From positions 131,817 to 195,816 of the forward strand of contig JAURFW010000002.1 of the NCBI GenBank assembly GCA_030834125.1: 64,000 nt of DNA, in the 5' to 3' direction. The notes beneath the pieces were generated by a model. It did no database searches and was not told the origin of the DNA. It saw nothing but the letters and a program-made list of their open reading frames with translations. The translations under genes and the position numbers were made by a program. The stretch is from Bacteroidota bacterium (GTDB taxonomy: Bacteria > Bacteroidota > Bacteroidia > NS11-12g > UBA955). Of the stretch, positions 1-64,000 are shown one piece after another. The first letter of the stretch is position 1, and every line of letters begins with the position of its first letter.

Positions 1-500
1 TTTGGTGCCTAGATGCAGTGTATCAAAACATGGAGGGAATTGAAAAAGTTGAATGCGGCTACAGCAATGGGTTGGTTAAAAATCCTACTTATAAAGAGGT
101 ATGTACAGGTAGGACTAACTGTGTAGAAGTGGTAAGATTGTTTTTTGATTCGTCAAAAACTTCCTACGAAGAAATACTTACAGTATTTTGGAGAATACAT
201 AACCCCACTACATTAAACAGACAAGGTAATGATGTTGGTACCCAATACAGAAGTGGTATTTATTATACCTCAGATGAGCAAAAAGAAATTGCTTTGAAGA
301 GTAAATCAGCTGTTCAAGAATCTTTATTGTGGAGTGATCCAATAGTTACCGAAATTGTTCCATTGAAGGATTTTTCTGTTGCAGAAGATTACCATCAGAA
401 CTATTTCGAGAATAACCCAAATCAACCTTATTGCGTTTATGTAGTAGGTGAGAAAGTTGAAAAGTTCAAAAAACTATTCAAAGAGAAACTAAAACACTAA
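1..500 (+). CDS. msrA: peptide methionine sulfoxide reductase MsrA, 5'-truncated at the window edge (reading frame 2; the first visible residues, FWCLDAV, sit at the conserved GCFWC active-site motif)
   Basis: Translation shows FWC...VECGYSNG...NPTYKEVCTGRTNCVEVV...HNPTTLNRQGNDVGTQYRSGIYY, the hallmark MsrA core. The ORF runs off the 5' end of the window. Confidence 0.9.
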   Translation, partial: WCLDAVYQNMEGIEKVECGYSNGLVKNPTYKEVCTGRTNCVEVVRLFFDSSKTSYEEILTVFWRIHNPTTLNRQGNDVGTQYRSGIYYTSDEQKEIALKSKSAVQESLLWSDPIVTEIVPLKDFSVAEDYHQNYFENNPNQPYCVYVVGEKVEKFKKLFKEKLKH

Positions 501-1234
501 AGTTTTTCGTGAATCCATCCATTTAAAATGGATACTCCAGTTCCTATTGCCCATCCCATTATAACATCTGATGGATAATGCTTTCCGGCTGTTATTCGTA
601 GTACGCCTGTAGTCAAGGCTAATCCAGTGGAGGCCCAGGCCGTAATTTTACTTGTTTTTGATGAGGGATATCGGTAAGCCATCCATATAGAAGTTGCAGC
701 TGCAGCAGCTGTCATAGAACTATGTCCGCTGAAAAACGAATAAAAATGATCATTAGCACCGTCGCTAACAAAATTGGGGTTTCTCGTGTAAGGACGTTTT
801 CTCTGAAATACAATTTTTGCTGATTGGGTTAAATTGGCCGTAAATAGTAAATTCTGAACCCAAAGATTTGCAAAATTTCGTGTGGTTTTCAAACTCTTGT
901 ATTGGTCGGTCTGTATAAGCGATAAAATAAGTGCTACTTGCAATGTGTAATCCGATGCCCATGCATGTTGCTTGGTAAGTGTCGTTTTTGAAAAATCATC
1001 CAAAACAGGAACTTTCCATTCTTTTGGATCAATTTTCAATGTGTTTTTTACAATGTAACGATTTGTTAACCAATAAGATGAATTAATTGTATGGATTCCA
1101 AGGTCTGTACCTAAATGAAATCCAATTTGCCTGTTTGTTGGGTTTTGACCCTTTAGGAAAAAAATACACATAAACGAAAGTGTCAAGGTTACACTTTTTG
1201 AATATAGGGATTGTGTTATCATTTTGATAATCAT
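497..1234 (-). CDS. PAP2-superfamily phosphatase (phosphatidic acid phosphatase/acid phosphatase-like), membrane or secreted
   Basis: PAP2 signature motifs KRPYTRNP, FFSGHSS and AGKHYPSDV are all present, with a hydrophobic N-terminus. Confidence 0.8.
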   Translation of the reverse strand: MIIKMITQSLYSKSVTLTLSFMCIFFLKGQNPTNRQIGFHLGTDLGIHTINSSYWLTNRYIVKNTLKIDPKEWKVPVLDDFSKTTLTKQHAWASDYTLQVALILSLIQTDQYKSLKTTRNFANLWVQNLLFTANLTQSAKIVFQRKRPYTRNPNFVSDGANDHFYSFFSGHSSMTAAAAATSIWMAYRYPSSKTSKITAWASTGLALTTGVLRITAGKHYPSDVIMGWAIGTGVSILNGWIHEKL

Positions 1235-1337
1235 TTTAATAGGTATGTCTTATTGTATGTATATGCTTGCAAAAAATTGTGCGTAAGTACTTGATTTAAC
1301 ATATGGTTTACATTATGGTTTAGTCACTTACCCTTGG

Positions 1338-1345
1338 TAATTTTG
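1338..1345 (+). promoter_or_regulatory. Bacteroidetes -7 promoter element TAATTTTG upstream of pckA
   Basis: Matches the TAnnTTTG consensus about 27 nt upstream of the ATG at 1372. Confidence 0.5.
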
Positions 1346-1371
1346 TTGTGTCAAATTTACATTTATTATTT

Positions 1372-2970
1372 ATGAGTAATGCAGCATTGATTGACGCTCT
1401 AAAAAAACAAGCCAATCAAGTATTTGAAAACTTAACTACCCAAGAACTAGTAGAAAAGGCCTTAGAAAGAGGCGAAGGTAAACTTACAGATCGTGGTGCT
1501 CTAGCAGCAGATACTGGTGAGTTTACAGGAAGAAGCCCCAAGGATAAGTTCTTAGTGCAAGATGAGAAAACAAAAGATACCGCTTGGTGGGGTTCTGTGA
1601 ACCAACCATTTGCATCTGATAAATTTGATGCGCTACTCAATAAAGTAGTTAATCATTTGAATCAAAAAGATATATTTATCAGACATGCTTATGCAGGTGC
1701 AGATCCTAACCACCAATTGAACATTCAAGTGGTTACAGAAAGTGCGTATCAAAATTTATTTGCCAAGCATTTATTCTTGCGTCCTACTGCTAATGAAGCA
1801 ACTGAACAAGAAACAGAGTGGTTAATAATTGCCGCTCCTTCATTTAAAGGAGACCCTTCAGTTGACGGAGTTAGACAGCATAATTTTACAATTGTAGATA
1901 TGTCACGTATGATTATATTGATTGGTGGCAGCGGTTACACAGGTGAAATTAAAAAAGGAATTTTTGGTGTACTTAATTACATACTTCCTCAAGAACGTGG
2001 AGTATTAAGTATGCACTGTTCTGCAAATATCGGAAAGGCTGGTGATACTGCAATTTTCTTTGGTTTGAGTGGAACAGGTAAAACTACATTAAGTGCTGAT
2101 CCAAATAGAAAACTTATTGGAGATGATGAACATGGGTGGTCTGAAAATACTGTATTTAATTTTGAGGGTGGATGTTATGCGAAATGCGTAAATCTTACTG
2201 AAGAAAAAGAACCACAAATTTGGAATGCAATTAAGGAAGGTGCATTAGTTGAGAACGTTAGATTCTTTGATAATTCAGATAAAGTAAACTACAATGATAT
2301 ATCGGTTACAGAAAATACTCGAGTAGCTTACCCAATTGATTACATTGACAATGTGGCGGTACCATCTGTAGGAGATGCACCTAAAAATATATTCTTTTTA
2401 ACAGCAGATGCATTTGGTGTATTGCCTCCGATTTCAAAATTAACACCTGGACAAGCCATGTATCACTTTATTTCGGGATATACTGCTAAAGTTGCTGGCA
2501 CAGAAGCTGGAATTACAGAACCACAGGCAACTTTCTCAGCTTGTTTTGGACAAGCTTTTCTTCCATTACATCCGGCTAAATATGCGGAAATGTTAGGAGA
2601 GAAATTAACGCACAACCCTGATGTGAATGTTTGGTTAATTAATACCGGCTGGACTGGCGGTCCTTACGGCGTAGGAAATAGAATGAAATTGGGTTATACA
2701 CGCGCAATGATTACCGAAGCACTAGAAGGTAGACTTACGAATAACTTTGTAGCACATCCAGTATTTGGAGTAATGATGCCAGAAGAATGTGCAAATGTTC
2801 CTTCAGGATTACTTAATCCAAGAAATACCTGGGATGATAAGTCAGCCTATGATGCTCAGTGTAATAAACTTGCTGAATTATTTAATACGAACTTTGAAAA
2901 GTTTGCAGATGGCTCAAGTGATGAAATTAAGGCAGCCGCACCTAAAGTGGTGGTTTATCGTAATATTTGA
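1372..2970 (+). CDS. pckA: phosphoenolpyruvate carboxykinase (ATP)
   Basis: Carries the GLSGTGKTTLS kinase-1a motif and full-length PEPCK-ATP conservation. The ORF track opens at a GTG (1348), but a TAATTTTG -7 element at 1338-1345 places the transcription start downstream of that GTG, so the ATG at 1372 (MSNAALIDAL) is preferred. Confidence 0.9.
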   Translation: MSNAALIDALKKQANQVFENLTTQELVEKALERGEGKLTDRGALAADTGEFTGRSPKDKFLVQDEKTKDTAWWGSVNQPFASDKFDALLNKVVNHLNQKDIFIRHAYAGADPNHQLNIQVVTESAYQNLFAKHLFLRPTANEATEQETEWLIIAAPSFKGDPSVDGVRQHNFTIVDMSRMIILIGGSGYTGEIKKGIFGVLNYILPQERGVLSMHCSANIGKAGDTAIFFGLSGTGKTTLSADPNRKLIGDDEHGWSENTVFNFEGGCYAKCVNLTEEKEPQIWNAIKEGALVENVRFFDNSDKVNYNDISVTENTRVAYPIDYIDNVAVPSVGDAPKNIFFLTADAFGVLPPISKLTPGQAMYHFISGYTAKVAGTEAGITEPQATFSACFGQAFLPLHPAKYAEMLGEKLTHNPDVNVWLINTGWTGGPYGVGNRMKLGYTRAMITEALEGRLTNNFVAHPVFGVMMPEECANVPSGLLNPRNTWDDKSAYDAQCNKLAELFNTNFEKFADGSSDEIKAAAPKVVVYRNI

Positions 2971-2982
2971 TTGATCCTAATT

Positions 2983-3011
2983 AAAAAAGCGGCTTTATGC
3001 CGCTTTTTTTC
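2983..3011 (+). terminator. Rho-independent terminator after pckA
   Basis: An A-run, the hairpin GCGGC-tttat-GCCGC, then a T7 run. Confidence 0.8.
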
Positions 3012-3042
3012 TTTTACTAAGTATTCATCAAAACTAGTTTGG

Positions 3043-3050
3043 TATCTTTG
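3043..3050 (+). promoter_or_regulatory. -7 element TATCTTTG upstream of alaS, implying a leaderless transcript
   Basis: Exact TAnnTTTG match ending 6 nt before the ATG at 3057. Confidence 0.55.
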
Positions 3051-3056
3051 CAAATT

Positions 3057-5693
3057 ATGAGCATTTCCTCACTAGAAATCAAACAGCAATTCTTGGACTT
3101 CTTTGCATCAAAAGGACATAAAATAGTACCTTCTGCACCTATTGTAGTAAAAGGTGATCCAACACTGATGTTTACAAATGCCGGAATGAATCAGTTTAAG
3201 GATTTCTTTTTGGGAAATGAAACAACTCAAGAAAAGCGCATTGCAGACAGTCAGAAATGTCTTAGAGTAAGTGGAAAGCATAATGACTTAGATGAGGTAG
3301 GACATGACCACTATCATCATACTATGTTTGAGATGCTCGGGAATTGGTCATTCGGAGATTATTTCAAAAAAGAGGCAATAGAATGGGCCTGGGAACTACT
3401 TACTGATGTTTACAAACTGCCGGCAGATAGGTTGTATGTTACAGTTTTTGAGGGTAGTAAAGAAGAGAATATTCCTTTTGACCAGGAAGCTTTTGATATT
3501 TGGTCCAAACTTTTACCCAAAGAGAGGATACTAAATGGTAATAAAAAGGATAATTTCTGGGAGATGGGTGAAACTGGACCTTGCGGACCCTGCACAGAAA
3601 TTCATATCGACCTTAGGTCTGAGGAAGAAATAAAGAATATTTCAGGTGCAGTTTTGGTAAATGCCGACCATCCAGAAGTTATGGAGATTTGGAATAATGT
3701 ATTCATGGAATTTAACAGGATGGCTGATGGTTCATTGGTTAATTTACCTGAAAAACATGTAGATACGGGAATGGGTTTTGAGCGTTTAGTAAGAGTTATT
3801 CAAAATAAAAAATCTAATTACGATACGGATATTTTCAGTTTTATTATTGAAGAAACTTCAAAGCTATCCAATATAAAGTATGGAGAAGTAGAAAATCAGG
3901 ATATTGCATTTCGTGTAATTGCCGATCATATTCGCGCAGTTGTAATGGTAATTGCCGATGGACAAATTCCTTCAAATACAGGTGCGGGATATGTTGTTCG
4001 AAGAATATTAAGAAGGGCCGTTAGATATGGTTATAGCTACTTAAATCTTCAGCAACCATTTATGAACCAATTGGTGGTTTCTTTGGCAGAGTATTTCAAG
4101 GAATCTTATCCAGAAGTAATTAAGCAAACTGATTTTATTGCTAAAGTTATTAAAGAGGAAGAAACGGCATTTTTCAGAACATTAAGTACGGGTATTCAAA
4201 AGCTTTCTGCATACTTTGATCAATTTGGCAAGAAAGAAATTGAAGGTTCTGTTGCCTTTGAGCTTTATGATACGTATGGATTTCCAATTGACTTAACAGA
4301 GATTATCGCTCGTGAAAATGGAGTAGAGGTGGATTTAAAAGAATTTGAAAAAGCCTTAACTGAACAAAAAAACAGATCCAAAAACGATGCTAAAAAAGAC
4401 TTAGGAGATTGGAATTGGGTTATGGAAAATTCCACCGAAGATTTTGTTGGGTATGATGAAACAAAAACTAAAACCCATATTAGTCGTTGGAGAGAGGTCT
4501 CACAAAAAGGGAAGACATATTTTCAGTATGTATTGGTAAATTCTCCCTTTTATGCCGAAAGTGGCGGTCAAGTAGGGGATAAAGGAAAACTTACTAATCT
4601 ATCCGGTGATGAAGTGTTTATAATTGACACTCAAAAGGATAATAAGCTTCATGTGTTATTGTCTACAAAGATGATATCTAATCCGCAGGAGGAAATTATT
4701 GCTGAAGTTAATGTTGAGAGAAGAAATGATATCAGAAAGAATCACTCTGCAACGCATTTAATGCATAGCGCATTACGCCAAGTTTTAGGCGATCATGTTG
4801 CGCAAAAAGGTAGTTTGGTCAATGATGAAGTATTGCGATTTGACTTTTCTCACTTTGGAAAAATGACAGATGATGAACTAAAGAGAGTTGAGGAAATTGT
4901 AAACAATAAAATATCAGCTTCAATACCATTAAATGAGTATCGCGATATTCCAATTGAGGAAGCGAAACAAATGGGTGCAACTGCTCTTTTTGGAGAGAAG
5001 TATGGAAATAAAGTAAGAGTTATTGAGTTTGATAGAGAATTTTCAATAGAGTTATGCGGCGGAACCCATGTTGAGAACACGCGCGATATAGGTTATTTTA
5101 AACTTATGTCTGAAGGTAGTGTTAGTTCAGGAATACGAAGAATAGAAGCAATTACTGGTTCTAAAGCAATGGAGTTTTTAAATTCCCAAACTCAAGAACT
5201 TCAAAGCATCAAGATGTTGCTGAATAACCCTAAAAATGCCGTTGATGCGGTGGAGAAGCTACTTGAACAAAATAATAATCTTCAAAAACAGATTCAAAAT
5301 TTCCAACAAGAACAGGCCAAAGTAATAAAGACTGAGTTAGAATCAATGGTTTCAAAAGTGGGAACGGTTAATACATTATTTACCGTTGTTGATTTATATT
5401 CTGCCGAAGATGCTAAAAATATATGTTTCCAATTAAAGCAACAATTTGATCCGTTTATTGGTGCAATTGGTTATCGCGTTGATGGAAAGCCGGGTATTAC
5501 AATAATAGTATCTGAAAGTCTTGTGGAAAGCCTAGAAGTTAATGCATCTAATCTTGTTAGAAGCTGTGGTAAATATATTCAGGGTGGTGGAGGCGGACAA
5601 GCGTTTTTCGCTTCTGCAGGAGGTAAAAATGTTGAAGGGCTTGAGGATGCTGTGAATTTTGCAAAAGGAGAAATTACCCCTCGATTGAAATAA
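3057..5693 (+). CDS. alaS: alanine--tRNA ligase
   Basis: Class II AlaRS core (FTNAGMNQFK, HHTMFEMLGNWSFGDYFK), an editing domain and a C-terminal DHHA1-like GGGGGQ region. A TATCTTTG -7 element at 3043-3050 sits just upstream of the ATG at 3057, favouring that start over the track ATG at 3039. Confidence 0.93.
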   Translation: MSISSLEIKQQFLDFFASKGHKIVPSAPIVVKGDPTLMFTNAGMNQFKDFFLGNETTQEKRIADSQKCLRVSGKHNDLDEVGHDHYHHTMFEMLGNWSFGDYFKKEAIEWAWELLTDVYKLPADRLYVTVFEGSKEENIPFDQEAFDIWSKLLPKERILNGNKKDNFWEMGETGPCGPCTEIHIDLRSEEEIKNISGAVLVNADHPEVMEIWNNVFMEFNRMADGSLVNLPEKHVDTGMGFERLVRVIQNKKSNYDTDIFSFIIEETSKLSNIKYGEVENQDIAFRVIADHIRAVVMVIADGQIPSNTGAGYVVRRILRRAVRYGYSYLNLQQPFMNQLVVSLAEYFKESYPEVIKQTDFIAKVIKEEETAFFRTLSTGIQKLSAYFDQFGKKEIEGSVAFELYDTYGFPIDLTEIIARENGVEVDLKEFEKALTEQKNRSKNDAKKDLGDWNWVMENSTEDFVGYDETKTKTHISRWREVSQKGKTYFQYVLVNSPFYAESGGQVGDKGKLTNLSGDEVFIIDTQKDNKLHVLLSTKMISNPQEEIIAEVNVERRNDIRKNHSATHLMHSALRQVLGDHVAQKGSLVNDEVLRFDFSHFGKMTDDELKRVEEIVNNKISASIPLNEYRDIPIEEAKQMGATALFGEKYGNKVRVIEFDREFSIELCGGTHVENTRDIGYFKLMSEGSVSSGIRRIEAITGSKAMEFLNSQTQELQSIKMLLNNPKNAVDAVEKLLEQNNNLQKQIQNFQQEQAKVIKTELESMVSKVGTVNTLFTVVDLYSAEDAKNICFQLKQQFDPFIGAIGYRVDGKPGITIIVSESLVESLEVNASNLVRSCGKYIQGGGGGQAFFASAGGKNVEGLEDAVNFAKGEITPRLK

Positions 5694-6300
5694 CCTTTTT
5701 GGTTTCAAAAAAAGATTCCTCAAAGAAGTCACTTATATGGGTGCTCTTCAATTTTAATTTAGAGTATGTTTGAGTAAGTTCATTTAGTTCTTCCGATAAA
5801 TCCCCTCCTTTTAAAAGGGCAAACTTTGGTTTACCTGTCCAATGACCTTTCATCCAATCAAAAAGCTTTATGGTAGGCGCAACAGCGCGTGCTACAGCCA
5901 TGTCGTATTTCCAAGGAGTCTCTTCAATTCTGTATTTTCTTGCGGTTACATTTGCTAAACCTACTTCATTGGCAATTTCTTGAACAATATTAATTTTTTT
6001 ACCAATGCTATCGATGAGGTAAAATTGAATTTCAGGAAACATTATCGCTAAAGGGATACCTGGAAAACCTCCACCAGTTCCTATATCAACAACAGTTTTA
6101 AGGCCTCTAAATTCAGTAGTTTTAACTAATGCCATACTATGTAAAATATGGTGAACATAGAAGTTATCTGTATCTTTTCTCGATATTAAATTTACTCGAT
6201 TATTGTGGTAGATATATAAGTCTTTTAAATAATTAAATTGTTCCTTTTGTTTATATTTAAGTGCGTCGAAGTATTTTTCTAGTATATCTGCGGTTACCAT
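5674..6300 (-). CDS. rsmG: 16S rRNA (guanine527-N7)-methyltransferase RsmG/GidB
   Basis: Carries the SAM-binding motif VVDIGTGGGFPGIPLAI and has the expected length of about 208 aa. It overlaps the alaS 3' end convergently by 20 bp. Confidence 0.85.
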   Translation of the reverse strand: MVTADILEKYFDALKYKQKEQFNYLKDLYIYHNNRVNLISRKDTDNFYVHHILHSMALVKTTEFRGLKTVVDIGTGGGFPGIPLAIMFPEIQFYLIDSIGKKINIVQEIANEVGLANVTARKYRIEETPWKYDMAVARAVAPTIKLFDWMKGHWTGKPKFALLKGGDLSEELNELTQTYSKLKLKSTHISDFFEESFFETKKVISIEG

Positions 6301-7526
6301 ATAATACGTTTTTTAAAGTAAGCACGAATACTAATATATGGATACCAAACCGTAGTTACTAGGTTATATATTGGATACCAGTTAGCACCTTTTCTCATTT
6401 GTAATTTTTTACCCTTTCTGAAATAAATTATCCATTCAGTTATTAACTTTAGGCTAACTAAAGCTGTAGGGTAAATCCAATGGCTTCCAATTATGAAAAA
6501 CAATACCAAAGAAATCCAAAATATTAACTGGGATAATGGATACCACATTAAATGAAACTTAACACCGCTTCTATACATTCTACCAACCCATAAATGTCTC
6601 ATTTTTTGTCTCCAATAATGTTGAAAGTTTTTAGGGCCTTTTGTAGTAGTGAAGCTATTTGTACTCAGGCAAACACTTGTATTTAATCCATTACTTACAG
6701 ACTGTATAAACAAGTCATCGTCGCCAGCTGGAATGTGATGGTGAGAGGAAAAGCCATTTACCGAATCATAAATATCTTTTGTGTACGAAAGATTTCTTCC
6801 GACTCCCATGTAAGGTAAACCTGCCATTGCCATTCCTGTATAGTTTAGTGCAGTAAATAAATTTTCATACTCTACAAGACCTCCAAGAAATCCTTTACCT
6901 CCATCTACAGGGGATATACCAAGAACGATATTTTTTTCCTTGGTTTTTGAATTCATCATTTCTTGAATCCACTGATTACCTACAGGTAAACAATCTGCAT
7001 CTGTAAGTAGTATATTTTTGTATTGGGCTTTTTTAATTCCTAGTGTAAGGGCCAATTTTTTACTACCGTTTTTTATTACTGTTGGATCAAGTAATACATA
7101 TTTAAGTCGGGGTTCTTTTTCTGATTCTCTAACCAAGAAATAGGCAGTTTCATCTCCCGAACAATCATCGACAACAATTACTTCAAATTCAGGGTAATCT
7201 TGCTCTAGCCATAAATGTAAATTATCCTCTAGTAATAGTACTGCATTTTTTGCGCAGATAATTACTGAAACTGGTTCGCTGAATTGGTTGGAATTCTCAG
7301 AATTTATTGGTTTAACTCTGAAATGATAAACGAATGTGTAGTACCAACCCATTAATATACCAAAACCAACCACGGAAATCCCAATGATGTCAATTTGACT
7401 AAAAGGGATATTTTGAAAGTAATTCAATATGTGTTCCACCTTAAACCACAAATCTAATAACAAGCCGTATTTAACTGTAGCAAAGTGTATATGTTGAGGA
7501 TAAATAAATAAATTATTGAGCCTCAT
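6294..7526 (-). CDS. family 2 glycosyltransferase (GT-A fold) with N- and C-terminal transmembrane segments
   Basis: GT2 signature VSVIICAKNA...FEVIVVDDCSGDET followed by a DxD-like LLTDADC, with hydrophobic termini. Confidence 0.75.
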   Translation of the reverse strand: MRLNNLFIYPQHIHFATVKYGLLLDLWFKVEHILNYFQNIPFSQIDIIGISVVGFGILMGWYYTFVYHFRVKPINSENSNQFSEPVSVIICAKNAVLLLEDNLHLWLEQDYPEFEVIVVDDCSGDETAYFLVRESEKEPRLKYVLLDPTVIKNGSKKLALTLGIKKAQYKNILLTDADCLPVGNQWIQEMMNSKTKEKNIVLGISPVDGGKGFLGGLVEYENLFTALNYTGMAMAGLPYMGVGRNLSYTKDIYDSVNGFSSHHHIPAGDDDLFIQSVSNGLNTSVCLSTNSFTTTKGPKNFQHYWRQKMRHLWVGRMYRSGVKFHLMWYPLSQLIFWISLVLFFIIGSHWIYPTALVSLKLITEWIIYFRKGKKLQMRKGANWYPIYNLVTTVWYPYISIRAYFKKRIIW

Positions 7527-7628
7527 TGAGTTCGGAAGTTGAGCAATTTAGAATTTGTAGGAAATAAAATTATACTTTTTCTATAAACAACAATTATATA
7601 TAAATTGCCCAATCAATATTGATTTTTT

Positions 7629-10600
7629 ATGTTCAGTTTCTCCCCTCCCAGAAAGACCTATTTGTTTATAAATAAGAAAACGAAATTTATTCTTATCATT
7701 CTTTGTTTCATTTTATCTAACCAAGTAAGTGGACAATACAGTATTCGGGTAGTGGATTCAAGAAATTCGAGTCCTTTAAATCGGGTTTTGATTAACCGCC
7801 TTGTTAAGAACACAAGCGGGGTTTATACCGAAACCATAGGATATACCGATAGTAATGGTAGGATTTCAATAAATCAACCAAAGGGAACACAAATTCACTT
7901 TATTGCTAACAATTATGAAGAACAAGATTACTTTTTGGGCACTGAAAAACGAATCATGATTTCACTAGAAAGTTCGGTCGATAGAGTAGATGAAGTTGTT
8001 GTTGTTGGTTATTCTAAAGTTAAGAGAAAAGAAATTACAGGTTCTATAGGTTCTGTGAAAGGTGCAGATCTTGTGAAACAGCCAGTTCTTACCGGTACAC
8101 AGGCATTACAAGGAAAGCTAGCAGGGGTTCAAATTACCAATTATGGATCTCCTGGTTCAGCACCAACCGTTCGTATCCGAGGTACAGGTTCTGTTATTGG
8201 AGGCGCGGAGCCTTTATATGTAGTTGACGGAGTGATTACTGATGATATCAGAAATATTTCAACATCAGATATTGTATCTATGGATGTGTTAAAAGATGCA
8301 TCATCAACTGCAATTTATGGAGTAAGAGCTGCTAACGGTGTAGTTTTAATTACTACAAAAGCAGGAAAAAGGGGTTCTTCAAGCTTAAGTTATGACGGAT
8401 ACTTCGGATTTAAGGACCTATCCAACAAAGTATTTATGGCCGGACCAAATTTGTTTACAGCATATTCAAATGAGGCGGCAGGGACCTTTGCAATTAAAGA
8501 TGAACAAATTATTGGTAAAACTGATTGGATGGATGCCATTACGCGCACTGGTTTACAGCAAAACCATTCCATTTCAATAAATGGCGGAGGTGAGAAAAAT
8601 ACATCTTTCCTTTCAGTAAATTACATGAAAGAATCAGGTATTCTTATTGGTAATGATTACGAGCGTATTACGCTGAGAAACAATAATGATTTTTTTGTAG
8701 GTGACAAATTAAGAATTGGAAATACACTGAACTTGAGCAGATATTTCTCGAATAATAAACCATTTAGCGCGTTTACAGCGGCGTATAATGCAGCTCCATT
8801 GTATGATGTAATTGATGAAAATGGAAATTATGGTTACACCGATGTTAACAATGTGGGTAACCCAGTAGCTGCTTTGGATTACACCGATGATCAGTCTTTT
8901 GGAAACAGGTTGATGGGTAATTTGTATGCAGATTGGGAAATAATCAAAGGGCTTAAATTCAATACAAGTTTAGGGCTTGATGCATACGGTAATGAAGGAA
9001 GAAATTATCAAAGAAGATATCGCGTTAGTGGTACGCAGCGTTATGATACAACCACATATACTGTAAGCGCTAATAATGGTTACCGATGGATTTGGAATCA
9101 GTTACTTACATATGATGCCAATATCAATAAAAATCAGACGTTAAAGGTTATTGCAGGTCATACAGCTGAGCAATACGATGGAGAGATGTTTGCTATTTCG
9201 CGAGATGGTGTTCCGTCTAAACCTCAGTACAGATATATCAATACAGGAGCCTCAACAATACAAGGAAATATATTGTATCAAAGACCTGTAAGTGATTATG
9301 GATCCAGAGAAAGTTATCTGGCTAAGGTTAGCTATGCGTATTATGATAAGATATTCGTTTCTGGATCATTCAGAAGAGATGGTTCTTCGAAATTTCCAGT
9401 TCAAAATAGATGGGGAAACTTCCCATCTGTTGGTTTAGCATGGGACCTCACTAAGGAATCATTCTTTCCAAGATCAAAGAATTTTAATTACTTAAAAGCG
9501 CGTGCATCATGGGGTAAGGTAGGGAATGATAGAATTAATCCCTCTGAGTTTGTAACCTTACTATCTACGGGATTAGTTTCTGTATTTGGAAATGGCGATA
9601 TTCAAGATGGTTCTACTATTGCTGAAATAAAGGATCCAAACCTAAAGTGGGAAGTAACAACAGAGTATGATTTTGGATTTGATTTTGAATTAGTTGAAAA
9701 GAGATGGTTTGGAACCATGGATTGGTATTATAAATTAACATCAGGAGCATTATTTAATGTTCCTTTATCTGCTGGTCTTGGAGATAATAATAACAGCATG
9801 CTAACAAATGCCGCAGACATCTCTAATACAGGTATAGAATTAACTTTGGGTTACAAATCACTTCCTGGAGACTACAGGTCAGGTTTTAACTGGAGCTCTG
9901 TGATTACTGCAACCTTTAACAGAAATAGAATAGAAAATTTAGGCTTGGGTAGACCTACAAATTACGGAAGTTTAAACAACGGAGAATTTGCAACTCGCGT
10001 TGCACCCGGCCAGCCAATTGGTGTTTTCTGGGTATACGAGACTGATGGAGTTTACCAAAGTAATGAAGAAATAAATAATTCAGCTCACCTATTTGGTGCA
10101 CAACCCGGTGATTTCAGAATAAAAGACAATAATGGTGATGGGGTAATTGACGATTTAGACAGAGTTTATGTTGGATCTTATCAGCCAATTGCATATTTCG
10201 GTTGGAACACTAAATTAACTTACAGAAACTGGGATTTAAACATTGATATTTTCTCAAACTACGGTAACAAGGTGTTTAACGGAAAGAAAACCGTTAGATA
10301 CGGAGGTAGTTATAATGTAGAATATGATGTTGCTGTAAATAGATGGACGCCTGACAATCCAACAAACGAGGCTCCAAGAGCATATAATGGTGTTCCAAAA
10401 CCATCCGATTATTATGTAGAGAGTGGTTCTTTCATCAGATTAAATAACCTTTCATTAGGCTATACAATGCCCGGTAGGGCAATCTCAAAAATTGGTGCGA
10501 AGTCCCTACGTTTCTATGTTACTGCACAAAACTTATTCACATGGATGAGTTATTCTGGATACACTGCCGAGTTGCCTGGTGCACCGCCACAAGCGGGTAT

Positions 10601-10661
10601 TGAGTTAAATATTTATCCAACTTCACGTACTGTATTAACTGGTGTTCAAATTCAATTCTAA
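7629..10661 (+). CDS. SusC/RagA-family TonB-dependent outer-membrane transporter
   Basis: 1010 aa with a signal peptide, an N-terminal carboxypeptidase-regulatory-like domain, a TonB box and plug (VVVGYSKVKRKEITGSIGSV, TAIYGVRAANGVVLITTK) and a C-terminal beta-barrel ending in F. A SusD gene follows immediately. Confidence 0.9.
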   Translation: MFSFSPPRKTYLFINKKTKFILIILCFILSNQVSGQYSIRVVDSRNSSPLNRVLINRLVKNTSGVYTETIGYTDSNGRISINQPKGTQIHFIANNYEEQDYFLGTEKRIMISLESSVDRVDEVVVVGYSKVKRKEITGSIGSVKGADLVKQPVLTGTQALQGKLAGVQITNYGSPGSAPTVRIRGTGSVIGGAEPLYVVDGVITDDIRNISTSDIVSMDVLKDASSTAIYGVRAANGVVLITTKAGKRGSSSLSYDGYFGFKDLSNKVFMAGPNLFTAYSNEAAGTFAIKDEQIIGKTDWMDAITRTGLQQNHSISINGGGEKNTSFLSVNYMKESGILIGNDYERITLRNNNDFFVGDKLRIGNTLNLSRYFSNNKPFSAFTAAYNAAPLYDVIDENGNYGYTDVNNVGNPVAALDYTDDQSFGNRLMGNLYADWEIIKGLKFNTSLGLDAYGNEGRNYQRRYRVSGTQRYDTTTYTVSANNGYRWIWNQLLTYDANINKNQTLKVIAGHTAEQYDGEMFAISRDGVPSKPQYRYINTGASTIQGNILYQRPVSDYGSRESYLAKVSYAYYDKIFVSGSFRRDGSSKFPVQNRWGNFPSVGLAWDLTKESFFPRSKNFNYLKARASWGKVGNDRINPSEFVTLLSTGLVSVFGNGDIQDGSTIAEIKDPNLKWEVTTEYDFGFDFELVEKRWFGTMDWYYKLTSGALFNVPLSAGLGDNNNSMLTNAADISNTGIELTLGYKSLPGDYRSGFNWSSVITATFNRNRIENLGLGRPTNYGSLNNGEFATRVAPGQPIGVFWVYETDGVYQSNEEINNSAHLFGAQPGDFRIKDNNGDGVIDDLDRVYVGSYQPIAYFGWNTKLTYRNWDLNIDIFSNYGNKVFNGKKTVRYGGSYNVEYDVAVNRWTPDNPTNEAPRAYNGVPKPSDYYVESGSFIRLNNLSLGYTMPGRAISKIGAKSLRFYVTAQNLFTWMSYSGYTAELPGAPPQAGIELNIYPTSRTVLTGVQIQF

Positions 10662-10671
10662 GATCAACACA

Positions 10672-12141
10672 ATGAAAAACACAATCAAATCAACAATTAT
10701 ACTTTCTGTATTATCCATTTCAGTTTTTACATTGAATTCTTGTAGAAAAGATTTTTTAGAAGAAGAGCCTAGGGTACAAACGATAGAGGATTATTTTACC
10801 ACCTCAAATCAAGCTGCAAGAGAAATGGTAAATGCTATCTACAACAAGCTATATGATTGGAATTTACATAGTTTCCCATTTATTGGAATGACCGAAATTG
10901 CAGGTGATAATACCTCAAAAGGTTCAGATGCGGGAGATACAGGAGGAGATAAGGATCAAATGGATGGTTATTTTTTCGCTCCAACTTCAATTTCATTCGG
11001 TGATGTTTGGAGCGGCTATTTCGAAGCAATTGCAAGGGCAAATAAAGCCATTAAATATGTTGATGAATTAGATATCCCTCAATCAAATAAAAACCAATAC
11101 ATAGCAGAAGCAAGATTTCTTAGAGGTTATTTCTATTTCTTTTTAGTTAGAAGTTTTGGTGGTGTACCGTTAATTGATAAAGTACCAATTACAGAAGAAG
11201 AAATTGCAAATACATATGTTCGCGCTTCTGAAGATAAAATATATGACCTCATTGAGTCGGATTTTCAATTTGCCACACAGTTGCCAGCAAAACAATTAAT
11301 AGATTTAGGAAGAGCAAGTGGCGACGCTGCTACAGCAATGTTGGCAAAGGTTGCCTTGTACAGAAAAAACTGGGGATTATGTGCAAATTATTGTTCTAAT
11401 CTAATTTCCTCTGGGCAATATAACTTAGTGAAAGATTATTCTCACATTTGGAGAGAAATTGGAGAATTTTCTGAAGAGTCTATATGGGAAGTTAATTGCA
11501 AAGGAACAGATCCACAAAAAGGAATACTCCAGTATTATGTAGTACAAGCACCAAGAGGTGGAGCAAAAGGTTTAGGGTGGGGATTCAATACTCCAACCCA
11601 AGATTTTTATGATGCCTATGAAGCTGGAGATTTGCGCAGAGATGCTTCAATTATTAAGTCAGGGCAAACACTATGGGATGGATGGGAAACCGATGCCGGA
11701 CATTCAAATCCCTTGTATAATTATAAATCTTATGTAAGCAAAATTGCTGAATCATGGGGTCAAGGAGACGTTAATGCAAATAAGAATTTACGTGTGATTC
11801 GTTATGGTGAAATATTATTGATTGCCGCAGAGGCCGCCAATGAATTAGGCGATCAAACTACGGCTTGCAATTACTTAAATCAAATTAGAAGCAGAGCGGG
11901 TCTCGCTGATTTTAATTCAAACGATGCCGATTCTGTTAGAAATGCAATTTGGAAAGAGCGTAGATTTGAACTTGCGTTTGAACATGATCGCGTATTTGAT
12001 TTGCGAAGACAAGGTAGAATAGGTGATGTAATACGAGCAAATAATATTAACTTTATAGACGGTAAACATGAACTTTACCCAATTCCCCAAAGGCAAGTAG
12101 ATTTGAGTGAAGGAAAAATGTTACAAAACCCTGGATATTAA
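10672..12141 (+). CDS. SusD/RagB-family nutrient-binding outer-membrane lipoprotein
   Basis: A lipoprotein signal ending in LNSC sits directly downstream of SusC, and a TPR-like SusD fold is present. The ATG at 10672 (MKNTIKST...) is preferred over the track start at 10642, which overlaps SusC. Confidence 0.88.
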   Translation: MKNTIKSTIILSVLSISVFTLNSCRKDFLEEEPRVQTIEDYFTTSNQAAREMVNAIYNKLYDWNLHSFPFIGMTEIAGDNTSKGSDAGDTGGDKDQMDGYFFAPTSISFGDVWSGYFEAIARANKAIKYVDELDIPQSNKNQYIAEARFLRGYFYFFLVRSFGGVPLIDKVPITEEEIANTYVRASEDKIYDLIESDFQFATQLPAKQLIDLGRASGDAATAMLAKVALYRKNWGLCANYCSNLISSGQYNLVKDYSHIWREIGEFSEESIWEVNCKGTDPQKGILQYYVVQAPRGGAKGLGWGFNTPTQDFYDAYEAGDLRRDASIIKSGQTLWDGWETDAGHSNPLYNYKSYVSKIAESWGQGDVNANKNLRVIRYGEILLIAAEAANELGDQTTACNYLNQIRSRAGLADFNSNDADSVRNAIWKERRFELAFEHDRVFDLRRQGRIGDVIRANNINFIDGKHELYPIPQRQVDLSEGKMLQNPGY

Positions 12142-12163
12142 TAAAAAAACCAAATAAACAAAT

Positions 12164-13057
12164 ATGAAAAAAAACAATTTATTCTCAACATTAAGCCTTG
12201 TAGCGGTTTCTGCATTGGCCTTGAACTTTCAGGCATGTTCTGATGAGCCAACTGATGACCCAGGAACAAACAACAATACAGGGTATACTAGTTCAGATCA
12301 GATTGCTTCTTCTAACTTGGTAGCTAAGTTTTCTTTTGAAAATAATATGGATGATGCCAAAGGAAATATCTCTGATGTATCTATCAAGAACAACATAAGT
12401 TACGGAACCGGTGCGAAAGGCAGATGCTTCATGGGTACAACAGACGGGTATGCTTTATATTCTAATGTTGGCGCTGCTGTTTCTGGAATGCAAAGTACCA
12501 CCGTTGCTACTTGGGTTAAAACATCTAATCACGCTGATGGTGCTGAGTCTTGGTTCCAATTATTGAATGATAGTAATTATTGGGGGAATATGTTCATTTT
12601 GCAAGAAAGTGGTGCAGATGGAAACGATTCAGTAAGGATTAAATTCACTGTTTGTAACTGGGATGCTCCAGTATGGAATGAACAATGGATGGACTTAGGA
12701 GGTGATAATCGTTTAATCTTAGGTAATAATGAGTGGCACCATTTAGTGTGTACCTACGATGCTGTTTCATCCAAAGCAGCATTCTATGTTGATGGCGAGG
12801 AAATAGCAATGCCAGAGAATGTAACAGATCGTTTTGGAGATGATCCTGCTAATGGTGGTGGACCATTGGGAGCATTGAAATTTAATAATGCAACTCGATT
12901 CGTTTTTGGTTGTTTTGATCAGAACCTTCCTGGAAATAGTCCAGCATCTTGGATGAAGCATTTCGATGGTGGTTTGGACGAATTTCGTCTATATGACAAA
13001 GCATTGGCAGCGGCCGATGTAAAATCTCTTTTTGATTTAGAATTAGCTGGTAAATAG
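12164..13057 (+). CDS. PUL-encoded surface lipoprotein with a LamG/concanavalin-A-like domain (candidate surface glycan-binding protein)
   Basis: Lipoprotein signal (LNFQAC), a LamG-type C-terminal motif GGLDEFRLYDKALAAADVKSLF, and a position right after susD. Confidence 0.65.
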   Translation: MKKNNLFSTLSLVAVSALALNFQACSDEPTDDPGTNNNTGYTSSDQIASSNLVAKFSFENNMDDAKGNISDVSIKNNISYGTGAKGRCFMGTTDGYALYSNVGAAVSGMQSTTVATWVKTSNHADGAESWFQLLNDSNYWGNMFILQESGADGNDSVRIKFTVCNWDAPVWNEQWMDLGGDNRLILGNNEWHHLVCTYDAVSSKAAFYVDGEEIAMPENVTDRFGDDPANGGGPLGALKFNNATRFVFGCFDQNLPGNSPASWMKHFDGGLDEFRLYDKALAAADVKSLFDLELAGK

Positions 13058-13058
13058 T

Positions 13059-14762
13059 TTGAAATTCAATAAATTAAAACTTTCAAAAGGACTCTCACTT
13101 TACAGTGGAGTCCTTTTGTTTTTTGTTATTTTTAATATAGGTTGTAAAAAAACTGAAGAACAACCTAAGAAAAATCAAAATCCAAATGATGTTCAATTAA
13201 TCTCAGTAAAATGGGATGAATTTAATGTCTATGGAATAAGAAAAAATGCTTCAGTAAGTCCAACAGTACGCATCCGATTTTCTGAAAAACTGGATACAAC
13301 TATTGCTAAAAGTGCAATTAAGTTAAAATACAACGGTGTAGTATCTGTTGATAGTGATTATTGGTTTGAAAATAGTGATTCAACTATTGCCTTCAAACCT
13401 AAAGAGTATCTAAAATATTATAGTAAATATACATTGCCGATTACTGCCGATGTTAAATCAAAAGATGGCGGTAGTATACAATCTTCAGCGAACATCCTCA
13501 TAAGAACTACATGGGATCCTAGTCAAAAGTTTAATTTGCTAAGTGAGTCTGATCTATTAGATACAGTTCAAAGAAGAACGTTCAGATATTTTTGGGATTT
13601 TGCGCATCCCGTTAGTGGATTGTCTCGTGAGCGCAATACCTCTGGAGATTTAGTTACTTCAGGTGGTTCTGGTTTTGGTATTATGGCAGCTATTGCTGCT
13701 ACCGAAAGAAATTATATATCAAGAAGTGATTTTGTTCAACATATGGATAAAATGACTGATTTTCTATGGAATACAGCAGATGTATTTCATGGAGCATACT
13801 CACACTGGTTGAGTGGTTCATCTGGTGAGGTTAGGCCGTTTTCAACCAATGACGACGGTGCAGATTTAGTGGAAACATCCTATTTGATTATGGGTTTGTT
13901 AACTGCAAAAGAATATTTAGATAAAAACAACCCTGATGAGCTCAATGTTATTAATAGAATTGATTCCATTTGGCATAGGGTAGATTGGAACTGGTTTACC
14001 AAAAATGGTGCTGAAGATCAGTTATACTGGCATTGGAGTCCTAATAAAGGTTGGATAATGAATATGCCAATTCGCGGTTACAATGAATGTCTTATTACTC
14101 ACGTTCTTGCCGCATCTTCTCCCTCACACCCCGTTGATCCAAAAGTATATCATAATGGTTGGGCGAGAAATGGCGGTATTAAAAATGGTAAGTCCTTTTA
14201 TAGTATAACATTACCACTTGGAGAAGACTATGGTGGGCCTCTGTTTTTTGAACAATACACATTTTTAGGATTGGACCCTAGAGGTTTAACTGATAATTAT
14301 GCAAATTACTGGGATCAAGTAGTAAATCACTCTAAGATTAATCATGCATATTGCAAAGCAAATCCCAAAAATCAAGCGGGATACTCAGACTCTTGTTGGG
14401 GATTAACTGCAAGTGATAACCCTTGGGGATATTCAGCGCATTCACCTACAAATGATAGGGGAGTAATAACTCCAACGGCAGCATTATCTTCAATTCCTTA
14501 TACACCAGAAGAATCAAAAAAGGCAGTGAACTTTTTCTATTATATAATGGGTGATTTATTGTTTAAAGAATATGGTTTTGTCGATGCTTTTTGTGTGGGT
14601 GAAGTTTGGGCTGCTAATTCGTTTTTGGCAATTGATCAAGGTCCAATAATTGTAAATATAGAAAACTACAGATCCCAATTATTATGGGAGTTATTTACTA
14701 AAAATACCGATGTAAAAACAGGCTTGAAATCACTTAATTTTCAAGCACCATATCTAAATTAA
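13059..14762 (+). CDS. glucoamylase-like/DUF3131 (alpha/alpha)6-barrel glycoside hydrolase, GH144-like (candidate endo-beta-1,2-glucanase), with an N-terminal Ig-like domain; lipoprotein
   Basis: Conserved block FWDFAHPVSGLSRERNTSGDLVTSGGSGFGIMA...HWLSGSSGEVRPF...DLVETSYL is shared with the paralog at 17973-19409. It carries a lipoprotein signal and is linked to a GH3 gene. Confidence 0.65.
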   Translation: MKFNKLKLSKGLSLYSGVLLFFVIFNIGCKKTEEQPKKNQNPNDVQLISVKWDEFNVYGIRKNASVSPTVRIRFSEKLDTTIAKSAIKLKYNGVVSVDSDYWFENSDSTIAFKPKEYLKYYSKYTLPITADVKSKDGGSIQSSANILIRTTWDPSQKFNLLSESDLLDTVQRRTFRYFWDFAHPVSGLSRERNTSGDLVTSGGSGFGIMAAIAATERNYISRSDFVQHMDKMTDFLWNTADVFHGAYSHWLSGSSGEVRPFSTNDDGADLVETSYLIMGLLTAKEYLDKNNPDELNVINRIDSIWHRVDWNWFTKNGAEDQLYWHWSPNKGWIMNMPIRGYNECLITHVLAASSPSHPVDPKVYHNGWARNGGIKNGKSFYSITLPLGEDYGGPLFFEQYTFLGLDPRGLTDNYANYWDQVVNHSKINHAYCKANPKNQAGYSDSCWGLTASDNPWGYSAHSPTNDRGVITPTAALSSIPYTPEESKKAVNFFYYIMGDLLFKEYGFVDAFCVGEVWAANSFLAIDQGPIIVNIENYRSQLLWELFTKNTDVKTGLKSLNFQAPYLN

Positions 14763-14763
14763 A

Positions 14764-17109
14764 ATGAAAAAACATTTTCTACTTTTAATTCCATTAATAT
14801 TCGGAATTTCTGCTTCTGCACAAATCTTCTTCCCTAATAAGTTAAGGGGTAGAATAGACACATCTGTTTTTGATCACTATTATCGAGATGTTGAGCCTAC
14901 ATGGTTATCCATTATGAAAAATGAGAAACAACAACAATATCAATTTGAATCTCATTTTCTTGATAGTTTAATGAATTTAATGACTTTGGAAGAAAAGATA
15001 GGTCAGCTTAACTTACCCTCAATTGGGTTTGATGTTACGGGGCCCGTATTGTCTGAAGATGTAGAAAGTAAAATTGATAAAGGTCAAGTAGGAGCTGTTT
15101 TTAATACATTTACCCCAATTGCAGTTAGGAAATTACAGGATCGTGCAATTAAAAATACTCGTTTAGGGATTCCATTATTGTTGGGATATGATGTAATTCA
15201 CGGACACAGAACAATATTTCCAATACCTTTAGGGCTTTCTTGTTCATGGAATCCTAACTTAATTCAAAGTACTGCCTCATTGGCTGCAAAAGAAGCTACC
15301 GCAGATGGTTTGAATTGGACTTTCTCACCCATGGTAGATATTACTCGTGACCCTCGTTGGGGTAGAGTTTCTGAAGGCGCCGGCGAAGACCCTTATCTTG
15401 GCGGTATTGTAGCGCAATCTATGGTTGCTGGTTATCAAGGTAGTGACTTGAAAAAACAAGATAAATTAATGGCTTGTGTGAAGCATTTTGCTTTGTATGG
15501 TGCGGCAGAAGCGGGTAGAGATTACAATACAGTGGATATGAGTGGTTTTCGAATGTATAACGAATATTTACCGCCATATAACGCTGCAGTGTACGCGGGT
15601 GTCGAATCAATAATGACATCATTTAATGATATTAATGGAATTCCTGCTACTTGTAATGATGAGCTAATCCAAGAGGTTTTGAGGAATAAATGGAACTTCG
15701 ACGGATTGGTGGTAACTGATTATACAGCAATTAAAGAACTTGTTTATCATGGTGTTGGAGATGAAAAATCGGTAGCTACAAAATCCATTAAAGCCGGTGC
15801 AGAAATGGATATGGTGAGCGAATATTATTTGAATCATTTAAAAGAAATTGCTCGAGAAGATAAATCGTTTGAAACCTATATAAACAATGCCTGCAGAAAT
15901 GTTTTAAAAGCAAAATTGCGTCTGGGTTTATTTGAAGATCCTTTCAGAGGACTTGACGAAAGCAGACAAAGCGAGTTAATGTCTCCTGAACATCTATCAA
16001 TTGCGCAAAAAGCTGCTGAAGAATCCTTTGTCTTACTTAAAAATGATAAAAGCATACTACCATTAAATCATAAACAAAAAATAGCATTTATAGGACCTCA
16101 AATCAAGCGTAAAAGAGACTTGATTGGCAATTGGAGTGGGGCAGGAGATTGGAAAAAAGCTGTAAGTATTTGGGAAGCTGTTTCAGATCAAAAATATATC
16201 TCTTATGCTTTAGGTTGTAATTTATTAGAGGGTAAAAATGTAATTAGTAAGTTAAATGCTCACGACGGTCAAATTCCAGAAATTCAAGCTGCCGATGAAT
16301 TGCTAAAAGAAGCAATAAAAGTAGCTAAGAAAGCTGATGTAATTGTGCTGGCATTAGGCGAGGCCTTCGGTATGAGTGGTGAGGCAGCATCTATGTCTTC
16401 AATTGAATTACCTGAACATCAGATTCGATTAATTAAGGAATTAAGAAAATTAGAAAAGCCAATTGTTTTGATACTAATGAATGGAAGGCCCTTAGTTTTA
16501 ACTGAAGTTGAACCATTATGCGATGCAATTTTAGAATGTTGGTTCCCAGGAACACAAGGAGGTATCGCAATTAAAAATACCCTTTATGGTCAAAATAATC
16601 CAAGTGGTAAATTAACAATGACCTTTCCTCGTAGTCTAGGTCAAGTGCCAATTTATTACAATCACAGAACTACGGGTAGACCCTTAGAAGAAGACCAAAA
16701 GTATACTTCAAAATATTTAGATGTGCCAAATACTCCGCTTTATCCTTTTGGGTATGGTTTGAGTTATTCTTCATTCGATACAGAACTTAAAGGCATTTCT
16801 CAAGAAGGAAATTTCATTCATATTGATGTAGATGTAACTAATACTTCAACTGTTGATGGAAGCGAAATTGTTCAACTCTACTACCGAGATGTTTTATGCA
16901 GCTATACTCGTCCGGTCAAACAATTATGTAGATTCTTGAAAGTGGACTTAAAGCAAGGTGAAAAACGTAATATTCGTTTTGATATATCTACTCAGGAGCT
17001 AGGATTCTTCGATAACCAAGGAAATTGGATTATTGAAAAGGGTGATTTTGAGTTTTTTGTAGGTCCTAATTCTCAGAATTTGGAGAAGGTTGATTTTGTT
17101 TTAAAATAG
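14764..17109 (+). CDS. GH3 beta-glucosidase (BglX-like), periplasmic
   Basis: Signal peptide plus GH3 motifs GIPLLLGYDVIHGHRT, KHFALYGAAEAGRDYN and SGFRMYNEYLPPY, followed by the C-terminal alpha/beta and FnIII-like domains. Confidence 0.9.
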   Translation: MKKHFLLLIPLIFGISASAQIFFPNKLRGRIDTSVFDHYYRDVEPTWLSIMKNEKQQQYQFESHFLDSLMNLMTLEEKIGQLNLPSIGFDVTGPVLSEDVESKIDKGQVGAVFNTFTPIAVRKLQDRAIKNTRLGIPLLLGYDVIHGHRTIFPIPLGLSCSWNPNLIQSTASLAAKEATADGLNWTFSPMVDITRDPRWGRVSEGAGEDPYLGGIVAQSMVAGYQGSDLKKQDKLMACVKHFALYGAAEAGRDYNTVDMSGFRMYNEYLPPYNAAVYAGVESIMTSFNDINGIPATCNDELIQEVLRNKWNFDGLVVTDYTAIKELVYHGVGDEKSVATKSIKAGAEMDMVSEYYLNHLKEIAREDKSFETYINNACRNVLKAKLRLGLFEDPFRGLDESRQSELMSPEHLSIAQKAAEESFVLLKNDKSILPLNHKQKIAFIGPQIKRKRDLIGNWSGAGDWKKAVSIWEAVSDQKYISYALGCNLLEGKNVISKLNAHDGQIPEIQAADELLKEAIKVAKKADVIVLALGEAFGMSGEAASMSSIELPEHQIRLIKELRKLEKPIVLILMNGRPLVLTEVEPLCDAILECWFPGTQGGIAIKNTLYGQNNPSGKLTMTFPRSLGQVPIYYNHRTTGRPLEEDQKYTSKYLDVPNTPLYPFGYGLSYSSFDTELKGISQEGNFIHIDVDVTNTSTVDGSEIVQLYYRDVLCSYTRPVKQLCRFLKVDLKQGEKRNIRFDISTQELGFFDNQGNWIIEKGDFEFFVGPNSQNLEKVDFVLK

Positions 17110-17944
17110 ATTTTTTTGAAGAACTAAATACCCACGGAAGAACTTCTTTAATTGCAATGGTTGAATCCCATGCATTGTGATTGGCTTCAGGGAAAAGTGT
17201 GTATCTGCTAGGAATTCTTTGTGCGAGTAATTGTTTGTGCACATTGAAAGAATGATGATAGTTTACAATATCATCTTTTTGGCCATGAAAGAACCAAAAG
17301 TTTGAGTTCTTCTGGGCAGTTGGATTTATTAATATCCCTCCTCCACAAATAGGAAAAACAGCAGAAAAGGTATTAGGTATTCGTTGAATGAACTCTATTA
17401 TACCCATCCCTCCCATAGATATTCCACCTATGTAAAATCGATTAGTGTCTATCAAATCTTGAGATATTAATTCTGAGATTTTAGCTTTCCATAAATCAAT
17501 CAATAAACCCATTGCTTTAGTTGGCTTTTCCTCAGAGTTAAAAATAAAATTTGGTTTACCATTGCAGTCTTCAGTCCTTATTACATTGCTCCAATAACTG
17601 GTGTTTGGGCATTGAGGGAAAATTAATATCGCAGGCTCGTTATTTTTAACATAATTATAAATCCAACGTCCACCATGAGTAAATTGCTTAATATTATCTT
17701 TGCCGCTTTCACCTCGGCCGTGAAGGAATAATAAAACTGGGAGTTTTTTGTTTGTAGTATTAGTAGGTATGTAGATTCTGTAAGGTAATGAATCCAAGCT
17801 ATTATTGATGAAGGTATTAGCTTGAAAGAAGTCAATATAATTGGTTTCAATATTTTGAGATTGTGTAATGGAAATAGAAACAAAAGTGGCCATTAATAAT
17901 AGATTTTTTAAAAGGTTCATTTTATCTGATATTTTGGTGTACAA
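17066..17944 (-). CDS. secreted alpha/beta-hydrolase esterase (phospholipase/carboxylesterase or PHB-depolymerase-like)
   Basis: Signal peptide, an oxyanion-hole region LLFLHGRGESG, the nucleophile elbow GGISMGG and a C-terminal His region. It overlaps the GH3 3' end convergently by 44 bp. Confidence 0.7.
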   Translation of the reverse strand: MYTKISDKMNLLKNLLLMATFVSISITQSQNIETNYIDFFQANTFINNSLDSLPYRIYIPTNTTNKKLPVLLFLHGRGESGKDNIKQFTHGGRWIYNYVKNNEPAILIFPQCPNTSYWSNVIRTEDCNGKPNFIFNSEEKPTKAMGLLIDLWKAKISELISQDLIDTNRFYIGGISMGGMGIIEFIQRIPNTFSAVFPICGGGILINPTAQKNSNFWFFHGQKDDIVNYHHSFNVHKQLLAQRIPSRYTLFPEANHNAWDSTIAIKEVLPWVFSSSKKSILKQNQPSPNSEN

Positions 17945-17972
17945 TTTATGATTTAACCTTATCTTTTCAAGA

Positions 17973-19409
17973 ATGAATCGAGATCTTCTTAAATATTTTT
18001 CTGGTTTTTTAATTCTAGTACTTACTCAATCCTGCTACACTCAACAAACTAAATTAAACGAGTATTCCACATTCAGTGATGATGTAATTTCTAAACAACT
18101 TCATGAGTTTACTTATGATTCATTAACAACATATCAAAAACAAATCTTCGATTCAGTACAGTATGCCACTTTTCAATATTTTTGGGAAGGTGCGGAGCCC
18201 AATTCAGGAATGGCTCGCGAAAGAATTCATTTAGACGGAAATTACCCAGATAATGATTACAATATTGTAACTACTGGAGGTTCAGGGTTTGGAATTATGG
18301 CAATATTAGTAGGGATAGAAAGAGGATGGGTTACTTATGATAGTGCATTAGAAAGGATGAACACAATAATATCTTTTCTAGAAAATTGTGATCGGTTTCA
18401 TGGCGTTTGGCCTCATTGGCTAAACGGAGAAACTGGGAAAGTAAAGCCATTTGGGAAGAAGGATAATGGTGGAGATTTGGTGGAAAGTGCGTTTTTATTG
18501 CAAGGATTGCTCACTTGGGAAATGTATCTTATTGAAATGAATCATATTTCAACAAGATATCGTCCCTTAGCTGCGAATCTTGTAGATAGGATCCAGAAGC
18601 TGTGGTTAGATGTTGATTTTAAATGGTATACAAATAATCAAAACGTACTTTATTGGCATTGGAGTCCAGATTATCATTGGGATATGAACTTTCCAGTGAA
18701 AGGGTATAATGAATGCTTAATAATTTATATCCTGGGTGCATCCCATCCATCAAATGCAATTGATTTTAATCATTATTATTACGGTTGGTGTGATTCTGGG
18801 AATATACATAGAGTTGGTAAAAATCAAAAACAAGCTTATCACCAATTAAATCTGCGCCACCAAGGTAATCTTCAAAATGGAGGTCCTCTATTTTGGTCGC
18901 ACTATTCCTATTTAGGATTAAACCCCTTCTCAATCAAAGACAATTACATCAATTCAAATTATGGCGTTGAAAGTACAAATCACATACTGAATTGTATAGA
19001 ATGGTGTACTAGAAACCCTATGAATTACAAAGGATATTCGGATAGTAGCTGGGGCTTAACTTCGAGTTATTCAGTAAGGTTTTATTCAGGACATGCTGCA
19101 GATTCTAGCAGAGATATCGGCGTAATTTCACCTACTGCAGCATTGAGCTCATTTCCATATACACCTGAATACTCCTTAAAAGCTATGATGAATTGGTATG
19201 AGAATAAGCCAGAGATTTTTCTAAAGTATGGATTTATTGATGCCTTTTCAGATCAGGAGAACTGGTTTAAACCATGGTATTTAGCCATAGATCAAGGTCC
19301 AATAGTTTGTATGATGGAGAACTTTAGAAGTGGATTATTATGGAAATATTTCATGAAATCGGATGAAGTAAAAAAAGGACTACGAAAGTTGCATTTTGTT
19401 GTAGAATAA
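17973..19409 (+). CDS. second glucoamylase-like/DUF3131, GH144-like glycoside hydrolase paralog; lipoprotein
   Basis: Conserved block FWEGAEPNSGMARERIHL...TTGGSGFGIMA...HWLNGETGKVKPF...DLVESAFL matches the first paralog. The lipoprotein signal ends in LTQSC. Confidence 0.65.
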   Translation: MNRDLLKYFSGFLILVLTQSCYTQQTKLNEYSTFSDDVISKQLHEFTYDSLTTYQKQIFDSVQYATFQYFWEGAEPNSGMARERIHLDGNYPDNDYNIVTTGGSGFGIMAILVGIERGWVTYDSALERMNTIISFLENCDRFHGVWPHWLNGETGKVKPFGKKDNGGDLVESAFLLQGLLTWEMYLIEMNHISTRYRPLAANLVDRIQKLWLDVDFKWYTNNQNVLYWHWSPDYHWDMNFPVKGYNECLIIYILGASHPSNAIDFNHYYYGWCDSGNIHRVGKNQKQAYHQLNLRHQGNLQNGGPLFWSHYSYLGLNPFSIKDNYINSNYGVESTNHILNCIEWCTRNPMNYKGYSDSSWGLTSSYSVRFYSGHAADSSRDIGVISPTAALSSFPYTPEYSLKAMMNWYENKPEIFLKYGFIDAFSDQENWFKPWYLAIDQGPIVCMMENFRSGLLWKYFMKSDEVKKGLRKLHFVVE

Positions 19410-19477
19410 GACAAAAATTATTATTTGTTGTTGAAGTTCAGGTTTAGATTTGAATTATTGTAGAAAATACAATAATA

Positions 19478-20200
19478 TTGCTCAATATCACCATGTCTGA
19501 ATCTAAAAGACCCGATAATCTCAACCAATATTTCCAAGCGGCGGTTTCCGTCGATAATGTTGTTTTTGGTTTCGATAATGAGGTTCTAAAAATTCTTTTG
19601 ATATATCGAGGAGCCGAACCCTATAAAAATTATTGGGCACTCCCAGGAGATTTAATTAACCTAGAATCTGATCTTGATAATTCTGCGGTAAATGTACTCC
19701 AATCATTAACAGGATTAGATGATATTTTCATGGAACAGATTCGCACTTTTGGCCGTGTTGATAGACACCCATTCGGAAGGGTTTACACGGTTGCATATTA
19801 CTCATTAATTAAATCAGAAGATTATAAAGTTTCTGCGCAATCATGGGCGGAAGAAGCAGATTGGTTTCCAATTTCAAAACTTCCTGAGTTACCGTTTGAC
19901 CATAATGAGATTGTTGAATTTGCAAAGCAACAATTGAAGATGCGCATCCGCGTCCAGCCAGTAGGGTTTGAGTTACTACCTAAATATTTTACCTTATCTG
20001 AATTACAAAAATTATACGAGGCAATATTAGAAACAGAATTCGATGTTCGTAATTTTAGAAAGAAAATATTATCTACTGGATTTATATTAGATACAGGATT
20101 AAAACAAACTGGCGTTACCCACAGACCTGCTAAATTATACAAATACAACGCAAAACGCGATTATAGTATTATCAGTTCAGGAATGAATTTTGATTTGTAA
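19478..20200 (+). CDS. NrtR/AraR-family transcriptional regulator (Nudix-like sensor domain plus C-terminal winged helix)
   Basis: The Nudix fold has a degenerate Nudix box (GDLINLESDLDNSAVNVLQSLTGL) lacking the REx2EE catalytic residues. The C-terminal block FTLSELQKLYEAILETEFDVRNFRKKIL...RPAKLYKY is typical of the NrtR wHTH. It is the last gene of the PUL. Confidence 0.7.
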   Translation: MLNITMSESKRPDNLNQYFQAAVSVDNVVFGFDNEVLKILLIYRGAEPYKNYWALPGDLINLESDLDNSAVNVLQSLTGLDDIFMEQIRTFGRVDRHPFGRVYTVAYYSLIKSEDYKVSAQSWAEEADWFPISKLPELPFDHNEIVEFAKQQLKMRIRVQPVGFELLPKYFTLSELQKLYEAILETEFDVRNFRKKILSTGFILDTGLKQTGVTHRPAKLYKYNAKRDYSIISSGMNFDL

Positions 20201-20343
20201 TAAAATAGAAACTTCCTACCTCAACAAAGTTACGTCTGTAGCAATTACTTTTAGGATTTTTAGAGAGTCCCAATACATATCCGTAATTATGATGTAAACG
20301 CGATTTTATGAGAATTGAGGGGTAACAATCACTGACGAATAAT

Positions 20344-20372
20344 AAAAAAAGCCTCTTTTAAGAGGCTTTTTT
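20344..20372. terminator. bidirectional Rho-independent terminator between the NrtR-like gene and tRNA-Pro
   Basis: A7 run, the hairpin GCCTCT-ttta-AGAGGC, then a T6 run. Confidence 0.8.
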
Positions 20373-20447
<75 letters not shown>

Positions 20448-20466
20448 TTTTTTGCTGTCTTAAGTG

Positions 20467-20540
20467 CGACCCCGATAGGATTCGAACCTATGACCTACTG
20501 CTTAGAAGGCAGTTGCTCTATCCAGCTGAGCTACGAGGTC
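20467..20540 (-). tRNA. tRNA-Arg (anticodon TCT)
   Basis: Hand-folded cloverleaf: acceptor GACCTCG/CGGGGTC, anticodon stem ACTGC/GCAGT around the loop CTTCTAA, T-loop TTCGAAT, discriminator G; 74 nt. Confidence 0.85.
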
Positions 20541-20665
20541 TTGCCCAAAAGGAGTGCAAAAATAACTTATGTTTTGAATATTTACAACAAAATTCAGATA
20601 AAATATTATGGTCATTTAAATCAATTTTATTCGACAAACAGAATAGAATTAATTCGTTTTCTGCG

Positions 20666-20673
20666 TAAGTTTG
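20666..20673 (+). promoter_or_regulatory. -7 element TAAGTTTG upstream of the tandem-AAA gene
   Basis: Exact TAnnTTTG match 8 nt upstream of the ATG at 20682. Confidence 0.5.
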
Positions 20674-20681
20674 AATAACGC

Positions 20682-23303
20682 ATGTTTTCAAACGAATTTT
20701 TTAAATACCGCGATATTAAAACCTATGCCAGCACTGAATGGTTAGCCAATGATACTAAAAAATACAGATCAGTTTTTGATTCTCAAGAACTGACATATGT
20801 GTATTGTGAGATATCCCTGTATAACAAGAAGTTTGATATGGAAGATTGGGATTTATCAATGTATCTCAAGTGCTTTAATGAAGAAAACAATGAATTGTTT
20901 ACAATAGACTACAAACGCAAAATAAAACCTACAGAAAATACAATATTTGTTCGAGAAGGATGGGGTGTGAAAATTCCGGGTAAATATTGGAGCCCGGGAG
21001 CTTATCGTTGGGAAGCATGGTTTGAAGACAAAAAAATAGCTGAGAAAATATTTTACGTTGAAAGTATAGGTTTAGTTCGCCCTGGATTTAATCCATATTT
21101 TAAGATAGAATCGATTAAATTATACGAAGGACCAGATAATAACTTGCCAATTGCTAATCGAAAGTATTACACTGTATTTAACGTGATTAATACAAAATAT
21201 GTATGGGTTGAAATAAAGGCACAAAATTTAACAAGGAGGCATATGGATCTTCCCATAGAACTTGTTATCAATTATAGAACTAGCTCAGGATACTTAAAAG
21301 GCCGAGTAAATAAATTGTATTTCATGAAGCCCAACAGTGATGAGTTTACCGTAAGTGTAGGGTGGGGTTCTGATATATTGGGGACTTGGAATCGAGGCTC
21401 CTATTATCTTGAAATAATATTCATGTCGCAAATGATGGCACATGTGAAATTTGAAATTGGAGATGATTTTGTAGAAGCGCAAGAGCATGATTCATTGCCA
21501 TTTACTCAATATCAATTACCTGAAGGACCAAATTTGCCGGAAGAGAAATCATTATCTCCCGAAATAGTAGAGAAAAAGGGAATTGAGGAGGTCATGAAAG
21601 ATCTCGATAGTTTAATTGGTCTTAATCCAATCAAGCAAAAAATTCGTGAATATGCAGACTATCTTAGATTTGTTGCCCTCCGCAAAGAAAAAGGATTTGC
21701 GGAAACAGATAAAATTAACCTTCATGCGGTTTTCATGGGAAATCCGGGGACTGGTAAAACCACTGTTGCAAGATTATTAGGACAGATATACAAAGAATTA
21801 GGGTTGCTTAAAAAAGGTCACGTCCATGAAGTTGATCGGGGCGACTTAGTCGCAGAATATATTGGACAAACAGCCCCTAAAACCAAAGAAGCCATAAAAC
21901 AAGCAAAAGATGGTGTTTTATTCATCGATGAGGCATATTCATTAGCTAGAAAAGGTGACGATAATAAAGACTTCGGAAAAGAGGCTATTGAGGTCTTATT
22001 AAAAGAATTGACAGATGCTGACGATATTGCTGTTATTGTTGCAGGATATCCCTCAGAAATGGAGGTGTTTTTGGATTCGAACCCAGGTTTGCATAGTCGT
22101 TTTGTTGTTAAATATGATTTCCCAGATTACACTCCACAAGAATTGGTAGAAATTGCTCAATTTGCTGCTGAAAAGAGATCAGTTAGTTTATCCGACCCTG
22201 CATCTGTGGTGCTTAAAAAGTTCTTAACCGATAAATACAGAGATAGAGACCGCTTTTTTGGTAATGCTAGATTAGTGAACTCTATGTTAGATGAGGCCAA
22301 AATTAATCTTGGATTAAGGATAATGAAAACCGCGGAACCTGAAAACCTTTCTTCCGAAGAATTGTCCACTATAGAAAGTCAAGATCTAGAGAAAATATTT
22401 GCAGAGAAAAATAGAATTCTACCCGATATTCCAATTGATGAAGAGTTGCTGAAAGATTCTATGCAAAAACTGAAGGCCATGATTGGACTCGAACAGGTTA
22501 AGCAAGAAATTGAGGAATTGGTAAAGCTCGTTCGATTCTATAAATCACTGGGTAAAGACGTAAGAAAAACCTTTTCTTTACACTCTGTATTCTCAGGAAA
22601 TCCTGGTACAGGTAAAACTACAGTAGCTAGAATTTTAGCTCAGATATATAAAGCACTGGGTATTCTCGAACGGGGACATCTCATAGAATGTGATCGCCAA
22701 AGTTTGGTTGGGGGCTATGTCGGTCAAACAGCCATTAAAACGACCGACATGATTAATAAGTCAATGGGTGGAGTATTATTTATTGATGAGGCTTATTCAT
22801 TAACCGATGGTGGGGGTAATGATTACGGAAGAGAAGCTGTGGAAACTCTTCTGAAGAGGATGGAAGATCATAGAGGTGAATTTATTGTTATAGCCGCAGG
22901 ATATACTCAAAATATGCAACGTTTCATGGAATCAAACCCTGGATTAAAATCTCGCTTCGATAGGTTATTTGTATTCCAAGATTTTAATGCAGATGATCTA
23001 TTTACAATCGCTATGAATCAATTGACAGATCAAAGTATTTTACCAGAACCTAAAGCACAAGAGCATATAATGAAGTATATCGAATTTCTATACCGCTCGC
23101 GTGATAAATATTTCGGTAATGGAAGAACAGTAAGGAAATTTATTGAAGAAGCCATTCGCAACCAGCATTTGCGACTTTCAGAAATGACTGTTGAAGAAAG
23201 AACTGATAAAATGGTGCAAACGTTAAAGTTCAAGGATGTAGAAGAATTTAACACTGATGTAAAACCAAACATTGCATCAGGTGGTATTGGGTTTAAGCTT
23301 TAG
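20682..23303 (+). CDS. multidomain AAA+ ATPase: duplicated N-terminal beta-rich domain of about 125 aa, followed by two tandem CbbX/SpoVK-type AAA+ modules
   Basis: Two Walker A motifs ([12 protein letters not shown] twice), two Walker B motifs (LFIDEAYSL twice) and two arginine-finger-like motifs ([16 protein letters not shown]). The N-terminus shows an internal repeat ([18 protein letters not shown]...GWG... against [18 protein letters not shown]...GWG...). A TAAGTTTG -7 element lies at 20666-20673. Confidence 0.75.
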
Positions 23304-24173
23304 CTAATTTCTGATAAATAAACTCTCTTTTTGAGATTTTCGACTTTCAGAAGATAATATAAAGTCTTGTCTTATTTCATCCCATGTTATACCCTCGAAT
23401 TGTGCAGGTCGTATATTTAATTTTTTACGCGTACAATTTTCCCAAGAACCCCATTTTACACTACCGATAAATTGGTTTCCTGTAATTGTATAGCCACAAT
23501 AATATAAGGTTTCATCTACTTTCACGCAATCTGTAATTAGCATTCCAGGGTCAAATTGACCAACTTTTTTAGCAATATGCTTACCTCCGATATTAGGTAT
23601 TTGATATACATTGCATTCACGATTTTCCCAGTTTTTTGTAAACAGATATATTGAACTATCAGCTATCCAAAATGCTTCACAATCGAAATTATGCATTTTT
23701 CGCCCTTTTACGGAAATGCATTTTTCAATTTTTTCTAATGAATAGTCTTCATAACTAAATTCGATGTTAATCAAAGAATCCTTTTGAATAATATTACCAT
23801 TTATTGGTATTTTAATCACCTTAAGGTCTTGACGTTTACCCTTATTATTTCCAAAGTCTCCAATGTAAATATGGCTTTTCAGTTCATCGGTCTCTATTGC
23901 TTCCCAATCAATGTTTTTAGCACTGATTTTAAATGGTCTCCAAACAGAAGTTCCTGCATAAACACTATCGATATTAGTGCTCCAAATTTCTGAGGGGTTT
24001 CCACTGTCATTTATGCTGAAAAGAGTCGAATTTATAATACATAAACCCGAGGTTTCTTTTGGTATACCATGGCTATTGACTTCTTTTAATTTAGTAGCTA
24101 ATTGTTGTGCATTAATTATGTTAAAGGAGAGAAGTGCTAATGACAATAAGTATAGTTTAATCGATAGTTTCAT
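23304..24173 (-). CDS. secreted hypothetical protein (possibly a YjiK/SdiA-regulated-like beta-propeller)
   Basis: Signal peptide and no recognisable catalytic motif. It lies 1 bp downstream of the PIF1-like helicase gene on the same strand. Confidence 0.5.
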   Translation of the reverse strand: MKLSIKLYLLSLALLSFNIINAQQLATKLKEVNSHGIPKETSGLCIINSTLFSINDSGNPSEIWSTNIDSVYAGTSVWRPFKISAKNIDWEAIETDELKSHIYIGDFGNNKGKRQDLKVIKIPINGNIIQKDSLINIEFSYEDYSLEKIEKCISVKGRKMHNFDCEAFWIADSSIYLFTKNWENRECNVYQIPNIGGKHIAKKVGQFDPGMLITDCVKVDETLYYCGYTITGNQFIGSVKWGSWENCTRKKLNIRPAQFEGITWDEIRQDFILSSESRKSQKESLFIRN

Positions 24174-24174
24174 G

Positions 24175-26403
24175 TTAGTTAAATTTGGAAATACGGAATA
24201 ACTTTAATTGAAAAAAACTGTATTTATTACCTAAATCCCCTTTCAATTCGGACAAAGGCATAGTTACATCCGTAATTGCATTATTCATCTCTTCTAAAGT
24301 GTTGCTATCAATAAAATCATAAAGTGAAAGCTTTTTATCTTGAATGAGAGCAACAATATGGCCCTCAATAGTAGATACAACAAGTCCGCGTTTTTTTGCA
24401 GTTAATTCAATATTATTTCCAGTCTCTTTTAATACTTCAAAGGTTATTGATTTACTGTCGCCTGAATCGTTAACAGATTCTAATATAGCAATTGATGGAC
24501 TACTCGAATCGTTTAAGCAGAGCTTATTATTCAGGAATTGTAATTTTTGAAGTGATCCACGCTTAGAGTTTAGGGCCTCTAATAATTCATTGAAAGCTTT
24601 CTGCCATTTTTTAGTTCTTGCACGTTTTTGATAATTAGCTAGGGCAGTACTGAGTGGAGTTATTGCGATATTGTCAAGCTTACTTAAACAGAAATCAATA
24701 GCTTTCGATCCTCTATCTTCCAGTTTTTTACTTAATTCTTCATTGTCTGGATACTCATTAAATAAAGTATTAATCTCTTTTCTGAATTTAGACATTATAA
24801 GCTCTAATTCATGTACTATCTGAAAAATTGAATCATTTAATCCGCTAATGTCATCAGGAATTTTATCGTTTTTTCGAATTAATCTATTCCACCAACCAGA
24901 AATAAATGATCGCAATTGGTCGAACTCGAATTTTTGTAAGAGTCTTTGGTGTCCGAATTTTCTTTTTTCAATATCTAAAATATCGGGTAATTCTTGGAGT
25001 GGCGCATTCTGCTTTGAATATTCTACAATCCGTTCATCTAAGAATATATTTCTACCAGTAATTCCAGATTTTAAATACATGCCGTCTAATGAAGTTGCTC
25101 TACTCAATGCAACATATACTTGACCTGGGGCAAACGATCTGCCGGCATCAATAATTACTTTGTCTAAGGTTAAACCTTGGCTTTTATGAATAGTGATGGC
25201 CCAAGCTAACTTAAGTGGAAAATGTTTGAAACTTCCAACCTCTTCCTGACTTACTGAATCGGTAACCTCATCGTATTGATATTTTAAATTTTGCCAATCT
25301 ACTCGTTCTACCTCAATGAAATTGCCCTTTTCTGGGTCCTCAACAATTATTTTGTCTTTTGTTAATTCTGAAACAATGCCAATCTTGCCATTATAATATT
25401 TCTTTTCGCCGGAAATATCATTTTTAATAAACATCACCTGCGCACCAAGTTTTAGAGTCAATGATTCTTCCATTGGATATTGACTTTCATAAAAATCACC
25501 TCTTATTTCTGCAAAATATTGAGTGGGCTCAGATCGTAGCTCTTTCAATTTACGCTGATTTATTTCATCGGCGACATTATTATGAGAACACAAGGTTACA
25601 AATCCATCTTCTGTGGGTTCAAATTCTGGTTGAAATCTTTCTTGAAGCAACATGAAATCAGATTCATCTAATTCCGCATTTCGAATACTATTCAATAATC
25701 CGATAAATTCACTGTTGGTTTGGCGATATACCTTATCTAATTTTAACTGTAAAATATTTAATTCATCGTATGCTCGAGAATCAAAGAAAAACTCCGATTT
25801 ATAATATTGAAAGAGACTGTCTTTCTCATGGTTTCTTACTACAGGAGGTAATTGAAATAAATCACCAATTAATAAAACCTGAACTCCCCCAAATGCTTGA
25901 TTATTTCTTCTTGAAAAACGAAGTGATTCATCAATTGCATCAAACAAATCACACCTTACCATACTGATCTCATCTATAATTAATAAATCTAGACGCTTAA
26001 AAATATCCAGTTTTGGCTTGGGATAATGAAAATGTTCTCTTATCATGTTGATATTTTGAGCATTATTGGGATCAACAGGCTCTAATGTAGGCAAGAACAT
26101 TCTTGTGGGTAATCCAAACATAGAATGTATAGTGCTTCCTCCAGCATTAATAGAAGCTACACCGGTAGGCGCTACTACTACACAATTTTTTTCCGTTTGC
26201 TGTAATACTCTCCTTAAAAATGTGGTCTTTCCGGTACCGGCTTCTCCCGTTAGAAAAACATTCCTATTTGTATTTTCTACGATATCAAAAGCTATGTCAG
26301 ATGCAGATGTTTCAACCACTCCTACAAAAGTATTGCTTTTAGTATGTCCTGAATGCACAGTTTTTCCATAATTAAAATCCATACTTTGAACTTTTTTCAA
26401 CAT
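24175..26403 (-). CDS. PIF1/RecD-family SF1B DNA helicase with a C-terminal extension of about 260 aa
   Basis: Walker A LTGEAGTGKTT, motifs VVVAPTGVASINAGGSTIHS and LLIIDEISMV, and C-terminal HKSQGLTLDKVIID...VALSRATSL of the PIF1 2B/UvrD_C_2 type. Confidence 0.8.
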   Translation of the reverse strand: MLKKVQSMDFNYGKTVHSGHTKSNTFVGVVETSASDIAFDIVENTNRNVFLTGEAGTGKTTFLRRVLQQTEKNCVVVAPTGVASINAGGSTIHSMFGLPTRMFLPTLEPVDPNNAQNINMIREHFHYPKPKLDIFKRLDLLIIDEISMVRCDLFDAIDESLRFSRRNNQAFGGVQVLLIGDLFQLPPVVRNHEKDSLFQYYKSEFFFDSRAYDELNILQLKLDKVYRQTNSEFIGLLNSIRNAELDESDFMLLQERFQPEFEPTEDGFVTLCSHNNVADEINQRKLKELRSEPTQYFAEIRGDFYESQYPMEESLTLKLGAQVMFIKNDISGEKKYYNGKIGIVSELTKDKIIVEDPEKGNFIEVERVDWQNLKYQYDEVTDSVSQEEVGSFKHFPLKLAWAITIHKSQGLTLDKVIIDAGRSFAPGQVYVALSRATSLDGMYLKSGITGRNIFLDERIVEYSKQNAPLQELPDILDIEKRKFGHQRLLQKFEFDQLRSFISGWWNRLIRKNDKIPDDISGLNDSIFQIVHELELIMSKFRKEINTLFNEYPDNEELSKKLEDRGSKAIDFCLSKLDNIAITPLSTALANYQKRARTKKWQKAFNELLEALNSKRGSLQKLQFLNNKLCLNDSSSPSIAILESVNDSGDSKSITFEVLKETGNNIELTAKKRGLVVSTIEGHIVALIQDKKLSLYDFIDSNTLEEMNNAITDVTMPLSELKGDLGNKYSFFQLKLFRISKFN

Positions 26404-26422
26404 GAGAATAAATGAAAAGTAC

Positions 26423-26430
26423 TAAGTTTG
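26423..26430 (+). promoter_or_regulatory. -7 element TAAGTTTG upstream of xseA, implying a leaderless GTG start
   Basis: Exact TAnnTTTG match ending 4 nt before the GTG at 26435. Confidence 0.5.
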
Positions 26431-26434
26431 TTAA

Positions 26435-27820
26435 GTGTCACAACTCAAGTTTTTTACACTAAAAGAAGTAAATAGTAAAATCCAAGAGGTGGTATCGAAT
26501 GTTTTCAAAACCAGTTTTTGGGTAAAGGCTGAGATTAATAAAATCAACTTTCAAGGACACACCGGCCATGCTTATCCTGAGTTAGTAGAAAAAGAAAACG
26601 GGAAAATAGTAGCTGAAATGCGGGCTACACTTTTTAAAAGTGATTTCCAAAATGTAAACAGGCGCTTTCTTGAAGTTTTAAAAGAACCGTTAAAAGAAGG
26701 TATAACCGCCTTGATGTTCGTTCAGATTCAGTTTCATCCAATTTTTGGACTATCCTTTAATATTAAAGATATAGATCCAGTTTTTACATTAGGGGAACTG
26801 GAAAGGGAAAAGTTTGAAACTATCGAAAAGCTCAAGAAACTTAATTTATTTAATCTTAATAAGTCATTAAAACCGCCAGTACTATTTAGGAATATTGCTG
26901 TTATTAGTGCCGAAACAAGTAAAGGATTCTCCGATTTCAAGTCTGTATTGTTATCACATGCCAAAGGGTATAAAGTTGGCTTGATGGTGTTTAATGCAGT
27001 TTTACAGGGAGATTCTGCTATTGGTTCAATAATTGGTCAATTAGATAAAATTAAAAAAGTTTCCCATAGTTTTGATGCTGTTGCAATTATTAGAGGCGGT
27101 GGAGGAGAAGTTGGAATGACCTGTTACAATGATTTTGAACTTTCTAAGAGAATTGCTGAGTTCCCGATTCCTGTTTTAACAGGTATTGGGCATTCAACAA
27201 ATTTTACTGTCGCTGAAATGATTTCATATCAAAATGGTATAACACCAACAGAATTAGCCACGTTTATTTTAAAGCGGTTTGAAGATTTTGAAACCCCTTT
27301 AGATTATTATATTTCTCAAATTGCTCAAATGTCACGTAATATTTTGGAGATTAATTGTTCGAACTTTTATAATACAACTAACCTATTAAAAATATTTTCG
27401 AAAAACATACTGAATGATTACAAACAGCGACAGGAAAACATAAACGAAAATTTATATAAAGTATCTAAAACTCCAATGAAATTGGGATTGATGAATTTGC
27501 AAAGTATTTCCGAGGATGTGATTTTCTTCGCAAAATCAAAGCATCGTGAAGAATTAATAAATCTAAATAGGGTTAGGGAAGGGTTGCAACAGAATAGTAT
27601 CCGATTTATTGCAATTAAAACTAGTGGTCTCGAACATCAAGAAAAACTAATTGAAGTTATGAATCCTCAAAGATTACTTCAAAAAGGATATTCTATCACC
27701 CTATTGAATGATCAAATAATTAAACCAACCACTAAGATTAAAGTTGGAGATCAAATAACCACACAAACAGCAGTTAATAAAATTATTTCAACCGTAAACA
27801 AATTAAAACATGAAAGATGA
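26435..27820 (+). CDS. xseA: exodeoxyribonuclease VII large subunit
   Basis: N-terminal OB fold FTLKEVNSKIQEVV...FWVKAEINKINF... and full-length XseA conservation. The track start is GTG; a TAAGTTTG -7 element at 26423-26430 implies a leaderless message. Confidence 0.85.
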   Translation: MSQLKFFTLKEVNSKIQEVVSNVFKTSFWVKAEINKINFQGHTGHAYPELVEKENGKIVAEMRATLFKSDFQNVNRRFLEVLKEPLKEGITALMFVQIQFHPIFGLSFNIKDIDPVFTLGELEREKFETIEKLKKLNLFNLNKSLKPPVLFRNIAVISAETSKGFSDFKSVLLSHAKGYKVGLMVFNAVLQGDSAIGSIIGQLDKIKKVSHSFDAVAIIRGGGGEVGMTCYNDFELSKRIAEFPIPVLTGIGHSTNFTVAEMISYQNGITPTELATFILKRFEDFETPLDYYISQIAQMSRNILEINCSNFYNTTNLLKIFSKNILNDYKQRQENINENLYKVSKTPMKLGLMNLQSISEDVIFFAKSKHREELINLNRVREGLQQNSIRFIAIKTSGLEHQEKLIEVMNPQRLLQKGYSITLLNDQIIKPTTKIKVGDQITTQTAVNKIISTVNKLKHER

Positions 27821-28034
27821 TAAATTGAATTATACAGATGCTTATGAAGAACTCATTGGCATTGTTAATGACTTGGAAGAAGGTGAAATCACCGTGGATG
27901 AATTAACAGAAAAGGTCAAGAGAGCGAGCGAGTTAATTCAATTCTGTAAGGGAGTATTACGGAAAACAGAGCTTGATGTAGATCAGATTTTAGAACAAAT
28001 AAAAGTTACCGAAAACAAAAAAGGGGAAGATTAA
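27810..28034 (+). CDS. xseB: exodeoxyribonuclease VII small subunit
   Basis: 74 aa, YEELIGIVNDLEEGEITVDELTEKVKRASELIQFC; overlaps the xseA stop by 11 nt. Confidence 0.85.
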   Translation: MKDDKLNYTDAYEELIGIVNDLEEGEITVDELTEKVKRASELIQFCKGVLRKTELDVDQILEQIKVTENKKGED

Positions 28035-28039
28035 AAAAG

Positions 28040-28891
28040 TTAACCACCATGGTTGTTGGGGTTGTTTCGGTAAACACCGCGCTCACGAATGGTTATTAAT
28101 CGTTTTTTGTACAAATCGCCTAGAGTTTCTTTAAATGTGCGTTTACTCATATTGAAAACTTCTCTAATAGAATCCGCCGAAGATTTGTCGTTATACTCCA
28201 TGAAATTGTCATTTTGAGATAAATAATTCAGGATCATATTACAAGTATCAGATAATTTTTCCCGGCCCAATCCCAAAGGTTTTAAATCGATCAAGCCATC
28301 GGGACGAATATTTTCAACAAAAGCATAACCTTCATTTCCCAATTGCAGAGGTTGCACTACCTCTTTTTTGTAAAGAATACCCTGGTATCTCTGATTAATA
28401 ATTACTTTGTATCCTAAATTATGTGATTCAAAATATTGGAAATGAACTTTTTCTCCGCGCTTGAGGTGTATATCTTCCTTTTCTAACCATTTAGTGACTC
28501 TTGCAGAACCTACTAATCTTTCAGTAACGCTATCTAGAAACATATAGATCATAACATTTTCACCTTGTTGTAATCGTTCATGCATTTCTTTAAATGGAAT
28601 TAATAAATGTTTTTCTAAGCCCATATCTGCGAATGCACCAATTCTACTGGTCGCAACAATTGGTAATAAGGCATATTGATATAACTCTAATTTTGGTTTT
28701 TGGATTGTCGCGGTAAGTCGCTGTTCTGAATCTCGGAAAATAAAAACATCTATTTTAATACCACTTTCAAAATCTTCAGAACAAAATTTATTTGGAAGTA
28801 AAACTTCATTATTATGATTGTCTGTTAAATACCAACCATGTGGCGAAGATCTTTTCAATTCTAATGTTTGCGTTTTACCAATTCTAATCAC
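28040..28891 (-). CDS. CvfB/YitL-family S1-like RNA-binding protein
   Basis: 283 aa with tandem S1-like domains and a C-terminal winged-helix-like region, the size and architecture typical of CvfB. Confidence 0.6.
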   Translation of the reverse strand: MIRIGKTQTLELKRSSPHGWYLTDNHNNEVLLPNKFCSEDFESGIKIDVFIFRDSEQRLTATIQKPKLELYQYALLPIVATSRIGAFADMGLEKHLLIPFKEMHERLQQGENVMIYMFLDSVTERLVGSARVTKWLEKEDIHLKRGEKVHFQYFESHNLGYKVIINQRYQGILYKKEVVQPLQLGNEGYAFVENIRPDGLIDLKPLGLGREKLSDTCNMILNYLSQNDNFMEYNDKSSADSIREVFNMSKRTFKETLGDLYKKRLITIRERGVYRNNPNNHGG

Positions 28892-29016
28892 ATCACAAAG
28901 TTACTTTAATTATTGAAGCAATTAATTTTATAAATTCTAGAGCCGGTTTTCCTGATTTTTTATAATCATTAAGAAAACAAAATTCATTAATTTTGGGTCT
29001 ATTATAATAGAGTTCA

Positions 29017-32000
29017 TTGATATTATTGAACTTCGTATTGCTTTTGAAAAGGATTATTTCAAAAATATCATTTTTTTTAACCTTAATTGTGGTCAATCAG
29101 GTGTATGCTGATTTTCCTATTTTCACTCCAAACAAAGGTCAATTCCCTCAAAAAGTTATAGCTAAGGCTCAATTGGGTTTTGGTGATTTTTGGGTTGCAA
29201 ATGACGGATTTTGGATTAGAATGATTAATCCAGATGATTTTGAACCTTTACATGATAAAAGTATCCATCAAAAACAGGTTAAAGGATTTAGTTTTCATTA
29301 CGAATTTATAGGGGCTAAAATTAAAACTACTAAATTCAATGGGGAGAAATCTTCCGAAGTTTATAACTATTACAAATCTTCCTTAACTCATCATATTTCA
29401 AATATTCATCGTTATTCGCAAATAAATATATCAGAAGTATTTAATGGAGTTGATATTGAAATTATAGCATCTGATAATGGTATAAAATACAACTGGTTAG
29501 TTTCTAGTGATTTTTCTGGAGAAATAAGGTATTTGGTTCATGGTGCTAGTGTTCAAAAAATTAGTCCAACGGAATTAAAATTTACTGGAGGTGAATTTTC
29601 TTGGTCAGAAAAGCTTCCTTTAGTATTTGACAAACAAACAGGTGAAAAATTAACCGCCTTTTACAAGCTATCAGAGGATACAGTTTCTGTGCATTGGGAA
29701 AGTGAAATTGGTAAACGCAGCATTTCTCAAGTGGTTGTGGATCCAATTTTGATTTTTAGCACTTATACCGGGTCTTATGCAGATAATTTTGGTTGTACCG
29801 GTACTTATGATGACTTGGGTAATGGGTATGCCGGTGGAACAGTTTTTGATTTCGGACTTCCTACTACGACTGGGGCCTTTCAAGAAAATTTTGGAGGAGG
29901 TCGAGAAGAAAGTTTAGGATATGGCGGTAGCAGAGATTGCGCAATTTTAAAATTCAATTCAAAAGGCAATCAACTAATTTATTGTACATATTTGGGTGGA
30001 AATAATAACGAACAGCCTCATTCAATGGTGGTAGATTCATTTATGAATTTATATGTAATGGGTACTAGTCGAAGTACGGATTTTCCAGTTACAAAAAACG
30101 CATATCAAAAGCAGAATAATGGTGATTATGACTTCTTTATTACCTCTTTTGACTCAATGGGTATTTTAAGAGCGAGTACTTTATTCGGAGGAACTGGCTT
30201 GGACGGAGTTGGGGCGGATCGTTCCAATAGAAGTGTAAATGAATTCCCGCTTATTTATAACTACGCAGATGAGTTTAGAGGTGAAATAATTACTGATCAT
30301 AGTAATGTTTATGTGGGTGGCATGATTTATTCTGAAGATTTTGTTCATCAAGTTGATGGATTTAACAGAACGAGGAATAAAGAGCAAGAATCTAATGGTG
30401 TTGTTTTTTCTTTTAATTCTGAATTAAGCAGTATGCGATGGTCACATATTATTGGTACGGATAATCCATATTTCGATGCTATATACGGAATTGCATTAGG
30501 CGATTCTGGTGATTTATTCGCTACTGGTGGAACTCATTCCGGATCATTCCCTGGCGATTATGGTAAAAATTGGATAAATAATAAAATTGGGGATGTTGAT
30601 GGCATATTGTTAAAACTTAGTTCTGAAACAGGTAAATTTCTTACGGGACGATATTACGGATCCGCGTCATATGATCAATCGTATTTTGTACAAACTGATA
30701 ATTCTGGACGACCATATATTTTTGGGCAAACTGAAGGACAGTTGCCAAAAATTAATGCCAAATATTATGATGGAGGAACAGGTCAATTCATAACTCGATT
30801 TACCAAAGATCTTAAAGATATTGAATTACAATCTACATTCGGAGCAAATTCCAATTTACCAAATATTAGTCCCTCAGCATTCCTAGTAGACAGGTGCGAG
30901 CGAATTTTTGTATCTGGGTGGGGAGGAAGCACTAATAATGCGCTTTATGATGTTACCACCGGTGCGAGTAAAACTCATAGAAATAAAGGAAATACCAGAA
31001 ATTTGAAGGTTACCAGTGATGCAATACAAAAAAATACGGATGGTAGCGATTTTTATGTAGCTGTTTTTGCTCGTGATTTACATGAATTAGCATTTGCTAC
31101 TTTTTTTGGAGGTATTAGTACAGGGAGGTTAGAAGCTGAGGAACATGTTGATGGGGGAACAAGCAGATTTGATAAAAAAGGAATAATATATCAAAGTGTT
31201 TGTGCAGGTTGTAGACGAAATGGGATATATCCAGTGACTCCAGGTGCCTACAGCAATAAAATGAATAGTCCTAATTGTAATAATGCTTTATTCAAGATTG
31301 ATTTTGAAAATCTAAATAAGAAGCCTTTTATGACTGATACCTTTATTGAAGTTGTGGCTACTGACTTAATAGATATTACAAGAATAGCTAACGATTATGA
31401 CTGGTTTGATACGGTTAGAGTGAATTATAAAATTATTGACTCAGGAGGAATGAGTGGATTGGATGTTATAAGTATTGTCTCTGATGAAGGTATTGGAAAA
31501 GCAAATGTTCACCTAGTATGGCAAACGTTTTGCAACTCATGGTCAAAAGATACAGCTATTATTGAGTTTCAAATTTTAGATTGTGGATGTCCTGAGGCAG
31601 ATACCACTTATGCTTATTTAAAAATACTAGTAAATGAACCGCCTAAAGTTGAACCACCTAAAGCTATTTGTGTCAGTTATGACAGGCAAACTACTGAAAT
31701 GAAGATTTCCTGGCCTGAGGAAACCCAATCTTCACGTTTCTTCGCATATTACATACTTGAAAAAACAAATCCTGATGGGTCTGTAGAAAATATTGATACT
31801 ATTTATAATTATAAATCGGGGTCATTTTTAGATAAGCAAGTAGTATTGCCTAACAAGAATAACTACTGTTATCGAATGATAGGAGTTAATACTTGTGGTG
31901 TTGAAGTTGAATCGAGTAATAAGTGGTGCACTATCAGAGAATTAAATGATCCAATAGAAAGTGTCGAGATGATTGAAGCTCGAGTAACGTTAGATTACAG

Positions 32001-32799
32001 AGTAGATTTAAGATGGGAAAAGAGCAAGGAGCCAGATTTTAAAGAATATGAAGTTTATAAATATCCAAGAGGTACACAGCCAAAATTCATCACACCCGAC
32101 TTTATAACAACGGATACATTTATATATGATTCTAATTTAAACGTAGATAATGATGCGATGTGCTACCAACTATTGGTTATTGATCAATGTGGACATATTT
32201 CTTCACCTTCAAACCCAGGTTGTAACGTTATTATTTCAGGAAAATCAAAAGCGTCTCCAGACTATTATTTTGATTTAAGTTGGATTGATTACCAAGGGTG
32301 GGAAATAGGTGTACAAGATTGGTCATTAGAACGTATGCATGATGGTCAGAAATGGTTTAAGTCAGTAGTGATAAATTCATCGTCAGTTCGTGATTTTCGA
32401 GATAGAAATTTAGATTATGCTTGGGGTGGATATTGGTATAGAGTTACTGCTAAGAAAAAACCAACTTCAACCGGTAATCCATATTTTGCAGAAACTGAAT
32501 CAAATTGGATTTATCTTATACAACCTCCAGAAGTTTGGGTGCCTGATGCAATAACAATTAATGATGATGGACTAAATGATGTTTGGGGCACAACTCCCAT
32601 TTTTGTAAAGTCATATGAAATGAATGTATATGACCGTTGGGGTGCCAAGATATGGAAATCAAGTGAGAAAAATGCTCAATGGAATGGAACAAAAAATGGC
32701 AAACCCTTGCCTGATGGAGTATATGCTTGGCAGTTATTCTTTAAAGGCTGGGATGGCAAGACATATAGAAAGACTGGAACTGTTATGTTAATGCATTAA
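29017..32799 (+). CDS. large T9SS cargo protein with beta-propeller (SBBP-like) repeats, Ig/FnIII-like domains and a type-B (gliding motility-associated) C-terminal sorting domain
   Basis: Signal peptide and 1260 aa. The C-terminus WVPDAITINDDGLNDVWG...YEMNVYDRWGAKIW...DGVYAWQLFF matches the T9SS type-B CTD (CHU_C/TIGR04131-like). Confidence 0.8.
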   Translation: MILLNFVLLLKRIISKISFFLTLIVVNQVYADFPIFTPNKGQFPQKVIAKAQLGFGDFWVANDGFWIRMINPDDFEPLHDKSIHQKQVKGFSFHYEFIGAKIKTTKFNGEKSSEVYNYYKSSLTHHISNIHRYSQINISEVFNGVDIEIIASDNGIKYNWLVSSDFSGEIRYLVHGASVQKISPTELKFTGGEFSWSEKLPLVFDKQTGEKLTAFYKLSEDTVSVHWESEIGKRSISQVVVDPILIFSTYTGSYADNFGCTGTYDDLGNGYAGGTVFDFGLPTTTGAFQENFGGGREESLGYGGSRDCAILKFNSKGNQLIYCTYLGGNNNEQPHSMVVDSFMNLYVMGTSRSTDFPVTKNAYQKQNNGDYDFFITSFDSMGILRASTLFGGTGLDGVGADRSNRSVNEFPLIYNYADEFRGEIITDHSNVYVGGMIYSEDFVHQVDGFNRTRNKEQESNGVVFSFNSELSSMRWSHIIGTDNPYFDAIYGIALGDSGDLFATGGTHSGSFPGDYGKNWINNKIGDVDGILLKLSSETGKFLTGRYYGSASYDQSYFVQTDNSGRPYIFGQTEGQLPKINAKYYDGGTGQFITRFTKDLKDIELQSTFGANSNLPNISPSAFLVDRCERIFVSGWGGSTNNALYDVTTGASKTHRNKGNTRNLKVTSDAIQKNTDGSDFYVAVFARDLHELAFATFFGGISTGRLEAEEHVDGGTSRFDKKGIIYQSVCAGCRRNGIYPVTPGAYSNKMNSPNCNNALFKIDFENLNKKPFMTDTFIEVVATDLIDITRIANDYDWFDTVRVNYKIIDSGGMSGLDVISIVSDEGIGKANVHLVWQTFCNSWSKDTAIIEFQILDCGCPEADTTYAYLKILVNEPPKVEPPKAICVSYDRQTTEMKISWPEETQSSRFFAYYILEKTNPDGSVENIDTIYNYKSGSFLDKQVVLPNKNNYCYRMIGVNTCGVEVESSNKWCTIRELNDPIESVEMIEARVTLDYRVDLRWEKSKEPDFKEYEVYKYPRGTQPKFITPDFITTDTFIYDSNLNVDNDAMCYQLLVIDQCGHISSPSNPGCNVIISGKSKASPDYYFDLSWIDYQGWEIGVQDWSLERMHDGQKWFKSVVINSSSVRDFRDRNLDYAWGGYWYRVTAKKKPTSTGNPYFAETESNWIYLIQPPEVWVPDAITINDDGLNDVWGTTPIFVKSYEMNVYDRWGAKIWKSSEKNAQWNGTKNGKPLPDGVYAWQLFFKGWDGKTYRKTGTVMLMH

Positions 32800-33749
32800 T
32801 ATTGCCGATTAATAAGTAGAGCACTTAAGTTTTTAAGAATTGAGCAATTAATACCAGATGAACCAATCTTATTCATTAGATAGTACTCTTTATCTTGGTA
32901 CATTTTCGCCTTTTCCAATATTAATTTGTCTAATTGAATTTGTTTCCAGTGTTTAACTACTTTGTTTATTCTTTCTTCAGGGCTTATTTTAAAAAACTCT
33001 GAACTAATCACAGGATCAATTTCAAATGACTTAATTTTAAGCCAAGTATTTTTACCTTCTTTTATATCTCCCCCTTGTAATTTTCCTGTTTTGAAAGAAT
33101 CACCAAATGAATCAAGGTAGTCATCCATCATTTGGAAACTGAGTCCCATGTTAATTGCTAAATCATAAAAATCATTTGATTCTTCGAGTGAAATCCCTCC
33201 TGTTAATGCACCACATTGAAGGCTACAACCTAATAGAACTGCAGTTTTTTGTTCAATCATGTGTAAATACTCATTTTCTGAAACTACACTTTCTCTGAGC
33301 CCAAAATCCATGTCGTTTTGTTGACCCTCGCAAACTTCTCTGGCAGTTTTTAGAAAAATTTCAATAATTACTTCCTTATTAGGACCTTGATAAGAATGTA
33401 GATACTCAAGAGCCAGAATAAGCATATTATCGCCAGCCAATATAGCAGTAGGATTATCCCATTTAACGTGAACAGTCTCTTTGCCTCGCCGAAGATCTGC
33501 ATTATCCATGATGTCATCATGTAATAATGTAAAATTATGAAACACTTCAATTGCGTGGGCTAACGGAAGAGCTTTTTCTATTTCAACACCCGTCATGTGT
33601 GCACCAATTAGAACTAGAGTGGGTCTTATTCTTTTTCCTCCTAACCCCATTATGTAATTCATAGGTTCGTAGAGGTTATTTGGTGATCCGTTAAATTGGT
33701 TTTCTTTTAAATAGGATTCGTAAATCTGTTGAAAATTGCTTAATTCCAT
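32796..33749 (-). CDS. polyprenyl diphosphate synthase (trans-isoprenyl diphosphate synthase family)
   Basis: First Asp-rich motif LLHDDIMD and second Asp-rich motif FQMMDDYLD. Confidence 0.85.
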   Translation of the reverse strand: MELSNFQQIYESYLKENQFNGSPNNLYEPMNYIMGLGGKRIRPTLVLIGAHMTGVEIEKALPLAHAIEVFHNFTLLHDDIMDNADLRRGKETVHVKWDNPTAILAGDNMLILALEYLHSYQGPNKEVIIEIFLKTAREVCEGQQNDMDFGLRESVVSENEYLHMIEQKTAVLLGCSLQCGALTGGISLEESNDFYDLAINMGLSFQMMDDYLDSFGDSFKTGKLQGGDIKEGKNTWLKIKSFEIDPVISSEFFKISPEERINKVVKHWKQIQLDKLILEKAKMYQDKEYYLMNKIGSSGINCSILKNLSALLINRQY

Positions 33750-35857
33750 TAGTCTTTTAACAAGGTTAGGTCTATACTTCTTTTTGAAGGAATGGCTCGT
33801 TTAATTCGAACTGTAATAATATCTCCGAGCTGAAATTTTCGTTTGGTTCTTTTACCAATCACAATTCTTTTGTCATCAACAAAATAAAACTGATCGAATT
33901 TTATCTCAGAAATTCTAATCATTCCTTCAGCATGAAAATCAATTAAATTGGCATAAATTCCCCATTCTGTAATACCTGTAATTTTAGCATCGTGTATTTC
34001 TCCTTCGTGATTCTTCAATAATTCAGCGAGTTTGTATTTTATGCTAGCTCTTTCTGCATCTGCAGCCTTTTGTTCCATATTTGAAGAATGTTGGGCAATA
34101 ATTTCTATTTCATCTTCAGAATAACCGGATTTTTGATCTAAAAGAAGTCTAAATAAAATCCTGTGTGCAAGTAGGTCGGGATATCTTCGTATTGGCGAAG
34201 TAAAATGAGTATAAAACTGAAAGGCTAAGCCAAAATGTGAAGTTTTTACCCCGGTATAAATCGCCTTCGCCATAGTACGAATAGACATTTGTTGAATTAT
34301 TTCTTCTTCAGGTTTACCTTTAGTCCGGGTGGCCAACTCATTGAAAGATTTTCGTAATAAATTTTCATTGTCTATATGAATTGGGTATCCAATTAACTTA
34401 CAAAACTTAGCAAACTCAAGCAATTTATCCATTGGTGGTTCGTCATGACTTCTATAAATAAATGCTGGTGTCGGTTTTTTTAGATTAAAAACATATTTAG
34501 CTACAGTTTGGTTTGCAAGGAGCATGAATGTTTCAATCAACTTATGAGTGTCTAACCTTTGCTTTTCATAGACTTGAGTAGGTAGCAAATGTTCATCAAG
34601 TTTAAACCTGATTTCTTTTGATTCAAATTTTAATGCACCATTTTGAAATCGAGCGTTTTCATAATTTTTTGCTATTTTGTTCAGAAGAATTAAATCATGA
34701 TGGTAGTTGAGGGAATCGTCATTAATGCAATCTTGGGCTTCTTCATATGAAAAACGCTTATTTGAATGTATGATTCCTTTACCAATCCAAAAGTTCTCGA
34801 TTTGATAAGTTTCTATGTTTAGTTCAAACTCTACTGAAAAACAAAGCCTGTCTACATTCGGCTTTAGTGAACATAAATCATTGCTTAATCTTTCAGGCAG
34901 CATTGGAATTGTGCGATCAACTAAATAAACCGATGTTGCTCTTTGAAATGCCTCTTTGTCTAACTCACTTTCTGTCTTTACATAATGGTCAACATCAGCG
35001 ATGTGCACACCAATCAAAATTCTATTGGAGTTTTTATCTATTTCAATTGAAAGAGCATCATCGAAATCTTTAGCATCTTCAGGGTCTATGGTAAATGTAG
35101 TTTTATTCCTAAAATCTTTACGTACAATAATTTCTTTTTGAGACGGCTTTTCAGGGAATGATGCGGCCTCATCAATCACTGATTTTGGAAACTGAGTTTT
35201 AAAACCAAATTCAGCTACAATAGCGTGCATTTCAGTATTGTGATCCCCGGGTTTTCCTAAAATTTCAATTAGTTTTCCTACAGGGTGTCGTTGTTTGATT
35301 TTGAATTCTACAATTTCTACGGAAGCTTTTAATCCATCCAAATCATCGGTTAAACTATCTTGTAGTTTGATATCTGGATATCCCGGTTCTTCTGTTAATA
35401 GGAAAGCATTACCATTGAAAATATCTAATTCACCGAGGATTAATTTTGGTGTGCGTTGTTTAAGGGTAATGTCAATAACTTCTTTTCGCTTGCCTTTTGT
35501 TCTGTAACTTACAAGTACAAAATCATCAGGAAGAAAGTTCCGCAACCATTCTTTCGGAGCTCTAATTATTTCACCAGATTCATTTTTCAATAATTTATCA
35601 CCGGAATAGGTAGAAATAACCTTGAATAATTCTTCAGTTTCAGGAGAAATGTATTGAAAATGACCTTTGCTCGGTTGTACAATGCGTTTTTTTTGAGTTA
35701 GCGATAATAGAGCAGAGAAGATTTGATCTTTACCTATATCAGTATCAATAGGTATTTTACGATGAACTTGATTTGAGTTTAAAGTTCCCCTTTTTGAATC
35801 TTCTAATATTGCTAAAACAATTCTCTCAACAAATGAGAGCTTTTTATTATTCTTCAA
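33749..35857 (-). CDS. rnr: ribonuclease R
   Basis: N-terminal HTH/cold-shock-like region, an RNB catalytic domain (…HIADVDHYV…) and a C-terminal S1 domain; 702 aa. Confidence 0.85.
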   Translation of the reverse strand: MKNNKKLSFVERIVLAILEDSKRGTLNSNQVHRKIPIDTDIGKDQIFSALLSLTQKKRIVQPSKGHFQYISPETEELFKVISTYSGDKLLKNESGEIIRAPKEWLRNFLPDDFVLVSYRTKGKRKEVIDITLKQRTPKLILGELDIFNGNAFLLTEEPGYPDIKLQDSLTDDLDGLKASVEIVEFKIKQRHPVGKLIEILGKPGDHNTEMHAIVAEFGFKTQFPKSVIDEAASFPEKPSQKEIIVRKDFRNKTTFTIDPEDAKDFDDALSIEIDKNSNRILIGVHIADVDHYVKTESELDKEAFQRATSVYLVDRTIPMLPERLSNDLCSLKPNVDRLCFSVEFELNIETYQIENFWIGKGIIHSNKRFSYEEAQDCINDDSLNYHHDLILLNKIAKNYENARFQNGALKFESKEIRFKLDEHLLPTQVYEKQRLDTHKLIETFMLLANQTVAKYVFNLKKPTPAFIYRSHDEPPMDKLLEFAKFCKLIGYPIHIDNENLLRKSFNELATRTKGKPEEEIIQQMSIRTMAKAIYTGVKTSHFGLAFQFYTHFTSPIRRYPDLLAHRILFRLLLDQKSGYSEDEIEIIAQHSSNMEQKAADAERASIKYKLAELLKNHEGEIHDAKITGITEWGIYANLIDFHAEGMIRISEIKFDQFYFVDDKRIVIGKRTKRKFQLGDIITVRIKRAIPSKRSIDLTLLKD

Positions 35858-35865
35858 GATGATTT

Positions 35866-37233
35866 TTATTTCTCGTAATAATCCAAATCCTTATGGAATG
35901 GCTCTTCTACATGCAAAGTTCCCCAAATCGCAACAATCACACAAATCAATCCTACAACAAAAGCTGCCCAACTTGCAGAATGGTCATGAAAATGGAGAAT
36001 ATCATCAAACCTTCTGAATAGCCAACCCCCTCCGAAAAAATGTCCGTGCCTCGGTAAATTGCCTCCTGATTCAAATATTCCCTCAAACCATTCGTAACTC
36101 CATGTAATTAATAATACTCCGCCACGCACAAAATTGGGTACTGTTGCGCTTACAGTACTTCGTATATTAGTACCAAATTGTTCACTTGCGTTTGTTACAA
36201 AAAGGGCCCAATAACCAGTGCTAATTCCTAATATGGTTGCTAATACTCGGTAATAATTGGCAGAACCTATGGGGCCAAATAAATACAGTGCCATTACTGC
36301 AATTATCGAAACTAAATTAATGAGAATTACCTTTTTACGACTTTGTAAAAGCTGTGACAATATACCACTAAATAAATCCCCAACAGACAAGCCCACATAA
36401 CTCCATAGTACCATTTCTTTAGTAGGTAAAATATCTAAAATTTCCGCTGAACCAGTAATTTCAGGGAGAAATCTATGAGCAAGTACTATTAATATTCCAA
36501 CAACAAACCAAACCGGCAATCCTATAACAATACAAGCTAGATATTTTGTAAATATCTGTCGGTTCTTAAATAGCATAAAGAAATTGCCTTTTGAAACATT
36601 TGAGGATTTAAGATCTTCAAACATATGACTCTCAAATGTTCCAGCTCTAAGTACAAGAAGGATTAGTCCTAATAGGCCACCAACAATATATGCTGTTTGC
36701 CAATTAGCGATAGGTGTTCCTGTAAGTTTGGAAACCAAATTACCAATAGCGTCACCTTGGTTAGAAACTAGGAAAGCAACTACGGCTCCTAATGCACCGA
36801 AAGTAACAATAATCATAGTTCCAACTCCTCGTTTTTTAATCGGCATTAATTCACTAACCAAGGTTATTGCTGCACCTAATTCACCAGCTAAGCCTAATCC
36901 AGCAATGAACCTCCAAAGTTTATAAGCTTCTAGTGATGTAACAAATGCGTTGGCTATATTAGCAATACTATAAATCAAAATACTACCAAATAAAACGCTC
37001 ACTCTTCCCTTTCGGTCACCCCAGATTCCCCAAATAAGACCACCTATAAGCATTCCGGCCATTTGGTAACGGAAAAGCGCAGTTTCGTAAGTATTGAAAT
37101 CGATTGAAAGCGCATTAAGGCTTTCACGTTTTATAATGTTAAATAAGATTAAGTCGTAAATATCTACGAAATAACCCATAGAAGCCACTATGATTAACAG
37201 GGCAATATTTTTCTGTTTCTTAGTTTCTATCAT
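35866..37233 (-). CDS. MFS transporter
   Basis: About 12 predicted transmembrane helices, with MFS signatures GDRKGR and the G-rich TM1/TM4 pattern. Confidence 0.75.
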   Translation of the reverse strand: MIETKKQKNIALLIIVASMGYFVDIYDLILFNIIKRESLNALSIDFNTYETALFRYQMAGMLIGGLIWGIWGDRKGRVSVLFGSILIYSIANIANAFVTSLEAYKLWRFIAGLGLAGELGAAITLVSELMPIKKRGVGTMIIVTFGALGAVVAFLVSNQGDAIGNLVSKLTGTPIANWQTAYIVGGLLGLILLVLRAGTFESHMFEDLKSSNVSKGNFFMLFKNRQIFTKYLACIVIGLPVWFVVGILIVLAHRFLPEITGSAEILDILPTKEMVLWSYVGLSVGDLFSGILSQLLQSRKKVILINLVSIIAVMALYLFGPIGSANYYRVLATILGISTGYWALFVTNASEQFGTNIRSTVSATVPNFVRGGVLLITWSYEWFEGIFESGGNLPRHGHFFGGGWLFRRFDDILHFHDHSASWAAFVVGLICVIVAIWGTLHVEEPFHKDLDYYEK

Positions 37234-37690
37234 GGTCTATTTGTTCCAAAGATGCGCAAAAAAATTCCAATTCTTGTTTATCAACTAAGTCAAAATCATT
37301 TAGAATCTTGGAATCTATATCTAGGACAGCCCAAATTTCACCATTTTGGTTGAAGCATGGAATGACAATTTCGGATTCTGAAAGTGAGCTACAAGCAATG
37401 TGTCCAGGAAATTCATGTACATTAGGTACAATTTGAGTAGTTTGTTCTTCCCAACAAGTACCACAAACTCCTTTACCTTTTGAAATACGCGTACAAGCAG
37501 TAGGCCCTTGAAATGGACCTAGTTGTAATAAATTATTATCAACTAAATAAAATCCGGTCCAGAAATACCCTAATTTTTCATGTAATAATGCCACTGCATT
37601 TGATAAATTGGTGTACCAAGGTGATTGAGGGTCATAAAGATACTTCCATTTTTCATGAATTTCTTTGTAAATAGTAATCTTATCCTTCAC
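37220..37690 (-). CDS. GAF-domain protein, free methionine-(R)-sulfoxide reductase-like (MsrC/YebR family)
   Basis: 156 aa GAF fold with the conserved Cys triad region (GKGVCGTCW...HIACSS). Confidence 0.7.
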   Translation of the reverse strand: MKDKITIYKEIHEKWKYLYDPQSPWYTNLSNAVALLHEKLGYFWTGFYLVDNNLLQLGPFQGPTACTRISKGKGVCGTCWEEQTTQIVPNVHEFPGHIACSSLSESEIVIPCFNQNGEIWAVLDIDSKILNDFDLVDKQELEFFCASLEQIDHDRN

Positions 37691-37800
37691 ATTTATGGTC
37701 TAATAGTGTTTAACGAATAGTTTAGCAATCAAGCTTTAAAAATAGCCCAAATCCCTACGAAAGTAAGTATATTGCGAACTATTTGCGTAGAATTTGAAGC

Positions 37801-40764
37801 ATGGAAGTTGTCAATACTAAAAGTTTTGAGGTTATATTTTCATTTGTTGAGCACCCATATTTTGGTTTTTTAGTCGAAGCAAACGCGGTGCAGTTACTGG
37901 AAAACGGCAACCCATCGTTAACTTATCAACGCATTCGCAGTAAAAATTGTGATTATTTTGGTTTGGATGAAGCTCAAAAAAGAGCAGTGAATTTGATTGA
38001 AAGTTATGAGGTAGATTCAATAATCAAGAAATTTTACACCGGTAGTAAACAAGTTAGATCATCGGACTTTTTTACCAAGCATTTTAATGAAGACACAAAA
38101 AAAAGAATTCAAGAATATATTGAGTCAAAACTCGTTGATATCCTTGTAATTATAAAAGATTTCCCCCTGTATCGTTCAGGTAACTTAAACGAACCGATGG
38201 GACATAAAGTTCGGTTCAGTAATGAACCAGCAAGTGTTCTATTTCATTTCCGTAGGAACGAAGAAGGAATGAATTATTTTGTTACCATCAAGCACCAAGA
38301 TCAAAAGGTGTCCATCTATCATAATAATTGTATTTTATTGGTGGGTAAACCTGCATGGTTATTGGCTGGGGATCAATTACTATTCTTCCAAGACTATGTA
38401 GATGGTAAAAAAATAAAGCCATTTTTTGAGAAGAAATATATTCATATTGACCCCAAACAAGAAGCGATATATTTAGAAAAATTTGTTCAGCCATTACTCG
38501 AGAATCATGATGTTTTTGCAAAAGGTTTTAATATTGTTACTGAAAAACTAGATGCTATTCCGGTTTTACGCTTAAGTAAGCTTTGGGATGCAGAAGCGCA
38601 TGCAGTGTTATTTTTTAAATATGGAGGATGGCTATTCCCATATCATGTTGATAAGCGCGTAAATGTGTCGTTAACTAAATCAGACGATACCTATGTTTTT
38701 CATAGAATAAGACGTTCATATCATTATGAAAATAAAAAGATTCAGTTGTTAACAGATTTGGGGTTAGAAACTAATGAAGGTAGTTTATTATCCCTTTCAT
38801 CAGAATTAACATCATATAAATTAATTGAGTGGTTCAATGAACATTCAGAAACCTTAGTTCGCAATGGATTCAAGGTAGAGCAAGATGTGGCAGAGGTAAA
38901 CTATTATTTAGGCGAAATAGATCTTAAAGTTAAAGTAAATACTAGTGAAGACTGGTTTGATGTAATGGCAATAGTCACTTTTGGCAGTTTTGAAATACCA
39001 TTCAAACGATTAAAAAACCATATACTTCAAAACAAGAGAGAATTTGTTTTACCAGATGGCCAAGTAGCAATAATCCCGGAAGAATGGTTCTCTCGTTTTG
39101 CTAAAGTTTTGAATTTTTCAGAATTTGAAGATGATAATTTCAAGCTGAAAAAGATACATGTAGCCTTACTTGATGAGCTTGAGCCATTTTTAGAAGAAGA
39201 ATTACCTTCTACAGATTGGGTGGAAACAATTGAGAATCAAGGAGTGCCATCTTATGAATTACCAGATGGTTTTCATGCCGAGATGAGGGATTACCAAAAG
39301 CAAGGTTATGATTGGTTACGCTACATGTTAGAGAATGGGTTAGGTGCATTACTCGCTGATGATATGGGATTAGGCAAAACTGTTCAAACGCTTGCGATTA
39401 TTCAGGACTTTGTCAATAAACATAGAACATTAAAACAAAGTTTATCTGAAAAGGTAAAAAAGAGGATTCTAGAATTACAAGATAATAAATCAGAAATTAA
39501 TGAAGGGGCTTTAATTCAAGGACCATGCATGGTTGTTTGTCCTAAGTCATTGTTGCACAACTGGAAGAATGAAGCCAAGAAATTTACACCAGATTTGAAT
39601 GTGTTGATTTATAGTGGTATCAACAGGCAAAAGGTATTATTAGAAATTTCTGAAGCTGACATAGTTGTATTAAGTTATGGTACACTAAGGAACGATATAG
39701 ATTTATTGGATAAGTTTGAATATCCCTGTATGATTCTTGATGAAAGTCAGGCAATTAAAAATCCTGCATCTTTAACATCTCGTAGTTTGCTTCGAATAAA
39801 GGCAAAAAAACGGATTGCTTTAACTGGCACTCCAATTGAAAACACTTTGTTAGACATTTGGAGTCAAATGAATTTCCTGAACCCAGGCCTTTTAGGCAGT
39901 TACACTTATTTCGATAAGAATTTCATTCGTCCTATTGAGAAGAGTCCAAAAGGAAATGATAAAAAAACAAATGAACTCAAGCGTTTTATTGATCCATTTG
40001 TATTGAGACGTACAAAGGGACAGGTGATGCAAGAGTTACCGCCAAAATTTGAAAAGATTCATTACTGTGAAATGAATGAAGATCAAGCGGAGTTATACGA
40101 AAAGGTTAAGAGTCAATATAGAAATGAAATTCTGTCTCATGTGAATGAGGTAGGGATGAATAAATCGCGTCTTAAAATCTTCAATGGTTTGATGCATCTT
40201 CGTCAGATTGCTTTAAATCCTAAGTTAAAAGATCACGATTACAAAGGTCGATCTGGTAAAGACGATGAAATACTCCATATGATATTAAGGGCAATTGAAA
40301 ATGGACATAAAATCCTTTTATTTTCTCAGTTTGTCGGATATCTAAAAAATATTGGAGATTATCTTAAAGATCATGGATTGAAATATTGTTATCTGGACGG
40401 TTCTATGGATGAAGAAGAGAGAGCAAAACAAATTGACCAATTTCAGGAAGATAAATCATTAAGGATATTTTTATTAAGCTTAAGAGCCGGTAATTCAGGA
40501 TTGAATCTTACAGCTGCTGATTATGTGTTTTTGGCAGATCCATGGTGGAATCCATTTACCATGAAGCAGGCAGAGGATAGGGCTCATAGAATGGGTCAGG
40601 AAAAATCGGTATTTAGTTATAAGTTTATTACTAAAAATACAATCGAGGAAAAAATACTCACACTTCAGCAGAAGAAAACCAAGCTAGCCGAAAGCATAAT
40701 CCCAGATGAAGATACAATATTTGGAAACATTGATCTTGAAGAATTAGAGGAACTATTAAATTGA
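37801..40764 (+). CDS. SNF2-family ATPase/helicase with an uncharacterised N-terminal region of about 480 aa
   Basis: SNF2_N motifs DYQKQGYDWL...LADDMGLGKTVQ and DESQAIKN, with helicase-C motifs LLSLRAGNSGLNLTAADYVF and DPWWNP. Confidence 0.85.
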   Translation: MEVVNTKSFEVIFSFVEHPYFGFLVEANAVQLLENGNPSLTYQRIRSKNCDYFGLDEAQKRAVNLIESYEVDSIIKKFYTGSKQVRSSDFFTKHFNEDTKKRIQEYIESKLVDILVIIKDFPLYRSGNLNEPMGHKVRFSNEPASVLFHFRRNEEGMNYFVTIKHQDQKVSIYHNNCILLVGKPAWLLAGDQLLFFQDYVDGKKIKPFFEKKYIHIDPKQEAIYLEKFVQPLLENHDVFAKGFNIVTEKLDAIPVLRLSKLWDAEAHAVLFFKYGGWLFPYHVDKRVNVSLTKSDDTYVFHRIRRSYHYENKKIQLLTDLGLETNEGSLLSLSSELTSYKLIEWFNEHSETLVRNGFKVEQDVAEVNYYLGEIDLKVKVNTSEDWFDVMAIVTFGSFEIPFKRLKNHILQNKREFVLPDGQVAIIPEEWFSRFAKVLNFSEFEDDNFKLKKIHVALLDELEPFLEEELPSTDWVETIENQGVPSYELPDGFHAEMRDYQKQGYDWLRYMLENGLGALLADDMGLGKTVQTLAIIQDFVNKHRTLKQSLSEKVKKRILELQDNKSEINEGALIQGPCMVVCPKSLLHNWKNEAKKFTPDLNVLIYSGINRQKVLLEISEADIVVLSYGTLRNDIDLLDKFEYPCMILDESQAIKNPASLTSRSLLRIKAKKRIALTGTPIENTLLDIWSQMNFLNPGLLGSYTYFDKNFIRPIEKSPKGNDKKTNELKRFIDPFVLRRTKGQVMQELPPKFEKIHYCEMNEDQAELYEKVKSQYRNEILSHVNEVGMNKSRLKIFNGLMHLRQIALNPKLKDHDYKGRSGKDDEILHMILRAIENGHKILLFSQFVGYLKNIGDYLKDHGLKYCYLDGSMDEEERAKQIDQFQEDKSLRIFLLSLRAGNSGLNLTAADYVFLADPWWNPFTMKQAEDRAHRMGQEKSVFSYKFITKNTIEEKILTLQQKKTKLAESIIPDEDTIFGNIDLEELEELLN

Positions 40765-40765
40765 T

Positions 40766-41446
40766 ATGTTTGGGTTATCTGATAATTCATCTTGGTACAA
40801 GTTTTTCGAACACTTTAAATTATTAGAAGGTTTAAGGATTTTAGAAAACCGATATGTAAGCGAAAGCACAACAAAAATCATTTATCCTCCTAAAAAAGAG
40901 GTTCTAAATGCATTTAATTTATGTGATTTCAGAAATGTAAGAGTAGTAATAATTGGCCAAGATCCTTACCATGGAGCGGGGCAAGCTAATGGGTTGGCAT
41001 TTTCAGTAAATATGGGCGTAGCGCTACCGCCATCATTAAAAAATATATTCAAAGAGATCAAACGTAATTTAGGTATTGATTTTGGTTTAAATGGAGATTT
41101 GAGCCCTTGGGCAAAACAGGGAGTGTTTTTATTGAACACAATATTAACCGTTGAGGATTCTAAGCCATTGAGCCATAGCAATTGGGGTTGGGAAACATTT
41201 ACAAAAATTTGTATAGAAAAACTTGACAAACATAATGACGGAATAGTTTTTATGTTATGGGGAGGAAATGCCAAAAAGATAAAACCATACATAAAGAACC
41301 CCAATAATCTTATTCTTGAAAGTTCACATCCATCACCTCTGAGTGTTTATAGAGGATTTGATGGTTGTTCTCATTTCTCTATGTGCAATGATTTTTTTAC
41401 TAAATCGAATCGCAGCCCTATTGATTGGAGTTTGCCAAATAATTGA
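40766..41446 (+). CDS. ung: uracil-DNA glycosylase, family 1
   Basis: Signature motifs VVIIGQDPYHG, GLAFSV and the HPSPLS His-loop. Confidence 0.9.
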   Translation: MFGLSDNSSWYKFFEHFKLLEGLRILENRYVSESTTKIIYPPKKEVLNAFNLCDFRNVRVVIIGQDPYHGAGQANGLAFSVNMGVALPPSLKNIFKEIKRNLGIDFGLNGDLSPWAKQGVFLLNTILTVEDSKPLSHSNWGWETFTKICIEKLDKHNDGIVFMLWGGNAKKIKPYIKNPNNLILESSHPSPLSVYRGFDGCSHFSMCNDFFTKSNRSPIDWSLPNN

Positions 41447-41509
41447 ACACTCTATACTTGTGTGTATATCTGGATTAATGCACAAAGCAGTAGTTCTTAA
41501 ATTTGTGAT

Positions 41510-42199
41510 GTGGAATATCCAATAGAAATTAATCAAGCTAACTTGTATCAAGGTAATGTTCTTATCTTAAAGAATATTGATTTAAAAGTGAGTTCTGGTG
41601 AATTTGTGTTCCTTGTGGGCCGAACGGGTTCGGGCAAGTCGACTGTATTAAAGTCTTTATATGGAGCTATACCTATTACCGAGGGCAGTGCAAAGGTTTC
41701 TAGTTATGAGTTAAACGGTATTAAAGAACGTAAAGTTCCATTTTTAAGGAGAGAATTGGGAATAGTTTTTCAAGATTTCCAATTATTACAAGATAGATCT
41801 GCTGAGGATAATTTAATGTTTGTGATGAAAGCCACTGGTTGGAAATCAAAACGTGAAATGATGGATAGGGCGCATGAGGTATTGAAAAAAGTGGGATTAG
41901 AAAACAAGGGTTACAAATTCCCGGCAGAATTAAGTGGTGGAGAACAACAAAGATTAGTAATTGCAAGAGCATTGCTGAATTCTCCCAAAGTAGTCCTCGC
42001 TGATGAACCAACTGCAGCCCTAGATCCAGAAGTCAGTGATGAGGTGATGATGTTATTACAAAGTATTTGTGCTGAAGGAACTGCCGTACTAATGGCAACG
42101 CACGATTATAGACTTATACATAAATTTGGGGGAACCATCTTTGAGGTTAAGGCCCAACAATTACATCATATTCCTAATGTGAATCACCTTAATTGGTGA
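41510..42199 (+). CDS. ftsE: cell-division ABC transporter ATP-binding protein FtsE-like
   Basis: Walker A GRTGSGKST, ABC signature LSGGEQQRLVIARAL and Walker B VVLADEPT, in the FtsE size class (229 aa). Confidence 0.8.
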   Translation: MEYPIEINQANLYQGNVLILKNIDLKVSSGEFVFLVGRTGSGKSTVLKSLYGAIPITEGSAKVSSYELNGIKERKVPFLRRELGIVFQDFQLLQDRSAEDNLMFVMKATGWKSKREMMDRAHEVLKKVGLENKGYKFPAELSGGEQQRLVIARALLNSPKVVLADEPTAALDPEVSDEVMMLLQSICAEGTAVLMATHDYRLIHKFGGTIFEVKAQQLHHIPNVNHLNW

Positions 42200-43622
42200 T
42201 TTTTACTATTTTGAGATTACCCAATTTACCTGAATCTGTATAGTTTAGAATAAATTTCATTTCAGAATTATTGTTAGAGACTTTATTCCAACTAGACCTA
42301 CTGATATGATTATTGTTGGCTTGAATTAGAAAAGAATTATAATTATTTAAATCAGATATTACTGAGTCTGATCCGATAAAAAAATTGTTTTCTTTATTGA
42401 TTTTCGAAAAATATTCGCAATAATTCACATACAAATGTGCGTCGTCTCCAAAAATATGAATACTATCATAATTTGTGTTCTCCGTTATGAAATTATTCAC
42501 AACAGACAATCTATGAATGCCGTGCTTTGATTCAGGGTAAATAAACTGACTGACATTCCAACAGATAATTCCAAAAACCAAGATTGAACTTCCTTTTAAC
42601 ACTTTTTGAGCTGGCATACCCAATACTAGCAAGAAAGGCAACATCACCATAAACTCAATATTTCCCACTGAATAAACTGCGAAAGATATAAATAAAAGTA
42701 TAGTAAAAAGATAGGTGTTTTTTAAGGGGAGTTTTTTTAGAGAAATTGATTTTTCCTTAGTGTAAACAACAATTCCAACAGCAATTATCAACATTGAAAC
42801 TATACCAAAACCGCTAAGAATTGGATTCCAAATATTCCAATAAACTAAAAGGTCGGGATGAACTTGAGTAATTGATCTAATTAAGTTAACTCCACTAAAG
42901 AATATATTCTTGCTTGAAAAGCTTGTAGTAACCAAACCTGCATTCACATCTTGGAAGACTATATCAAATAAGGGTACTTCCAACCATAGTGAAGCTGTAA
43001 TATATCCAAAAATCGGAATGCATATTCCTAAAATAAATGCAGAGATATTTTTACTCTTTATAAATTCAACTATCCACAAGCCAATTAACCAAAAAATGTG
43101 AATCTGATGAAATAGGCATGCAAATCCTAACCAAATTGCAGCAGTATAAAATTTTTGTTTTTCAAAATAAAGAGAACCAAGTAAAGATAGAAATATAGGG
43201 ACTGTATATGCTTCTACTTGAAATGAATATTTTAAAAATACAAAAGTGCCCATCAAAAATAAAGTGGCTGTATTGATAGCCGGAAAATCCCAATTTCTAT
43301 TTACAAGAATGCGTTTTAATACGTATAATGACAATATCGCAAAAATCAGATTAATTGAGGTAAATAATATTAATGGGCTAATTTTATTGCTGAATATTGA
43401 AATAAATTGAAACAAACCCCAAAACAATGGTTTGTGAAGAAGATGGTGTGCAGAGAATAATTCTCCATCTAGTATTTCGCAAGAATAGCCATAAGAATCA
43501 CCAGTAAATTCAAGAGGTATAAAAGTGTATCTTAAAGCAATAAATATTACAACTATTATTATCCAGTAAGTTGGCCGATTGAACATTAAGCAAATATAGG
43601 TAGTAGTAATAATTGTTTTCAT
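42189..43622 (-). CDS. polytopic membrane protein, possibly a GT-C-like glycosyltransferase or polymerase; function unknown
   Basis: More than 10 predicted transmembrane helices plus a C-terminal soluble region of about 100 aa. The track starts at a TTG (43628); the in-frame ATG at 43622 (MKTIIT) is preferred. Confidence 0.5.
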   Translation of the reverse strand: MKTIITTTYICLMFNRPTYWIIIVVIFIALRYTFIPLEFTGDSYGYSCEILDGELFSAHHLLHKPLFWGLFQFISIFSNKISPLILFTSINLIFAILSLYVLKRILVNRNWDFPAINTATLFLMGTFVFLKYSFQVEAYTVPIFLSLLGSLYFEKQKFYTAAIWLGFACLFHQIHIFWLIGLWIVEFIKSKNISAFILGICIPIFGYITASLWLEVPLFDIVFQDVNAGLVTTSFSSKNIFFSGVNLIRSITQVHPDLLVYWNIWNPILSGFGIVSMLIIAVGIVVYTKEKSISLKKLPLKNTYLFTILLFISFAVYSVGNIEFMVMLPFLLVLGMPAQKVLKGSSILVFGIICWNVSQFIYPESKHGIHRLSVVNNFITENTNYDSIHIFGDDAHLYVNYCEYFSKINKENNFFIGSDSVISDLNNYNSFLIQANNNHISRSSWNKVSNNNSEMKFILNYTDSGKLGNLKIVKITN

Positions 43623-43634
43623 TTTCAATCACTC

Positions 43635-43642
43635 TATCTTTG
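43635..43642 (+). promoter_or_regulatory. -7 element TATCTTTG upstream of cca
   Basis: Exact TAnnTTTG match ending 6 nt before the TTG at 43649. Confidence 0.5.
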
Positions 43643-43648
43643 TGGATA

Positions 43649-45052
43649 TTGAGTTTTCCCAAATTAGAAATATTTAAGCTTTTAGCAGAAACGGCAAATG
43701 AATTAGAAATTAAGTCATATGTTGTAGGTGGCTATGTACGAGATTTATTATTAAAAATTCCGAGTAAGGATATTGATATAGTGGTTATTGGTTCTGGTGT
43801 TGATTTTGCACAGGCTTTACATCAAAAAATGGATGGGGCGTCTATTTCAGTGTTTAAAAATTTTGGCACAGCTCAAATAAAGTATGAGGATTATATTGTA
43901 GAAATAATAGGAGCTAGGAAAGAAAGTTACCGAAGGGATAGCCGAAAGCCATTAGTTGAAGATGGAACATTAGAGGATGATCAAAATAGGAGAGACTTCA
44001 CGGTTAATTCATTTTATCTAGGATTGAATTCTGATAATTATGGAGTTTTGGAAGATCCATTTGATGGAATTCAAGACCTCAATAATGGAATTATCAGAAC
44101 TAATACCGACCCTGATAAAACTTTCTCGGATGATCCATTGAGGATGTTACGGGCAATTAGATTCGCGGCTAGGTTTAATTTTACTATTGAAGAGAAAACA
44201 TGGAATGGTATATTGGATAATGCTCATAGAATTGGAATTGTGTCTCAAGAGAGAATAACCGATGAGTTGAACTCAATGATAAGAGGTGATAAACCTTCTA
44301 TTGCGTTTAAATTAATGTTTGATTCAGGCTTGTTACATTACTTTTTCCCTGAAATGGTTGAACTACAAGGAGTAGAAACTATTGACGGTAAGAGTCATAA
44401 AGATAATTTTTACCATACATTACAAGTTTTAGATCAATTATGCCAGTTATCAGAAAATATTTGGCTAAGATGGGCAGCAATTTTACATGATATAGCCAAA
44501 CCAGCTACAAAAAGATTTGATCCCAAAGTAGGTTGGACTTTTCATGGACATGAAGATCGGGGTTCACGAATGGTTAAGGGTATATTTCGCCGGTTAAGGT
44601 TACCACTTGATGAAAAGATGAAATATGTTCAGAAACTTGTAGCGATGCATTTAAGACCTATTGTTTTATCTAAAGATATAGTTACTGATAGTGCAGTGCG
44701 AAGATTAATTGTAGAGGCAGGTAATGACGTTGATGATTTATTGCTGCTTTGTCGGGCTGATATAACATCTAAAAATCAATTTAAAGTAAAAAGACATATT
44801 GAGAATCTTCAAAAAGTAGAACAGAAAATTCAAGAGGTTAGAGAAAAGGATGAACTTAGGAATTGGCAACCTGTAATTACTGGGAACCACATCAAAGGTC
44901 GTTATATGATTGTTAATCCCCGCGATATTGGAATGCTGAAACTAGAACTACGTGAAGCAATTTTATCTGGTGAAGTTAAAAATACTCTGGATGACAGTTT
45001 TAAATTTCTAGATTTATTAGCTGCGGAAAAGGGGATTGAAAGAAAGAAATAA
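43649..45052 (+). CDS. cca: CCA tRNA nucleotidyltransferase / poly(A) polymerase-family protein with an HD domain
   Basis: PolyA_pol head YVVGGYVRDLLL...KDIDIVV and a C-terminal HD region. No in-frame ATG precedes the core. A TATCTTTG -7 element at 43635-43642 predicts a leaderless TTG start at 43649 (MSFPKLEIFKLL...); the track start is the TTG at 43613. Confidence 0.8.
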   Translation: MSFPKLEIFKLLAETANELEIKSYVVGGYVRDLLLKIPSKDIDIVVIGSGVDFAQALHQKMDGASISVFKNFGTAQIKYEDYIVEIIGARKESYRRDSRKPLVEDGTLEDDQNRRDFTVNSFYLGLNSDNYGVLEDPFDGIQDLNNGIIRTNTDPDKTFSDDPLRMLRAIRFAARFNFTIEEKTWNGILDNAHRIGIVSQERITDELNSMIRGDKPSIAFKLMFDSGLLHYFFPEMVELQGVETIDGKSHKDNFYHTLQVLDQLCQLSENIWLRWAAILHDIAKPATKRFDPKVGWTFHGHEDRGSRMVKGIFRRLRLPLDEKMKYVQKLVAMHLRPIVLSKDIVTDSAVRRLIVEAGNDVDDLLLLCRADITSKNQFKVKRHIENLQKVEQKIQEVREKDELRNWQPVITGNHIKGRYMIVNPRDIGMLKLELREAILSGEVKNTLDDSFKFLDLLAAEKGIERKK

Positions 45053-45115
45053 TTATTTTTTTATTGGTTTGCAGTCTTTATTTGAAATGGTAAGTTCATT
45101 TCTTATTTTCTATCT

Positions 45116-45442
45116 CTATCTCAAATATGAAAAATCATTAGGATCAAAAACGTGCTCTTTTACATTTATAATATAACCAGTATCAACACGTTCAAATGAT
45201 TCTACAATAACATTAAATTCACACTTAATAATATGAGACAACATTTGACCTGCTTTAATATAAGGTCCTCCAGAAAGGTCTACGACAACAATTACCTCAT
45301 GATTTGTAGTTCCATCTGGATTTTTCAGCCAACCACAACGATGAAATTCAAAATTACCTTCCCAAAGAACCTTATTTGGTCCTTGTTTAGTAAATGTAAA
45401 AACATCACCATTACGATTTTCGTATTGTGCTACGTTTTCCAT
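45116..45442 (-). CDS. hypothetical protein, 108 aa
   Basis: Clean ORF with no recognisable motif, divergent from the 45660-46765 operon. Confidence 0.5.
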   Translation of the reverse strand: MENVAQYENRNGDVFTFTKQGPNKVLWEGNFEFHRCGWLKNPDGTTNHEVIVVVDLSGGPYIKAGQMLSHIIKCEFNVIVESFERVDTGYIINVKEHVFDPNDFSYLR

Positions 45443-45558
45443 TATTTTTCTATAATTAAAAAATTTCCGAAATAATAATCGGGGATTTGAAGGAATTATT
45501 TCCTTTCCAAGTTTTAACTGATTTTAATGCTTTATTATCATTCATATTATAGTTCTTA

Positions 45559-45625
45559 TTTACATGTAAAAATAATCTTGTTTACATGTAAATATAATCT
45601 TGTTTACAATGTAAATATAATCTTT
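45559..45625. repeat. three tandem 22-23 bp direct repeats, each containing the 12-bp perfect palindrome TTTACATGTAAA (candidate operator array or iterons)
   Basis: The three copies are TTTACATGTAAAAATAATCTTG, TTTACATGTAAATATAATCTTG and TTTACAATGTAAATATAATCTTT, lying head to tail 35-100 bp upstream of the ATG at 45660. Confidence 0.8.
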
Positions 45626-45659
45626 AAGTTTATTATACTTGAATAAAAAAATTGTAGCG

Positions 45660-45938
45660 ATGGATCAAATTTATAAAATCATTGAACTTAAAGTAGATGG
45701 AGGTTCACAGGAGGTTGGCTTAAGAAAAGAAACGTATAAAAATTCAAAGTGGAACAAAGCTGTAAAGGCAGCAGAGAATATTGCAATGAAAGATTTTGAA
45801 GATTTGCTAAATATACATTGTAGAGAAGATAATAATTGGCGTCTAGATTCAATTCAAACAATTCGCTACTTCTGGGGTCCAGGTGAGTATTACAAAACTG
45901 TAATTGTATTAAAGAATTTAGAGCATTTTAAATCGTAA
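45660..45938 (+). CDS. hypothetical protein, 92 aa from the ATG (the track opens at the TTG 45639)
   Basis: An ORF preceded by three tandem 22-23 bp palindrome-containing repeats; no recognisable motif. Confidence 0.5.
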   Translation: MDQIYKIIELKVDGGSQEVGLRKETYKNSKWNKAVKAAENIAMKDFEDLLNIHCREDNNWRLDSIQTIRYFWGPGEYYKTVIVLKNLEHFKS

Positions 45939-45943
45939 GTTAA

Positions 45944-46765
45944 ATGGGGAAAGAACAAATTGTTGTTGCATTAAATAATGAGCCAGAATCCAGTCCAAGT
46001 AAGTATCTTGGTGCGGAGATAGCTATAGGTACACTCACACTAGATAAGATAGCAGAACTCAAAAGTATTCTTCAAAATGGCTTACTTTTTGAAGAAATGG
46101 GAGGCCTTTGGGGTGAAACTTTTAAAGGTTCTGTCTATTTAACTGAACTGATGGATGTAAATGATGAATATCATAAAAATGGATTGATTTTTTATGAAAG
46201 CCTTTATGATAATTGCAGTGATATTAATTTATATTCAACAGAAAACTGGGCCTTTGTTCCTGAAGATAACGAGGATATGCTACCTAATCCAGAATTTAAA
46301 CCACCGGTTAAAATACAAACTAAATCTTCAGAATTTATTGTTTTGTCCATTAGAACTGAAGATCTATATTTTAAAGCTAAAGGGGAACTAAACCCAGAAA
46401 ATAAAATGGTTTTTGACGAAACGAATATAGCAAAATTTAAAATTCAAACGGGAATCGATGAATTTCATTCAATTATGTCTTCCTTTGGCTTTAGTGGTTT
46501 TAATCTTCTACACACAGTATATGCTAATGGAGTTGAATTAGAAAGAGACGAAGATGACATTGAAGAAGCATTTAATATTTACTATTCGTCGCATTTAATT
46601 TTTTCAGAAGGTAAATTAATAGCTTGGTTAGCTACAAATAATCATTCACACCATTTCCCTTTTGATTATTATGAGTCCAAAATACCTTGTATAAGTCCAT
46701 ACCTTATGGAAATGGATCCCGAAACTTATCAATTAGCAATAAATAACTTATTGGAAAACCTTTGA
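45944..46765 (+). CDS. hypothetical acidic protein, 273 aa
   Basis: Lies 5 bp downstream of the previous ORF (operon); no signal peptide, transmembrane segment or known motif. Confidence 0.5.
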   Translation: MGKEQIVVALNNEPESSPSKYLGAEIAIGTLTLDKIAELKSILQNGLLFEEMGGLWGETFKGSVYLTELMDVNDEYHKNGLIFYESLYDNCSDINLYSTENWAFVPEDNEDMLPNPEFKPPVKIQTKSSEFIVLSIRTEDLYFKAKGELNPENKMVFDETNIAKFKIQTGIDEFHSIMSSFGFSGFNLLHTVYANGVELERDEDDIEEAFNIYYSSHLIFSEGKLIAWLATNNHSHHFPFDYYESKIPCISPYLMEMDPETYQLAINNLLENL

Positions 46766-47163
46766 TATTAGAAATCTATTGATTTGTGTTCCTTATGGCG
46801 AGTTGAACCCTCAGTTTAAATTACCCCAGCCTACATTGAAGGAAAGAAAAGAGTATTTTGTATGAGACATTTTTTATTAACAAATGGTCTATCAAACACT
46901 ACTTCTCCACAAAGTATTTTCCTAATTGAACTTGGCAACTGCTGTTTTGAGTACAAAACCTGCCAAGGTTTTGGTGTTGAATATCAATGAATTAACCCAT
47001 ATATTCGATTCCGTCTGATAACTATATTAATCAATTTTTATATTGCAATTATTATTATCTGTGATAATGAATATCACTTTATAAACTAGGTTTGGAAAAA
47101 TTCTGAATAGAAAAAAGCAAAAAATCAATGATAAACATATAAAATTATTGATTTTTGCAGTGT

Positions 47164-48432
47164 ATGTTGTTGATATCAAGAATTCGCGAAAACCACGAGG
47201 AAATAATCGAAAGACTAAAAACCCGTGGTTTGGATATGAGCGAAATTGTAAATAATATTTTAACCGTTGACGCGAATGCCAGGAGGACTAGAAATGAGAT
47301 GGAATCGGCGCAAGCGGAATCTAATCAGTTGGCTGCTCAAATAGGAAAGTTAATAAAGGAAGGGAAAAAAGATGAAGCGGAGAGTATTAAAAATAGAACA
47401 TCTGAATTAAAAACGAGTGTTAAGGAGTTATCTGAAAAAGTTCAAGGACTAGAAAATCAATTAAAAGAACTGCTTTACACAATTCCGAATACTCCTAATG
47501 TGTCTGTTCCTAGGGGCAAATCAGCAGACGACAATAAAGAAGTTAAAAAAGTAGGTGAGCCTAAGCAGTTAACACAAAAGTTGCCTCATTGGGAATTGGC
47601 TGCTAAGTATGGAATAATAGATTTTGATTTAGGAGTAAAACTTACTGGAGCTGGGTTTCCCGTATACAGAGGTAAAGGGGCAAGATTACAGAGAGCTTTA
47701 ATTCAGTTCTTTTTGGATGAAGGTTATAAGAATGGTTACACCGAGGTTCAACCTCCGTTAATGGTTAATGAAGCTAGTGGTTATGGTACAGGTCAGTTAC
47801 CTGATAAAGAAGGTCAAATGTATCATGTTGGTGTTGAAGATTTATACTTGATACCAACAGCTGAAGTTCCAATTACCAATATGTACCGTGATGTAATATT
47901 AAAAGAAGGAGATTTACCCGTTAAAAATTGCGGCTATACTCCTTGTTTTCGCCGTGAAGCAGGCAGTTATGGTGCACATGTGAGAGGTTTAAATAGACTA
48001 CATCAATTTGATAAAGTTGAAATTGTACAAATAGTAAAACCCGAAGATAGTTATGGAGTATTAGAAGATATGTCTGATTATGTTCAGTCATTACTTGATA
48101 AGTTAGGACTTCATTACAGGGTGTTGTTGTTATGTGGGGGAGATATGGGCTTTACATCTGCAAAAACTTATGATATGGAGGTTTGGAGCCCTGCCCAAGA
48201 AATGTGGTTAGAATGTAGCTCAGTTAGTAATTTTGAGACTTTTCAAACTAATCGTTTGAAGTGTAGATTTAAAAATGAACAAGGTAAAACTGAATTAGCC
48301 CATAGTTTAAATGGTAGTGCATTGGCGTTGCCACGAATAGTTGCGGCTATTTTGGAGACATATCAAACTGAAAATGGCATTGTGGTGCCTGAAGTTTTAC
48401 GTTCATATACTGGATTTGATATTATTGACTAA
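47164..48432 (+). CDS. serS: serine--tRNA ligase
   Basis: N-terminal coiled coil and class II core (motif 2 region FRREAGSYG, motif 3 GSALALPR). The ATG at 47164 (MLLISRIRENHEE) is preferred over the track TTG at 47155. Confidence 0.9.
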   Translation: MLLISRIRENHEEIIERLKTRGLDMSEIVNNILTVDANARRTRNEMESAQAESNQLAAQIGKLIKEGKKDEAESIKNRTSELKTSVKELSEKVQGLENQLKELLYTIPNTPNVSVPRGKSADDNKEVKKVGEPKQLTQKLPHWELAAKYGIIDFDLGVKLTGAGFPVYRGKGARLQRALIQFFLDEGYKNGYTEVQPPLMVNEASGYGTGQLPDKEGQMYHVGVEDLYLIPTAEVPITNMYRDVILKEGDLPVKNCGYTPCFRREAGSYGAHVRGLNRLHQFDKVEIVQIVKPEDSYGVLEDMSDYVQSLLDKLGLHYRVLLLCGGDMGFTSAKTYDMEVWSPAQEMWLECSSVSNFETFQTNRLKCRFKNEQGKTELAHSLNGSALALPRIVAAILETYQTENGIVVPEVLRSYTGFDIID

Positions 48433-48932
48433 TGAGTAGTTTCGACTGGGATAAAGATTATTCTATTGAAGAACTGCTTCAATCGGTAATTGCCATTAAA
48501 GAATTTCCCAATCATTTAGCCAAAGTAATAACTCCATTAAAGGAGGAGGATTTTGAAAAAACATACAGAGATGGTGGATGGAATATCCGCCAAATTATTC
48601 ACCATTTATCCGATTCACATTTAAATGGTTACATGCGAACAAAGCATACTATTTTCCAAGATGCAGAGTCTCATCAAGCGTATGATCAAGACAAGTGGAA
48701 TTCTTTCAAGGATTCTAACTTTCATCATGAAGCAAGTTTTATGATATTATTAGGAATTCACCAACGCTGGAGTTTGTTATTGTTAGAATGTTTGAAAGAG
48801 CCTGAATTGCAATTGGCAAAATCCTTGACTCATTCTGACGGAATTAGAAAGGTTTCACTAGCTCAACTTATTGCCTTATATGCATGGCATGGAGCACACC
48901 ATTTAGAACAAATAAAACAAGCTCTTCATTAA
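48432..48932 (+). CDS. DinB/YfiT-family (DinB_2) putative metal-dependent hydrolase or thiol transferase
   Basis: His triad pattern HHLSDSH...H...HGAHHLEQI in a four-helix-bundle protein of the right size. Confidence 0.7.
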   Translation: MSSFDWDKDYSIEELLQSVIAIKEFPNHLAKVITPLKEEDFEKTYRDGGWNIRQIIHHLSDSHLNGYMRTKHTIFQDAESHQAYDQDKWNSFKDSNFHHEASFMILLGIHQRWSLLLLECLKEPELQLAKSLTHSDGIRKVSLAQLIALYAWHGAHHLEQIKQALH

Positions 48933-49037
48933 AAAATACGTATTTATAGTATTTATTTTAGAAGTATGCTCATTTAAGTACTACACTTTTTTCCCTTATT
49001 TTATTAAAACCCAATATTCAAGACTAATTTTGCACCA

Positions 49038-50411
49038 ATGCAAGTGCACAATAATATTCTGGAAACTATTGGTAATACGCCATTAGTTAGAATAAATAGT
49101 ATTACAAAAGATTTTCCTTGTGACGTTTATGCAAAGGTAGAAACAACAAATCCTGGGAACTCGATAAAAGATAGAATGGCTCTCAAAATGATAGAGGATG
49201 CCGAAAAAAGTGGATTATTAAAACCAGGTGGTACAATTATCGAGGGTACTAGTGGAAATACAGGAATGGGCTTGGCAATTGCAGGTGTAATCAAAGGTTA
49301 TAAGTGTATTTTCACAACTACAGACAAACAAAGTAAGGAAAAGGTTGATGCATTAAAGGCGTTTGGAGCAGAAGTTATAGTTTGTCCGACGGATGTGGAT
49401 CCGGAAGATCCGAGAAGTTATTACTCTGTATCTAGCAGATTGGCAGCAGAAATACCAAATTCTTGGAAACCTAATCAATATGATAATTTGAGTAATTCTC
49501 AAGCACACTACGAACAAACGGGACCGGAAATTTGGGAACAAACAGATGGTCAAATAACCCATTTGGTGGTTGGTGTTGGAACCGGAGGAACAATAAGTGG
49601 CACTGGTAAGTATTTAAAAGAGAAGAACCCTAATATAAAGATTATTGGTATTGATACTTACGGTTCGATTTTTAAAAAATATAAGGAGACAGGGGAGTTT
49701 GATAAAAGTGAAATATATCCATATATAACCGAAGGTATTGGAGAAGATTTTATTCCTCAAAATGTAAATTTTGATGTAATCGATCACTTTGAAAAGGTAA
49801 CTGATAGGGACGCTGCCATTTGGACGAGAGAAATCCCTAGGCAAGAGGGGATATTTGTAGGCAATAGTGCTGGAGCCGCAATTGCAGGTTTGCTCCAGGT
49901 GAAGGATATGTTCAATGAAGGTGATAAAGTAGTTGTAATCTTTCATGATCATGGAACTCGTTATTTAGGAAAAATGTTCAATGAAGATTGGATGCGTGAT
50001 CGTGGATTTATTCCGAAAGCGGCAAATAAAACCGCGCTTGATTTAATTCAAAACCACAAGGAATTACCATTAGTTTCTATAAATTCTGAAGATACATGTC
50101 AACTTGCATTTGATATGATGCAGAAATATGGAATATCCCAAGTGCCTGTAAAAAATAGTAATGGTGAATTTGTAGGTTCTATAGAAGAGGGTAGTTTTTA
50201 TAAAAAGATTATTCAAATACCTGACCTCTTGACTCGTAAAGTTGAAGGAATCATGGGAGAAGCCTACCCAATAGTGGGATTTAATGATTCATTAGAGTCA
50301 ATTACAAAAAAGATTAACGAGAAAAATCAAGCCTGTATTGTTATGGACATGGCTGGAAATTGGCATATTATTACTAGGCAAGATTTGATATTAGCCATGT
50401 CAAATGCATAG
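49038..50411 (+). CDS. cystathionine beta-synthase-type PLP enzyme (CysK-like fold plus C-terminal CBS pair)
   Basis: PLP lysine region NPGNSIKDR, a GTSGNTGMGLA loop, a GTGGTISG motif and two C-terminal CBS domains. Confidence 0.8.
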   Translation: MQVHNNILETIGNTPLVRINSITKDFPCDVYAKVETTNPGNSIKDRMALKMIEDAEKSGLLKPGGTIIEGTSGNTGMGLAIAGVIKGYKCIFTTTDKQSKEKVDALKAFGAEVIVCPTDVDPEDPRSYYSVSSRLAAEIPNSWKPNQYDNLSNSQAHYEQTGPEIWEQTDGQITHLVVGVGTGGTISGTGKYLKEKNPNIKIIGIDTYGSIFKKYKETGEFDKSEIYPYITEGIGEDFIPQNVNFDVIDHFEKVTDRDAAIWTREIPRQEGIFVGNSAGAAIAGLLQVKDMFNEGDKVVVIFHDHGTRYLGKMFNEDWMRDRGFIPKAANKTALDLIQNHKELPLVSINSEDTCQLAFDMMQKYGISQVPVKNSNGEFVGSIEEGSFYKKIIQIPDLLTRKVEGIMGEAYPIVGFNDSLESITKKINEKNQACIVMDMAGNWHIITRQDLILAMSNA

Positions 50412-51219
50412 AATGTTATTTAGTTATTTAAAACGATTAATTAATAAAGAAAGCGTGGCAATAAAAATTAAAACTCCTGAACAAATTGAAGGGATTAGGG
50501 ACAGCAGTAAACTGGCAGCCAAAACATTAAAGTATGTAGAGGATTTTGTAAAGCCGGGAGTTACTACTTTAGAGTTAGACGCGTTGATTGAGAAATTTGT
50601 GCGTGATAATGGCGCAACCCCGGCCACTAAGGGGTACAGAGGGTATAAGCATGCAAGTTGTATTTCACCAAATGAAGTAGTGTGTCACGGGGTTCCTAAT
50701 CAATACGTTCTGAAAGACGGGGATATATTAAATATCGATGTAACAACAATTTTAAATGGTTATTTCGGGGATACATGCAAAATGTATTACGTTGGAACTC
50801 CTTCGGACTATGCTAAAAAACTGGTAGAAACAACAAAAGAGTGTTTGTGCTTGGGAATGGAAGAATGTAAACCTGGAGCCCATTTGGGCGATATTGGAGC
50901 TGCTATTTCAGATCATGCTCATGCTAATGGTTACAGTGTGGTTTATGAGTTTTGCGGACATGGAGTAGGCTTGAAGTTTCATGAAGAACCTGACGTACAA
51001 CATATTGCCAAGCGTGGTACGGGACCAGTTTTAAAACAAGGTATGATATTTACTATTGAACCAATGATTAACGCAGGAAAAGCGCGTTGTAAAATTGATA
51101 GAAGGGATGGTTGGACCGCAAGAACGATTGATGATAAATTAAGTGCTCAGTTTGAGCATACAATATTAATTACTGAAGAAGGATTTGAAGCATTAACCGA
51201 CGTTTACGGAGATTTTTAA
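50404..51219 (+). CDS. map: type I methionine aminopeptidase
   Basis: Metal ligands in DILNIDVT...GDTC, HGVGL(K)FHE and EPM; about 260 aa. Confidence 0.88.
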   Translation: MHRMLFSYLKRLINKESVAIKIKTPEQIEGIRDSSKLAAKTLKYVEDFVKPGVTTLELDALIEKFVRDNGATPATKGYRGYKHASCISPNEVVCHGVPNQYVLKDGDILNIDVTTILNGYFGDTCKMYYVGTPSDYAKKLVETTKECLCLGMEECKPGAHLGDIGAAISDHAHANGYSVVYEFCGHGVGLKFHEEPDVQHIAKRGTGPVLKQGMIFTIEPMINAGKARCKIDRRDGWTARTIDDKLSAQFEHTILITEEGFEALTDVYGDF

Positions 51220-52061
51220 TGAAATTAACCACGATACATACTGGAAACTTTAAATTAGATGGTGGAGCTATGTTTGGAGTTGTTCCCAAAACCTTATGGT
51301 GTAAAATTAATCCCGCAGACGAAAATAACATGTGTAACTGGTCTATGCGTTGTCTTCTAGTAGAGGTTAATGATAGAAAAATTTTAATAGATACTGGGAT
51401 TGGTAATAAACAATCGGAAAAATTCTATTCTCATTATTATTTAAACGGAGAAAATAGTCTTGAAAGTTCTTTAGAGCAAATCGGTATCGGATATAATGAA
51501 ATTACTGATGTACTCTTAACACATCTTCATTTTGATCATTGTGGTGGCGCGGTTATTGAATTGGATAAAAAATTGGTTCCAGCTTTCCCCAATGCTGTTT
51601 ATTACACAACCGAAGCTCATTGGAATCATGCGAATAATCCAAATCCTAGAGAAAAAGCCAGTTTCTTAAAGGAGAATTTTTCTGCACTTAAAGAAAAAGA
51701 TGTTTTAGAATTTGTTAATGAAGGTGATTTTATAGCCGAAACTATTGAAGTGAAAGTATTTAATGGACACACTGTTGGCATGATAGCTCCTTTAATTCAT
51801 TTATCAAATGGAAATAAGTTATTTTATGCTGCAGATTTAATTCCATCTTCAGGGCATCTAAAACCAAATTTTGTAATGTCATATGATATTCAACCTCTTG
51901 TATCTATGGAAGAGAGGGAGCGAATCAATGCTCAAGCTATAGAGGAGGGGTGGTATTATTTTTATGAGCATGACCTTAATGTTGAGGTTTCTAGTATTAT
52001 AAAAAACGAAAGGAATGCCTACACACTAGGGGAGACCTTCCTTCTTTCAGATATAGCTTGA
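51219..52061 (+). CDS. MBL-fold metallo-hydrolase
   Basis: HxHxDH motif THLHFDHCGG. Confidence 0.75.
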   Translation: MKLTTIHTGNFKLDGGAMFGVVPKTLWCKINPADENNMCNWSMRCLLVEVNDRKILIDTGIGNKQSEKFYSHYYLNGENSLESSLEQIGIGYNEITDVLLTHLHFDHCGGAVIELDKKLVPAFPNAVYYTTEAHWNHANNPNPREKASFLKENFSALKEKDVLEFVNEGDFIAETIEVKVFNGHTVGMIAPLIHLSNGNKLFYAADLIPSSGHLKPNFVMSYDIQPLVSMEERERINAQAIEEGWYYFYEHDLNVEVSSIIKNERNAYTLGETFLLSDIA

Positions 52062-54890
52062 TTATTTATTAAACCAATCTTCAGGGACAAAATCTTTTCC
52101 AGTAACTCCTTCGTAAATGAGTTTAATTGATTCTATTGCCTGAATTTGTTCACTTTGATTTTTACTTTGGATTCTCGTTGCAGGACCCCAAAGTCTTAAG
52201 TTATTTTCATCGCCTTTGCTCTGATAGTACCTAGCGCCAGAATAATAAGTTTTATCATATAGGGGGTTTATCGTTATTGCGCGATGTAGATTTTTTATTC
52301 CTTCGGTGCCTTTACCCTGAGCAAATTGAGCATCCGCTAACATCGTCCAACCCTGTAAATCTTGTGGACGGGATTGAGTAAATGTAATCATAGATTTTTC
52401 GGCTAGATCAAATTTTTGTTGATTCATTGCAACTTGATAAAGGGTAAACAGTGCAGGACTGTATTCAGGATAGAATTTTAGTGCCCTATTTGAATAGTAA
52501 ATCGCAGAATCCATAAATGCAGGATTTTGATTCGACTTATAGGTATAAGCGGTAGCTAATTGTTGGCAAATCTCGTTATTACTAGTATCCAGTTTAATAT
52601 ACTCTTTAAGTAAGCCAATTGCCTTATCTGGGTTTTGCTCCTTATTTAATGCTTGGATACCTTGGTAATCTATGTTTGAAATATTTTTTATAACGCATCC
52701 CATGGGCTTACCTTCTAACACGGGAGTAAAAACAGTTCCTACTGGCGGATAATATCCACCCGTTAGTCTTGCCTTATCCATATAAGCATTGTAGAATATT
52801 GAATAATCCCATTTTTGTTCTGAACGTTGATCGTACCTAACAAACCCAATGTTTACATTAGGATATTTTCTCATAAAATATTTTACTTGTGATAAGGCAT
52901 AAGTGTTTATTTGATATTCTTTTTCTGGATGTTTCGCTATTTCTGTTTCTATGAGAAACTCGCAACTTGGCTTTATACTTGCTAAGTAATAATCCATTTC
53001 ATAGTCACCGTAGGCACCTTCAACTCCTCCAATTATTTCATTGAAGTATATGTAACTAAAATTGGGATTACTATTTACGAATTTTGCTGGCAATAGCATT
53101 AATAAAGCAGGTAATATTATTCCGAATATTGGCTTTTTAGAAAGGTATTTACTCTGAATTTTGTAATACCCCATAATTCCTGCTACAACAAAAGGCGCAA
53201 CAGTAAAAAGAATATGTCTCATTCCGCCATAAACTCCAGACTTATTGATCCAGATATAAAAAACGGGAAATATTGCTGCAAAAATTATGAGAAACTCCTC
53301 CATTGTTATTTTACGATTGATACTTATAATAAATAGGTTTAATCCAATTCCAATAAGTGTAACTAAAGGTAAAGTAATCCAAAGATATTTGGTCAAGTAA
53401 TAACCAGGTAAGTTGTTTGAATCATACAATACTCCTTCAAAAAGTTGCCTCAAGCTAACTTGGTAATGTGTAAAAGCATCTAATGCTTTTTTAGGGTTTT
53501 CTATGGGTGCATCCCAACCATATGGCCAAAAGAAGATTCCTAAGATATAAGCGCCTATGGAAATTCCAATTATTGAAGTTAGATATGGTTTTAGTCCTTT
53601 TAAATTGAATTTTAGTACATTTGACCAACCTTGATTTTCAATAAATTTTAAACCCATGTAAAGGCCGACTATCGCTATTGATAAAAGTCCACCAATTCGA
53701 ATACTTATCCCTAAGGCAATTCCAAAAACGAGTCCAAATAAAGTAGACCATTTTATCCTTGGAAAGTGCTGGTAAAACTTGATGGCATAGTATAAACTCA
53801 TTATATATCCCAAGGCAAAGGGTACATCTTTAGGGTTATTTAGAGATTCTCCAAAAAGCCGTGGAGTAAATAAAAGGATAAACATGCTAATAGATGCCCA
53901 CACCCATGAACCTTTAGTTAGTCTTCTGATTGTTAAAGCCCCGTAAAAGAAAATCAGAAACCCGAACACGGCATTCCACCAATGTCTGAACTGAATAAAA
54001 TCTTCTATATCCATTAAGTGAACCAATGCCGCAGTAAAAGCGTCGAAACTTGACCCATAAAGATGCATGTACATATAAGGATCTTCGAGTTTAACAATAT
54101 CTTTTCCAACCTGTGGATACGCTTTAGCCAGTGTATACATTTTTTCTGCCTTTAATTCATTCGTATCCAACGGTAGGTCTATTCCAATTCTATCGAGTTG
54201 ATAACTGGCTATGCACTTACCGTAATAGTACTGGACAAAATCATCACCAGAAATTCCCGCTCTCTTACTAGAATTTGTAATGTAAAAAAATGAAAACAAT
54301 GCGGACAAGATGAAAGCACCTAATGCCCAGTTTTTTGTTTTCCAAAAACTGTAATAATTGAAAGAAATTGAAAGTTTATTCTTCCAGATCTGTAAAATGC
54401 CTTCATTGTATTCTTTGCTATTATTAGAAATATACTTTTCGATCAAACAAGATTTCTCTGCTCGATAAATGAACTCTGATAGGGTAGAGCAATTGACTTT
54501 GTTAATTGCCGAAAGTGCTTTTCCTGATAATACAACAGAATTGGAAAGATAATGGCTACCAAAATCAGAAGAAATAATTTCTCTTAATTTGCTCGATTTT
54601 TTTGCTTCCCCTAGAATTATATATTGATCATTTCGATTATAATCAATTGAACTTTGGCCTAGCAGACTAATTAAATTGCTCTTGAATGAAGATGAACTAT
54701 TTGTTATAATGTACCAGGAATTTAAATCTATGTATTTATCTTCTATTTCCGATAAATTATAAGTAAGCCAATTTATGTCAATTCCATTTATACTTTCCGA
54801 TTTTGATGATTCAGATTTGTCAATTGTTATTATGTTAAAAGACTTAATATTAACCGCTGTTACGGGTTGCTGTTTTTCCTTTTTAGACAT
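52062..54890 (-). CDS. large membrane protein: a polytopic GT-C/PMT-like (DUF2723-like) core with a C-terminal TPR repeat domain
   Basis: 942 aa. The central 400 aa are very hydrophobic with roughly 10-12 transmembrane helices. The C-terminal 250 aa have a TPR-like periodicity (…AYTYKSNQNPAFMDSAIYYSNRALKFYPEY…). Confidence 0.55.
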   Translation of the reverse strand: MSKKEKQQPVTAVNIKSFNIITIDKSESSKSESINGIDINWLTYNLSEIEDKYIDLNSWYIITNSSSSFKSNLISLLGQSSIDYNRNDQYIILGEAKKSSKLREIISSDFGSHYLSNSVVLSGKALSAINKVNCSTLSEFIYRAEKSCLIEKYISNNSKEYNEGILQIWKNKLSISFNYYSFWKTKNWALGAFILSALFSFFYITNSSKRAGISGDDFVQYYYGKCIASYQLDRIGIDLPLDTNELKAEKMYTLAKAYPQVGKDIVKLEDPYMYMHLYGSSFDAFTAALVHLMDIEDFIQFRHWWNAVFGFLIFFYGALTIRRLTKGSWVWASISMFILLFTPRLFGESLNNPKDVPFALGYIMSLYYAIKFYQHFPRIKWSTLFGLVFGIALGISIRIGGLLSIAIVGLYMGLKFIENQGWSNVLKFNLKGLKPYLTSIIGISIGAYILGIFFWPYGWDAPIENPKKALDAFTHYQVSLRQLFEGVLYDSNNLPGYYLTKYLWITLPLVTLIGIGLNLFIISINRKITMEEFLIIFAAIFPVFYIWINKSGVYGGMRHILFTVAPFVVAGIMGYYKIQSKYLSKKPIFGIILPALLMLLPAKFVNSNPNFSYIYFNEIIGGVEGAYGDYEMDYYLASIKPSCEFLIETEIAKHPEKEYQINTYALSQVKYFMRKYPNVNIGFVRYDQRSEQKWDYSIFYNAYMDKARLTGGYYPPVGTVFTPVLEGKPMGCVIKNISNIDYQGIQALNKEQNPDKAIGLLKEYIKLDTSNNEICQQLATAYTYKSNQNPAFMDSAIYYSNRALKFYPEYSPALFTLYQVAMNQQKFDLAEKSMITFTQSRPQDLQGWTMLADAQFAQGKGTEGIKNLHRAITINPLYDKTYYSGARYYQSKGDENNLRLWGPATRIQSKNQSEQIQAIESIKLIYEGVTGKDFVPEDWFNK

Positions 54891-54968
54891 GATTACGCAA
54901 ACTTAAAGAAAAGCATTTGAATAAATTTAAAATATACATTTTGAGTAAATTAGGAAAAATTATAATTA

Positions 54969-57131
54969 GTGGTTATTTTTGCCGCCCATAAAGGAGGAAC
55001 CTTTACATTGACAAAAGAATCAACTGAATTAAAAAACGAGGAAAACCAAGCAGTTCAAGAGAATGCAGAAGTTTCAAAAGTAGTCCCAAAGTCAAACACA
55101 TCACATGACGATTTTGATTGGGATGCCGACGACGCAGGATTTGAAAGTTATTCAAAAGACGAAAAAGCGAAGTTAGAGCAGCAGTACACTAACACATTTA
55201 ACCCAGTAATTGAAAAAGAAGTAGTTAAAGGTGTTGTAGTGGCAATTAATGACAGCGATGTTGTAGTTAACATCGGTTTCAAAAGTGACGGATTAGTGCC
55301 AAGACAAGAATTTAGAGACATGCCTGAATTAAAAGTAGGGGATGATGTAGAAGTTTTTGTTGATATAGCAGAAGATCGTTTAGGACAATTAATACTTAGC
55401 CGAAGAAAGGCATTACAGGAAACAGCCTGGGAGAAAATTGTTGAAGCACATGAAAACGATACTGTAGTTACTGGTTTAGTTCGTTCTAGAACAAAAGGTG
55501 GATTAGTTGTTGATGTATTTAGCATTGATACATTTTTACCAGGTTCTCAAATTGACACAAAACCTGTTCGTGATTACGATCAATATGTTGGTAAAACTAT
55601 GGACTTTAAGATCGTTAAAATTAACGATGTATACAAGAATGTTGTAGTTTCACACAAGGCGTTGATTGAAGATGATATTGAAGCTCAGAAATCTGAGATT
55701 CTTTCTCGCTTAGAAAAGGGTCAAGTACTTGAAGGTGTAGTTAAGAATATGACTAGCTTTGGAGTATTTGTAGACCTTGGTGGAATTGACGGATTACTCC
55801 ATATTACTGATATATCTTGGGGACGAATCAACCATCCTGAGGAGGTATTGAAATTAGACGATAAAGTGAATGTAGTTATCTTAGACTATGATGATACTAA
55901 GAAACGTATTTCCCTTGGTCTAAAGCAATTATCAGCCCATCCATGGGATGATTTAGATACATCAATTGCAGAAGGTTCGAAAGTTCAAGGTAAAGTGGTA
56001 AGTGTTGCAGATTATGGCGCGTTTATTGAAATTAAGCCAGGCGTAGAAGGGTTAGTACACGTTTCCGAGATGAGTTGGAGTTCACATTTGAGAAATCCAT
56101 CTGAATATTTAACTGTTGGTGAGGATATTGAAGCTTTGGTTTTGGCCTTAGATCGTGATGAACACAAGATGAGCTTAGGTATCAAACAACTTACTGCAGA
56201 TCCTTGGGTTGAAATTACTGGAAAATACCCTGTAGGTAGCAAACATTCTGGAATTGTGAAGAATTTAACTTCTTACGGATTGTTCCTTGAGCTTGAGGAA
56301 GGCATTGATGGGTTAGTTCACGTTTCTGATTTAAGTTGGAATAAGAAAATTAAACATCCTTCAGAGTTTGTTAAAAGAGGAGAGAAACTAGATGTTATTG
56401 TACTTGAGGTAGACGCGGAAAATCGTCGTTTAAGTCTTGGACATAAACAACTTGAGGAAAATCCTTGGGATACTTTTGAGACAATATTCACTATCGGTTC
56501 TCGTCACGAAGGGACTATTACTTCTGTAAACGATAAAGGGGCTACTGTTCAAATGCAATATGGTGTTGAAGCATTTGCTCCTAATCGCCACACCAAGAAA
56601 GAAGGTAATACTCCAATGAAAGAAGACGAAGTTTACGAATTTGAAGTGATCGAGTTTAGTAAAGATTCAAAGAGAATTATCATCTCACATACCAACCTAT
56701 GGAAAACTACTGAAAAGTCTAATAAAGACGGTGGAAAGTCATCAAGAAAAGGTTCTTCCAAAGCGGTTAAGAAATTGAACCAGTCTGCTGAAAGAACTAC
56801 CCTTGGTGAATTAGATGCATTTACAGAATTAAGAGCTCAATTTGAGAAGGCTGAAAAAGTTCCTGCAAAGGAGAAAAAGGCTGAAAAGAAAGAATCTCCT
56901 AAGAAAAAAGAAACGCCAGTTGCTAGTTCAGCAGAATCTGCAGGTATTGCGGAATTAAAAGATCTGAAAGGTGTTGGTCCTGCAATGGTTAAGAGAATGG
57001 CTGAGTTGGGAGTTAATTCTGTTGTAGATTTAACTAATGTAACTGATGAGTCTGCAGCTTCTATGGCAGAGAAAGATTCTAAAATATCTGCTGAGCAGTG
57101 GATGAAGTGGGTTGCAGAAGCAAAAGGTTAA
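54969..57131 (+). CDS. rpsA: 30S ribosomal protein S1 with a Lys-rich/HhH-like C-terminal extension
   Basis: Six S1 repeats (for example GVVVAINDSDVVVNIGFKSDG, GVVKNMTSFGVFVDLGG). The track start is the GTG at 54969. An alternative TTG at 55008 is preceded by an SD-like AAAGGAGGA at 54989-54997. Confidence 0.88.
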   Translation: MVIFAAHKGGTFTLTKESTELKNEENQAVQENAEVSKVVPKSNTSHDDFDWDADDAGFESYSKDEKAKLEQQYTNTFNPVIEKEVVKGVVVAINDSDVVVNIGFKSDGLVPRQEFRDMPELKVGDDVEVFVDIAEDRLGQLILSRRKALQETAWEKIVEAHENDTVVTGLVRSRTKGGLVVDVFSIDTFLPGSQIDTKPVRDYDQYVGKTMDFKIVKINDVYKNVVVSHKALIEDDIEAQKSEILSRLEKGQVLEGVVKNMTSFGVFVDLGGIDGLLHITDISWGRINHPEEVLKLDDKVNVVILDYDDTKKRISLGLKQLSAHPWDDLDTSIAEGSKVQGKVVSVADYGAFIEIKPGVEGLVHVSEMSWSSHLRNPSEYLTVGEDIEALVLALDRDEHKMSLGIKQLTADPWVEITGKYPVGSKHSGIVKNLTSYGLFLELEEGIDGLVHVSDLSWNKKIKHPSEFVKRGEKLDVIVLEVDAENRRLSLGHKQLEENPWDTFETIFTIGSRHEGTITSVNDKGATVQMQYGVEAFAPNRHTKKEGNTPMKEDEVYEFEVIEFSKDSKRIIISHTNLWKTTEKSNKDGGKSSRKGSSKAVKKLNQSAERTTLGELDAFTELRAQFEKAEKVPAKEKKAEKKESPKKKETPVASSAESAGIAELKDLKGVGPAMVKRMAELGVNSVVDLTNVTDESAASMAEKDSKISAEQWMKWVAEAKG

Positions 57132-57152
57132 TAAAAACTGATTCTATACAAT

Positions 57153-57182
57153 AAAAAGCACCGCTAATACGGTGCTTTTTTC
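57153..57182 (+). terminator. Rho-independent terminator after rpsA
   Basis: An A-run, the hairpin GCACCG-ctaata-CGGTGC, then a T6 run. Confidence 0.8.
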
Positions 57183-57201
57183 GTTTATTTGCGCTTTTAT
57201 T

Positions 57202-57849
57202 ATGGATAAGATCGAGCTCCAATTATCTGCTGCCTTTTTATTGAGTCTTTTACATGGTCTTATTCCTAGTCATTGGTTGCCTATAGTCGCATTAGCTAAA
57301 TCTGAAAAATGGAGTACAAAGAAATTACTTGTATACTCTGTGATTGCCTCGATAGCTCATGTAGTAGGAACATTAATAATTGGCTTGATGTTGTTTAGTA
57401 TTACTAAAGCAAGTATTTCGAATCATAATTCAACTACAGAATTGGATCAGGCGGAATGGATTAATAATTTGCAGTTTGAAAAGATAAGTAGTATAATCCT
57501 TTTATTACTTGGAATATGGTTTTTGTATCGTCATTATAAACACTATCATTTTCATATACATCCCAAGAAAAACGCCAAATGGGTTTTTGGAGCGATTGTA
57601 TTTGCAATGCTCATATCACCTTGTTTGGAAATAGTAGGATACTATATTACTATCGCCCCATTAGGATGGAATGCTTTTTCCAGTTTATCATTGATCTATT
57701 CCATAACGACAGTTTCAAGTGTCGTTTTAGGAGTTTATATTTTCAATAAAGGAATTTCTAGAATTCAATCACACAAGGCCGAACATAATGCGGGTATTGT
57801 TAGTAGTCTTTTAATGATAATTTCGGCAATATTTATGTGGTTTGGCTAA
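57202..57849 (+). CDS. small membrane protein with a His-rich loop, possibly a NicO/RcnA- or HupE-like metal transporter
   Basis: Six predicted transmembrane helices, an LLHGLIPSH motif in TM1 and an HYKHYHFHIH loop. The start was moved to the ATG at 57202 because the track start overlaps the rpsA terminator. Confidence 0.45.
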   Translation: MDKIELQLSAAFLLSLLHGLIPSHWLPIVALAKSEKWSTKKLLVYSVIASIAHVVGTLIIGLMLFSITKASISNHNSTTELDQAEWINNLQFEKISSIILLLLGIWFLYRHYKHYHFHIHPKKNAKWVFGAIVFAMLISPCLEIVGYYITIAPLGWNAFSSLSLIYSITTVSSVVLGVYIFNKGISRIQSHKAEHNAGIVSSLLMIISAIFMWFG

Positions 57850-58576
57850 TTTCTTTAGCTAGATATTTATCGATTACACCGTGAAAACCATACAATAGTG
57901 GTAACAAAATAACCGCCATCGTCAATTTATAAAGGTAGTTTATTGTACCTACTTGAATAATCCAAGATAATGAATAGTTGCCGCCAAAATAGAAAGCAAT
58001 AATTAGAACAACATAAGAGTCAATAAACTGACTAATTGCAGTACTTCCAGTAGCCCTTAGCCAAATCATTTTATTAGATGTTTTTTCCTTGATTTTTTCA
58101 AAAATTAAAGCATCTACGATTTGACCTATTAAAAAGGCGACCAAGCTTCCAATAATAATCATCAGTCCTTGTCCAAAAACTTTATTAAATGCTTGTTGCA
58201 TAGATTGGATACCTGACTGTTCGGCAGAGCCAACCCAAAAATCTGCTCCTTCTAAGCCAATGGAGATTCTTACTGCTAAAAATGAATAAATAAGCATAAA
58301 TACTGCAATGAAAGAGAGCTTCTGAACTCCTTTTTTCCCGAAATATTCATTAATAACATCAGTTAAAATAAAAACAAAAGGCCATAAAATTACACCCGCC
58401 GTCATATCAAGATTGTAAACGGCATCACCAATATGTATTTGGGCTGGATTAATACCTATTGTTTTCTCTACACTAAAGATCTTAGCCCCAATAAATTCAG
58501 CAATAATTGCGTTAGTAAGGAATAAAAATCCAAGAATTAGAAAAAGATTATTTCTACGAGAAAGTTCAAACTTCAT
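57833..58576 (-). CDS. YhhQ/VUT-family queuosine-precursor transporter
   Basis: WPFVFILTDVINEYFG and WLRATGSTAISQFIDSYVVLIIAF line up with E. coli YhhQ (FPFIFLATDLTVRIFG, WLAPTASTLFGNVSDT...), as recalled from memory. Confidence 0.75.
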   Translation of the reverse strand: MKFELSRRNNLFLILGFLFLTNAIIAEFIGAKIFSVEKTIGINPAQIHIGDAVYNLDMTAGVILWPFVFILTDVINEYFGKKGVQKLSFIAVFMLIYSFLAVRISIGLEGADFWVGSAEQSGIQSMQQAFNKVFGQGLMIIIGSLVAFLIGQIVDALIFEKIKEKTSNKMIWLRATGSTAISQFIDSYVVLIIAFYFGGNYSLSWIIQVGTINYLYKLTMAVILLPLLYGFHGVIDKYLAKEISQTT

Positions 58577-58667
58577 TTATCAAAACTACTATAAATTAGA
58601 CAACAATGTTCGCTGTGTATAATGTTGTATGATTAAGTGGGTATGTAGTTTTATTTTTAACGAATAA

Positions 58668-59696
58668 ATGATTTACATCTGGAGACATATATGGTTTACG
58701 TTTGTTTTTATAGCGATGTTTGATTTTGCTACAGCACAAACAGAACAAGAGCAGTTTGACCAAGGAGTGGAATTGTTGAATGATAATCAATATAAAAAAG
58801 CGAAGTACGCTTTCTATAATTTATCACAGAATTACCCAACAAATGCACGGTATCATTACTATTTGGGTGTTTCAAAACTAAAGTTGTCGGATCCAAGCAG
58901 CGCGCTTGTTGATTTAAACAAAAGCATATCCTTGGATCCTAATGCAAAGGAAGCATACTTTAATCGGTATATAGCAAATAATGCAACAAGGAATTTTCAA
59001 TTTGCCTTAGCTGACATTTCAAAATATTTAGAATTTTATCCAAATGATACTATTTCCAGATTAAACAGATTTGCCTTATCTAGATATATGAATGAAGTTG
59101 AAGAGGCAATAGAAGATGGTAAATGGCTAATTTCTCATAAAATAGGGGAGGATTCATTGGTTAATAGTTTGATACTTTTATTAACAAATGAAAAGCGCGA
59201 TGTTGACCTTAAGGGTATATTAGACGATGTAATTCATATTAGTTCTGATAATCACTGGTGGTATTTTGAAAGAGCAATGGTACAATACCGATTAAATCAA
59301 TTTGAATCATCTTTGAAAGATCTAGAACGTTTTCTGATTGTTGAGCCAAAATACATACCCGCTTTGAAGCTTAGGTTTGACAATAACTTTTATTTGAGAA
59401 ATTTACCACTTTGTGAGAAACAAATAGATGAACTTATTCAACTAGATTCAAAAAACGGCACATTTCACGGGGATTGCGGACATATTTTATTACAAAAAGG
59501 AGATTGGAGAGGAGCGGTTAAACAATTTAATAATGCGATAAAATATAAAAGTGAACATTTAGGTTATACTTATTTAGGCAGAGGAATAGCACGATACAAT
59601 TTAGGTGATAATAAAATGGCTTGTGAAGATTGGGAAAAAAGTTTGTTGTTGGGTGAAACAACCGCAAGAAGATTCATTTCAAAATATTGTGATTAA
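58668..59696 (+). CDS. secreted TPR-repeat protein
   Basis: Signal peptide and several TPR-like 34-aa repeats. Confidence 0.65.
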   Translation: MIYIWRHIWFTFVFIAMFDFATAQTEQEQFDQGVELLNDNQYKKAKYAFYNLSQNYPTNARYHYYLGVSKLKLSDPSSALVDLNKSISLDPNAKEAYFNRYIANNATRNFQFALADISKYLEFYPNDTISRLNRFALSRYMNEVEEAIEDGKWLISHKIGEDSLVNSLILLLTNEKRDVDLKGILDDVIHISSDNHWWYFERAMVQYRLNQFESSLKDLERFLIVEPKYIPALKLRFDNNFYLRNLPLCEKQIDELIQLDSKNGTFHGDCGHILLQKGDWRGAVKQFNNAIKYKSEHLGYTYLGRGIARYNLGDNKMACEDWEKSLLLGETTARRFISKYCD

Positions 59697-60699
59697 CAAA
59701 ATCAAAAATATTGCATTTTTAACTTTGGCATTTATTGGGAAAGTTATATCAATTAATGCTCAAGTTCAAGATTCCCTTTTGCCTATTACTGGTGAAATTA
59801 GTCTTTGTTTAGAAAAAATAAAATTTGATCAATCTGAATTTACAATAATTCCTATTGAACAATTTGATAATCACAGCAGTCTTTTATATTCGAGTAATGC
59901 AAACTTTTGGAAAGTAGATGCGCAGTTAGACCCAGATTCTTTTTTAGTTGTAAATAAAGAATCGAGGGAAATTATTGACATTATTCATAAAAGCCGTGTT
60001 CTTGGTATAGAAAAAGGTGGAAATTTAAAAGAATTGGCAAGACTTTATGGATTTATTCACAAACACCAAGACAGTGTTTCAATAAAGTTTGTAAGAGGAA
60101 GAAAAGGTTTTTTTAATTTTGATTCTATTGGTCCAAAATTGCAAAATGCCTTTTACGTGTTTTCAGAAATCGGTGTTAATCCAAATTTGGCTCAATTGCT
60201 ATTATTGATTGAAAGTCCTAATAATCCAGATGCTGTTTCGGTATCTGGAGCTCGTGGACATTTTCAACTCATGCCATCTGTTGCAAGACGCTATGGACTT
60301 AAGGTCAATAGGTGGAAAGATGAAAGAACTGATTTCAATAAGTCGGCAAAGGCAGCTGCAAAGCTTATAAAGAAATATTGTATTCCTCAAGCTGAAATAA
60401 TTTGTAGAAATATGGATATTAAATACAGCCCTACGGAATTGTGGTTTCAATTATTAGCGCTTCATATTTATAATGCTGGAGCAGGCACAGTTTCTAAAGC
60501 AGTATATCTTTATAAGGGCAAGGTTTCAGAAGGTGGAGTTTTAATTCGAACATTGTGGAATACTAATTATGGGAGATTTGGTAATAGTTCACAAAATTAC
60601 ACTCAAGTTGCATTAGGAAGCTATTTAGCCTATCGTAATTACCTTGATCAAAAATCGACCAGATATTACTCTGAATTAACTACAGACAACAAGTTTTGA
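59689..60699 (+). CDS. lytic transglycosylase (SLT domain) with a signal peptide
   Basis: SLT catalytic region ESPNNPDAVSVSGARGHFQLMPSVARRYGL. An in-frame GTG at 59689 gives a plausible signal peptide (MINKIKNIAFLTLAFIGKVISINAQ) and overlaps the upstream stop by 8 nt. Confidence 0.7.
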   Translation: MINKIKNIAFLTLAFIGKVISINAQVQDSLLPITGEISLCLEKIKFDQSEFTIIPIEQFDNHSSLLYSSNANFWKVDAQLDPDSFLVVNKESREIIDIIHKSRVLGIEKGGNLKELARLYGFIHKHQDSVSIKFVRGRKGFFNFDSIGPKLQNAFYVFSEIGVNPNLAQLLLLIESPNNPDAVSVSGARGHFQLMPSVARRYGLKVNRWKDERTDFNKSAKAAAKLIKKYCIPQAEIICRNMDIKYSPTELWFQLLALHIYNAGAGTVSKAVYLYKGKVSEGGVLIRTLWNTNYGRFGNSSQNYTQVALGSYLAYRNYLDQKSTRYYSELTTDNKF

Positions 60700-60856
60700 T
60701 GTGGATAATCCTTTTTGTTCATAGTAGTATTAATCAAATAAGGTAGAAATATCAATTATATCAATTTGATTTATAGTGATATAGGTACCTAATTTAGAAA
60801 TCTTTTAAATTGTTTCTCTTGTGTACAAAATATTTTATTGAGAATGATTAGCTTGG

Positions 60857-60864
60857 TATATTTG
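60857..60864 (+). promoter_or_regulatory. -7 element TATATTTG upstream of the ACIII operon
   Basis: Exact TAnnTTTG match 29 nt upstream of the actA ATG. Confidence 0.5.
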
Positions 60865-60893
60865 CGCTGCGATAATACTTTTCGTAATCAGAT

Positions 60894-62210
60894 ATGAAGA
60901 TAAATCGATTCAAGTTGTGGGCTGTTGCTGTTTCTTTTATGTTATCGGCACCCACGTTTGCACAAGATGGTCCCAATGCAGAGAATGGAAAAAAGCTTTA
61001 TGAAGCAAACAACTGTGGTAGTTGTCATGCTTTAGATAAAAAGCTTGTTGGACCTGCATTGAGGGGTGTTCATGAGAGACGCTCTGAAGAGTGGTTAATT
61101 AGCTGGATTAGAAATAATAAAAAATTCAGAGAGAGTGGAGATGCAGATGCAATAAAGCTGTATAATGATTATGGTGGAGCTGCAATGAATATATTTGAGA
61201 ATCTTACACCGGCAGATGTACTAGATATTGTTGAATATATTAAAACTGCACCAGCACCAAAAGCTGCTGCAGGTCCAGCTGCAACAAATACGGGTGGTAA
61301 TCAAGTTGATTCAGATCCAACAGTTAAGTATATATTATTAATATTAGTTGCTGTCTTCTCTATCGTATTAGTTGTGCTAGCGCGTGTTCGTAACACTATG
61401 AAACGCATTGCTGCCGAGAAGTCTCCAGAAGATTATCCAGAATTGTTTGATAATAAGAAATGGTATCAACGCTATTTGCCAAAAGCAATGGCAAACTGGA
61501 ATCCTACTGTTTTAGCATTAACTATTGTTACATTGATTGCATTACCTTCATCTTATTTTGGTTATAAATACAGCATCACGGAAGTTGGTGTTCAGAAGGG
61601 CTATGCACCTACTCAGCCAATTGCTTTTTCGCATAAGTTGCACGCTGGAGAATTGAATATTGATTGTAAATATTGTCACTCTACAGTAGAGTCTAGTAAA
61701 AGTGCGAGTATTCCGGCACTTAACACCTGCATGAACTGTCACAAAGGTGTTCAATTAACGGAGAAATACAACGGAGAAATATCTCCAGAAATTAAAAAAA
61801 TATACGCAGCTCTAGATTATAATCCAGAAGAATTACCAGGTAAGCAGTTTGGTGATAATCCTAATCCAATTCGTTGGGTGAGAATTCACAACCTGCCAGA
61901 TCACGCATATTTCAATCACTCTCAGCACGTGGTTGTTGGTAAATTACAATGTCAAAGTTGTCATGGACCAATCGAGAAGATGGAGAAGGTTCAACAATGG
62001 AATACCTTACAAATGGGATGGTGTATAGATTGTCACAGAAATACGGGTATCGATGTAGCTAATAATAACTATTATGCTGCACTACATGATAAAGCAAATA
62101 AAGATTTGAAAGCTAACGAGAATCACAGTATGTACTTTGGTCCAGAGGGTAAGGTAAAAATAACACCTGCTATGAATGGTGGCCTAGAGTGTGCTAAGTG
62201 TCACTATTAA
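60894..62210 (+). CDS. actA: alternative complex III multihaem cytochrome c subunit ActA (N-terminal monohaem cyt c domain, a TM helix and a pentahaem domain; 6 CxxCH in total)
   Basis: Six CxxCH motifs: CGSCH, CKYCH, CMNCH, CQSCH, CIDCH, CAKCH. A TM segment follows the first domain, a TAT-signal molybdopterin-like ActB gene lies directly downstream, and a TATATTTG -7 element sits at 60857-60864. Confidence 0.8.
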   Translation: MKINRFKLWAVAVSFMLSAPTFAQDGPNAENGKKLYEANNCGSCHALDKKLVGPALRGVHERRSEEWLISWIRNNKKFRESGDADAIKLYNDYGGAAMNIFENLTPADVLDIVEYIKTAPAPKAAAGPAATNTGGNQVDSDPTVKYILLILVAVFSIVLVVLARVRNTMKRIAAEKSPEDYPELFDNKKWYQRYLPKAMANWNPTVLALTIVTLIALPSSYFGYKYSITEVGVQKGYAPTQPIAFSHKLHAGELNIDCKYCHSTVESSKSASIPALNTCMNCHKGVQLTEKYNGEISPEIKKIYAALDYNPEELPGKQFGDNPNPIRWVRIHNLPDHAYFNHSQHVVVGKLQCQSCHGPIEKMEKVQQWNTLQMGWCIDCHRNTGIDVANNNYYAALHDKANKDLKANENHSMYFGPEGKVKITPAMNGGLECAKCHY

Positions 62211-62228
62211 TAATTGAAAATCAAAATA

Positions 62229-64000
62229 ATGTCGAATAATAAAAGATACTGGAAAGGGGAAGAGGAATTATCGCAAAGTCCTCAGTTCCTTGCAGACCAA
62301 AAGCGCGAGTTTGGTGATGCTCTTCCTTTGGATGAAGCTCTATCAGATGAGAATTTTGAACTGAATTCCAATCGTCGTGACTTTTTGAAATTCTTCGGTT
62401 TTAGTGTTACAGCAGTAGCATTAGCATCTTGTTACAAGACTAATGTTCGCTATGCTGTACCATATTTGGTAAAGCCAGAAGATGTTACTCCTGGGGAGGC
62501 AAATTATTATCGTTCTACTTGTGGTGCTTGCGCTGCAAATTGTGGAATTGAAGTTAAAGTAAGAGAAGGTCGTCCAATTAAACTTGATGGTAGCCCTGAT
62601 TCCGCAATTTCGAACGGAGGTATGTGTGCAACTGGTCAAGCATCTATCTTATCTCTATATGATACTGAAAGACTTGCAAACCCTTTAATGAAAGGTGAAG
62701 AAGTTAAAGAATGGACTAAGTTAGATGGCACGATTAAAGGTAAATTGGCAGTGCTTAAAGCAACGAATAAAAAGGTTGCTTTGATAACTAATAGTATAAA
62801 TAGTCCTTCAACAAATTCAGCAATTGCAGCATTTACAGAAGCATTCCCAAATGTTGAACATGTGTCTTTTGATTCGGTTTCACATTCTGGTATGTTAGAA
62901 GCGAATGAGGCTGATTTTGGGAAGCGGGTAGTACCACATTACCTATTTCAAAATGCTAAGGCAATAGTTTCTTTTGGTGCTGATTTCTTGGGAACTTGGT
63001 TATCACCTGTTGAGTTTCAATCTCAATATGCTAACCATAGACGCCCTGAAGTTGCTGGTGGGATGTCTGTTCATGTACAGTTTGAAAGTAACCTTTCAAT
63101 CACAGGTACTAATGCTGATCATAGATTCCCAATGGCTTCATCTAAAGAATTAGCATATGTAGCAACTTTATATAACTACATCGCTATAAAATTAGGTGGT
63201 ACTCAAATCTCAGTTCCTAGTAATGATGAACTAGCGGGTAATGCGATTGAAAAATCAGCTGAAATTCTATTGAATAACACGGGAAAGTCTTTAGTTGTAT
63301 CTGGAAGTAATAGCAAAGAAATACACCAGGTGGTTAATGCCATCAATATGATTTTGAACAACTACGGTAAGACTATTGATATTGCAAATCATTCAAACCA
63401 GTATTCAGGTAATGATGATCAAATGAATGCTGTTTTTGAAGGTGTTAAGTCTGGTTCAATAAAGGGAGTAATATTCTACGGTGTTAATCCTGTATTTACA
63501 CACAATAAAGAGTGGACAGCGGCAATTGCTAAAGCCGATTTTTCGTTAAGTTTCGCATCAACAAAAGATGAAACAGCGGTTGCATGTACTTATATTTGTC
63601 CTGATAATCATTTCCTAGAAAGTTGGTCAGATTCTGAACCAATTAAGGGAATGTATCATTTTACACAACCTACTATTGCACCGGTTTTCAATACTCGTCA
63701 AGCGCAAGAAAGTTTACTAAATTGGGCAGGCGCATTGCCAGATGCAACCAATAATCCATTTGCTGATAAGGGTATTTTATCTCAGAAGTTAGAAGCTTCT
63801 CCATATTACTTGTATATCCGTAATAATTGGAACGAGAAATTAGGTGATAAATTCAACAGTACGTTGGAAGTTGGTTATTTCTCCGATCAAGCAAACAACA
63901 ATGAATCAATTCCTTCCTATATGGGGAATGTTTCAAACCTTTCATCTGCAGTTAGTAAATCTTCTGCAGCAAATGGTATTGAAATGGTACTTTATCAATC
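62229..64000 (+). CDS. actB: alternative complex III ActB (molybdopterin-oxidoreductase-like Fe-S subunit), 3'-truncated by the window edge
   Basis: Twin-arginine signal SNRRDFLKFFG, an Fe-S Cys cluster CGACAANCG...C, and a molybdopterin-oxidoreductase-like domain that continues to the end of the window. Confidence 0.8.
   Translation, partial: MSNNKRYWKGEEELSQSPQFLADQKREFGDALPLDEALSDENFELNSNRRDFLKFFGFSVTAVALASCYKTNVRYAVPYLVKPEDVTPGEANYYRSTCGACAANCGIEVKVREGRPIKLDGSPDSAISNGGMCATGQASILSLYDTERLANPLMKGEEVKEWTKLDGTIKGKLAVLKATNKKVALITNSINSPSTNSAIAAFTEAFPNVEHVSFDSVSHSGMLEANEADFGKRVVPHYLFQNAKAIVSFGADFLGTWLSPVEFQSQYANHRRPEVAGGMSVHVQFESNLSITGTNADHRFPMASSKELAYVATLYNYIAIKLGGTQISVPSNDELAGNAIEKSAEILLNNTGKSLVVSGSNSKEIHQVVNAINMILNNYGKTIDIANHSNQYSGNDDQMNAVFEGVKSGSIKGVIFYGVNPVFTHNKEWTAAIAKADFSLSFASTKDETAVACTYICPDNHFLESWSDSEPIKGMYHFTQPTIAPVFNTRQAQESLLNWAGALPDATNNPFADKGILSQKLEASPYYLYIRNNWNEKLGDKFNSTLEVGYFSDQANNNESIPSYMGNVSNLSSAVSKSSAANGIEMVLYQ

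Follow-up and report, generated by a model that had tools for sequence, protein, structure and literature searches.

GH144 PULs are abundant in their phylum, and GH144/GH3 PULs rank among its most widespread (PMC6499787, PMC6786605). A cluster reported in Maribacter comprises one GH3 gene, two GH144 genes and susCD, and every Maribacter and Zobellia has both GH144 genes (PMC8072126). Activity on beta-1,2-glucan is established for the Chitinophaga pinensis endo-beta-1,2-glucanase CpSGL, in which E211 acts as general acid, E142 is the candidate base and D135 and D139 are further acidic residues; E211, F268 and Y330 (CpSGL numbering) define the SGL clan (PMC12102758). Natural substrates were addressed in a Bacteroides GH144 PUL whose GH35 is a beta-1,2-galactosidase (PMC11739564) and by Lapebie et al., who inferred a sulfated marine analogue (PMC6499787). 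[quoted passage not shown]

The window (i.e., the whole analysed stretch of 64 kb) was confirmed to hold a Bacteroidota PUL of the GH144/GH3 type at positions 7629-20200, as observed in a first-pass annotation, whose gene order, strands and domains were all recovered by ORF and domain searches. An adjacent SusC-like/SusD-like pair is co-oriented with CAZyme genes, and the features are as follows:

7551-7573, no strand: best operator-like sequence near susC, candidate, GAATTTGTAGGAAATAAAATTAT, 56 bp upstream of susC
7629-10661, plus strand: SusC-like TonB-dependent transporter, 1010 aa (Plug domain, E = 1.2e-15)
10672-12141, plus strand: SusD-like lipoprotein, 489 aa (SusD_RagB and SusD-like_3 matches)
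12164-13057, plus strand: LamG/ConA-like lipoprotein (Laminin_G_3, E = 6.6e-14)
13059-14762, plus strand: GH144 paralog 1 (type 1), lipoprotein (Big_5 and PF10091, 235 bits)
14764-17109, plus strand: GH3, BglX-type beta-glucosidase (GH3 N, C and Fn3-like domains; SPI signal peptide)
17066-17920, minus strand: secreted alpha/beta-hydrolase carboxylesterase, 284 aa (Abhydrolase_2/Peptidase_S9; signal peptide)
17973-19409, plus strand: GH144 paralog 2 (type 2, CpSGL-like; PF10091, 214 bits; signal peptide)
19454-19476, no strand: perfect 23-bp palindrome ATTATTGTA-GAAAA-TACAATAAT, 17 bp upstream of the regulator ATG
19493-20200, plus strand: NrtR/AraR-family one-component regulator, 235 aa (NrtR_WHD, 1.4e-25; AraR_C, 1.7e-15)
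20205-20336, no strand: junction where congeners have a 769-aa GH3b gene (blastn, L083 against the window)
20345-20372, no strand: bidirectional terminator hairpin (12-bp stem between A and T runs)
20373-20447 and 20466-20540, minus strand: tRNA-Pro and tRNA-Arg genes (downstream flank)

The SusD start at 10672 follows the gene call of L001 (longest ORF, 10642-12141), and the longest ORF of the regulator begins at 19478. The domain search found no STN signalling extension in SusC. The SusD lipobox reads ...LNSC, followed by RKDFLEEE, and the LamG lipoprotein, with the N-terminus ...NFQAC-SDEPTDD, is a candidate surface glycan-binding protein. Both flanks carry housekeeping genes (upstream GT2, gidB, alaS and pckA; downstream tRNA-Pro, tRNA-Arg and an AAA ATPase), and the hairpin, which closes the regulator transcript as well as the convergent tRNA-Pro/tRNA-Arg genes, marks the locus boundary.

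Synteny was assessed across the GH144 loci of 80 other genomes, among which the order SusC-SusD-LamG-GH144-GH144-GH3 recurs. Type-1 GH144 orthologs are present in 50 of these loci, SusD in 47, SusC in 44 (30-46% identity, at the head of syntenic loci), GH3 in 43, LamG in 26 (3' of SusD, as also in L117 and L118), the esterase in 11 and an NrtR-like gene in one; the SusC/SusD plus CAZyme arrangement is kept in 44-47. The cluster is an ordinary, well conserved and already recognised type of PUL, its two GH144 genes included. Unusual here are the absence of the usual dedicated regulator and a nearby Nudix-type regulator that is probably a separate small unit without its partner.

Both paralogs are firmly placed in GH144 by homology. 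Their PF10091 scores compare with a cut-off of 27 bits; paralog 2 matches CpSGL (5GZH) at E = 2.2e-169 over residues 48-475, and paralog 1, in which a Big_5 Ig-like domain at the N-terminus precedes the GH144 catalytic domain, matches 4GL3 at 1.6e-151 and 5GZH at 1.8e-135. BDI_3064 (5Z06; presumably an exo-acting GH144 enzyme) and XCC2207 (8XUL) were further PDB matches and are GH144 members too. We take XCC2207 to be the XcSGL of PMC12102758. Of the two profile families to which the first-pass annotation had pointed, PF10091 was found and PF11329/DUF3131 was not (no match at E<=1e-3 in either paralog), the latter being immaterial given the PF10091 and PDB matches. Its statement that the glucanase domains of cyclic glucan synthases belong to the same fold family agrees with the placement of GH189 in the SGL clan (PMC12102758). 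The shared motifs that it quoted are real: in alignment A1, in which the paralogs are 43% identical, FWEGAEPNSGMARER pairs with FWDFAHPVSGLSRER and HWLNGETGKVKPF with HWLSGSSGEVRPF, and GGSGFGIMA is present in both. Residues D164, D168, E171, E247, F307, Y371 and D440 of paralog 2 correspond to D135, D139, E142, E211, F268, Y330 and D400 of CpSGL, and paralog 1 is identical at all of these positions (alignment A1 and PDB alignments); every residue known to matter in CpSGL, the conserved acidic ones included, is kept. An (alpha/alpha)6-barrel is implied for both, because the alignment to solved GH144 structures is near-gapless and rich in identical residues over the whole domain. The activity predicted from family membership is endo-mode, inverting hydrolysis of beta-1,2-glucan, with paralog 1 as a putative surface and paralog 2 as a putative periplasmic endo-beta-1,2-glucanase. 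Paralog 2 is compact, and its ambiguous N-terminus fits a periplasmic lipoprotein or a soluble protein.

A pair of same-family genes that lie within 5 kb and have motifs in common could be read as a recent, redundant local duplication, a reading that we regard as extremely improbable and that is refuted by the ortholog pattern of both types. The paralogs are just 43% identical and differ in architecture, and separate orthologs of each (45-60% identity) are found in other orders. Both occur together in 50 of the 80 genomes; scores cleanly divide type-1 from type-2 genes, every gene can be assigned to one type, and most type-1 alignments also span the N-terminal domain. Both types are represented in the PDB, 4GL3 being nearer to paralog 1 and 5GZH, 4QT9 and 3EU8 nearer to paralog 2. 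The two GH144 genes are ancient, conserved and probably functionally divided paralogs, not the product of a local or recent event.

The GH3 scores 824 bits against the NCBIfam BglX equivalog NF011678 (cut-off 666) and matches 5XXL at 2.4e-222 and Lin1840 at 9e-174. We take 5XXL to be BT_3567 and both proteins to be GH3s active on beta-1,2-oligosaccharides. The enzyme would be a periplasmic exo-enzyme, and a preference for beta-1,2 linkages (sophorose) is suggested by genomic context and by the likeness to 5XXL and Lin1840; the linkage specificity of a GH3 is not readable from sequence. The first-pass substrate call, beta-1,2-glucan, is supported by the homology of the paralogs to CpSGL together with the BglX-type GH3.

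The esterase (serine motif GISMG) matches 3DOH, deposited as 'esterase', at 5e-29. Its family is a recurrent accessory of GH144 PULs: besides the 11 loci counted above, both loci retrieved in look-ups from the esterase side were GH144 PULs of other families. It may de-acylate a decorated glucan, and its recurrence hints at an acylated substrate. Beta-1,2-glucosyl stretches might then be only one element of the target, a decorated or heteropolymeric glycan (e.g., an acylated cyclic glucan, a branched OPG-like glucan or an unknown exopolysaccharide of fresh water), and 'beta-1,2-glucan PUL' would be an oversimplified name. Related loci that add a GH43 with an F5/8 domain, a GH2, a second esterase, a sulfatase or a GH31 are in line with this, as are the sulfated marine analogue (PMC6499787) and the GH35 beta-1,2-galactosidase (PMC11739564), and such GH43, GH2, sulfatase and GH35 genes suggest that the natural substrate may exceed plain beta-1,2-glucan. 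The window PUL, however, has no enzymes beyond GH144, GH3 and one esterase, a set that would be enough for a lightly acylated homoglucan. As far as is known, also from PDB annotations, every biochemically characterised GH144 enzyme is active on beta-1,2-gluco-oligomers or polymers, and this counts against a decorated target, which we hold to be possible but not the likelier case.

No HTCS, SusR, BguR-like or ECF/anti-sigma genes adjoin the locus. When ECF sigma, FecR and BguR-like proteins of other GH144 loci served as tblastn queries, no homolog was found within the 64-kb window, in agreement with the absence of HTCS, SusR and ECF regulators reported in the first-pass annotation. Among other GH144 loci having enough upstream sequence, 12 of 16 contain ECF/FecR; alternatively, such PULs carry Y_Y_Y+GerE sensors. 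Upstream of susC, L061 encodes a BguR-like Y_Y_Y protein of 941 aa (with GerE) and L032 one of 959 aa, and tblastn found homologs in six more GH144 loci, unlike in the window. A 942-aa ORF at 52062-54890, of a size matching BguR, was rejected as an unrelated polytopic membrane/TPR protein. A linked dedicated regulator is common in PULs, though not obligatory, and the window PUL has none.

The one regulator gene present, also noted in the first-pass annotation, encodes a degenerate Nudix-like sugar-binding domain followed by a C-terminal NrtR-type winged HTH (PF21906, 1.4e-25; PF19368, 1.7e-15), and the protein aligns with BtAraR (5BS6) at 3.8e-48 over residues 18-222. The NUDIX Pfam model gave no match at 1e-3, and the REUXEE position of the Nudix box reads VNVLQS. 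An R39/R91/H137 triad is invariant among 118 homologs. The palindrome at 19454-19476 is predicted to be an autoregulatory operator. The 64 kb contain no other close match: the palindrome itself has 0 mismatches and the one further match has 3, against a chance expectation of 0.28 at <=3 mismatches. Its half-sites (ATTATTGTA-N5-TACAATA) are conserved, with a variable spacer, upstream of nearly all regulator orthologs (69-92% identical) in L082-L110.

The neighbourhoods of its gene bear on whether this protein controls the PUL. In the congener L083, a GH3b gene begins at the regulator stop codon and is followed by downstream genes identical in kind to those of the window, in which the corresponding junction measures 132 bp and contains no GH3b remnant (no significant local alignment). 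GH3b is also absent from the sister genomes L111 and L112. Regulator orthologs of 69-76% identity have no GH144 nearby; most lie beside GH3b and have an oppositely oriented SusC/SusD pair, which in L108-L110, where neighbours were annotated, belongs to a laminarin-type PUL with GH16/PKD. GH3b orthologs (53-54% identity) are found with these regulators in every locus whose contig reaches far enough, as judged from loci with at least 300 aa of alignable GH3b. Relatives with 91-92% identity are the only ones adjoining GH144. The NrtR/AraR-like regulator is thus probably not the PUL's own but a neighbouring separate unit, in view of one NrtR-like gene in 80 GH144 loci and the GH3b partner.

The opposite reading appears unlikely, although several observations fit it: the protein would be a cytoplasmic repressor that binds close to the promoters of susC and GH144-2, lets go in response to glucan-derived glucose or sophorose, and replaces the ECF or BguR-type sensors of other GH144 PULs. 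The locus has no second regulator gene; this one shares the strand of GH144-2, follows it after 83 bp and adjoins the GH144 PUL in all genomes of the genus-level group (L082, L084, L103, L111 and L112), and BtAraR, too, controls SusC/SusD operons (PMC4666351). The gene is intact and has a perfect operator in three GH3b-less genomes (window, L111 and L112), which suggests a remaining target that could be the adjacent PUL. There is also a weak operator-like site at 7551-7573 and a TACAAT half-site at 17940. However, the former has 6/18 mismatches, one of them within the invariant TACAA core, and sites that match this well show no enrichment relative to shuffles (10 observed, 5.8 expected). The conserved operator occurs once per locus, solely in the regulator's own promoter, and is absent from the susC promoters. 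Across the other 80 GH144 loci, the single NrtR-like gene is a member of another clade and has a different palindrome, orthologs of 69-76% identity do without GH144, and no inner-membrane sugar importer is encoded in the locus.

We therefore consider it reasonably likely, as a joint reading, that the locus is a minimal PUL of the phylum-wide GH144/GH3 type, directed at beta-1,2-glucan of bacterial origin, with two ancient GH144s and no cis-encoded regulator, next to a separate GH3b unit to which the regulator belongs. The LamG lipoprotein and SusD would bind the glucan at the cell surface, where the lipoprotein GH144 type 1, spaced from the membrane by its Ig-like domain, would cut it endolytically. 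Oligosaccharides would be imported via SusC, shortened in the periplasm by the CpSGL-like GH144 type 2 and cleaved by the BglX-type GH3 with release of glucose, and the esterase may strip ester substituents (e.g., succinyl or acetyl) that would block the enzymes. The NrtR/AraR-like protein would be an autoregulated, sugar-responsive repressor with a conserved operator in its own promoter and a second beta-glucosidase gene, GH3b, as its conserved partner, lost in this species. If it is not the PUL switch, the PUL is left without a cis-encoded regulator of the ECF sigma/anti-sigma or BguR-like kind, and control may be exerted in trans or expression may be basal.

The regulator was compared with BtAraR (BT0354) and BtXylR (BT0791), sugar-responsive NrtR-family repressors of Bacteroides, with which it shares a Nudix-like effector domain devoid of the catalytic glutamates, a C-terminal winged HTH and a palindromic promoter operator of ~23 bp. 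The Arg/Arg/His triad that hydrogen-bonds the sugar in BtAraR and its DNA contacts Arg180, Asn181 and Lys184 are likewise conserved. In contrast to BtAraR, the pocket-lining residues carry the exchanges F36A, G48D, F49L and G89F, which make L-arabinose an improbable effector. Val replaces K179, the residue that recognises the G of the GTGT motif in AraR, and TTGTA-N5-TACAA forms the core of the operator. Unlike in both repressors, the conserved partner, absent from the window genome, is a GH3 beta-glucosidase near beta-glucan PULs instead of pentose catabolic genes. The nearest kin of the PUL itself are the GH144/GH3 PULs represented by C. pinensis CpSGL, B. thetaiotaomicron BT_3567, the conserved PUL of Elizabethkingia and the Maribacter/Zobellia clusters. 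It differs from these in having no ECF sigma/anti-sigma pair or BguR-like sensor beside susC, in its minimal enzyme set without sulfatase, GH43 or GH2, in the inverted esterase between GH3 and GH144-2, and in its origin from an uncultured, low-GC (~35%) lineage represented only by MAG and metagenome contigs. It shares with them the SusC/SusD pair, the LamG-like lipoprotein, two distinct GH144 types whose catalytic residues match CpSGL exactly, the BglX-type GH3 and a gene order found in dozens of genomes.

The eight genes that the first-pass annotation had assigned to the locus were all located at the positions claimed, with domains as stated, and the motifs it had quoted as shared by the two GH144 paralogs were found in both sequences. 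Genes and associated elements are as follows (window coordinates).

Composition of the locus and its associated elements
7629-10661, SusC
10672-12141, SusD
12164-13057, LamG-type lipoprotein
13059-14762, GH144 paralog 1 (type 1), Big_5 Ig-like domain and PF10091
14764-17109, GH3
17066-17920, minus strand, alpha/beta-hydrolase esterase with signal peptide
17973-19409, GH144 paralog 2 (type 2), compact
19454-19476, perfect 23-bp palindrome ATTATTGTA-GAAAA-TACAATAAT, 17 bp before the regulator ATG
19493-20200, regulator with NrtR_WHD/AraR_C winged helix
20345-20372, putative bidirectional terminator hairpin, perfect 12-bp stem between A and T runs

The flanks consist of housekeeping genes, with GT2, gidB, alaS, and pckA upstream, and with the hairpin, tRNA-Pro and tRNA-Arg (minus strand), and an AAA ATPase downstream. 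The hairpin could end transcription of the regulator as well as of the convergent tRNA genes; it was the only useful result of the terminator scan, and a sigma-70 promoter scan was uninformative (52 found, 52.5 expected). Besides the two tRNAs, an Rfam scan of 5000-21500 returned sub-threshold noise, and no second CAZyme cluster was present among the scanned ORFs in the remainder of the 64 kb. The block at 20682-26403, syntenic in the congener and sister genomes, encodes a protein of 873 aa (two AAA+ modules, long N-terminal part without Pfam match), an ORF of 289 aa that also lacks a Pfam match, and an HTH_40-containing PIF1-like helicase. A T9SS cargo protein of 1260 aa (DUF7948, SBBP beta-propeller repeat, CHU_C sorting domain) is encoded at 29017-32799 (plus strand).

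The paralogs, 43% identical in alignment, were both assigned to GH144 as originally proposed, based on matches to solved GH144 enzymes and to PF10091. In PDB searches, the Chitinophaga pinensis endo-beta-1,2-glucanase CpSGL (5GZH) was matched by paralog 2 over nearly the full length (E=2.2e-169), paralog 1 matched 4GL3 (E=1.6e-151) and CpSGL (E=1.8e-135), and BDI_3064 (5Z06) and XCC2207 (8XUL) were matched by both. For residue comparison, CpSGL chain numbering was taken as residue numbering because the spacing D135-x3-D139-x2-E142 fits.

Residues of CpSGL (PMC12102758) and their equivalents in paralog 2
D135, D164: mutation causes drastic activity loss
D139, D168: mutation causes drastic activity loss
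E142, E171: candidate general base
E211, E247: general acid, within YNECLI
F268, F307: clan-defining
Y330, Y371: clan-defining
D400, D440: conserved in much of the clan; mutant retains sufficient activity

All seven columns were also invariant in the alignment with paralog 1, and the acidic residues among them (CpSGL D135, D139, E142, E211, and D400) are kept in both paralogs. The GH3 of the locus scored 824 bits against an NCBIfam BglX equivalog threshold of 666 bits, and its strong PDB matches included 5XXL (presumably BT_3567) and Lin1840 (4ZO6), both of which we take to be active on sophorose and beta-1,2-oligosaccharides. The beta-1,2-glucan call is well supported by homology.

Scanning one genome per species with the two-paralog alignment gave 584 relatives that were confirmed. 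The best 80 of the 584 loci, a set that did not include the window's own species, were searched by tblastn with the eight window proteins; the resulting counts are lower bounds because many contigs end early. SusD was found in at least 47 of these best 80 of 584 loci, SusC in at least 44, GH3 in at least 43, a LamG homolog in at least 26, the esterase in at least 11, and an NrtR-like gene in at least one. The loci stem from Chitinophagaceae, Cyclobacteriaceae, Sphingobacteriaceae, Bacteroidales, Prolixibacteraceae, and others, and the order SusC-SusD-LamG-GH144(type 1)-GH144(type 2)-GH3 recurs across them. Each of their GH144 genes fell into one type by score; type-1 ORFs comprised 555-680 aa and most alignments began in residues 1-70 of paralog 1, so the Ig-like extension belongs to the conserved type. 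The two GH144 genes of the window are ancient paralogs, each having separate orthologs, rather than a product of local duplication. A type-1 gene lies less than 10 kb from the type-2 gene in at least 50 of the best 80 of 584 loci. Surface-type and periplasmic-type GH144 are almost always paired in GH144 PULs; to our knowledge, biochemical characterisation within GH144 covers the periplasmic type (type 2) only. GH144 PULs are among the abundant PULs over 964 genomes (Lapebie et al., PMC6499787), and the window locus is another member, a textbook copy, of this recognised and very common PUL type. Three other GH144 PULs (L002 6269-8899, minus strand; L117 5752-7473; L118 13330-20801) carry extra GH31, GH43 with F5/8 type C domain, a second GH3, GH2 with malectin domain, COesterase, and sulfatase genes. 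The wider GH144 PUL family may act on substrates of greater complexity than plain beta-1,2-glucan.

In SusD (C-RKDFLEEE), the LamG protein (C-SDEPTDD), and GH144 type 1 (C-KKTEEQ), acidic residues come after the lipobox cysteine, which suggests that these three are surface lipoproteins. GH3 and the esterase carry SPI-type signals. The signal peptide of GH144 type 2 contains an ambiguous lipobox, and an acidic patch is lacking. In the proposed mechanism, glucan would be bound at the surface and endo-cleaved by GH144 type 1, the products would be imported via SusC and trimmed in the periplasm by GH144 type 2, glucose would be freed by GH3, and substituents would be cleared by the esterase. With the esterase gene inverted, the plus-strand genes would fall into two or more transcription units (susC-GH3 and GH144-2), and the regulator would be transcribed from its own promoter with a predicted operator.

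The esterase contains a GISMG serine motif, and its best solved relative is the esterase 3DOH (5e-29), presumably from Thermotoga maritima. Its homologs in GH144 loci, found in at least 11 of the best 80 of 584, were 40-50% identical and varied in position and orientation. Both loci recovered from the esterase side (esterase at L117 10001-10786 and at L118 10001-10801) were GH144 PULs of other families, namely SusC-SusD-LamG-GH144-GH144-GH43-GH3-esterase in Arcticibacter tournemirensis and SusC-SusD-LamG-GH144-GH144-esterase-GH3-GH3-GH2-esterase-sulfatase-GH43 in Gaetbulibacter saemankumensis. Across families, this esterase is a specific and conserved accessory gene in GH144 PULs. Natural cyclic beta-1,2-glucans and OPGs bear succinyl and other ester substituents, and we therefore infer that the esterase would de-acylate the glucan. 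No paper connecting the esterase family with de-acylation in GH144 PULs was found in a literature search; that one carboxylesterase family accompanies these PULs may point to an acylated natural substrate.

At least 2.5 kb of sequence 5' of susC was available in 16 of the 80 loci (best 80 of 584). A homologous pair of ECF sigma and FecR anti-sigma genes was present in 12 of these 16, and a Y_Y_Y-domain protein of 941-959 aa in two, the 941-aa one (L061) also having a GerE domain. The Y_Y_Y proteins fit the preprint description of the membrane-spanning regulator BguR, homologs of which reportedly accompany marine GH144 PULs in a consistent manner (preprint 10.64898/2026.01.10.698779). The first-pass annotation was correct in reporting no HTCS, SusR, or ECF regulator: neither these nor ECF/anti-sigma or BguR-like genes occurred among the scanned ORFs of the 64 kb, tblastn searches for ECF sigma, FecR, and BguR-like proteins retrieved no homolog anywhere in the window, and its SusC lacks an STN domain. 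The locus therefore represents a real departure from the GH144 PUL norm. A 942-aa ORF at 52062-54890 (minus strand), considered as a distal BguR for its matching size, was rejected, as it had no Pfam match at E<=1e-5 and hence no Y_Y_Y or GerE domain; from its sequence it reads as a polytopic membrane protein ending in a TPR-like region, and it shows no similarity to the comparison loci. In L002, the closest genome-collection relative among the matches listed, no regulator was found downstream of GH144-2.

The regulator is a clear NrtR/AraR-family member (E=3.8e-48 to the Bacteroides arabinose regulator BtAraR, 5BS6). The catalytic glutamates are missing from its Nudix box, REUXEE reading VNVLQS. 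Residues of BtAraR that hydrogen-bond L-arabinose (R34, R86, and H131; PMC4666351) correspond to R39, R91, and H137, which are invariant across 118 homologs. Residues that form the arabinose pocket are altered (F36A, G48D, F49L, G89F). The DNA contacts R180, N181, and K184 are retained, and K179 is replaced by Val. The 64 kb contain no other close match to the palindrome at 19454-19476 (at <=3 mismatches, 0.28 matches were expected by chance and one other, with 3, was found). It recurs immediately 5' of nearly all ortholog regulator genes with conserved half-sites and a variable spacer (ATTATTGTA-N5-TACAATA) and is usually unique within up to 20 kb of each locus; L085 and L102, where almost no sequence precedes the regulator gene, gave no match. 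It was not found at the susC promoters of laminarin-type loci or of the window, whose best susC site (7551-7573) has 6/18 mismatches, one inside the invariant TACAA core, and matches as poor as this were not enriched over shuffles.

The regulator neighbourhood was scanned in 21 metagenome loci and in further loci around regulator homologs. The esterase-GH144-regulator arrangement occurred only in relatives with 91-92% identity (L082, L084, and L103), in which the start of a different GH3 gene (GH3b, 27-30% identical to the PUL GH3) abuts the regulator stop codon. No GH144 was found near regulator orthologs of 69-76% identity, downstream of which a GH3b ortholog (53-54% identity to that of the congener) is present wherever the contig is long enough; in some loci the distance to it is about 7 kb, and in L105 a same-strand gene run beginning with a GH2-domain protein comes between. 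In most of these loci, the opposite strand carries a SusC/SusD pair, which in L108-L110, with annotated neighbours, falls within a GH16-PKD/CBM-SusD-SusC laminarin-type PUL. In L108-L110 (10001-20200) and L087-L094, regulator orthologs (69-71% identity) edge laminarin-type PULs (GH3, GH16, PKD/CBM4_9, SusD, SusC), and a conserved protein of about 1080 aa without Pfam match is encoded directly upstream of the regulator.

In the congener (L083), GH3b (865-3236, 769 aa) begins at the regulator stop codon and is BoGH3B-like, its best solved relative being the Bacteroides ovatus beta-glucosidase BoGH3B. Regulator and GH3b are followed there by the tRNA/AAA-ATPase region common to both genomes, with 2.4 kb in L083 versus 132 unrelated bp in the window (20205-20336). 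No GH3b remnant was detected in these 132 bp (local alignment below shuffled controls, reading frames empty), and two sister genomes (95% and 93% nucleotide identity, the closest assembly being GCA_038153365.1 at 95%) likewise have 132 bp at this site and lack GH3b. Its absence is most simply a clean gene loss beside tRNA genes. On the most parsimonious reading, regulator and GH3b would form a conserved unit, autoregulated via the palindrome, that adjoins different beta-glucan PULs by lineage and has lost GH3b here.

The NrtR-like gene of L064, the only GH144 locus of the best 80 with one nearby, was rejected as a counterpart: it belongs to a different clade (40% identity, intact NUDIX match) and has its own palindrome, no SusCD, and an intervening ORF. 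That palindrome (TTGTGTATA-T-TATACACAA, about 7160-7180) is similar to the AraR motif of the GTGT type. Regulator homologs at greater distance (54-62% identity) had mixed contexts (GH65 and HAD, T9SS cargo, or nothing), and no family-wide context rule was drawn for them. A further gluco-disaccharide setting of the family is seen in L114/L115 (3203-8732), where a GH65 glycoside phosphorylase and a HAD (beta-phosphoglucomutase-like) gene lie between two NrtR/AraR-like paralogs.

A broader proposal, speculative and in our judgement rather unlikely to hold in full, is that the regulator represents an undescribed NrtR/AraR specificity branch. It would act in the cytoplasm as a sensor of gluco-sugars (glucose or a beta-glucobiose), recognise the operator ATTATTGTA-N5-TACAATA, and be linked to a GH3 beta-glucosidase beside beta-glucan PULs (laminarin-type in one lineage, beta-1,2-glucan here). 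Its survival in this species without the partner gene would then reflect additional control of the GH144 PUL or of other loci. In parallel, the esterase would serve specifically to remove acyl groups from succinylated or acetylated beta-1,2-glucans.

Beta-1,2-glucans comprise cyclic glucans and osmoregulated periplasmic glucans, and many Proteobacteria produce them. PULs for these glucans suggest that Bacteroidota recycle envelope glycans of other bacteria, a picture to which the present locus adds little because it is a textbook copy. Three points are modestly new, namely the decayed regulator-GH3b unit, the missing ECF/BguR regulators, and the GH144-tied esterase, and they do not overturn current understanding. 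An AraR-like regulator clade with a defined operator is linked to a beta-glucosidase beside beta-glucan PULs, and this genome is a natural example of the regulator apparently outliving its target gene. If the proposed specificity branch is real, it would constitute a third mode of beta-glucan PUL control besides ECF pairs and BguR.

Follow-up and report, generated by a model that had tools for sequence, protein, structure and literature searches.

We identify, in the 64,000-nucleotide stretch of Bacteroidota DNA analysed here (hereafter the window), a gene on the plus strand (20682..23303) for a soluble protein of 873 aa, in which two Ig-like domains (N1 and N2), a linker, two tandem AAA+ modules (AAA1 and AAA2) and a short C-terminal tail follow one another, and which is probably a type II AAA+ unfoldase from the SpoVK/CbbX/EccA clade, one that works in the cytoplasm as a double ring and is specific to its client. 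The catalytic and pore motifs of both modules are intact, the tail is disordered and conserved, the N-terminal module is mobile, and the gene itself sits in a non-mobile core setting. A narrower reading, according to which this is an unfoldase of that clade that docks on ClpP through a C-terminal IGF tail and picks its client with a tandem Ig-like ‘GWG’ module, is one that we regard as possible but doubtful. Two elements of this picture, the conserved IGF tail and the N1-N2 pair as a mobile module, go beyond the original prediction made for this gene.

Domain anatomy and conserved motifs

The ATG of the open reading frame is the earliest possible start after the upstream stop, and ortholog alignments begin at residues 1-7; orthologs measure 866-899 aa and are full-length in about 70 of 80 related loci. 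No transmembrane segment and no signal peptide were detected in the protein, whose maximum Kyte-Doolittle mean over 19 residues is 1.09. A full-length AlphaFold model of the monomer has a pTM of 0.41, and the arrangement of the domains is consequently not fixed by the model.

N1 (residues 7-127, 20700..21062) and N2 (residues 140-260, 21099..21461; both on the plus strand, as are all segments given below) are eight-stranded beta-sandwiches in an AlphaFold2 model of residues 1-290 (pLDDT 88.9, pTM 0.82), with N1 delimited by pLDDT values of about 90-97, by alignment and by hhalign. An internal duplication of the N-terminus had been proposed, and it is borne out both by these two folds and by comparison of the sequences: a BLASTP comparison of residues 1-140 with 141-290 returns E 1.6e-7, with 25% identity along 120 aa, and hhalign aligns profiles of N1 and N2, drawn from 27 homologs, along 123 columns at a probability of 98.4% (E 7e-15), the positions common to both being KY(R/Y)xVF, Y(V/I)(Y/W)xE, N, GWG, W, G.Y..E and F. 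In the family alignment the residues R91-E-G-W-G95, W103, G106, Y108 and W110 of N1 are invariant, and G227-W-G-S230, W236 and Y241 of N2 are conserved. The mean column conservation of the N-domain is 0.56-0.59, that is, it is not hypervariable, and its highly conserved, aromatic-rich surfaces suggest one defined ligand.

The N-terminal region did not turn out to be a domain already characterised: neither Pfam nor NCBIfam has a match to it, its fold is Ig-like in a generic sense only, and the N1-N2 sequence profile found no match in the PDB. The Pfam models for DUF3859 (PF12975) and DUF6941 (PF22091) do not match the N-terminus of the window protein, and DUF6941 matches 6 of 27 homologs weakly (best E only 0.037). 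However, a repeat-array relative of the N module (P0240) scores 48.9 bits with DUF3859 (cut-off 24) and 40.9 bits with DUF6941 (cut-off 27), and such above-cut-off scores make it possible that the N domains are distantly related to the DUF3859/DUF6941 Ig-like domains.

The N1-N2 pair is a mobile module, which also occurs in other architectures together with caspases (P0237, P0261 and P0271), EAD11, ankyrin repeats or a single AAA+ module. In the caspase proteins, which belong to other bacteria, the module is joined directly to the protease, and these fusions would fit a function in directing proteolysis. Most of the ‘stand-alone’ N1-N2 proteins returned by the first homolog search were discarded as pieces of frameshifted full-length genes from low-coverage or long-read assemblies, and only the L001/L024 type represents a genuine separate N1-N2 paralog.

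The linker (residues 261-303, 21462..21590) is acidic and Pro-rich, disordered (pLDDT below 50 at residues 276-297) and little conserved (mean column conservation 0.34). It leads into AAA1 (residues 304-575, 21591..22406) and AAA2 (residues 587-853, 22440..23240), each of which includes an AAA_lid_6 and is delimited by Pfam/HMM matches, motifs and alignment with CbbX. The prediction of two complete tandem AAA+ modules holds in full. Pfam recovers AAA (PF00004) twice and AAA_lid_6 (PF17866) twice at E 3e-29, residues 291-580 and 581-873 are 41% identical to one another (E 2e-68), and both modules carry all motifs: Walker A GNPGTGKT at 353 (K359) and 639 (K645), Walker B LFIDEAY at 413 (D416-E417) and 699 (D702-E703), NPGL(H/K)SRF at 467 (N467...R473) and 752 (N752...R758), sensor-1 AGY at 454 (G455-Y456) and 739 (G740-Y741), sensor-2 FGN(A/G)R at 526 (R530) and 811 (R815), and pore loops that read YIG at 393 in AAA1 and YVG at 679 in AAA2.

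Conservation was counted over 47 diverse family members, with identity down to 38%. The Walker A Lys, the Walker B Asp-Glu, the NPG Asn, the Arg finger (R473/R758), the sensor-1 Gly-Tyr and the sensor-2 Arg are invariant or nearly so in both modules; Asn467 and Asn752 never vary, nor do R473 and R758 (the equivalents of CbbX R194), and the sensor-1 Gly is present in 47/47 members in both modules, its Tyr in 46/47 (AAA1) and 47/47 (AAA2). Pore-loop position 1 is Tyr or Phe in 46/47 members for AAA1 and 45/47 for AAA2, and Gly occupies position 3 in 46/47 and 47/47, respectively. The position four residues after the NPG Asn, which is the ‘first arginine finger’ of the clade, is Lys in 34/47 and 31/47 members and Arg in only 7-8/47, and it is His in AAA1 of the window protein. 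That this residue is mostly Lys or His, not Arg, is an observation that counts against the double-ring unfoldase reading.

Placement among known AAA+ systems

Judging by HMM scores and pairwise identities, the tandem modules belong to the SpoVK/CbbX/EccA clade, in line with the original prediction: the best NCBIfam models for the protein are SpoVK, CbbX and EccA, the best PDB matches agree (CbbX 3SYK/3ZUH at E 1e-60, and EccA1 9LUR), and the sensor-1 A-G-Y (454-456 and 739-741), sensor-2 arginine and AAA_lid_6 lid that are traits of the clade occur in both modules. The clade is the sister of FtsH, and its members are specialised chaperones that recruit their substrates through N-terminal domains of variable type (PMC11513918). 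The suggestion of a remodelling chaperone for a specific client, made when the gene was first described, is reasonable and agrees with this knowledge.

CbbX, the red-type Rubisco activase (3SYK/3SYL/3ZUH; TIGR02880), is in its R. sphaeroides form 44% identical to AAA1 over 275 aa, core and lid included, and 39% identical to AAA2, and it has in common with the window protein a Tyr-Ile-Gly pore loop (that of AAA1), NPG..SR, sensor-1 GY, sensor-2 Arg and AAA_lid_6. However, CbbX consists of one module with a short helical N-extension, whereas the window protein has two modules, a 260-aa double Ig-like N-terminus and the IGF tail, and its modules score 258 and 211 bits, below the CbbX equivalog cut-off of 459 bits. 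Furthermore, CbbX is encoded alongside rbcL/rbcS, whereas the host of the window protein is a heterotrophic member of the Bacteroidota, and no Rubisco genes (rbcL/rbcS) were found among the window ORFs scanned.

Among NCBIfam models, that of SpoVK (TIGR02881), which activates MurG in B. subtilis, scores highest with each module (280 and 270 bits). Each module lies below the cut-off of 423 bits, and the whole protein reaches 539 bits because the two module scores are summed. The two proteins are of the same clade and share the principle of recruitment by an N-terminal domain (PMC11513918), and a further likeness is that one subclade of the tandem-AAA family lies in an operon with a glycosyltransferase. 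Yet SpoVK has just one module, preceded by an NTD of 40 aa, and occurs only in sporulating Bacillota, whereas the homologs of the window protein are all from Bacteroidota. EccA (PDB 9LUR; TIGR03922), of the same clade, is matched over its C-terminal AAA+ module (226 and 214 bits); the summed score of 429 bits concerns this AAA part only and is below the cut-off of 467 bits. EccA has a TPR/beta-helix N-domain and belongs to the ESX loci of Actinobacteria, whereas the N-terminus of the window protein is a beta-sandwich, and no ESX genes occur near the tandem-AAA gene. We found no description of the tandem-AAA family in the literature on DUF3859, AAA_lid_6, CbbX with ClpP or SpoVK in Bacteroidetes.

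A type II double-ring layout, with both rings predicted to be active, and a broad core distribution are also what might be expected of a general stress disaggregase or quality-control unfoldase with a role like that of ClpB or ClpG. We consider such a role very unlikely. The protein falls outside the Hsp100 clade, whose ClpA and ClpB models have cut-offs of about 1000 bits and score 26-52 here (ClpA 52 against 993, ClpB 32 against 1232), and it is without the middle domain; moreover, clients within its own clade are narrow (PMC11513918), and the single defined ligand suggested by the N1-N2 surfaces would fit poorly with general quality control. ClpA, ClpC and ClpX nevertheless have a layout in common with the window protein, comprising an N-domain, stacked AAA rings and a flexible hydrophobic peptide, although theirs is the Hsp100/ClpX lineage and the window protein is a classical, FtsH-sister AAA+.

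Distribution, neighbours and genomic setting

Among species-representative genomes, at least 588 stretches match the tandem-AAA family, which is single-copy and full-length in several hundred Bacteroidota genomes (of Chitinophagales, Saprospiraceae and Cytophagales type), with a cross-species identity of 56-75% and an annotation that reads merely ‘AAA family ATPase’. Collections of phages and plasmids hold no match to the protein, the window is core chromosome, and the genes flanking the tandem-AAA gene are housekeeping genes. The gene belongs to the core genome and has been passed down vertically across a large group of Bacteroidota.

Only one of its neighbours, a divergent tRNA cluster, is conserved across much of the family. 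In the window, tRNA-Pro(TGG) (20373-20447) and tRNA-Arg(TCT) (20466-20540) lie on the minus strand, divergent from the AAA gene, with tRNA-Arg(TCT) 142 bp from its start, and of 63 related loci, 54 have the same minus-strand cluster (Pro-TGG/Ser-GCT/Arg-TCT) no more than 2.5 kb upstream and 38 have it no more than 400 bp upstream. An 82-aa ORF at 20420-20668, immediately upstream of the tandem-AAA gene, does not represent a gene but antisense read-through of the two minus-strand tRNA genes.

A check for conserved partner genes among homologs had been proposed; clustering of the ORFs from 80 related loci yielded no universal protein partner. A Pif1/RecD-like helicase is a neighbour in 3/80 loci and a 289-aa ORF in 5/80. 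In one subclade (16/69 loci), genes for a membrane GT2 glycosyltransferase and rsmG are situated directly downstream, with stop and start overlapping or nearly abutting; the GT2/rsmG pair of the window is 13 kb away and on the opposite strand.

These data bear on a function in anti-phage or stress defence, which the original prediction had entertained as a module formed with the neighbouring helicase, and which might alternatively involve a solo conflict sensor whose N1-N2 would detect an invader. tRNA genes are frequent integration sites for islands, and they adjoin the tandem-AAA gene. PADLOC returns only weak matches at the generic AAA level, including IetA-like ones of 63 bits that cover their model in part. 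Furthermore, N1-N2 occurs with caspase (Peptidase_C14) and EAD11 domains, and caspase and effector-associated domains are typical of conflict systems (PMC7159879). However, the adjacency to tRNA genes is ancestral and conserved, and does not mark the edge of an island; the family is not only single-copy and well conserved across species, N-domain included, but also constant in length; the IteA model (NF042959) gives 56 bits, far from its cut-off of 510; and PADLOC finds no match to an IetS-type partner protease among the neighbours. The idea of a defence module with the helicase fails on the lack of a conserved neighbourhood and on the core context, and more generally a defence function is largely refuted by the neighbourhood data and appears to us highly improbable.

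The C-terminal tail and its possible partner

Beyond the lid of AAA2 the protein ends in a tail (residues 854-873, 23241..23300) that is recognised by its pLDDT, below 50 at residues 865-873, and by conservation of the motif I869-G870-F871 (23286-23294, plus strand). Across the 47 members the three positions are I/L in 44/47, G in 46/47 and F in 45/47, and conservation of the motif is 0.84 against 0.48 and 0.35 in its flanks. The last 15 residues contain the pattern [ILV]GF in 120/120 of the close orthologs and in 69/69 of those from the related loci, compared with 14/630 background ORFs (2.2%). An IGF-type tail is kept in most of the divergent representatives and in a single-AAA variant (P0160), and the tripeptide persists across members that are only 38-45% identical.

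The tail of the window protein (...SGGIGFKL) resembles the ClpX loop (...GSGIGFGA...). In Clp ATPases the tripeptide is placed in an internal loop and is not C-terminal. The putative docking tail has a parallel in proteasomal ATPases and HslU (PAN, Rpt, Mpa and HslU), where a docking peptide (HbYX or tail) lies at the extreme C-terminus of a classical-type AAA+ ring, on its exit face, although the motif of the window protein is IGF-x(0-10) and not Hb-Y-X. In FtsH the protease domain comes after the AAA lid, and given the sister relation of the two groups a C-terminal tail would be expected on the exit face. The tripeptide that docks Clp ATPases into the H-pocket of ClpP is defined as (L/I/V)-G-(F/L) (PMC8745299), a definition that I869-G-F871 fits. 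From this likeness we put forward docking of the tail on ClpP as a tentative hypothesis, conceivable though somewhat short of probable.

A search with E. coli ClpP found no clpP in the window or in 86 related loci, linkage not being required. This lack of linkage and the internal position of the Clp motif speak against docking on ClpP, and a motif of three residues could fit another pocket, even one within the same protein. A survey of the clade, moreover, found no association with peptidases (PMC11513918).

The same observations are relevant to an alternative that we think possible, if rather unlikely, namely that the protein is a non-proteolytic remodeller that would pull transiently on a single dedicated client (a biosynthetic enzyme of the cell envelope, for instance) to bring about its activation or release, and in which the IGF tail would serve ring assembly, auto-inhibition (through N1-N2 or a neighbouring subunit) or an adaptor, and not a peptidase. 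All characterised clade members (CbbX, SpoVK and EccA) are remodellers of this kind, and no peptidase link is known for the clade (PMC11513918, PMC5385338). The absence of clpP linkage is in keeping with such a role, and the GT2 and rsmG genes downstream in some loci recall SpoVK acting on the glycosyltransferase MurG. However, this last link is limited to the one subclade, and the distant, oppositely oriented pair of the window does not share it; persistence of a ClpP-type tripeptide in a disordered tail is left unexplained; and two active stacked rings with intact pore loops would suggest processive unfolding, not a brief tug.

Under the double-ring unfoldase reading that we prefer, the Ig-like N1-N2 domains, carried on their flexible linker above the entry face, would capture the client or a ligand, and six subunits would form stacked AAA1 and AAA2 rings, with ATP hydrolysis in both. 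The aromatic-hydrophobic-Gly pore loops of the two rings would then thread the client through the axial channel, in the manner of CbbX, whose Tyr-Ile-Gly pore loop draws the C-terminus of RbcL into the pore (PMC5385338). At the exit face the disordered tail would leave the AAA2 lid, and its [I/L]-G-F may insert into a hydrophobic pocket of a partner; the leading candidate is ClpP, which would give a protease arm like that of ClpA or ClpC, recruited from another AAA+ clade.

The family described here is an unstudied one that spans several hundred Bacteroidota species. With it the SpoVK/CbbX/EccA clade, known so far for chaperones with one ring and one client, gains a double-ring form that carries a putative, as yet uncurated module for substrate binding. 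N1-N2 also recurs on caspases and with an effector-associated domain, which offers a handle on the recognition targets of such bacterial caspases. If the IGF tail does dock on ClpP, the current description of the clade as one without peptidase partners would have to be revised, and the family would provide the first peptidase-coupled member of the clade, a third route to ClpP in Bacteroidota and a new pathway of regulated proteolysis in an ecologically dominant phylum.

Domain architecture and AAA+ affiliation

The 873-aa protein encoded at 20682-23303 (+) corresponds to a real ORF, and both internal duplications anticipated in the original prediction were recovered. Residues 1-140 and 141-290 are 25% identical over 120 aa (BLASTP E 1.6e-7), the positions common to the two halves are those originally listed, and profiles of the two domains (N1 and N2; 27 homologs) align over 123 columns (hhalign probability 98.4%, E 7e-15). 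The tandem AAA+ modules, AAA1 and AAA2 (residues 291-580 and 581-873), are 41% identical (E 2e-68) and carry the predicted motifs in their predicted places (Walker A at 353/639, Walker B at 413/699, NPGL(H/K)SRF at 467/752), together with sensor-1 AGY (454/739), sensor-2 FGN(A/G)R (526/811) and the pore loops YIG (393, AAA1) and YVG (679, AAA2). Pfam places two AAA (PF00004) and two AAA_lid_6 (PF17866) domains in the protein, with no match in residues 1-290. We were unable to detect a hydrophobic segment in the 873 residues, and on this sequence criterion the protein is cytoplasmic.

A confident AlphaFold2 model of the N-terminal region (alignment n=27, pLDDT 88.9, pTM 0.82) consists of two eight-stranded beta-sandwiches, at residues 7-127 and 140-260. 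The structural comparison proposed in the original prediction gave an Ig-like fold and was uninformative on the ligand, since Foldseek returned only generic tandem sandwiches (such as RbmA, complement C3 and VPS26, with TM below 0.3); a search of the N-terminal sequence profile against the PDB gave no match. In the full-length model per-domain confidence is good (pLDDT 86) but the domain arrangement is not confident (pTM 0.41), and disorder falls in the N-to-AAA linker (276-297), the inter-AAA hinge (578-580) and the C-terminal nine residues (865-873).

Scored singly, AAA1 and AAA2 match SpoVK best (280/270 bits), followed by CbbX (258/211) and EccA (226/214), yet every such score lies below the equivalog cut-offs of these families (423-467 bits), and the whole-protein SpoVK score of 539 bits is the sum of two modules. 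Rhodobacter CbbX is 44% identical to AAA1 in an end-to-end alignment and 39% identical to AAA2; given that AAA1 is about equally close to CbbX and to AAA2, sequence comparison indicates that the internal AAA+ duplication is old. Of the three features named for the SpoVK/CbbX/EccA higher-order clade (PMC11513918), two are clear among 47 family members: the sensor-1 GY is near-invariant and the sensor-2 arginine is invariant. For the third, the NPG asparagine is invariant, but the ‘first arginine finger’ position (NPG Asn +4) is occupied by Lys in most members and by His in AAA1 of the window protein; the arginine equivalent to CbbX R194 is invariant. As all catalytic residues of both modules are kept in these 47 members, down to 38% identity, and both pore loops retain an aromatic-hydrophobic-Gly pattern, both rings look active. 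The AAA1 pore loop is identical to the Tyr-Ile-Gly loop with which CbbX draws the RbcL C-terminus into its pore (PMC5385338).

Distribution and genomic setting

A full-length search recovered more than 120 orthologs (871-912 aa, 64-93% identity), all from Bacteroidota metagenome bins and annotated at best as ‘SpoVK/Ycf46/Vps4 family AAA+’. With the N-terminal profile, searched against one genome per species, at least 588 stretches were confirmed (of 600 listed); the best 80 loci have an identical N1-N2-AAA-AAA layout (866-899 aa) wherever the contig permits, and remoter family members occur in Saprospiraceae and Cytophagales bins.

It had been suggested that the gene might form a defence module with the neighbouring helicase. 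However, ORF clustering across the best 80 loci found no universal protein partner, with the helicase in 3/80 and the adjacent 289-aa ORF in 5/80, such that this pair is not conserved beside the AAA gene. Moreover, the N-terminal region had no match in phage and plasmid collections, defence libraries returned weak, generic AAA similarity only, and the window otherwise carries core chromosomal genes (among them MsrA, PEPCK, AlaRS, a SusC/D glucan locus, XseA, RNase R, SerRS and ribosomal protein S1). The defence reading is thus essentially excluded, and the AAA gene is a vertically inherited core gene.

The one neighbour shared widely across loci codes for RNA: tRNA genes for Pro-TGG, Ser-GCT and Arg-TCT cluster on the minus strand, oriented divergently from the AAA gene, at most 2.5 kb upstream of it in 54/63 loci and within 400 bp in 38 of these. 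In the window, tRNA-Pro(TGG) and tRNA-Arg(TCT) (20373-20540, -) end 142 bp before the divergent AAA start codon; an 82-aa ORF overlying both (20420-20668) was rejected as spurious. This synteny is unusually deep, given that all other AAA-gene neighbours change (related loci L007-L083), and shared growth-rate control of the gene and the cluster is possible.

In one subclade (16/69 loci) a membrane GT2 glycosyltransferase and rsmG lie directly 3' of the AAA gene, whose stop overlaps or nearly abuts the GT2 start. The pair is found at 12369-14122 in the related locus L001; in the window the GT2 and rsmG (gidB) genes (5674-7526, -) lie on the opposite strand at a distance of 13 kb, with a polysaccharide-utilisation locus (7629-20200) between them and the AAA gene. 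This locus encodes SusC-like (7629-10661) and SusD-like (10642-12141) proteins, a concanavalin-like protein, two ‘putative glucoamylase’ (PF10091) proteins, a GH3 enzyme and, at its end, an NrtR-type Nudix/winged-helix regulator (19478-20200). On the other side (23304-26403, -) are the 289-aa ORF, which has no family match and whose related copies begin with a signal-peptide-like segment, and then the helicase, a 742-aa Pif1/RecD-like SF1 protein with a C-terminal HTH_40 domain that gives PADLOC matches to the PDC-S68 and PDC-M16A candidates (E 2e-21). Elsewhere, ORFs at 52062-54890 (-, 942 aa), 42189-43628 (-, 479 aa) and 45944-46765 (+, 273 aa) had no Pfam match at E <= 1e-5, and a 438-aa multihaem cytochrome c (60894-62210, +), with class III / MtrC-like domain matches, sits in an otherwise housekeeping stretch.

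The N-terminal pair as a mobile module

N1-N2 is a mobile module: searching its profile against 1.84 billion cluster representatives yielded 1016 proteins, 432 of them at E <= 1e-10. Apart from the canonical architecture, the set contains single-AAA versions of about 570-640 aa (P0160, P0208, P0222), sandwich arrays of three to six copies, and longer versions of 1141-1150 aa (P0150, P0238, P0242) with about 260-285 extra residues before N1-N2, a region that matches DUF7477 in P0238. Fusions occur to caspase (Peptidase_C14) domains (P0237, at L085 6001-8307; P0261; P0271; P0293), the effector-associated domain EAD11 (P0162, at L086 6001-7938), ankyrin repeats (P0232) and a PQQ-type beta-propeller (P0224); the caspase and EAD11 fusions are solitary genes in Bacteroidota-like contexts. 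No Pfam model covers the pair directly. The repeat arrays score above Pfam cut-offs for DUF3859 and DUF6941, whereas the window's N1 and N2 fall below them, and any kinship to those families is therefore distant.

Short ‘stand-alone’ N1-N2 matches proved mostly to be pieces of frameshifted genes. A genuine 292-aa N1-N2-only gene, with its own short C-terminal tail, lies immediately 5' of the full-length gene in two related loci (L001 8001-8879; L024 about 4626-5418). It shares 64% identity with the N-terminus of the adjacent full-length ortholog and looks like a lineage-specific paralog, a possible competitor or adaptor.

The C-terminal tail and a potential function

Nearly every member carries an [I/L]-G-F motif 0 to about 10 residues from its C-terminus, preceded by a variable Gly/Pro/Ser-rich stretch; the window protein ends in ...SGGIGFKL. 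Among 47 members the columns are I/L in 44, G in 46 and F in 45, and mean conservation is 0.84 for GIGF but 0.48 in the part of the tail before it and 0.35 in the final two residues. All 120 close orthologs and all 69 locus orthologs have [ILV]GF among their final 15 residues, compared with 14/630 (2.2%) other ORFs of the same loci. Divergent representatives keep the motif, with occasional AGF (as in P0150), AGL or LGY, as does the single-AAA variant P0160 (QIGFRIGG).

Proteasomal ATPases and HslU dock through C-terminal tails on the exit face, a geometry that the IGF tail would share. FtsH, the sister of the SpoVK/CbbX/EccA clade, has its protease domain after the AAA lid (PMC11513918), and by this analogy the tail should emerge on the substrate-exit face. 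The motif is the (L/I/V)-G-(F/L) tripeptide that docks ClpX, ClpA and ClpC into hydrophobic pockets of ClpP (PMC8745299); in those ATPases it lies in an internal loop, and here in a disordered C-terminal tail. That the IGF tail docks on ClpP is a tentative hypothesis that may well prove wrong: we found no clpP in the window or the related loci examined, and no literature linking CbbX-type ATPases to ClpP, and the published clade survey found no link to a peptidase (PMC11513918). In the main rival reading the protein would be a non-proteolytic chaperone resembling its clade relatives, with an envelope enzyme as a possible client, and the IGF tail would have a part in assembly or auto-regulation.

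The evidence best supports a client-specific, double-ring unfoldase or remodeller, in which the client would be captured at the entry face by N1-N2 and threaded by both AAA+ rings, and the tail would dock the machine onto a partner, for which ClpP is the strongest candidate. We found no literature description of a tandem Ig-like module joined to two CbbX-type rings and an IGF tail; the AAA+ clade is known, and this architecture appears to be undescribed. For such an unfoldase or remodeller, the recurrence of N1-N2 on caspases would fit a role in directing proteolysis.

Follow-up and report, generated by a model that had tools for sequence, protein, structure and literature searches.

Flexible genomic islets and phage "morons", in which phage-derived ORFan genes form small accessory insertions in the core genome, are the closest described counterparts of the locus analyzed here, in which three genes lie between cca and serS on the chromosome of an uncultured estuarine Bacteroidota bacterium. 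We refer to the genes as p108, p92, and p273 after the lengths of their products in amino acids. Like such islets and morons, the locus occurs in one lineage but not in its sister, is low in GC, has phage-linked relatives for all of its genes, appears to carry its own promoter region, and has no housekeeping role. It differs from them in that there is no integrase, tRNA, or prophage backbone, and its genes derive from three distinct pools of phage or island genes instead of one recognizable phage.

A second point of reference is the hyperplastic regions of T4-type phages, where mobile regulatory cassettes (PeSLs) shuffle small early genes. Here too, gene-sized units with short upstream signals change neighborhoods, with p273 homologues doing so in three phage-like mosaics (L007, L011, and L014) and p108 homologues in at least eight syntenies. 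However, a ~40-bp upstream cassette that recurs before several genes in these three mosaics is missing from our islet, and the host is a bacterial chromosome rather than a phage.

The spacer between the divergent genes p108 and p92 holds an array of 22-bp repeats with two described analogs. In lambdoid phages, a tripartite operator (OR1-OR2-OR3) lies between the divergent genes cI and cro. The array resembles it in having three dyads ~22–24 bp apart, center to center, between divergent genes, and it appears to overlap promoter elements, as judged from -7-like boxes. Unlike the lambdoid case, neither flanking gene is a recognizable HTH repressor, and the units are near-identical whole duplicates as opposed to diverged operators of graded affinity. 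The array also shares with origin iterons (the 22-bp repeats of R6K, or the 19-bp dyad repeats of the λ origin) its ~22-bp direct units in helical phase, internal dyad symmetry, and AT-rich composition. It differs from iterons in having three copies only and no initiator gene, and in lying within a chromosomal islet that needs no origin.

Our preferred reading, to which we give a probability of roughly 0.7, is that a mosaic islet of phage origin was inserted here between cca and serS. We favor this account because the site is empty in a sister lineage, the GC content is the lowest in the stretch analyzed, the relatives of the genes are phage-linked, and the three families do not co-occur. What looked like a three-gene module resolves into three separate, testable objects, namely the p108 family, the p273 family, and a 12-bp dyad, TTTACATGTAAA. 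The islet itself is ordinary in kind, and the interest that remains lies in the two uncharacterized protein families and the orphan dyad array.

The probable insertion between cca and serS

The stretch of DNA under study, which we call the window, comprises 64 kb of Bacteroidota chromosome with a low GC content (34.5%). A PolyA_pol+HD (cca-type) gene, assigned by domain match, ends at position 45052 on the left, and serS starts at 47155/47164 on the right; the initial annotation correctly placed the three open reading frames between two housekeeping genes. p108 lies on the minus strand (45116–45442) and is separated by a divergent intergenic region of 217 bp with 19.8% GC (45443–45659) from p92 (45660–45938) and p273 (45944–46765), both on the plus strand. 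The ATG start of p92 is confirmed by its homologues, which begin with MDK/QxYKIIEL. The gap between p92 and p273 is 5 bp, from which we consider that the two are probably transcribed together here. We found this arrangement, with 100% identity, in six contigs of the ENA, JGI, and Logan assemblies, which rules out an assembly artifact or chimera.

We scanned metagenomes with the cca protein and recovered two contigs of a sister lineage (L026 and L027). They share ~89% amino acid identity with the window in cca and serS and ~79–80% identity at the DNA level. In both, serS follows cca after only ~95 bp, and the islet site is empty. Nucleotide homology to these contigs by blastn ends at 45054 and restarts at 47093. 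The breakpoints delimit a lineage-specific insertion of 2,038 bp (45055–47092) that replaces ~19 bp of the sister-lineage spacer. With conserved flanks and a vacant site in the two relatives, the genes are accessory, as had been proposed, and are not a universal feature of the cca-serS junction. The GC content of the insertion, 0.298, is the minimum among all 2,038-bp windows (mean 0.345, standard deviation 0.017). Judging by gene content and GC rather than by an outgroup, we prefer an insertion here over a deletion in the sister lineage. Synteny is absent in more distant relatives.

The three genes lie between the copies of an imperfect direct repeat of 25 bp. The left copy covers the last codons of cca (45035–45059), and the right copy (46835–46859) lies 70 bp past the p273 stop codon. 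The copies match at 21 of 25 positions, which none of 300 shuffles reached, in purine-rich sequence of low complexity. It is possible that the repeat represents a target duplication, a reading to be taken with the low complexity of the sequence in mind. Furthermore, the 233 bp to the right of the right copy are likewise unmatched in the sister-lineage relatives. No integrase, transposase, or tRNA was present at the insertion site. The insertion ends in a non-coding tail of 327 bp (46766–47092), which had no Rfam match at E ≤ 1, an RNA fold z-score of -0.86, and no similarity to any of the fetched loci. We also considered a tRNA fragment in this tail, for which the Rfam search and the lack of a tRNA at the site gave no support.

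Taken as a phage-derived mosaic islet, the region would have arisen when ~2 kb of foreign DNA entered the cca-serS spacer, possibly at the 3′ end of cca. The islet may be what erosion has left of a larger integrated element, and would be a mosaic of three gene-sized cassettes with separate histories. Such an origin leaves current concepts unchanged and provides a clean case of a streamlined aquatic Bacteroidota gaining phage ORFans between core genes.

Families of the three proteins

None of the three proteins matched Pfam, NCBIfam, or PADLOC at E ≤ 1, the PDB by sequence profile, or GenBank phage records by tblastn. The initial annotation had recognized no motif in them, and they are indeed orphans with no place in curated families. 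Searches of Pfam, NCBIfam, PHROGs, and PADLOC revealed no DNA-binding domain, such as HTH or RHH, in any of them, in agreement with the earlier remark that no canonical regulator gene is adjacent. The only PHROG match among the three was a weak one of p92 to phrog_33862, a family of unknown function (E = 0.03).

Its homologues and their gene neighborhoods place p108 in a large family of small phage proteins. More than 157 clusters match it at E ≤ 0.01. Conservation within the family is strong, with the motifs NRYGDVYTFTKQ, DPSGGPFI-GQMLSH, and NVIVESFE. Members occur in 38 IMG/VR contigs. The homologues always lie among small genes arrayed on one strand, and we counted at least eight syntenies; such small phage-gene arrays were seen in L015, L018, L066–L103, L114, and L115. 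Neighbors in other phage-like contigs encode DnaB, ribonucleotide reductase, glucosaminidase, QueC/PTPS, ThyX, DUF932, NUDIX, and transaldolase proteins. The nearest DNA relative is in L114 (80%), with similarity confined to the coding part. The family has no Pfam model, and a member-wise Pfam scan at E ≤ 10 gave noise only; it now has a confident predicted structure, which is all-beta. We considered the PilZ domain (PF07238), a c-di-GMP receptor β-barrel characterized by the motifs RxxxR and D/NxSxxG. However, none of 61 family members matched it at E ≤ 10, and the p108 family has conserved NRYGD and DPSGGP motifs instead. On this sequence evidence, we do not assign p108 to PilZ.

p92 is a rare small protein with only six clusters, and no relatives were found in IMG/VR. 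It is neutral to slightly basic, with a pI of 7.8. In three loci (L021–L023), the homologue comes first after a divergent spacer of 355 bp, which contains no TTTACATGTAAA-type site. The gene that follows encodes an 810-amino acid protein rather than a p273 homologue, and in L021 the order behind the p92 homologue is 810, 165, 525, and 761 amino acids. One of these L021 neighbors matches PHROGs 5208 and 7590, both of unknown function. By gene order and content, the p92 relatives head a phage-like operon of large uncharacterized proteins.

p273 also belongs to a rare family. We found 29 clusters at 47–63% identity, and 37 representatives among 1.84 billion proteins. The protein had been noted as acidic, and its computed pI of 4.40 and net charge of -28 bear this out; pI values across the family range from 4.2 to 4.7. 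Homologues move among uncultured marine or estuarine Flavobacteriia and phage-like mosaics. In L012, the homologue stands alone between ubiA and tRNA-Leu(CAA)/prs, and in L013 it stands alone after a GT9 gene. In L014, it lies within an island that starts after tRNA-Leu(CAA). Relatives of p273 were thereby also seen at the tRNA-Leu(CAA) 3′ end. Homologues in L007 and L011 are part of mosaics that also encode a phage-type ATP-dependent DNA ligase, endonuclease VII, and phrog_21942. L012 and L013 have just 912 bp in common, 95.7% identical, with unrelated flanks. This unit consists of the p273 homologue with ~65 bp upstream and ~16 bp downstream, and we conclude from it that p273 travels as a single-gene unit. 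On these genomic contexts, we describe p273 as an acidic mobile unit of one gene, found in islands of marine Flavobacteriia and in phage-like mosaics.

The AlphaFold2 model of p273 is confident, yet has no fold match in the PDB. A Foldseek search of BFVD returned only five matches, all to uncharacterized proteins of uncultured tailed phages (E values of 1e-5 to 8e-4, TM scores of 0.3–0.5). No relatives were found in IMG/VR, and a member-wise Pfam scan of the family at E ≤ 10 again gave noise only. Among remote relatives, a single protein carried fused domains (BRCT+DUF4116, E = 6.5e-5), which was not informative. The acidity of p273 is compatible with a phage accessory factor of the protein- or DNA-mimic type, which we regard as a lead. 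The islet offers candidate proteins for studies of phage accessory factors.

None of the fetched loci holds two of the three families together, and this is the main reason to doubt an obligate module or a toxin/immunity pair. At the DNA level, each gene resembles its relatives within its own coding region only, and p273 homologues (L007 and L011–L014) have no p92-like neighbor. The 22-bp repeats were not found beside any of the three gene families elsewhere. Furthermore, PADLOC-DB 2.0 defense models gave no families for the three proteins at E ≤ 1, and no toxin or antitoxin domain was detected using Pfam, NCBIfam, and PADLOC (E ≤ 1) or by sequence and fold matches to the PDB. The initial annotation had considered p92 and p273 compatible with an immunity- or antitoxin-type pair, or with a novel defense or addiction module. 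The first suggestion is not borne out, since the two families are distributed separately and are never adjacent in the fetched loci. The second is not supported either, given the lack of co-occurrence, of any family match, and of any PADLOC match. By their distribution, the three genes do not make an obligate functional system. A local functional link between p92 and p273 may still be present, given their 5-bp spacing.

The repeat array in the divergent spacer

Tandem Repeats Finder identified 3.2 copies of the 22-bp unit TCTTGTTTACATGTAAATATAA within 71 bp of the divergent spacer (45554–45624), with a period of 22, 93% matches, and a score of 119. It is the only array above a score of 51 in the window. 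Units 1 and 2 contain the perfect dyad TTTACATGTAAA (45559–45570 and 45581–45592). In unit 3, a 1-nt insertion breaks the perfect symmetry, resulting in the variant TTTACAATGTAAA (45603–45615). The three repeats had been described as each built around a perfect palindrome; the array is real, and two of its three copies are perfect. The dyads begin at 45559, 45581, and 45603, with spacings of 22 and 22–23 bp, or about two helical turns as had been stated.

The units are near-identical throughout. Units 2 and 3 differ by the one inserted base only, and unit 1 departs from them at two positions, counting the spacers. Since the spacers are as conserved as the half-sites, a recent duplication of the 22-bp unit suffices to explain the periodicity without selection. 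Taken further, the array could be a functionless slippage product. It would then be a recent and neutral duplication in tandem, set in AT-rich non-coding DNA, and the palindrome would be incidental. In keeping with this, 12-bp perfect palindromes are common in the window (n = 22), so that the tandem array and not the single palindrome is the oddity, and the relatives of all three genes lack the array. We nonetheless consider a functionless array unlikely, as it is the sole tandem array of such strength in 64 kb, is identical in six independent assemblies, and contains a dyad whose pairs are commoner in phage non-coding DNA than composition predicts, by our rough estimate. Within the mosaic-islet account, the array would likewise have arisen by tandem duplication of one unit, holding the 12-bp dyad and a -7-like box.

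The estimate just mentioned comes from IMG/VR, where 12 contigs carry paired TTTACATGTAAA sites, at spacings of 0, 0, 2, 8, 8, 10, 10, 15, 16, 19, 21, and 21 nt. Two of these have the 10-nt spacing of the window array. By our own rough calculation, ~0.04 pairs are expected per spacing in ~1e11 AT-rich bases, compared to the 12 observed over 31 spacings. The dyad thus recurs, paired or clustered, in non-coding DNA of unrelated AT-rich phages. Several of the pairs lie within dense TTTACA(T) repeat fields (L107, L113, and L025), which look like iteron or operator fields. No gene near the phage TTTACATGTAAA arrays was related to p92, p108, or p273. We consider the dyad a candidate for a recurrent phage-type protein-binding motif whose binder is not recognizably encoded in the islet.

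These fields bear on another explanation, in which the array is what remains of the replication origin of a phage or plasmid. The 22-bp repeats would then be iterons with internal dyad symmetry, as in the λ origin, and the initiator gene would have been lost. The unit length, head-to-tail order, whole-unit conservation, and surroundings of 19.8% GC fit the properties of iterons, and the dense TTTACA(T) clusters around several of the 12 phage pairs agree with this. However, no Rep or initiator-like protein was found in the islet using Pfam, NCBIfam, PHROGs, and PADLOC. The array has only three copies, the spacings of the paired phage sites are scattered from 0 to 21, and the genes near the phage arrays are unrelated to those of the islet. 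We regard an origin relic as very improbable.

The array also coincides with candidate promoter elements. Flavobacterial sigmaA promoters have a -7 box, TAnnTTTG, at -12 to -5, and a median 5′ UTR of 24 nt (PMC9723704). A regular-expression scan against TAnnTTTG gave TATACTTG (45634–45641, plus strand), 18 nt before the p92 ATG, as the best candidate Bacteroidetes sigmaA -7 box for p92-p273. The same scan found similar -7-like boxes, TAATCTTG, inside the repeats (45573–45580 and 45595–45602). All -7-like boxes in the spacer are TAnnCTTG variants, in which C replaces the consensus T, and no well-spaced -33 TTG was found for them. We also considered tandem sigmaA promoters within the repeats. 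The TAATCTTG boxes are only 14 nt from the preceding TTG, a poor spacing, and we keep this possibility as a weak component.

If a -7 box is placed at -12 to -5, dyads 1 and 2 fall at about -26 to -15 of the TAATCTTG boxes, and dyad 3 at about -43 to -31 of the TATACTTG box. From this geometry, we infer that a dimer bound at the dyads would interfere with polymerase. Within the mosaic islet, the array may act as the promoter/operator that drives p92-p273 transcription, and a dimeric regulator from another locus, in the host or in a phage, would occlude the promoter by binding the dyads. The repeats may plausibly be an orphan array of operators to which a regulator would bind in trans.

Alternatively, the locus could be a self-contained regulated cassette. 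One small protein, most likely p92, whose gene is the nearest downstream of the array, would be an autoregulator of a new fold that binds the three dyads cooperatively and controls p273 as an acidic effector, such as a DNA mimic, an anti-restriction protein, or a superinfection-exclusion protein. Three dyads 22–23 bp apart, center to center, between divergent genes match the layout of λ OR. The contrast in pI between p92 (7.8) and p273 (4.4, family range 4.2–4.7) and the 5-bp gap between their genes point the same way. However, such dyads are absent upstream of p92 relatives, p273 relatives never have a p92-like neighbor, and none of the three proteins showed a DNA-binding domain. Furthermore, the conservation of the spacers indicates a recent duplication rather than diverged operators. 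We consider a cassette of this kind quite improbable. A more speculative version, which we also regard as a long shot, is that of a working phage-derived cassette. The array would be the operator of a repressor encoded elsewhere or of a new DNA-binding fold in p92. p273 would represent a new acidic family that hops singly between marine Flavobacteriia chromosomes and phages and acts on nucleic-acid enzymes as a DNA mimic, in anti-defense or superinfection exclusion.

We compared the dyad to known binding sites. The TyrR site is TGTAAA-N6-TTTACA. Neither TyrR nor BirA-type sites fit the dyad in their spacings. The Bacteroidetes SOS box of the non-canonical LexA is a palindrome of the form GGA-N5-TCC or CTAA-N5-TTAG (PMC8565304), and neither form matches TTTACATGTAAA. 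A string search of the literature for the dyad gave nothing relevant. Lastly, inspection of the sequence shows a second dyad, AAGGAA-TTAT-TTCCTT, which lies between p108 and the repeats (45490–45505).

p273 homologues and their surroundings

The p273 homologue was found as a single-gene unit in the genomes of two different species, L012 and L013. The 912-bp unit is 95.7% identical between L012:9933-10844 and L013:9935-10844, and its flanks are unrelated. In L012, the unit adjoins the 3' end of a tRNA-Leu(CAA) on the minus strand (10832-10915). No tRNA is present at the corresponding position of L013, which retains ~13-15 nt identical to the L012 tRNA 3' end (TGTACTCAAGGTGG), and this stretch looks like an att-site remnant.

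In a further locus, L014, a stand-alone 86-aa ORF (7561-7821) lies 200 bp after a full-length p273-family copy and matches the N-terminal 80 residues of the family at ~48% identity. A profile search also returned many short, N-terminal-only representatives, which points either to an N-terminal domain that can stand apart or to truncation as a common event.

Two phage-like mosaics holding p273 homologues share a ~40-bp cassette, TTAATAAAAGAAGTTTAAAACCATAAATTAACAATATG, which is repeated directly 5' of the ATG start codon in several small, unrelated genes (L007:2454-2508 and 3169-3225; L011:3525-3579 and 5142-5196). The arrangement recalls the mobile regulatory cassettes found in hyperplastic regions of T4-type phages.

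The chromosomal p108 and repeat motifs

The chromosomal p108 (45116-45442, minus strand) carries the substitutions Y11N, P56L, and H106Y, at three sites that hardly vary in its phage family, and lacks the C-terminal IIGGII tail present in many phage members. The chromosomal copy may therefore be under relaxed or altered constraint. The divergent spacer holds a second perfect dyad, AAGGAA-TTAT-TTCCTT, at 45490-45505, where it separates the start of p108 from the array of 22-bp repeats (45554-45624). The third copy of the repeat has the core TTACAATGTAA, which recurs in the window at one other site, 1048-1058.

In IMG/VR phage contigs, AT-rich as well as GC-neutral ones, TTTACA(T)/TGTAAA repeats are densely clustered in non-coding DNA, with perfect TTTACATGTAAA pairs among them (L107:350-520, L113:9130-9300, and L025:6560-6620). 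The clusters may represent fields of operators or origins. Near them, L025 and L107 have a homologous gene in common, ~120-130 aa long.

Start of the cca-type gene

Taken as their longest ORFs, the cca-type gene (plus strand, TTG start at 43613) and a membrane protein of 479 aa that is encoded divergently (minus strand, ending at 43628) overlap by 16 bp at their starts (43613-43628). Both probably begin at a more internal start codon; for the membrane protein, gene calls on L001 gave 465 aa, compared with 479 aa as the longest ORF.

Follow-up and report, generated by a model that had tools for sequence, protein, structure and literature searches.

The tripartite operator OR1-OR2-OR3 of phage lambda is located between the cI and cro genes. 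The boxes of the winged-helix repressors BlaI, MecI and CopY have the form TACAnnTGTA and are frequently found at promoters in groups of two or three neighbouring dyads, and the sites of LytTR-type response regulators are 9-bp direct repeats with 12-13-bp spacers, a period of 21-22 bp. Contiguous 22-bp iterons are found in pPS10, and the R6K gamma origin likewise bears iterons. CRISPR arrays consist of repeats of about 24-48 bp that alternate with unique spacers of similar length. A −33 element, TTG or TTTG, is positioned roughly 19-21 nt upstream of the −7 box. In flavobacteria, the −7 box of Bacteroidota promoters, TAnnTTTG, spans positions −12 to −5 (PMC9723704; also PMC7641319), and transcript leaders have a median length of 24 nt and a mean of 65 nt (PMC9723704).

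Here we describe an array of three contiguous units, arranged head-to-tail at positions 45559-45625 of a 64-kb window, by which we mean the entire stretch of Bacteroidota DNA that was analysed. The array is a genuine but ordinary promoter-region tandem repeat within a small islet of ORFan genes. With slightly less than even confidence, we read it as three helically phased sites for a dimeric regulator that overlap the promoter of the neighbouring operon and thus constitute a putative local cis-regulatory element.

The repeat array and its palindrome

The window is a segment of a Bacteroidota chromosome of about 35% GC, 93% of which is coding, with housekeeping genes throughout. Its SerRS is at most 70% identical to those of the retrieved GTDB species representatives, the top matches being Bacteroidia MAGs from lakes. 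The array is located in a 217-nt divergent intergenic region: its start is separated by 116 nt from a gene for a 108-aa protein, and its end lies 34 nt before the ATG of two genes, encoding 92-aa and 273-aa proteins, which probably form one operon (Table 1).

Table 1 Features of the array and of the islet that contains it (window coordinates)
Feature	Position	Strand	Description
Lineage-specific islet	45053-47163		about 2.1 kb; carries the array and three ORFans; inserted between the genes for the CCA-adding enzyme and SerRS
Imperfect 25-nt direct repeat	45035-45059 (left copy)	+	right copy 46835-46859; 21/25 identical; brackets 1800 bp of the islet
108-aa gene	45116-45442	−	divergent; family present on phage contigs
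Partial unit (TCTTA)	45554-45558	+	left edge of the array; start of the array in TRF (3.2 copies)
Repeat copy 1, TTTACATGTAAAAATAATCTTG	45559-45580	+	palindrome TTTACATGTAAA at 45559-45570; −7-like box TAATCTTG at 45573-45580
Repeat copy 2, TTTACATGTAAATATAATCTTG	45581-45602	+	palindrome at 45581-45592; TAATCTTG at 45595-45602
Repeat copy 3, TTTACAATGTAAATATAATCTTT	45603-45625	+	23 bp; half-sites span 45603-45615; TAATCTTT, a degenerate box, at 45618-45625
Predicted proximal −7 box, TATACTTG	45634-45641	+	of the 92/273-aa operon; 18 nt before the ATG
92-aa ORFan gene	45660-45938	+	first gene 3′ of the array; ATG start at 45660
273-aa ORFan gene	45944-46765	+	5 nt 3′ of the 92-aa gene; product very acidic, pI 4.4

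Tandem Repeats Finder (TRF) delimits the array to 45554-45624, with a period of 22, 3.2 copies, 93% matches and a score of 119, which makes it the top tandem repeat of the window with more than twice the score of the runner-up (51). No match to the unit at 3 mismatches was obtained in 100 shuffles of the window. The three tandem copies of 22-23 bp are exactly as the preliminary description had given them, and so is the perfect 12-bp palindrome, TTTACATGTAAA, which is present in copies 1 and 2. Other elements of that description needed adjustment. A one-nucleotide insertion had been taken to break the palindrome of copy 3: the extra A is indeed present, but it lies between intact half-sites, TTTACA and TGTAAA, so that the symmetry is kept and the inverted repeat survives with its half-sites spaced by 1 bp. 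Similarly, the array is upstream of a start codon, but at the distance given above and not directly abutting it. The exclusion of a CRISPR array was well founded, as the three units are contiguous, have no spacers of the CRISPR kind and follow one another with a period of 22 bp. Every unit also carries ATGTAA, a start codon followed immediately by a stop codon, on both strands (45564-45569, 45586-45591 and 45609-45614), which would be relevant only if the array were transcribed.

The whole intergenic region is 100% identical in five independent metagenome contigs from the same population (JGI, ENA and Logan), and this identity across independent assemblies demonstrates that the array is no assembly artefact. 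The copy number is three in all six assemblies, with no assembled copy-number variants. The flanks of the array contain no degenerate fourth copy, their similarity to the unit being at the level of shuffled sequence. Within the array, the stretches between the palindromes are conserved as well as the palindromes themselves, which is the pattern of a recent duplication and carries no evidence for selection on the sites.

In simulation, a perfect 12-bp palindrome is found within about 0.8-0.9% of random or real 22-mer units (p ~0.01), and the dyad symmetry of the unit is therefore beyond chance (P ~0.009 for a 22-mer). The window as a whole contains 22 perfect 12-bp palindromes, against about 26 expected from base composition by a rough estimate. 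The palindrome scan proposed in the preliminary description, run on the 64-kb window, located the motif at up to 1 mismatch in the array only. At up to 2 mismatches the matches (12, against 11.5 expected) are at chance level, as is the 1-bp-spaced variant of the palindrome. There is thus no enrichment in the 64-kb window beyond the array of the kind that a regulon-wide motif would display, and the confinement of the palindrome to the array fits a single-locus control site.

In IMG/VR, TTTACATGTAAANNTAATC has 16 single matches, and pairs of TTACATGTAA spaced 10-14 nt apart occur in 18 contigs, compared to 8 and 20 for two composition-matched control palindromes; these counts show no enrichment, and the notion of a motif shared with phages was dropped. 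The TTACATGTAA pair pattern has at least 120 matches in metagenomes, a mixture of unrelated elements; as the contigs of this organism are not among the matches listed, the pattern carries no information on further sites in its genome. A full-text literature search for TTACATGTAA found no bacterial regulator, its matches being primers and a yeast a1/alpha2 operator construct.

Three other arrangements came to light in these searches. The layout most similar to that of the window array is in a viral contig (IMG/VR UViG_3300027901_000043; L120, 6376-6420), where a divergent intergenic region contains two TTTACATGTAAAA sites with a separation of 22 bp; the genes beside them are unrelated. A metagenome contig of 1310 bp and 34% GC (L245, 270-600) carries about 16 copies of TTACATGTAA, some of them degenerate, with a strict 21-bp period and variable spacers, and L144 is similar. 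The L245 repeats have the look of a genuine array of protein-binding sites, similar to a centromere or to iterons, on a contig unrelated to the window. Finally, TTACATGTAAGG-AAAAAT-CCTTACATGTAA and its variants, a 12-bp stem with a short loop, recur in many metagenome contigs of 34-43% GC (L166, L167, L171, L173, L190, L204 and L217 among them), sometimes with two elements per contig, and resemble a dispersed family of REP- or terminator-like hairpins; they are unrelated to the window.

Promoter elements within and beside the array

TAnnTTTG −7 boxes are present near many gene starts in this genome. The predicted box of the 92/273-aa operon, TATACTTG, is separated from the array by 8 nt, and a canonical box, TACTTTTG, precedes the ATG of the L008 homologue at the identical distance. 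If TATACTTG is the −7 element, transcription would start near 45646 and the leader would be 14 nt long. The ATG at 45660 is favoured over an in-frame TTG at 45639, since all homologues of the 92-aa protein share the start MD(K/Q)(T/I)YKI.

Each unit of the array itself terminates in a −7-like box (TAATCTTG, TAATCTTG and TAATCTTT), a feature that the preliminary description had missed. The unit boxes and the proximal TATACTTG all conform to TAnnTTTG with one mismatch, a C that replaces the first T of TTTG. The nearest TTG within the array is 14 nt before each unit box instead of about 19-21 nt, and the units are thus not complete promoters. At the proximal box, positions −36 to −33 read TGTA.

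The upstream regions of homologous genes provide a view of the unit outside of this lineage. In L284, where a 92-aa homologue with 59% protein identity resides in another context, one unit-like element, ACATGTATAAATAAATTTTG, is found 45 nt before the ATG; its local alignment to the unit has a shuffle p of 0.003-0.004, with three independent lineages tested. This element retains only ACATGT and the AT-rich/TTTTG part, and the full 12-bp palindrome is not kept. Neither the L285 nor the L309 promoter retains the palindrome, and L285 lacks even ACATGT. In L008, a unit-like stretch, TGTATAAATAACTACTTTTG, terminates in the canonical −7 box of that gene. None of the related loci carries an array. The presence of a unit-like element upstream of the L284 homologue suggests that the element accompanies the gene and belongs to its control region, and the unit looks like a part of the promoter region of the 92-aa family that is single elsewhere and has been triplicated in this lineage.

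These observations can be accommodated without any dedicated binding protein. The unit may be a promoter core, consisting of the AT-rich stretch and TAATCTTG, that was copied in tandem or duplicated by near-neutral slippage, with the palindrome being incidental; the additional weak promoters, two or three in number and located 5′ of the proximal promoter, would then raise or diversify expression, or have no effect. We consider this the main alternative and a serious possibility, albeit one we are inclined to doubt. The terminal boxes deviate from TAnnTTTG by the same C as the proximal box, the unit-like stretches of L008 and L284 end in a canonical −7 box and in TTTTG, respectively, and the implied leaders of about 75, 53, 30 and 14 nt are all normal for flavobacteria. 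Furthermore, identity of whole units, spacers included, is typical of a young duplication, and the palindrome is not conserved in the homologous promoters. Such an origin, however, leaves the perfect palindrome to a chance of about 0.9%, provides no properly spaced −33 element in the repeat, has to accept the departure of TAnnCTTG from the consensus, and is at odds with array flanks that are not degenerate copies. The two explanations are not fully exclusive, as a duplicated unit composed of an operator and a box satisfies both.

Considering (i) the improbable dyad symmetry of the unit, (ii) the spacing of two helical turns, (iii) the divergent position overlapping the predicted promoter, and (iv) the unit-like element that accompanies the downstream gene elsewhere, we favour the operator array. 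The proposal of a protein-binding array made in the preliminary description is thereby strengthened by the location in a divergent promoter region, the palindrome (p about 0.01), the period of about two turns and the placement of copy 3 over the predicted −33 region; it is weakened by neighbouring genes that encode no recognisable DNA-binding protein and by spacers as conserved as the palindromes. A further counterpoint is that the full palindrome is not conserved in L284 or L285 and that related loci have no arrays: sites that persist in homologous promoters while their spacers drift were not found. The lack of further sites in the window and of a bacterial regulator in the literature search also counts against it.

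We propose the following model for the operator array. A 22-bp promoter-proximal element would have been triplicated in this lineage, and a dimeric DNA-binding protein would recognise the dyad TTTACA|TGTAAA in each copy. As 22 bp correspond to about two helical turns, all three sites would face the same side of the helix, and dimers could bind them cooperatively. With a transcription start near 45646, the centres of the sites would be at about −81.5, −59.5 and −37, copy 3 would overlap the −33 region, and its occupancy could control the access of RNA polymerase. Repression would be the favoured outcome, activation from these positions being equally possible. The extra base of copy 3 alters the half-site spacing and would probably result in weaker or altered binding there. 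The binding protein is probably encoded elsewhere and not recognisably next door.

An effect at the level of RNA or of DNA structure would be a different matter: if transcription came from further upstream, either a hairpin formed by copies 1 and 2 or the AUG-UAA mini-ORF of each unit could modulate translation or stability of the operon mRNA, or the DNA could extrude a cruciform through the same pairing. The predicted hairpin has a 14-bp stem and a 10-nt loop (−11.7 kcal/mol and z −3.5 for the DNA fold, z −2.3 for the RNA fold), and ATGTAA is present in all three copies. Such a hairpin, however, is the automatic outcome of two tandem palindromes, its stem is almost entirely A-T, and no promoter-like −7 box is found upstream of the array on the + strand, which makes this explanation highly improbable. 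A known RNA family was ruled out, as Rfam returned no match, whether with the gathering thresholds or with a cut-off of E ≤ 1. An antisense-like inverted match of 30 nt that links the array to part of the 92-aa gene (coding sequence, 45808-45837) was not significant (p 0.08) and was set aside.

The islet and its genes

The array and the three genes around it make up an acquired, lineage-specific islet (Table 1). In the closest genomes, L038 and L039, a gap of 60-80 nt separates the gene for the CCA-adding enzyme from SerRS, a DinB-family gene comes next, and the gene order on the flanks matches that of the window; in L039 the match extends upstream to the ABC-transporter and membrane-protein genes. 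The islet shows no homology to the CCA-SerRS loci of these two genomes and has no match in cultured-phage and plasmid collections. The imperfect 25-nt direct repeat has a p of ~0.01 compared to both shuffles and real segments, and as an insertion footprint it is suggestive only. No recombinase gene is present in the islet. Between the 273-aa gene and SerRS, 389 nt (46766-47154) are devoid of any convincing ORF, in a genome with 93% coding content; Rfam gave no match for this stretch, which is also not homologous to the short spacer between CCA and SerRS in the relatives.

Pfam, NCBIfam, PADLOC, PHROGs and PDB sequence profiles gave no usable family for any of the three ORFans, and two AlphaFold models with two fold searches added nothing usable. 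No DNA-binding domain is recognisable in any of the three proteins, and none of them is basic (pI 5.2, 7.8 and 4.4). The 92-aa protein has no Pfam, NCBIfam or PADLOC match and a sub-threshold PHROG match (E 0.03). Its relatives number 6 among 5.8e9 proteins, with 3 representatives among 1.84e9, and the matches are either 100% identical or 62% or less, with no intermediates. Its AF2 model (pLDDT 65) has no significant PDB match, and the resemblance of this low-confidence model to Alba-type nucleic-acid binders is weak and non-significant. Homologues of the 92-aa and 273-aa proteins are encoded separately from each other elsewhere, in other contexts and without the array. In L008 (5660-5892), the 92-aa homologue is followed by 810-aa and 165-aa ORFans and then by a gene with 126-bp (42-aa) tandem repeats, showing that the partners of the 92-aa gene differ between genomes.

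The family of the 108-aa protein comprises at least 157 members, all uncharacterised, with homologues in phage-like contigs and in 23 IMG/VR loci (L016, L017 and L286-L308 overall), and its gene looks phage-derived and stranded within the bacterial chromosome. Some of the IMG/VR contigs stem from the estuary project that also yielded this organism. Neither the palindrome nor the unit is present upstream of the 108-aa homologues in any of 13 loci (0/13), and a link between the array and this phage-type gene was dropped.

The composition of the islet bears on three further explanations. First, the array could be a set of iterons, that is, the replication origin or centromere-like partition site of an integrated plasmid- or phage-like element, bound by an initiator or a ParB/ParR-like protein. 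Contiguous direct repeats of 22, 22 and 23 bp, within the range of about 17-22 bp or close to it, are classic iteron anatomy, and they are located in an acquired islet beside a gene of a phage family. However, no adjacent Rep or Par protein gene was found, DnaA boxes are at chance level in the window with none near the array, the cumulative GC skew rises monotonically with no switch, and the locus is chromosomal, between the CCA-adding enzyme and SerRS, with no plasmid or phage match. Iterons, which the preliminary description had entertained, are consequently rejected here and we find them scarcely credible.

Second, the array could be a recombination scar at the junction of a separately acquired 108-aa gene and the 92/273-aa operon, a remnant of an attachment site or of recombinase arm-type sites with no present function. 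Other genomes do have the three genes apart from one another and in differing contexts, and the 25-nt direct repeat brackets the islet. Yet a recombinase gene is absent, the array is not at the islet boundary, and the unit-like element by the 92-aa gene in L284 favours a role in the promoter region; we find a scar very improbable.

Third, the entire islet could represent a novel type of module, self-contained and horizontally mobile, in which one of the ORFan products binds the units in an iteron-like manner and thereby autoregulates or maintains the module. In such a module the 92-aa protein would be the obvious candidate binder and the triplication would tune dosage. We consider a module of this type most unlikely.

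Comparison with described operators and repeats

If the array binds a regulator, it would open a way to study how a rare ORFan operon is controlled in an estuarine/freshwater lineage of uncultured Bacteroidota. It would also be a small example of how duplication in a promoter region can generate a multi-site operator, in a phylum for which the grammar of promoters and operators is still poorly charted. Beyond its own locus the array matters little, and it bears on no long-standing open question.

With the iterons of pPS10 and R6K the array shares contiguous 22-bp direct repeats and the conservation of the whole unit. It differs in being chromosomal, in having only three copies, and in that no Rep gene, DnaA boxes or AT-rich unwinding region were identified; the perfect palindrome internal to each unit is, furthermore, untypical of iterons. 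LytTR sites are likewise repeated directly, with a period of about two helical turns and upstream of a promoter. The conserved core of the array, in contrast, is a palindrome and not the LytTR consensus, its units are contiguous and fully conserved, and no LytTR gene was seen near the array. The BlaI/MecI/CopY boxes, no more than a lead here, have the half-sites TACA and TGTA in an AT-rich dyad in common with the array, but there the half-sites are spaced by 2 bp, compared to 0 bp here (1 bp in copy 3), and no BlaI/CopY-like gene was seen among the annotated genes around the locus.

As for the sigma-A promoters of Bacteroidota (PMC9723704, PMC7641319), TAATCTTG and TATACTTG are TAnnTTTG with one mismatch, and the array departs from these promoters by the C at the first T of TTTG and by having no properly spaced −33 element within the repeat. 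Compared to the lambda operator OR, the array has spacers that are repeated as faithfully as the sites, which makes it a true tandem duplication, it is not flanked by a helix-turn-helix repressor gene, the host promoters are of the Bacteroidota −33/−7 type, and its sites are putative. The two nevertheless share three dyad-symmetric sites whose centres are 22-24 bp apart within a divergent promoter region, with one site unlike the others and with an overlap, predicted for the array, between the sites and the promoter elements.
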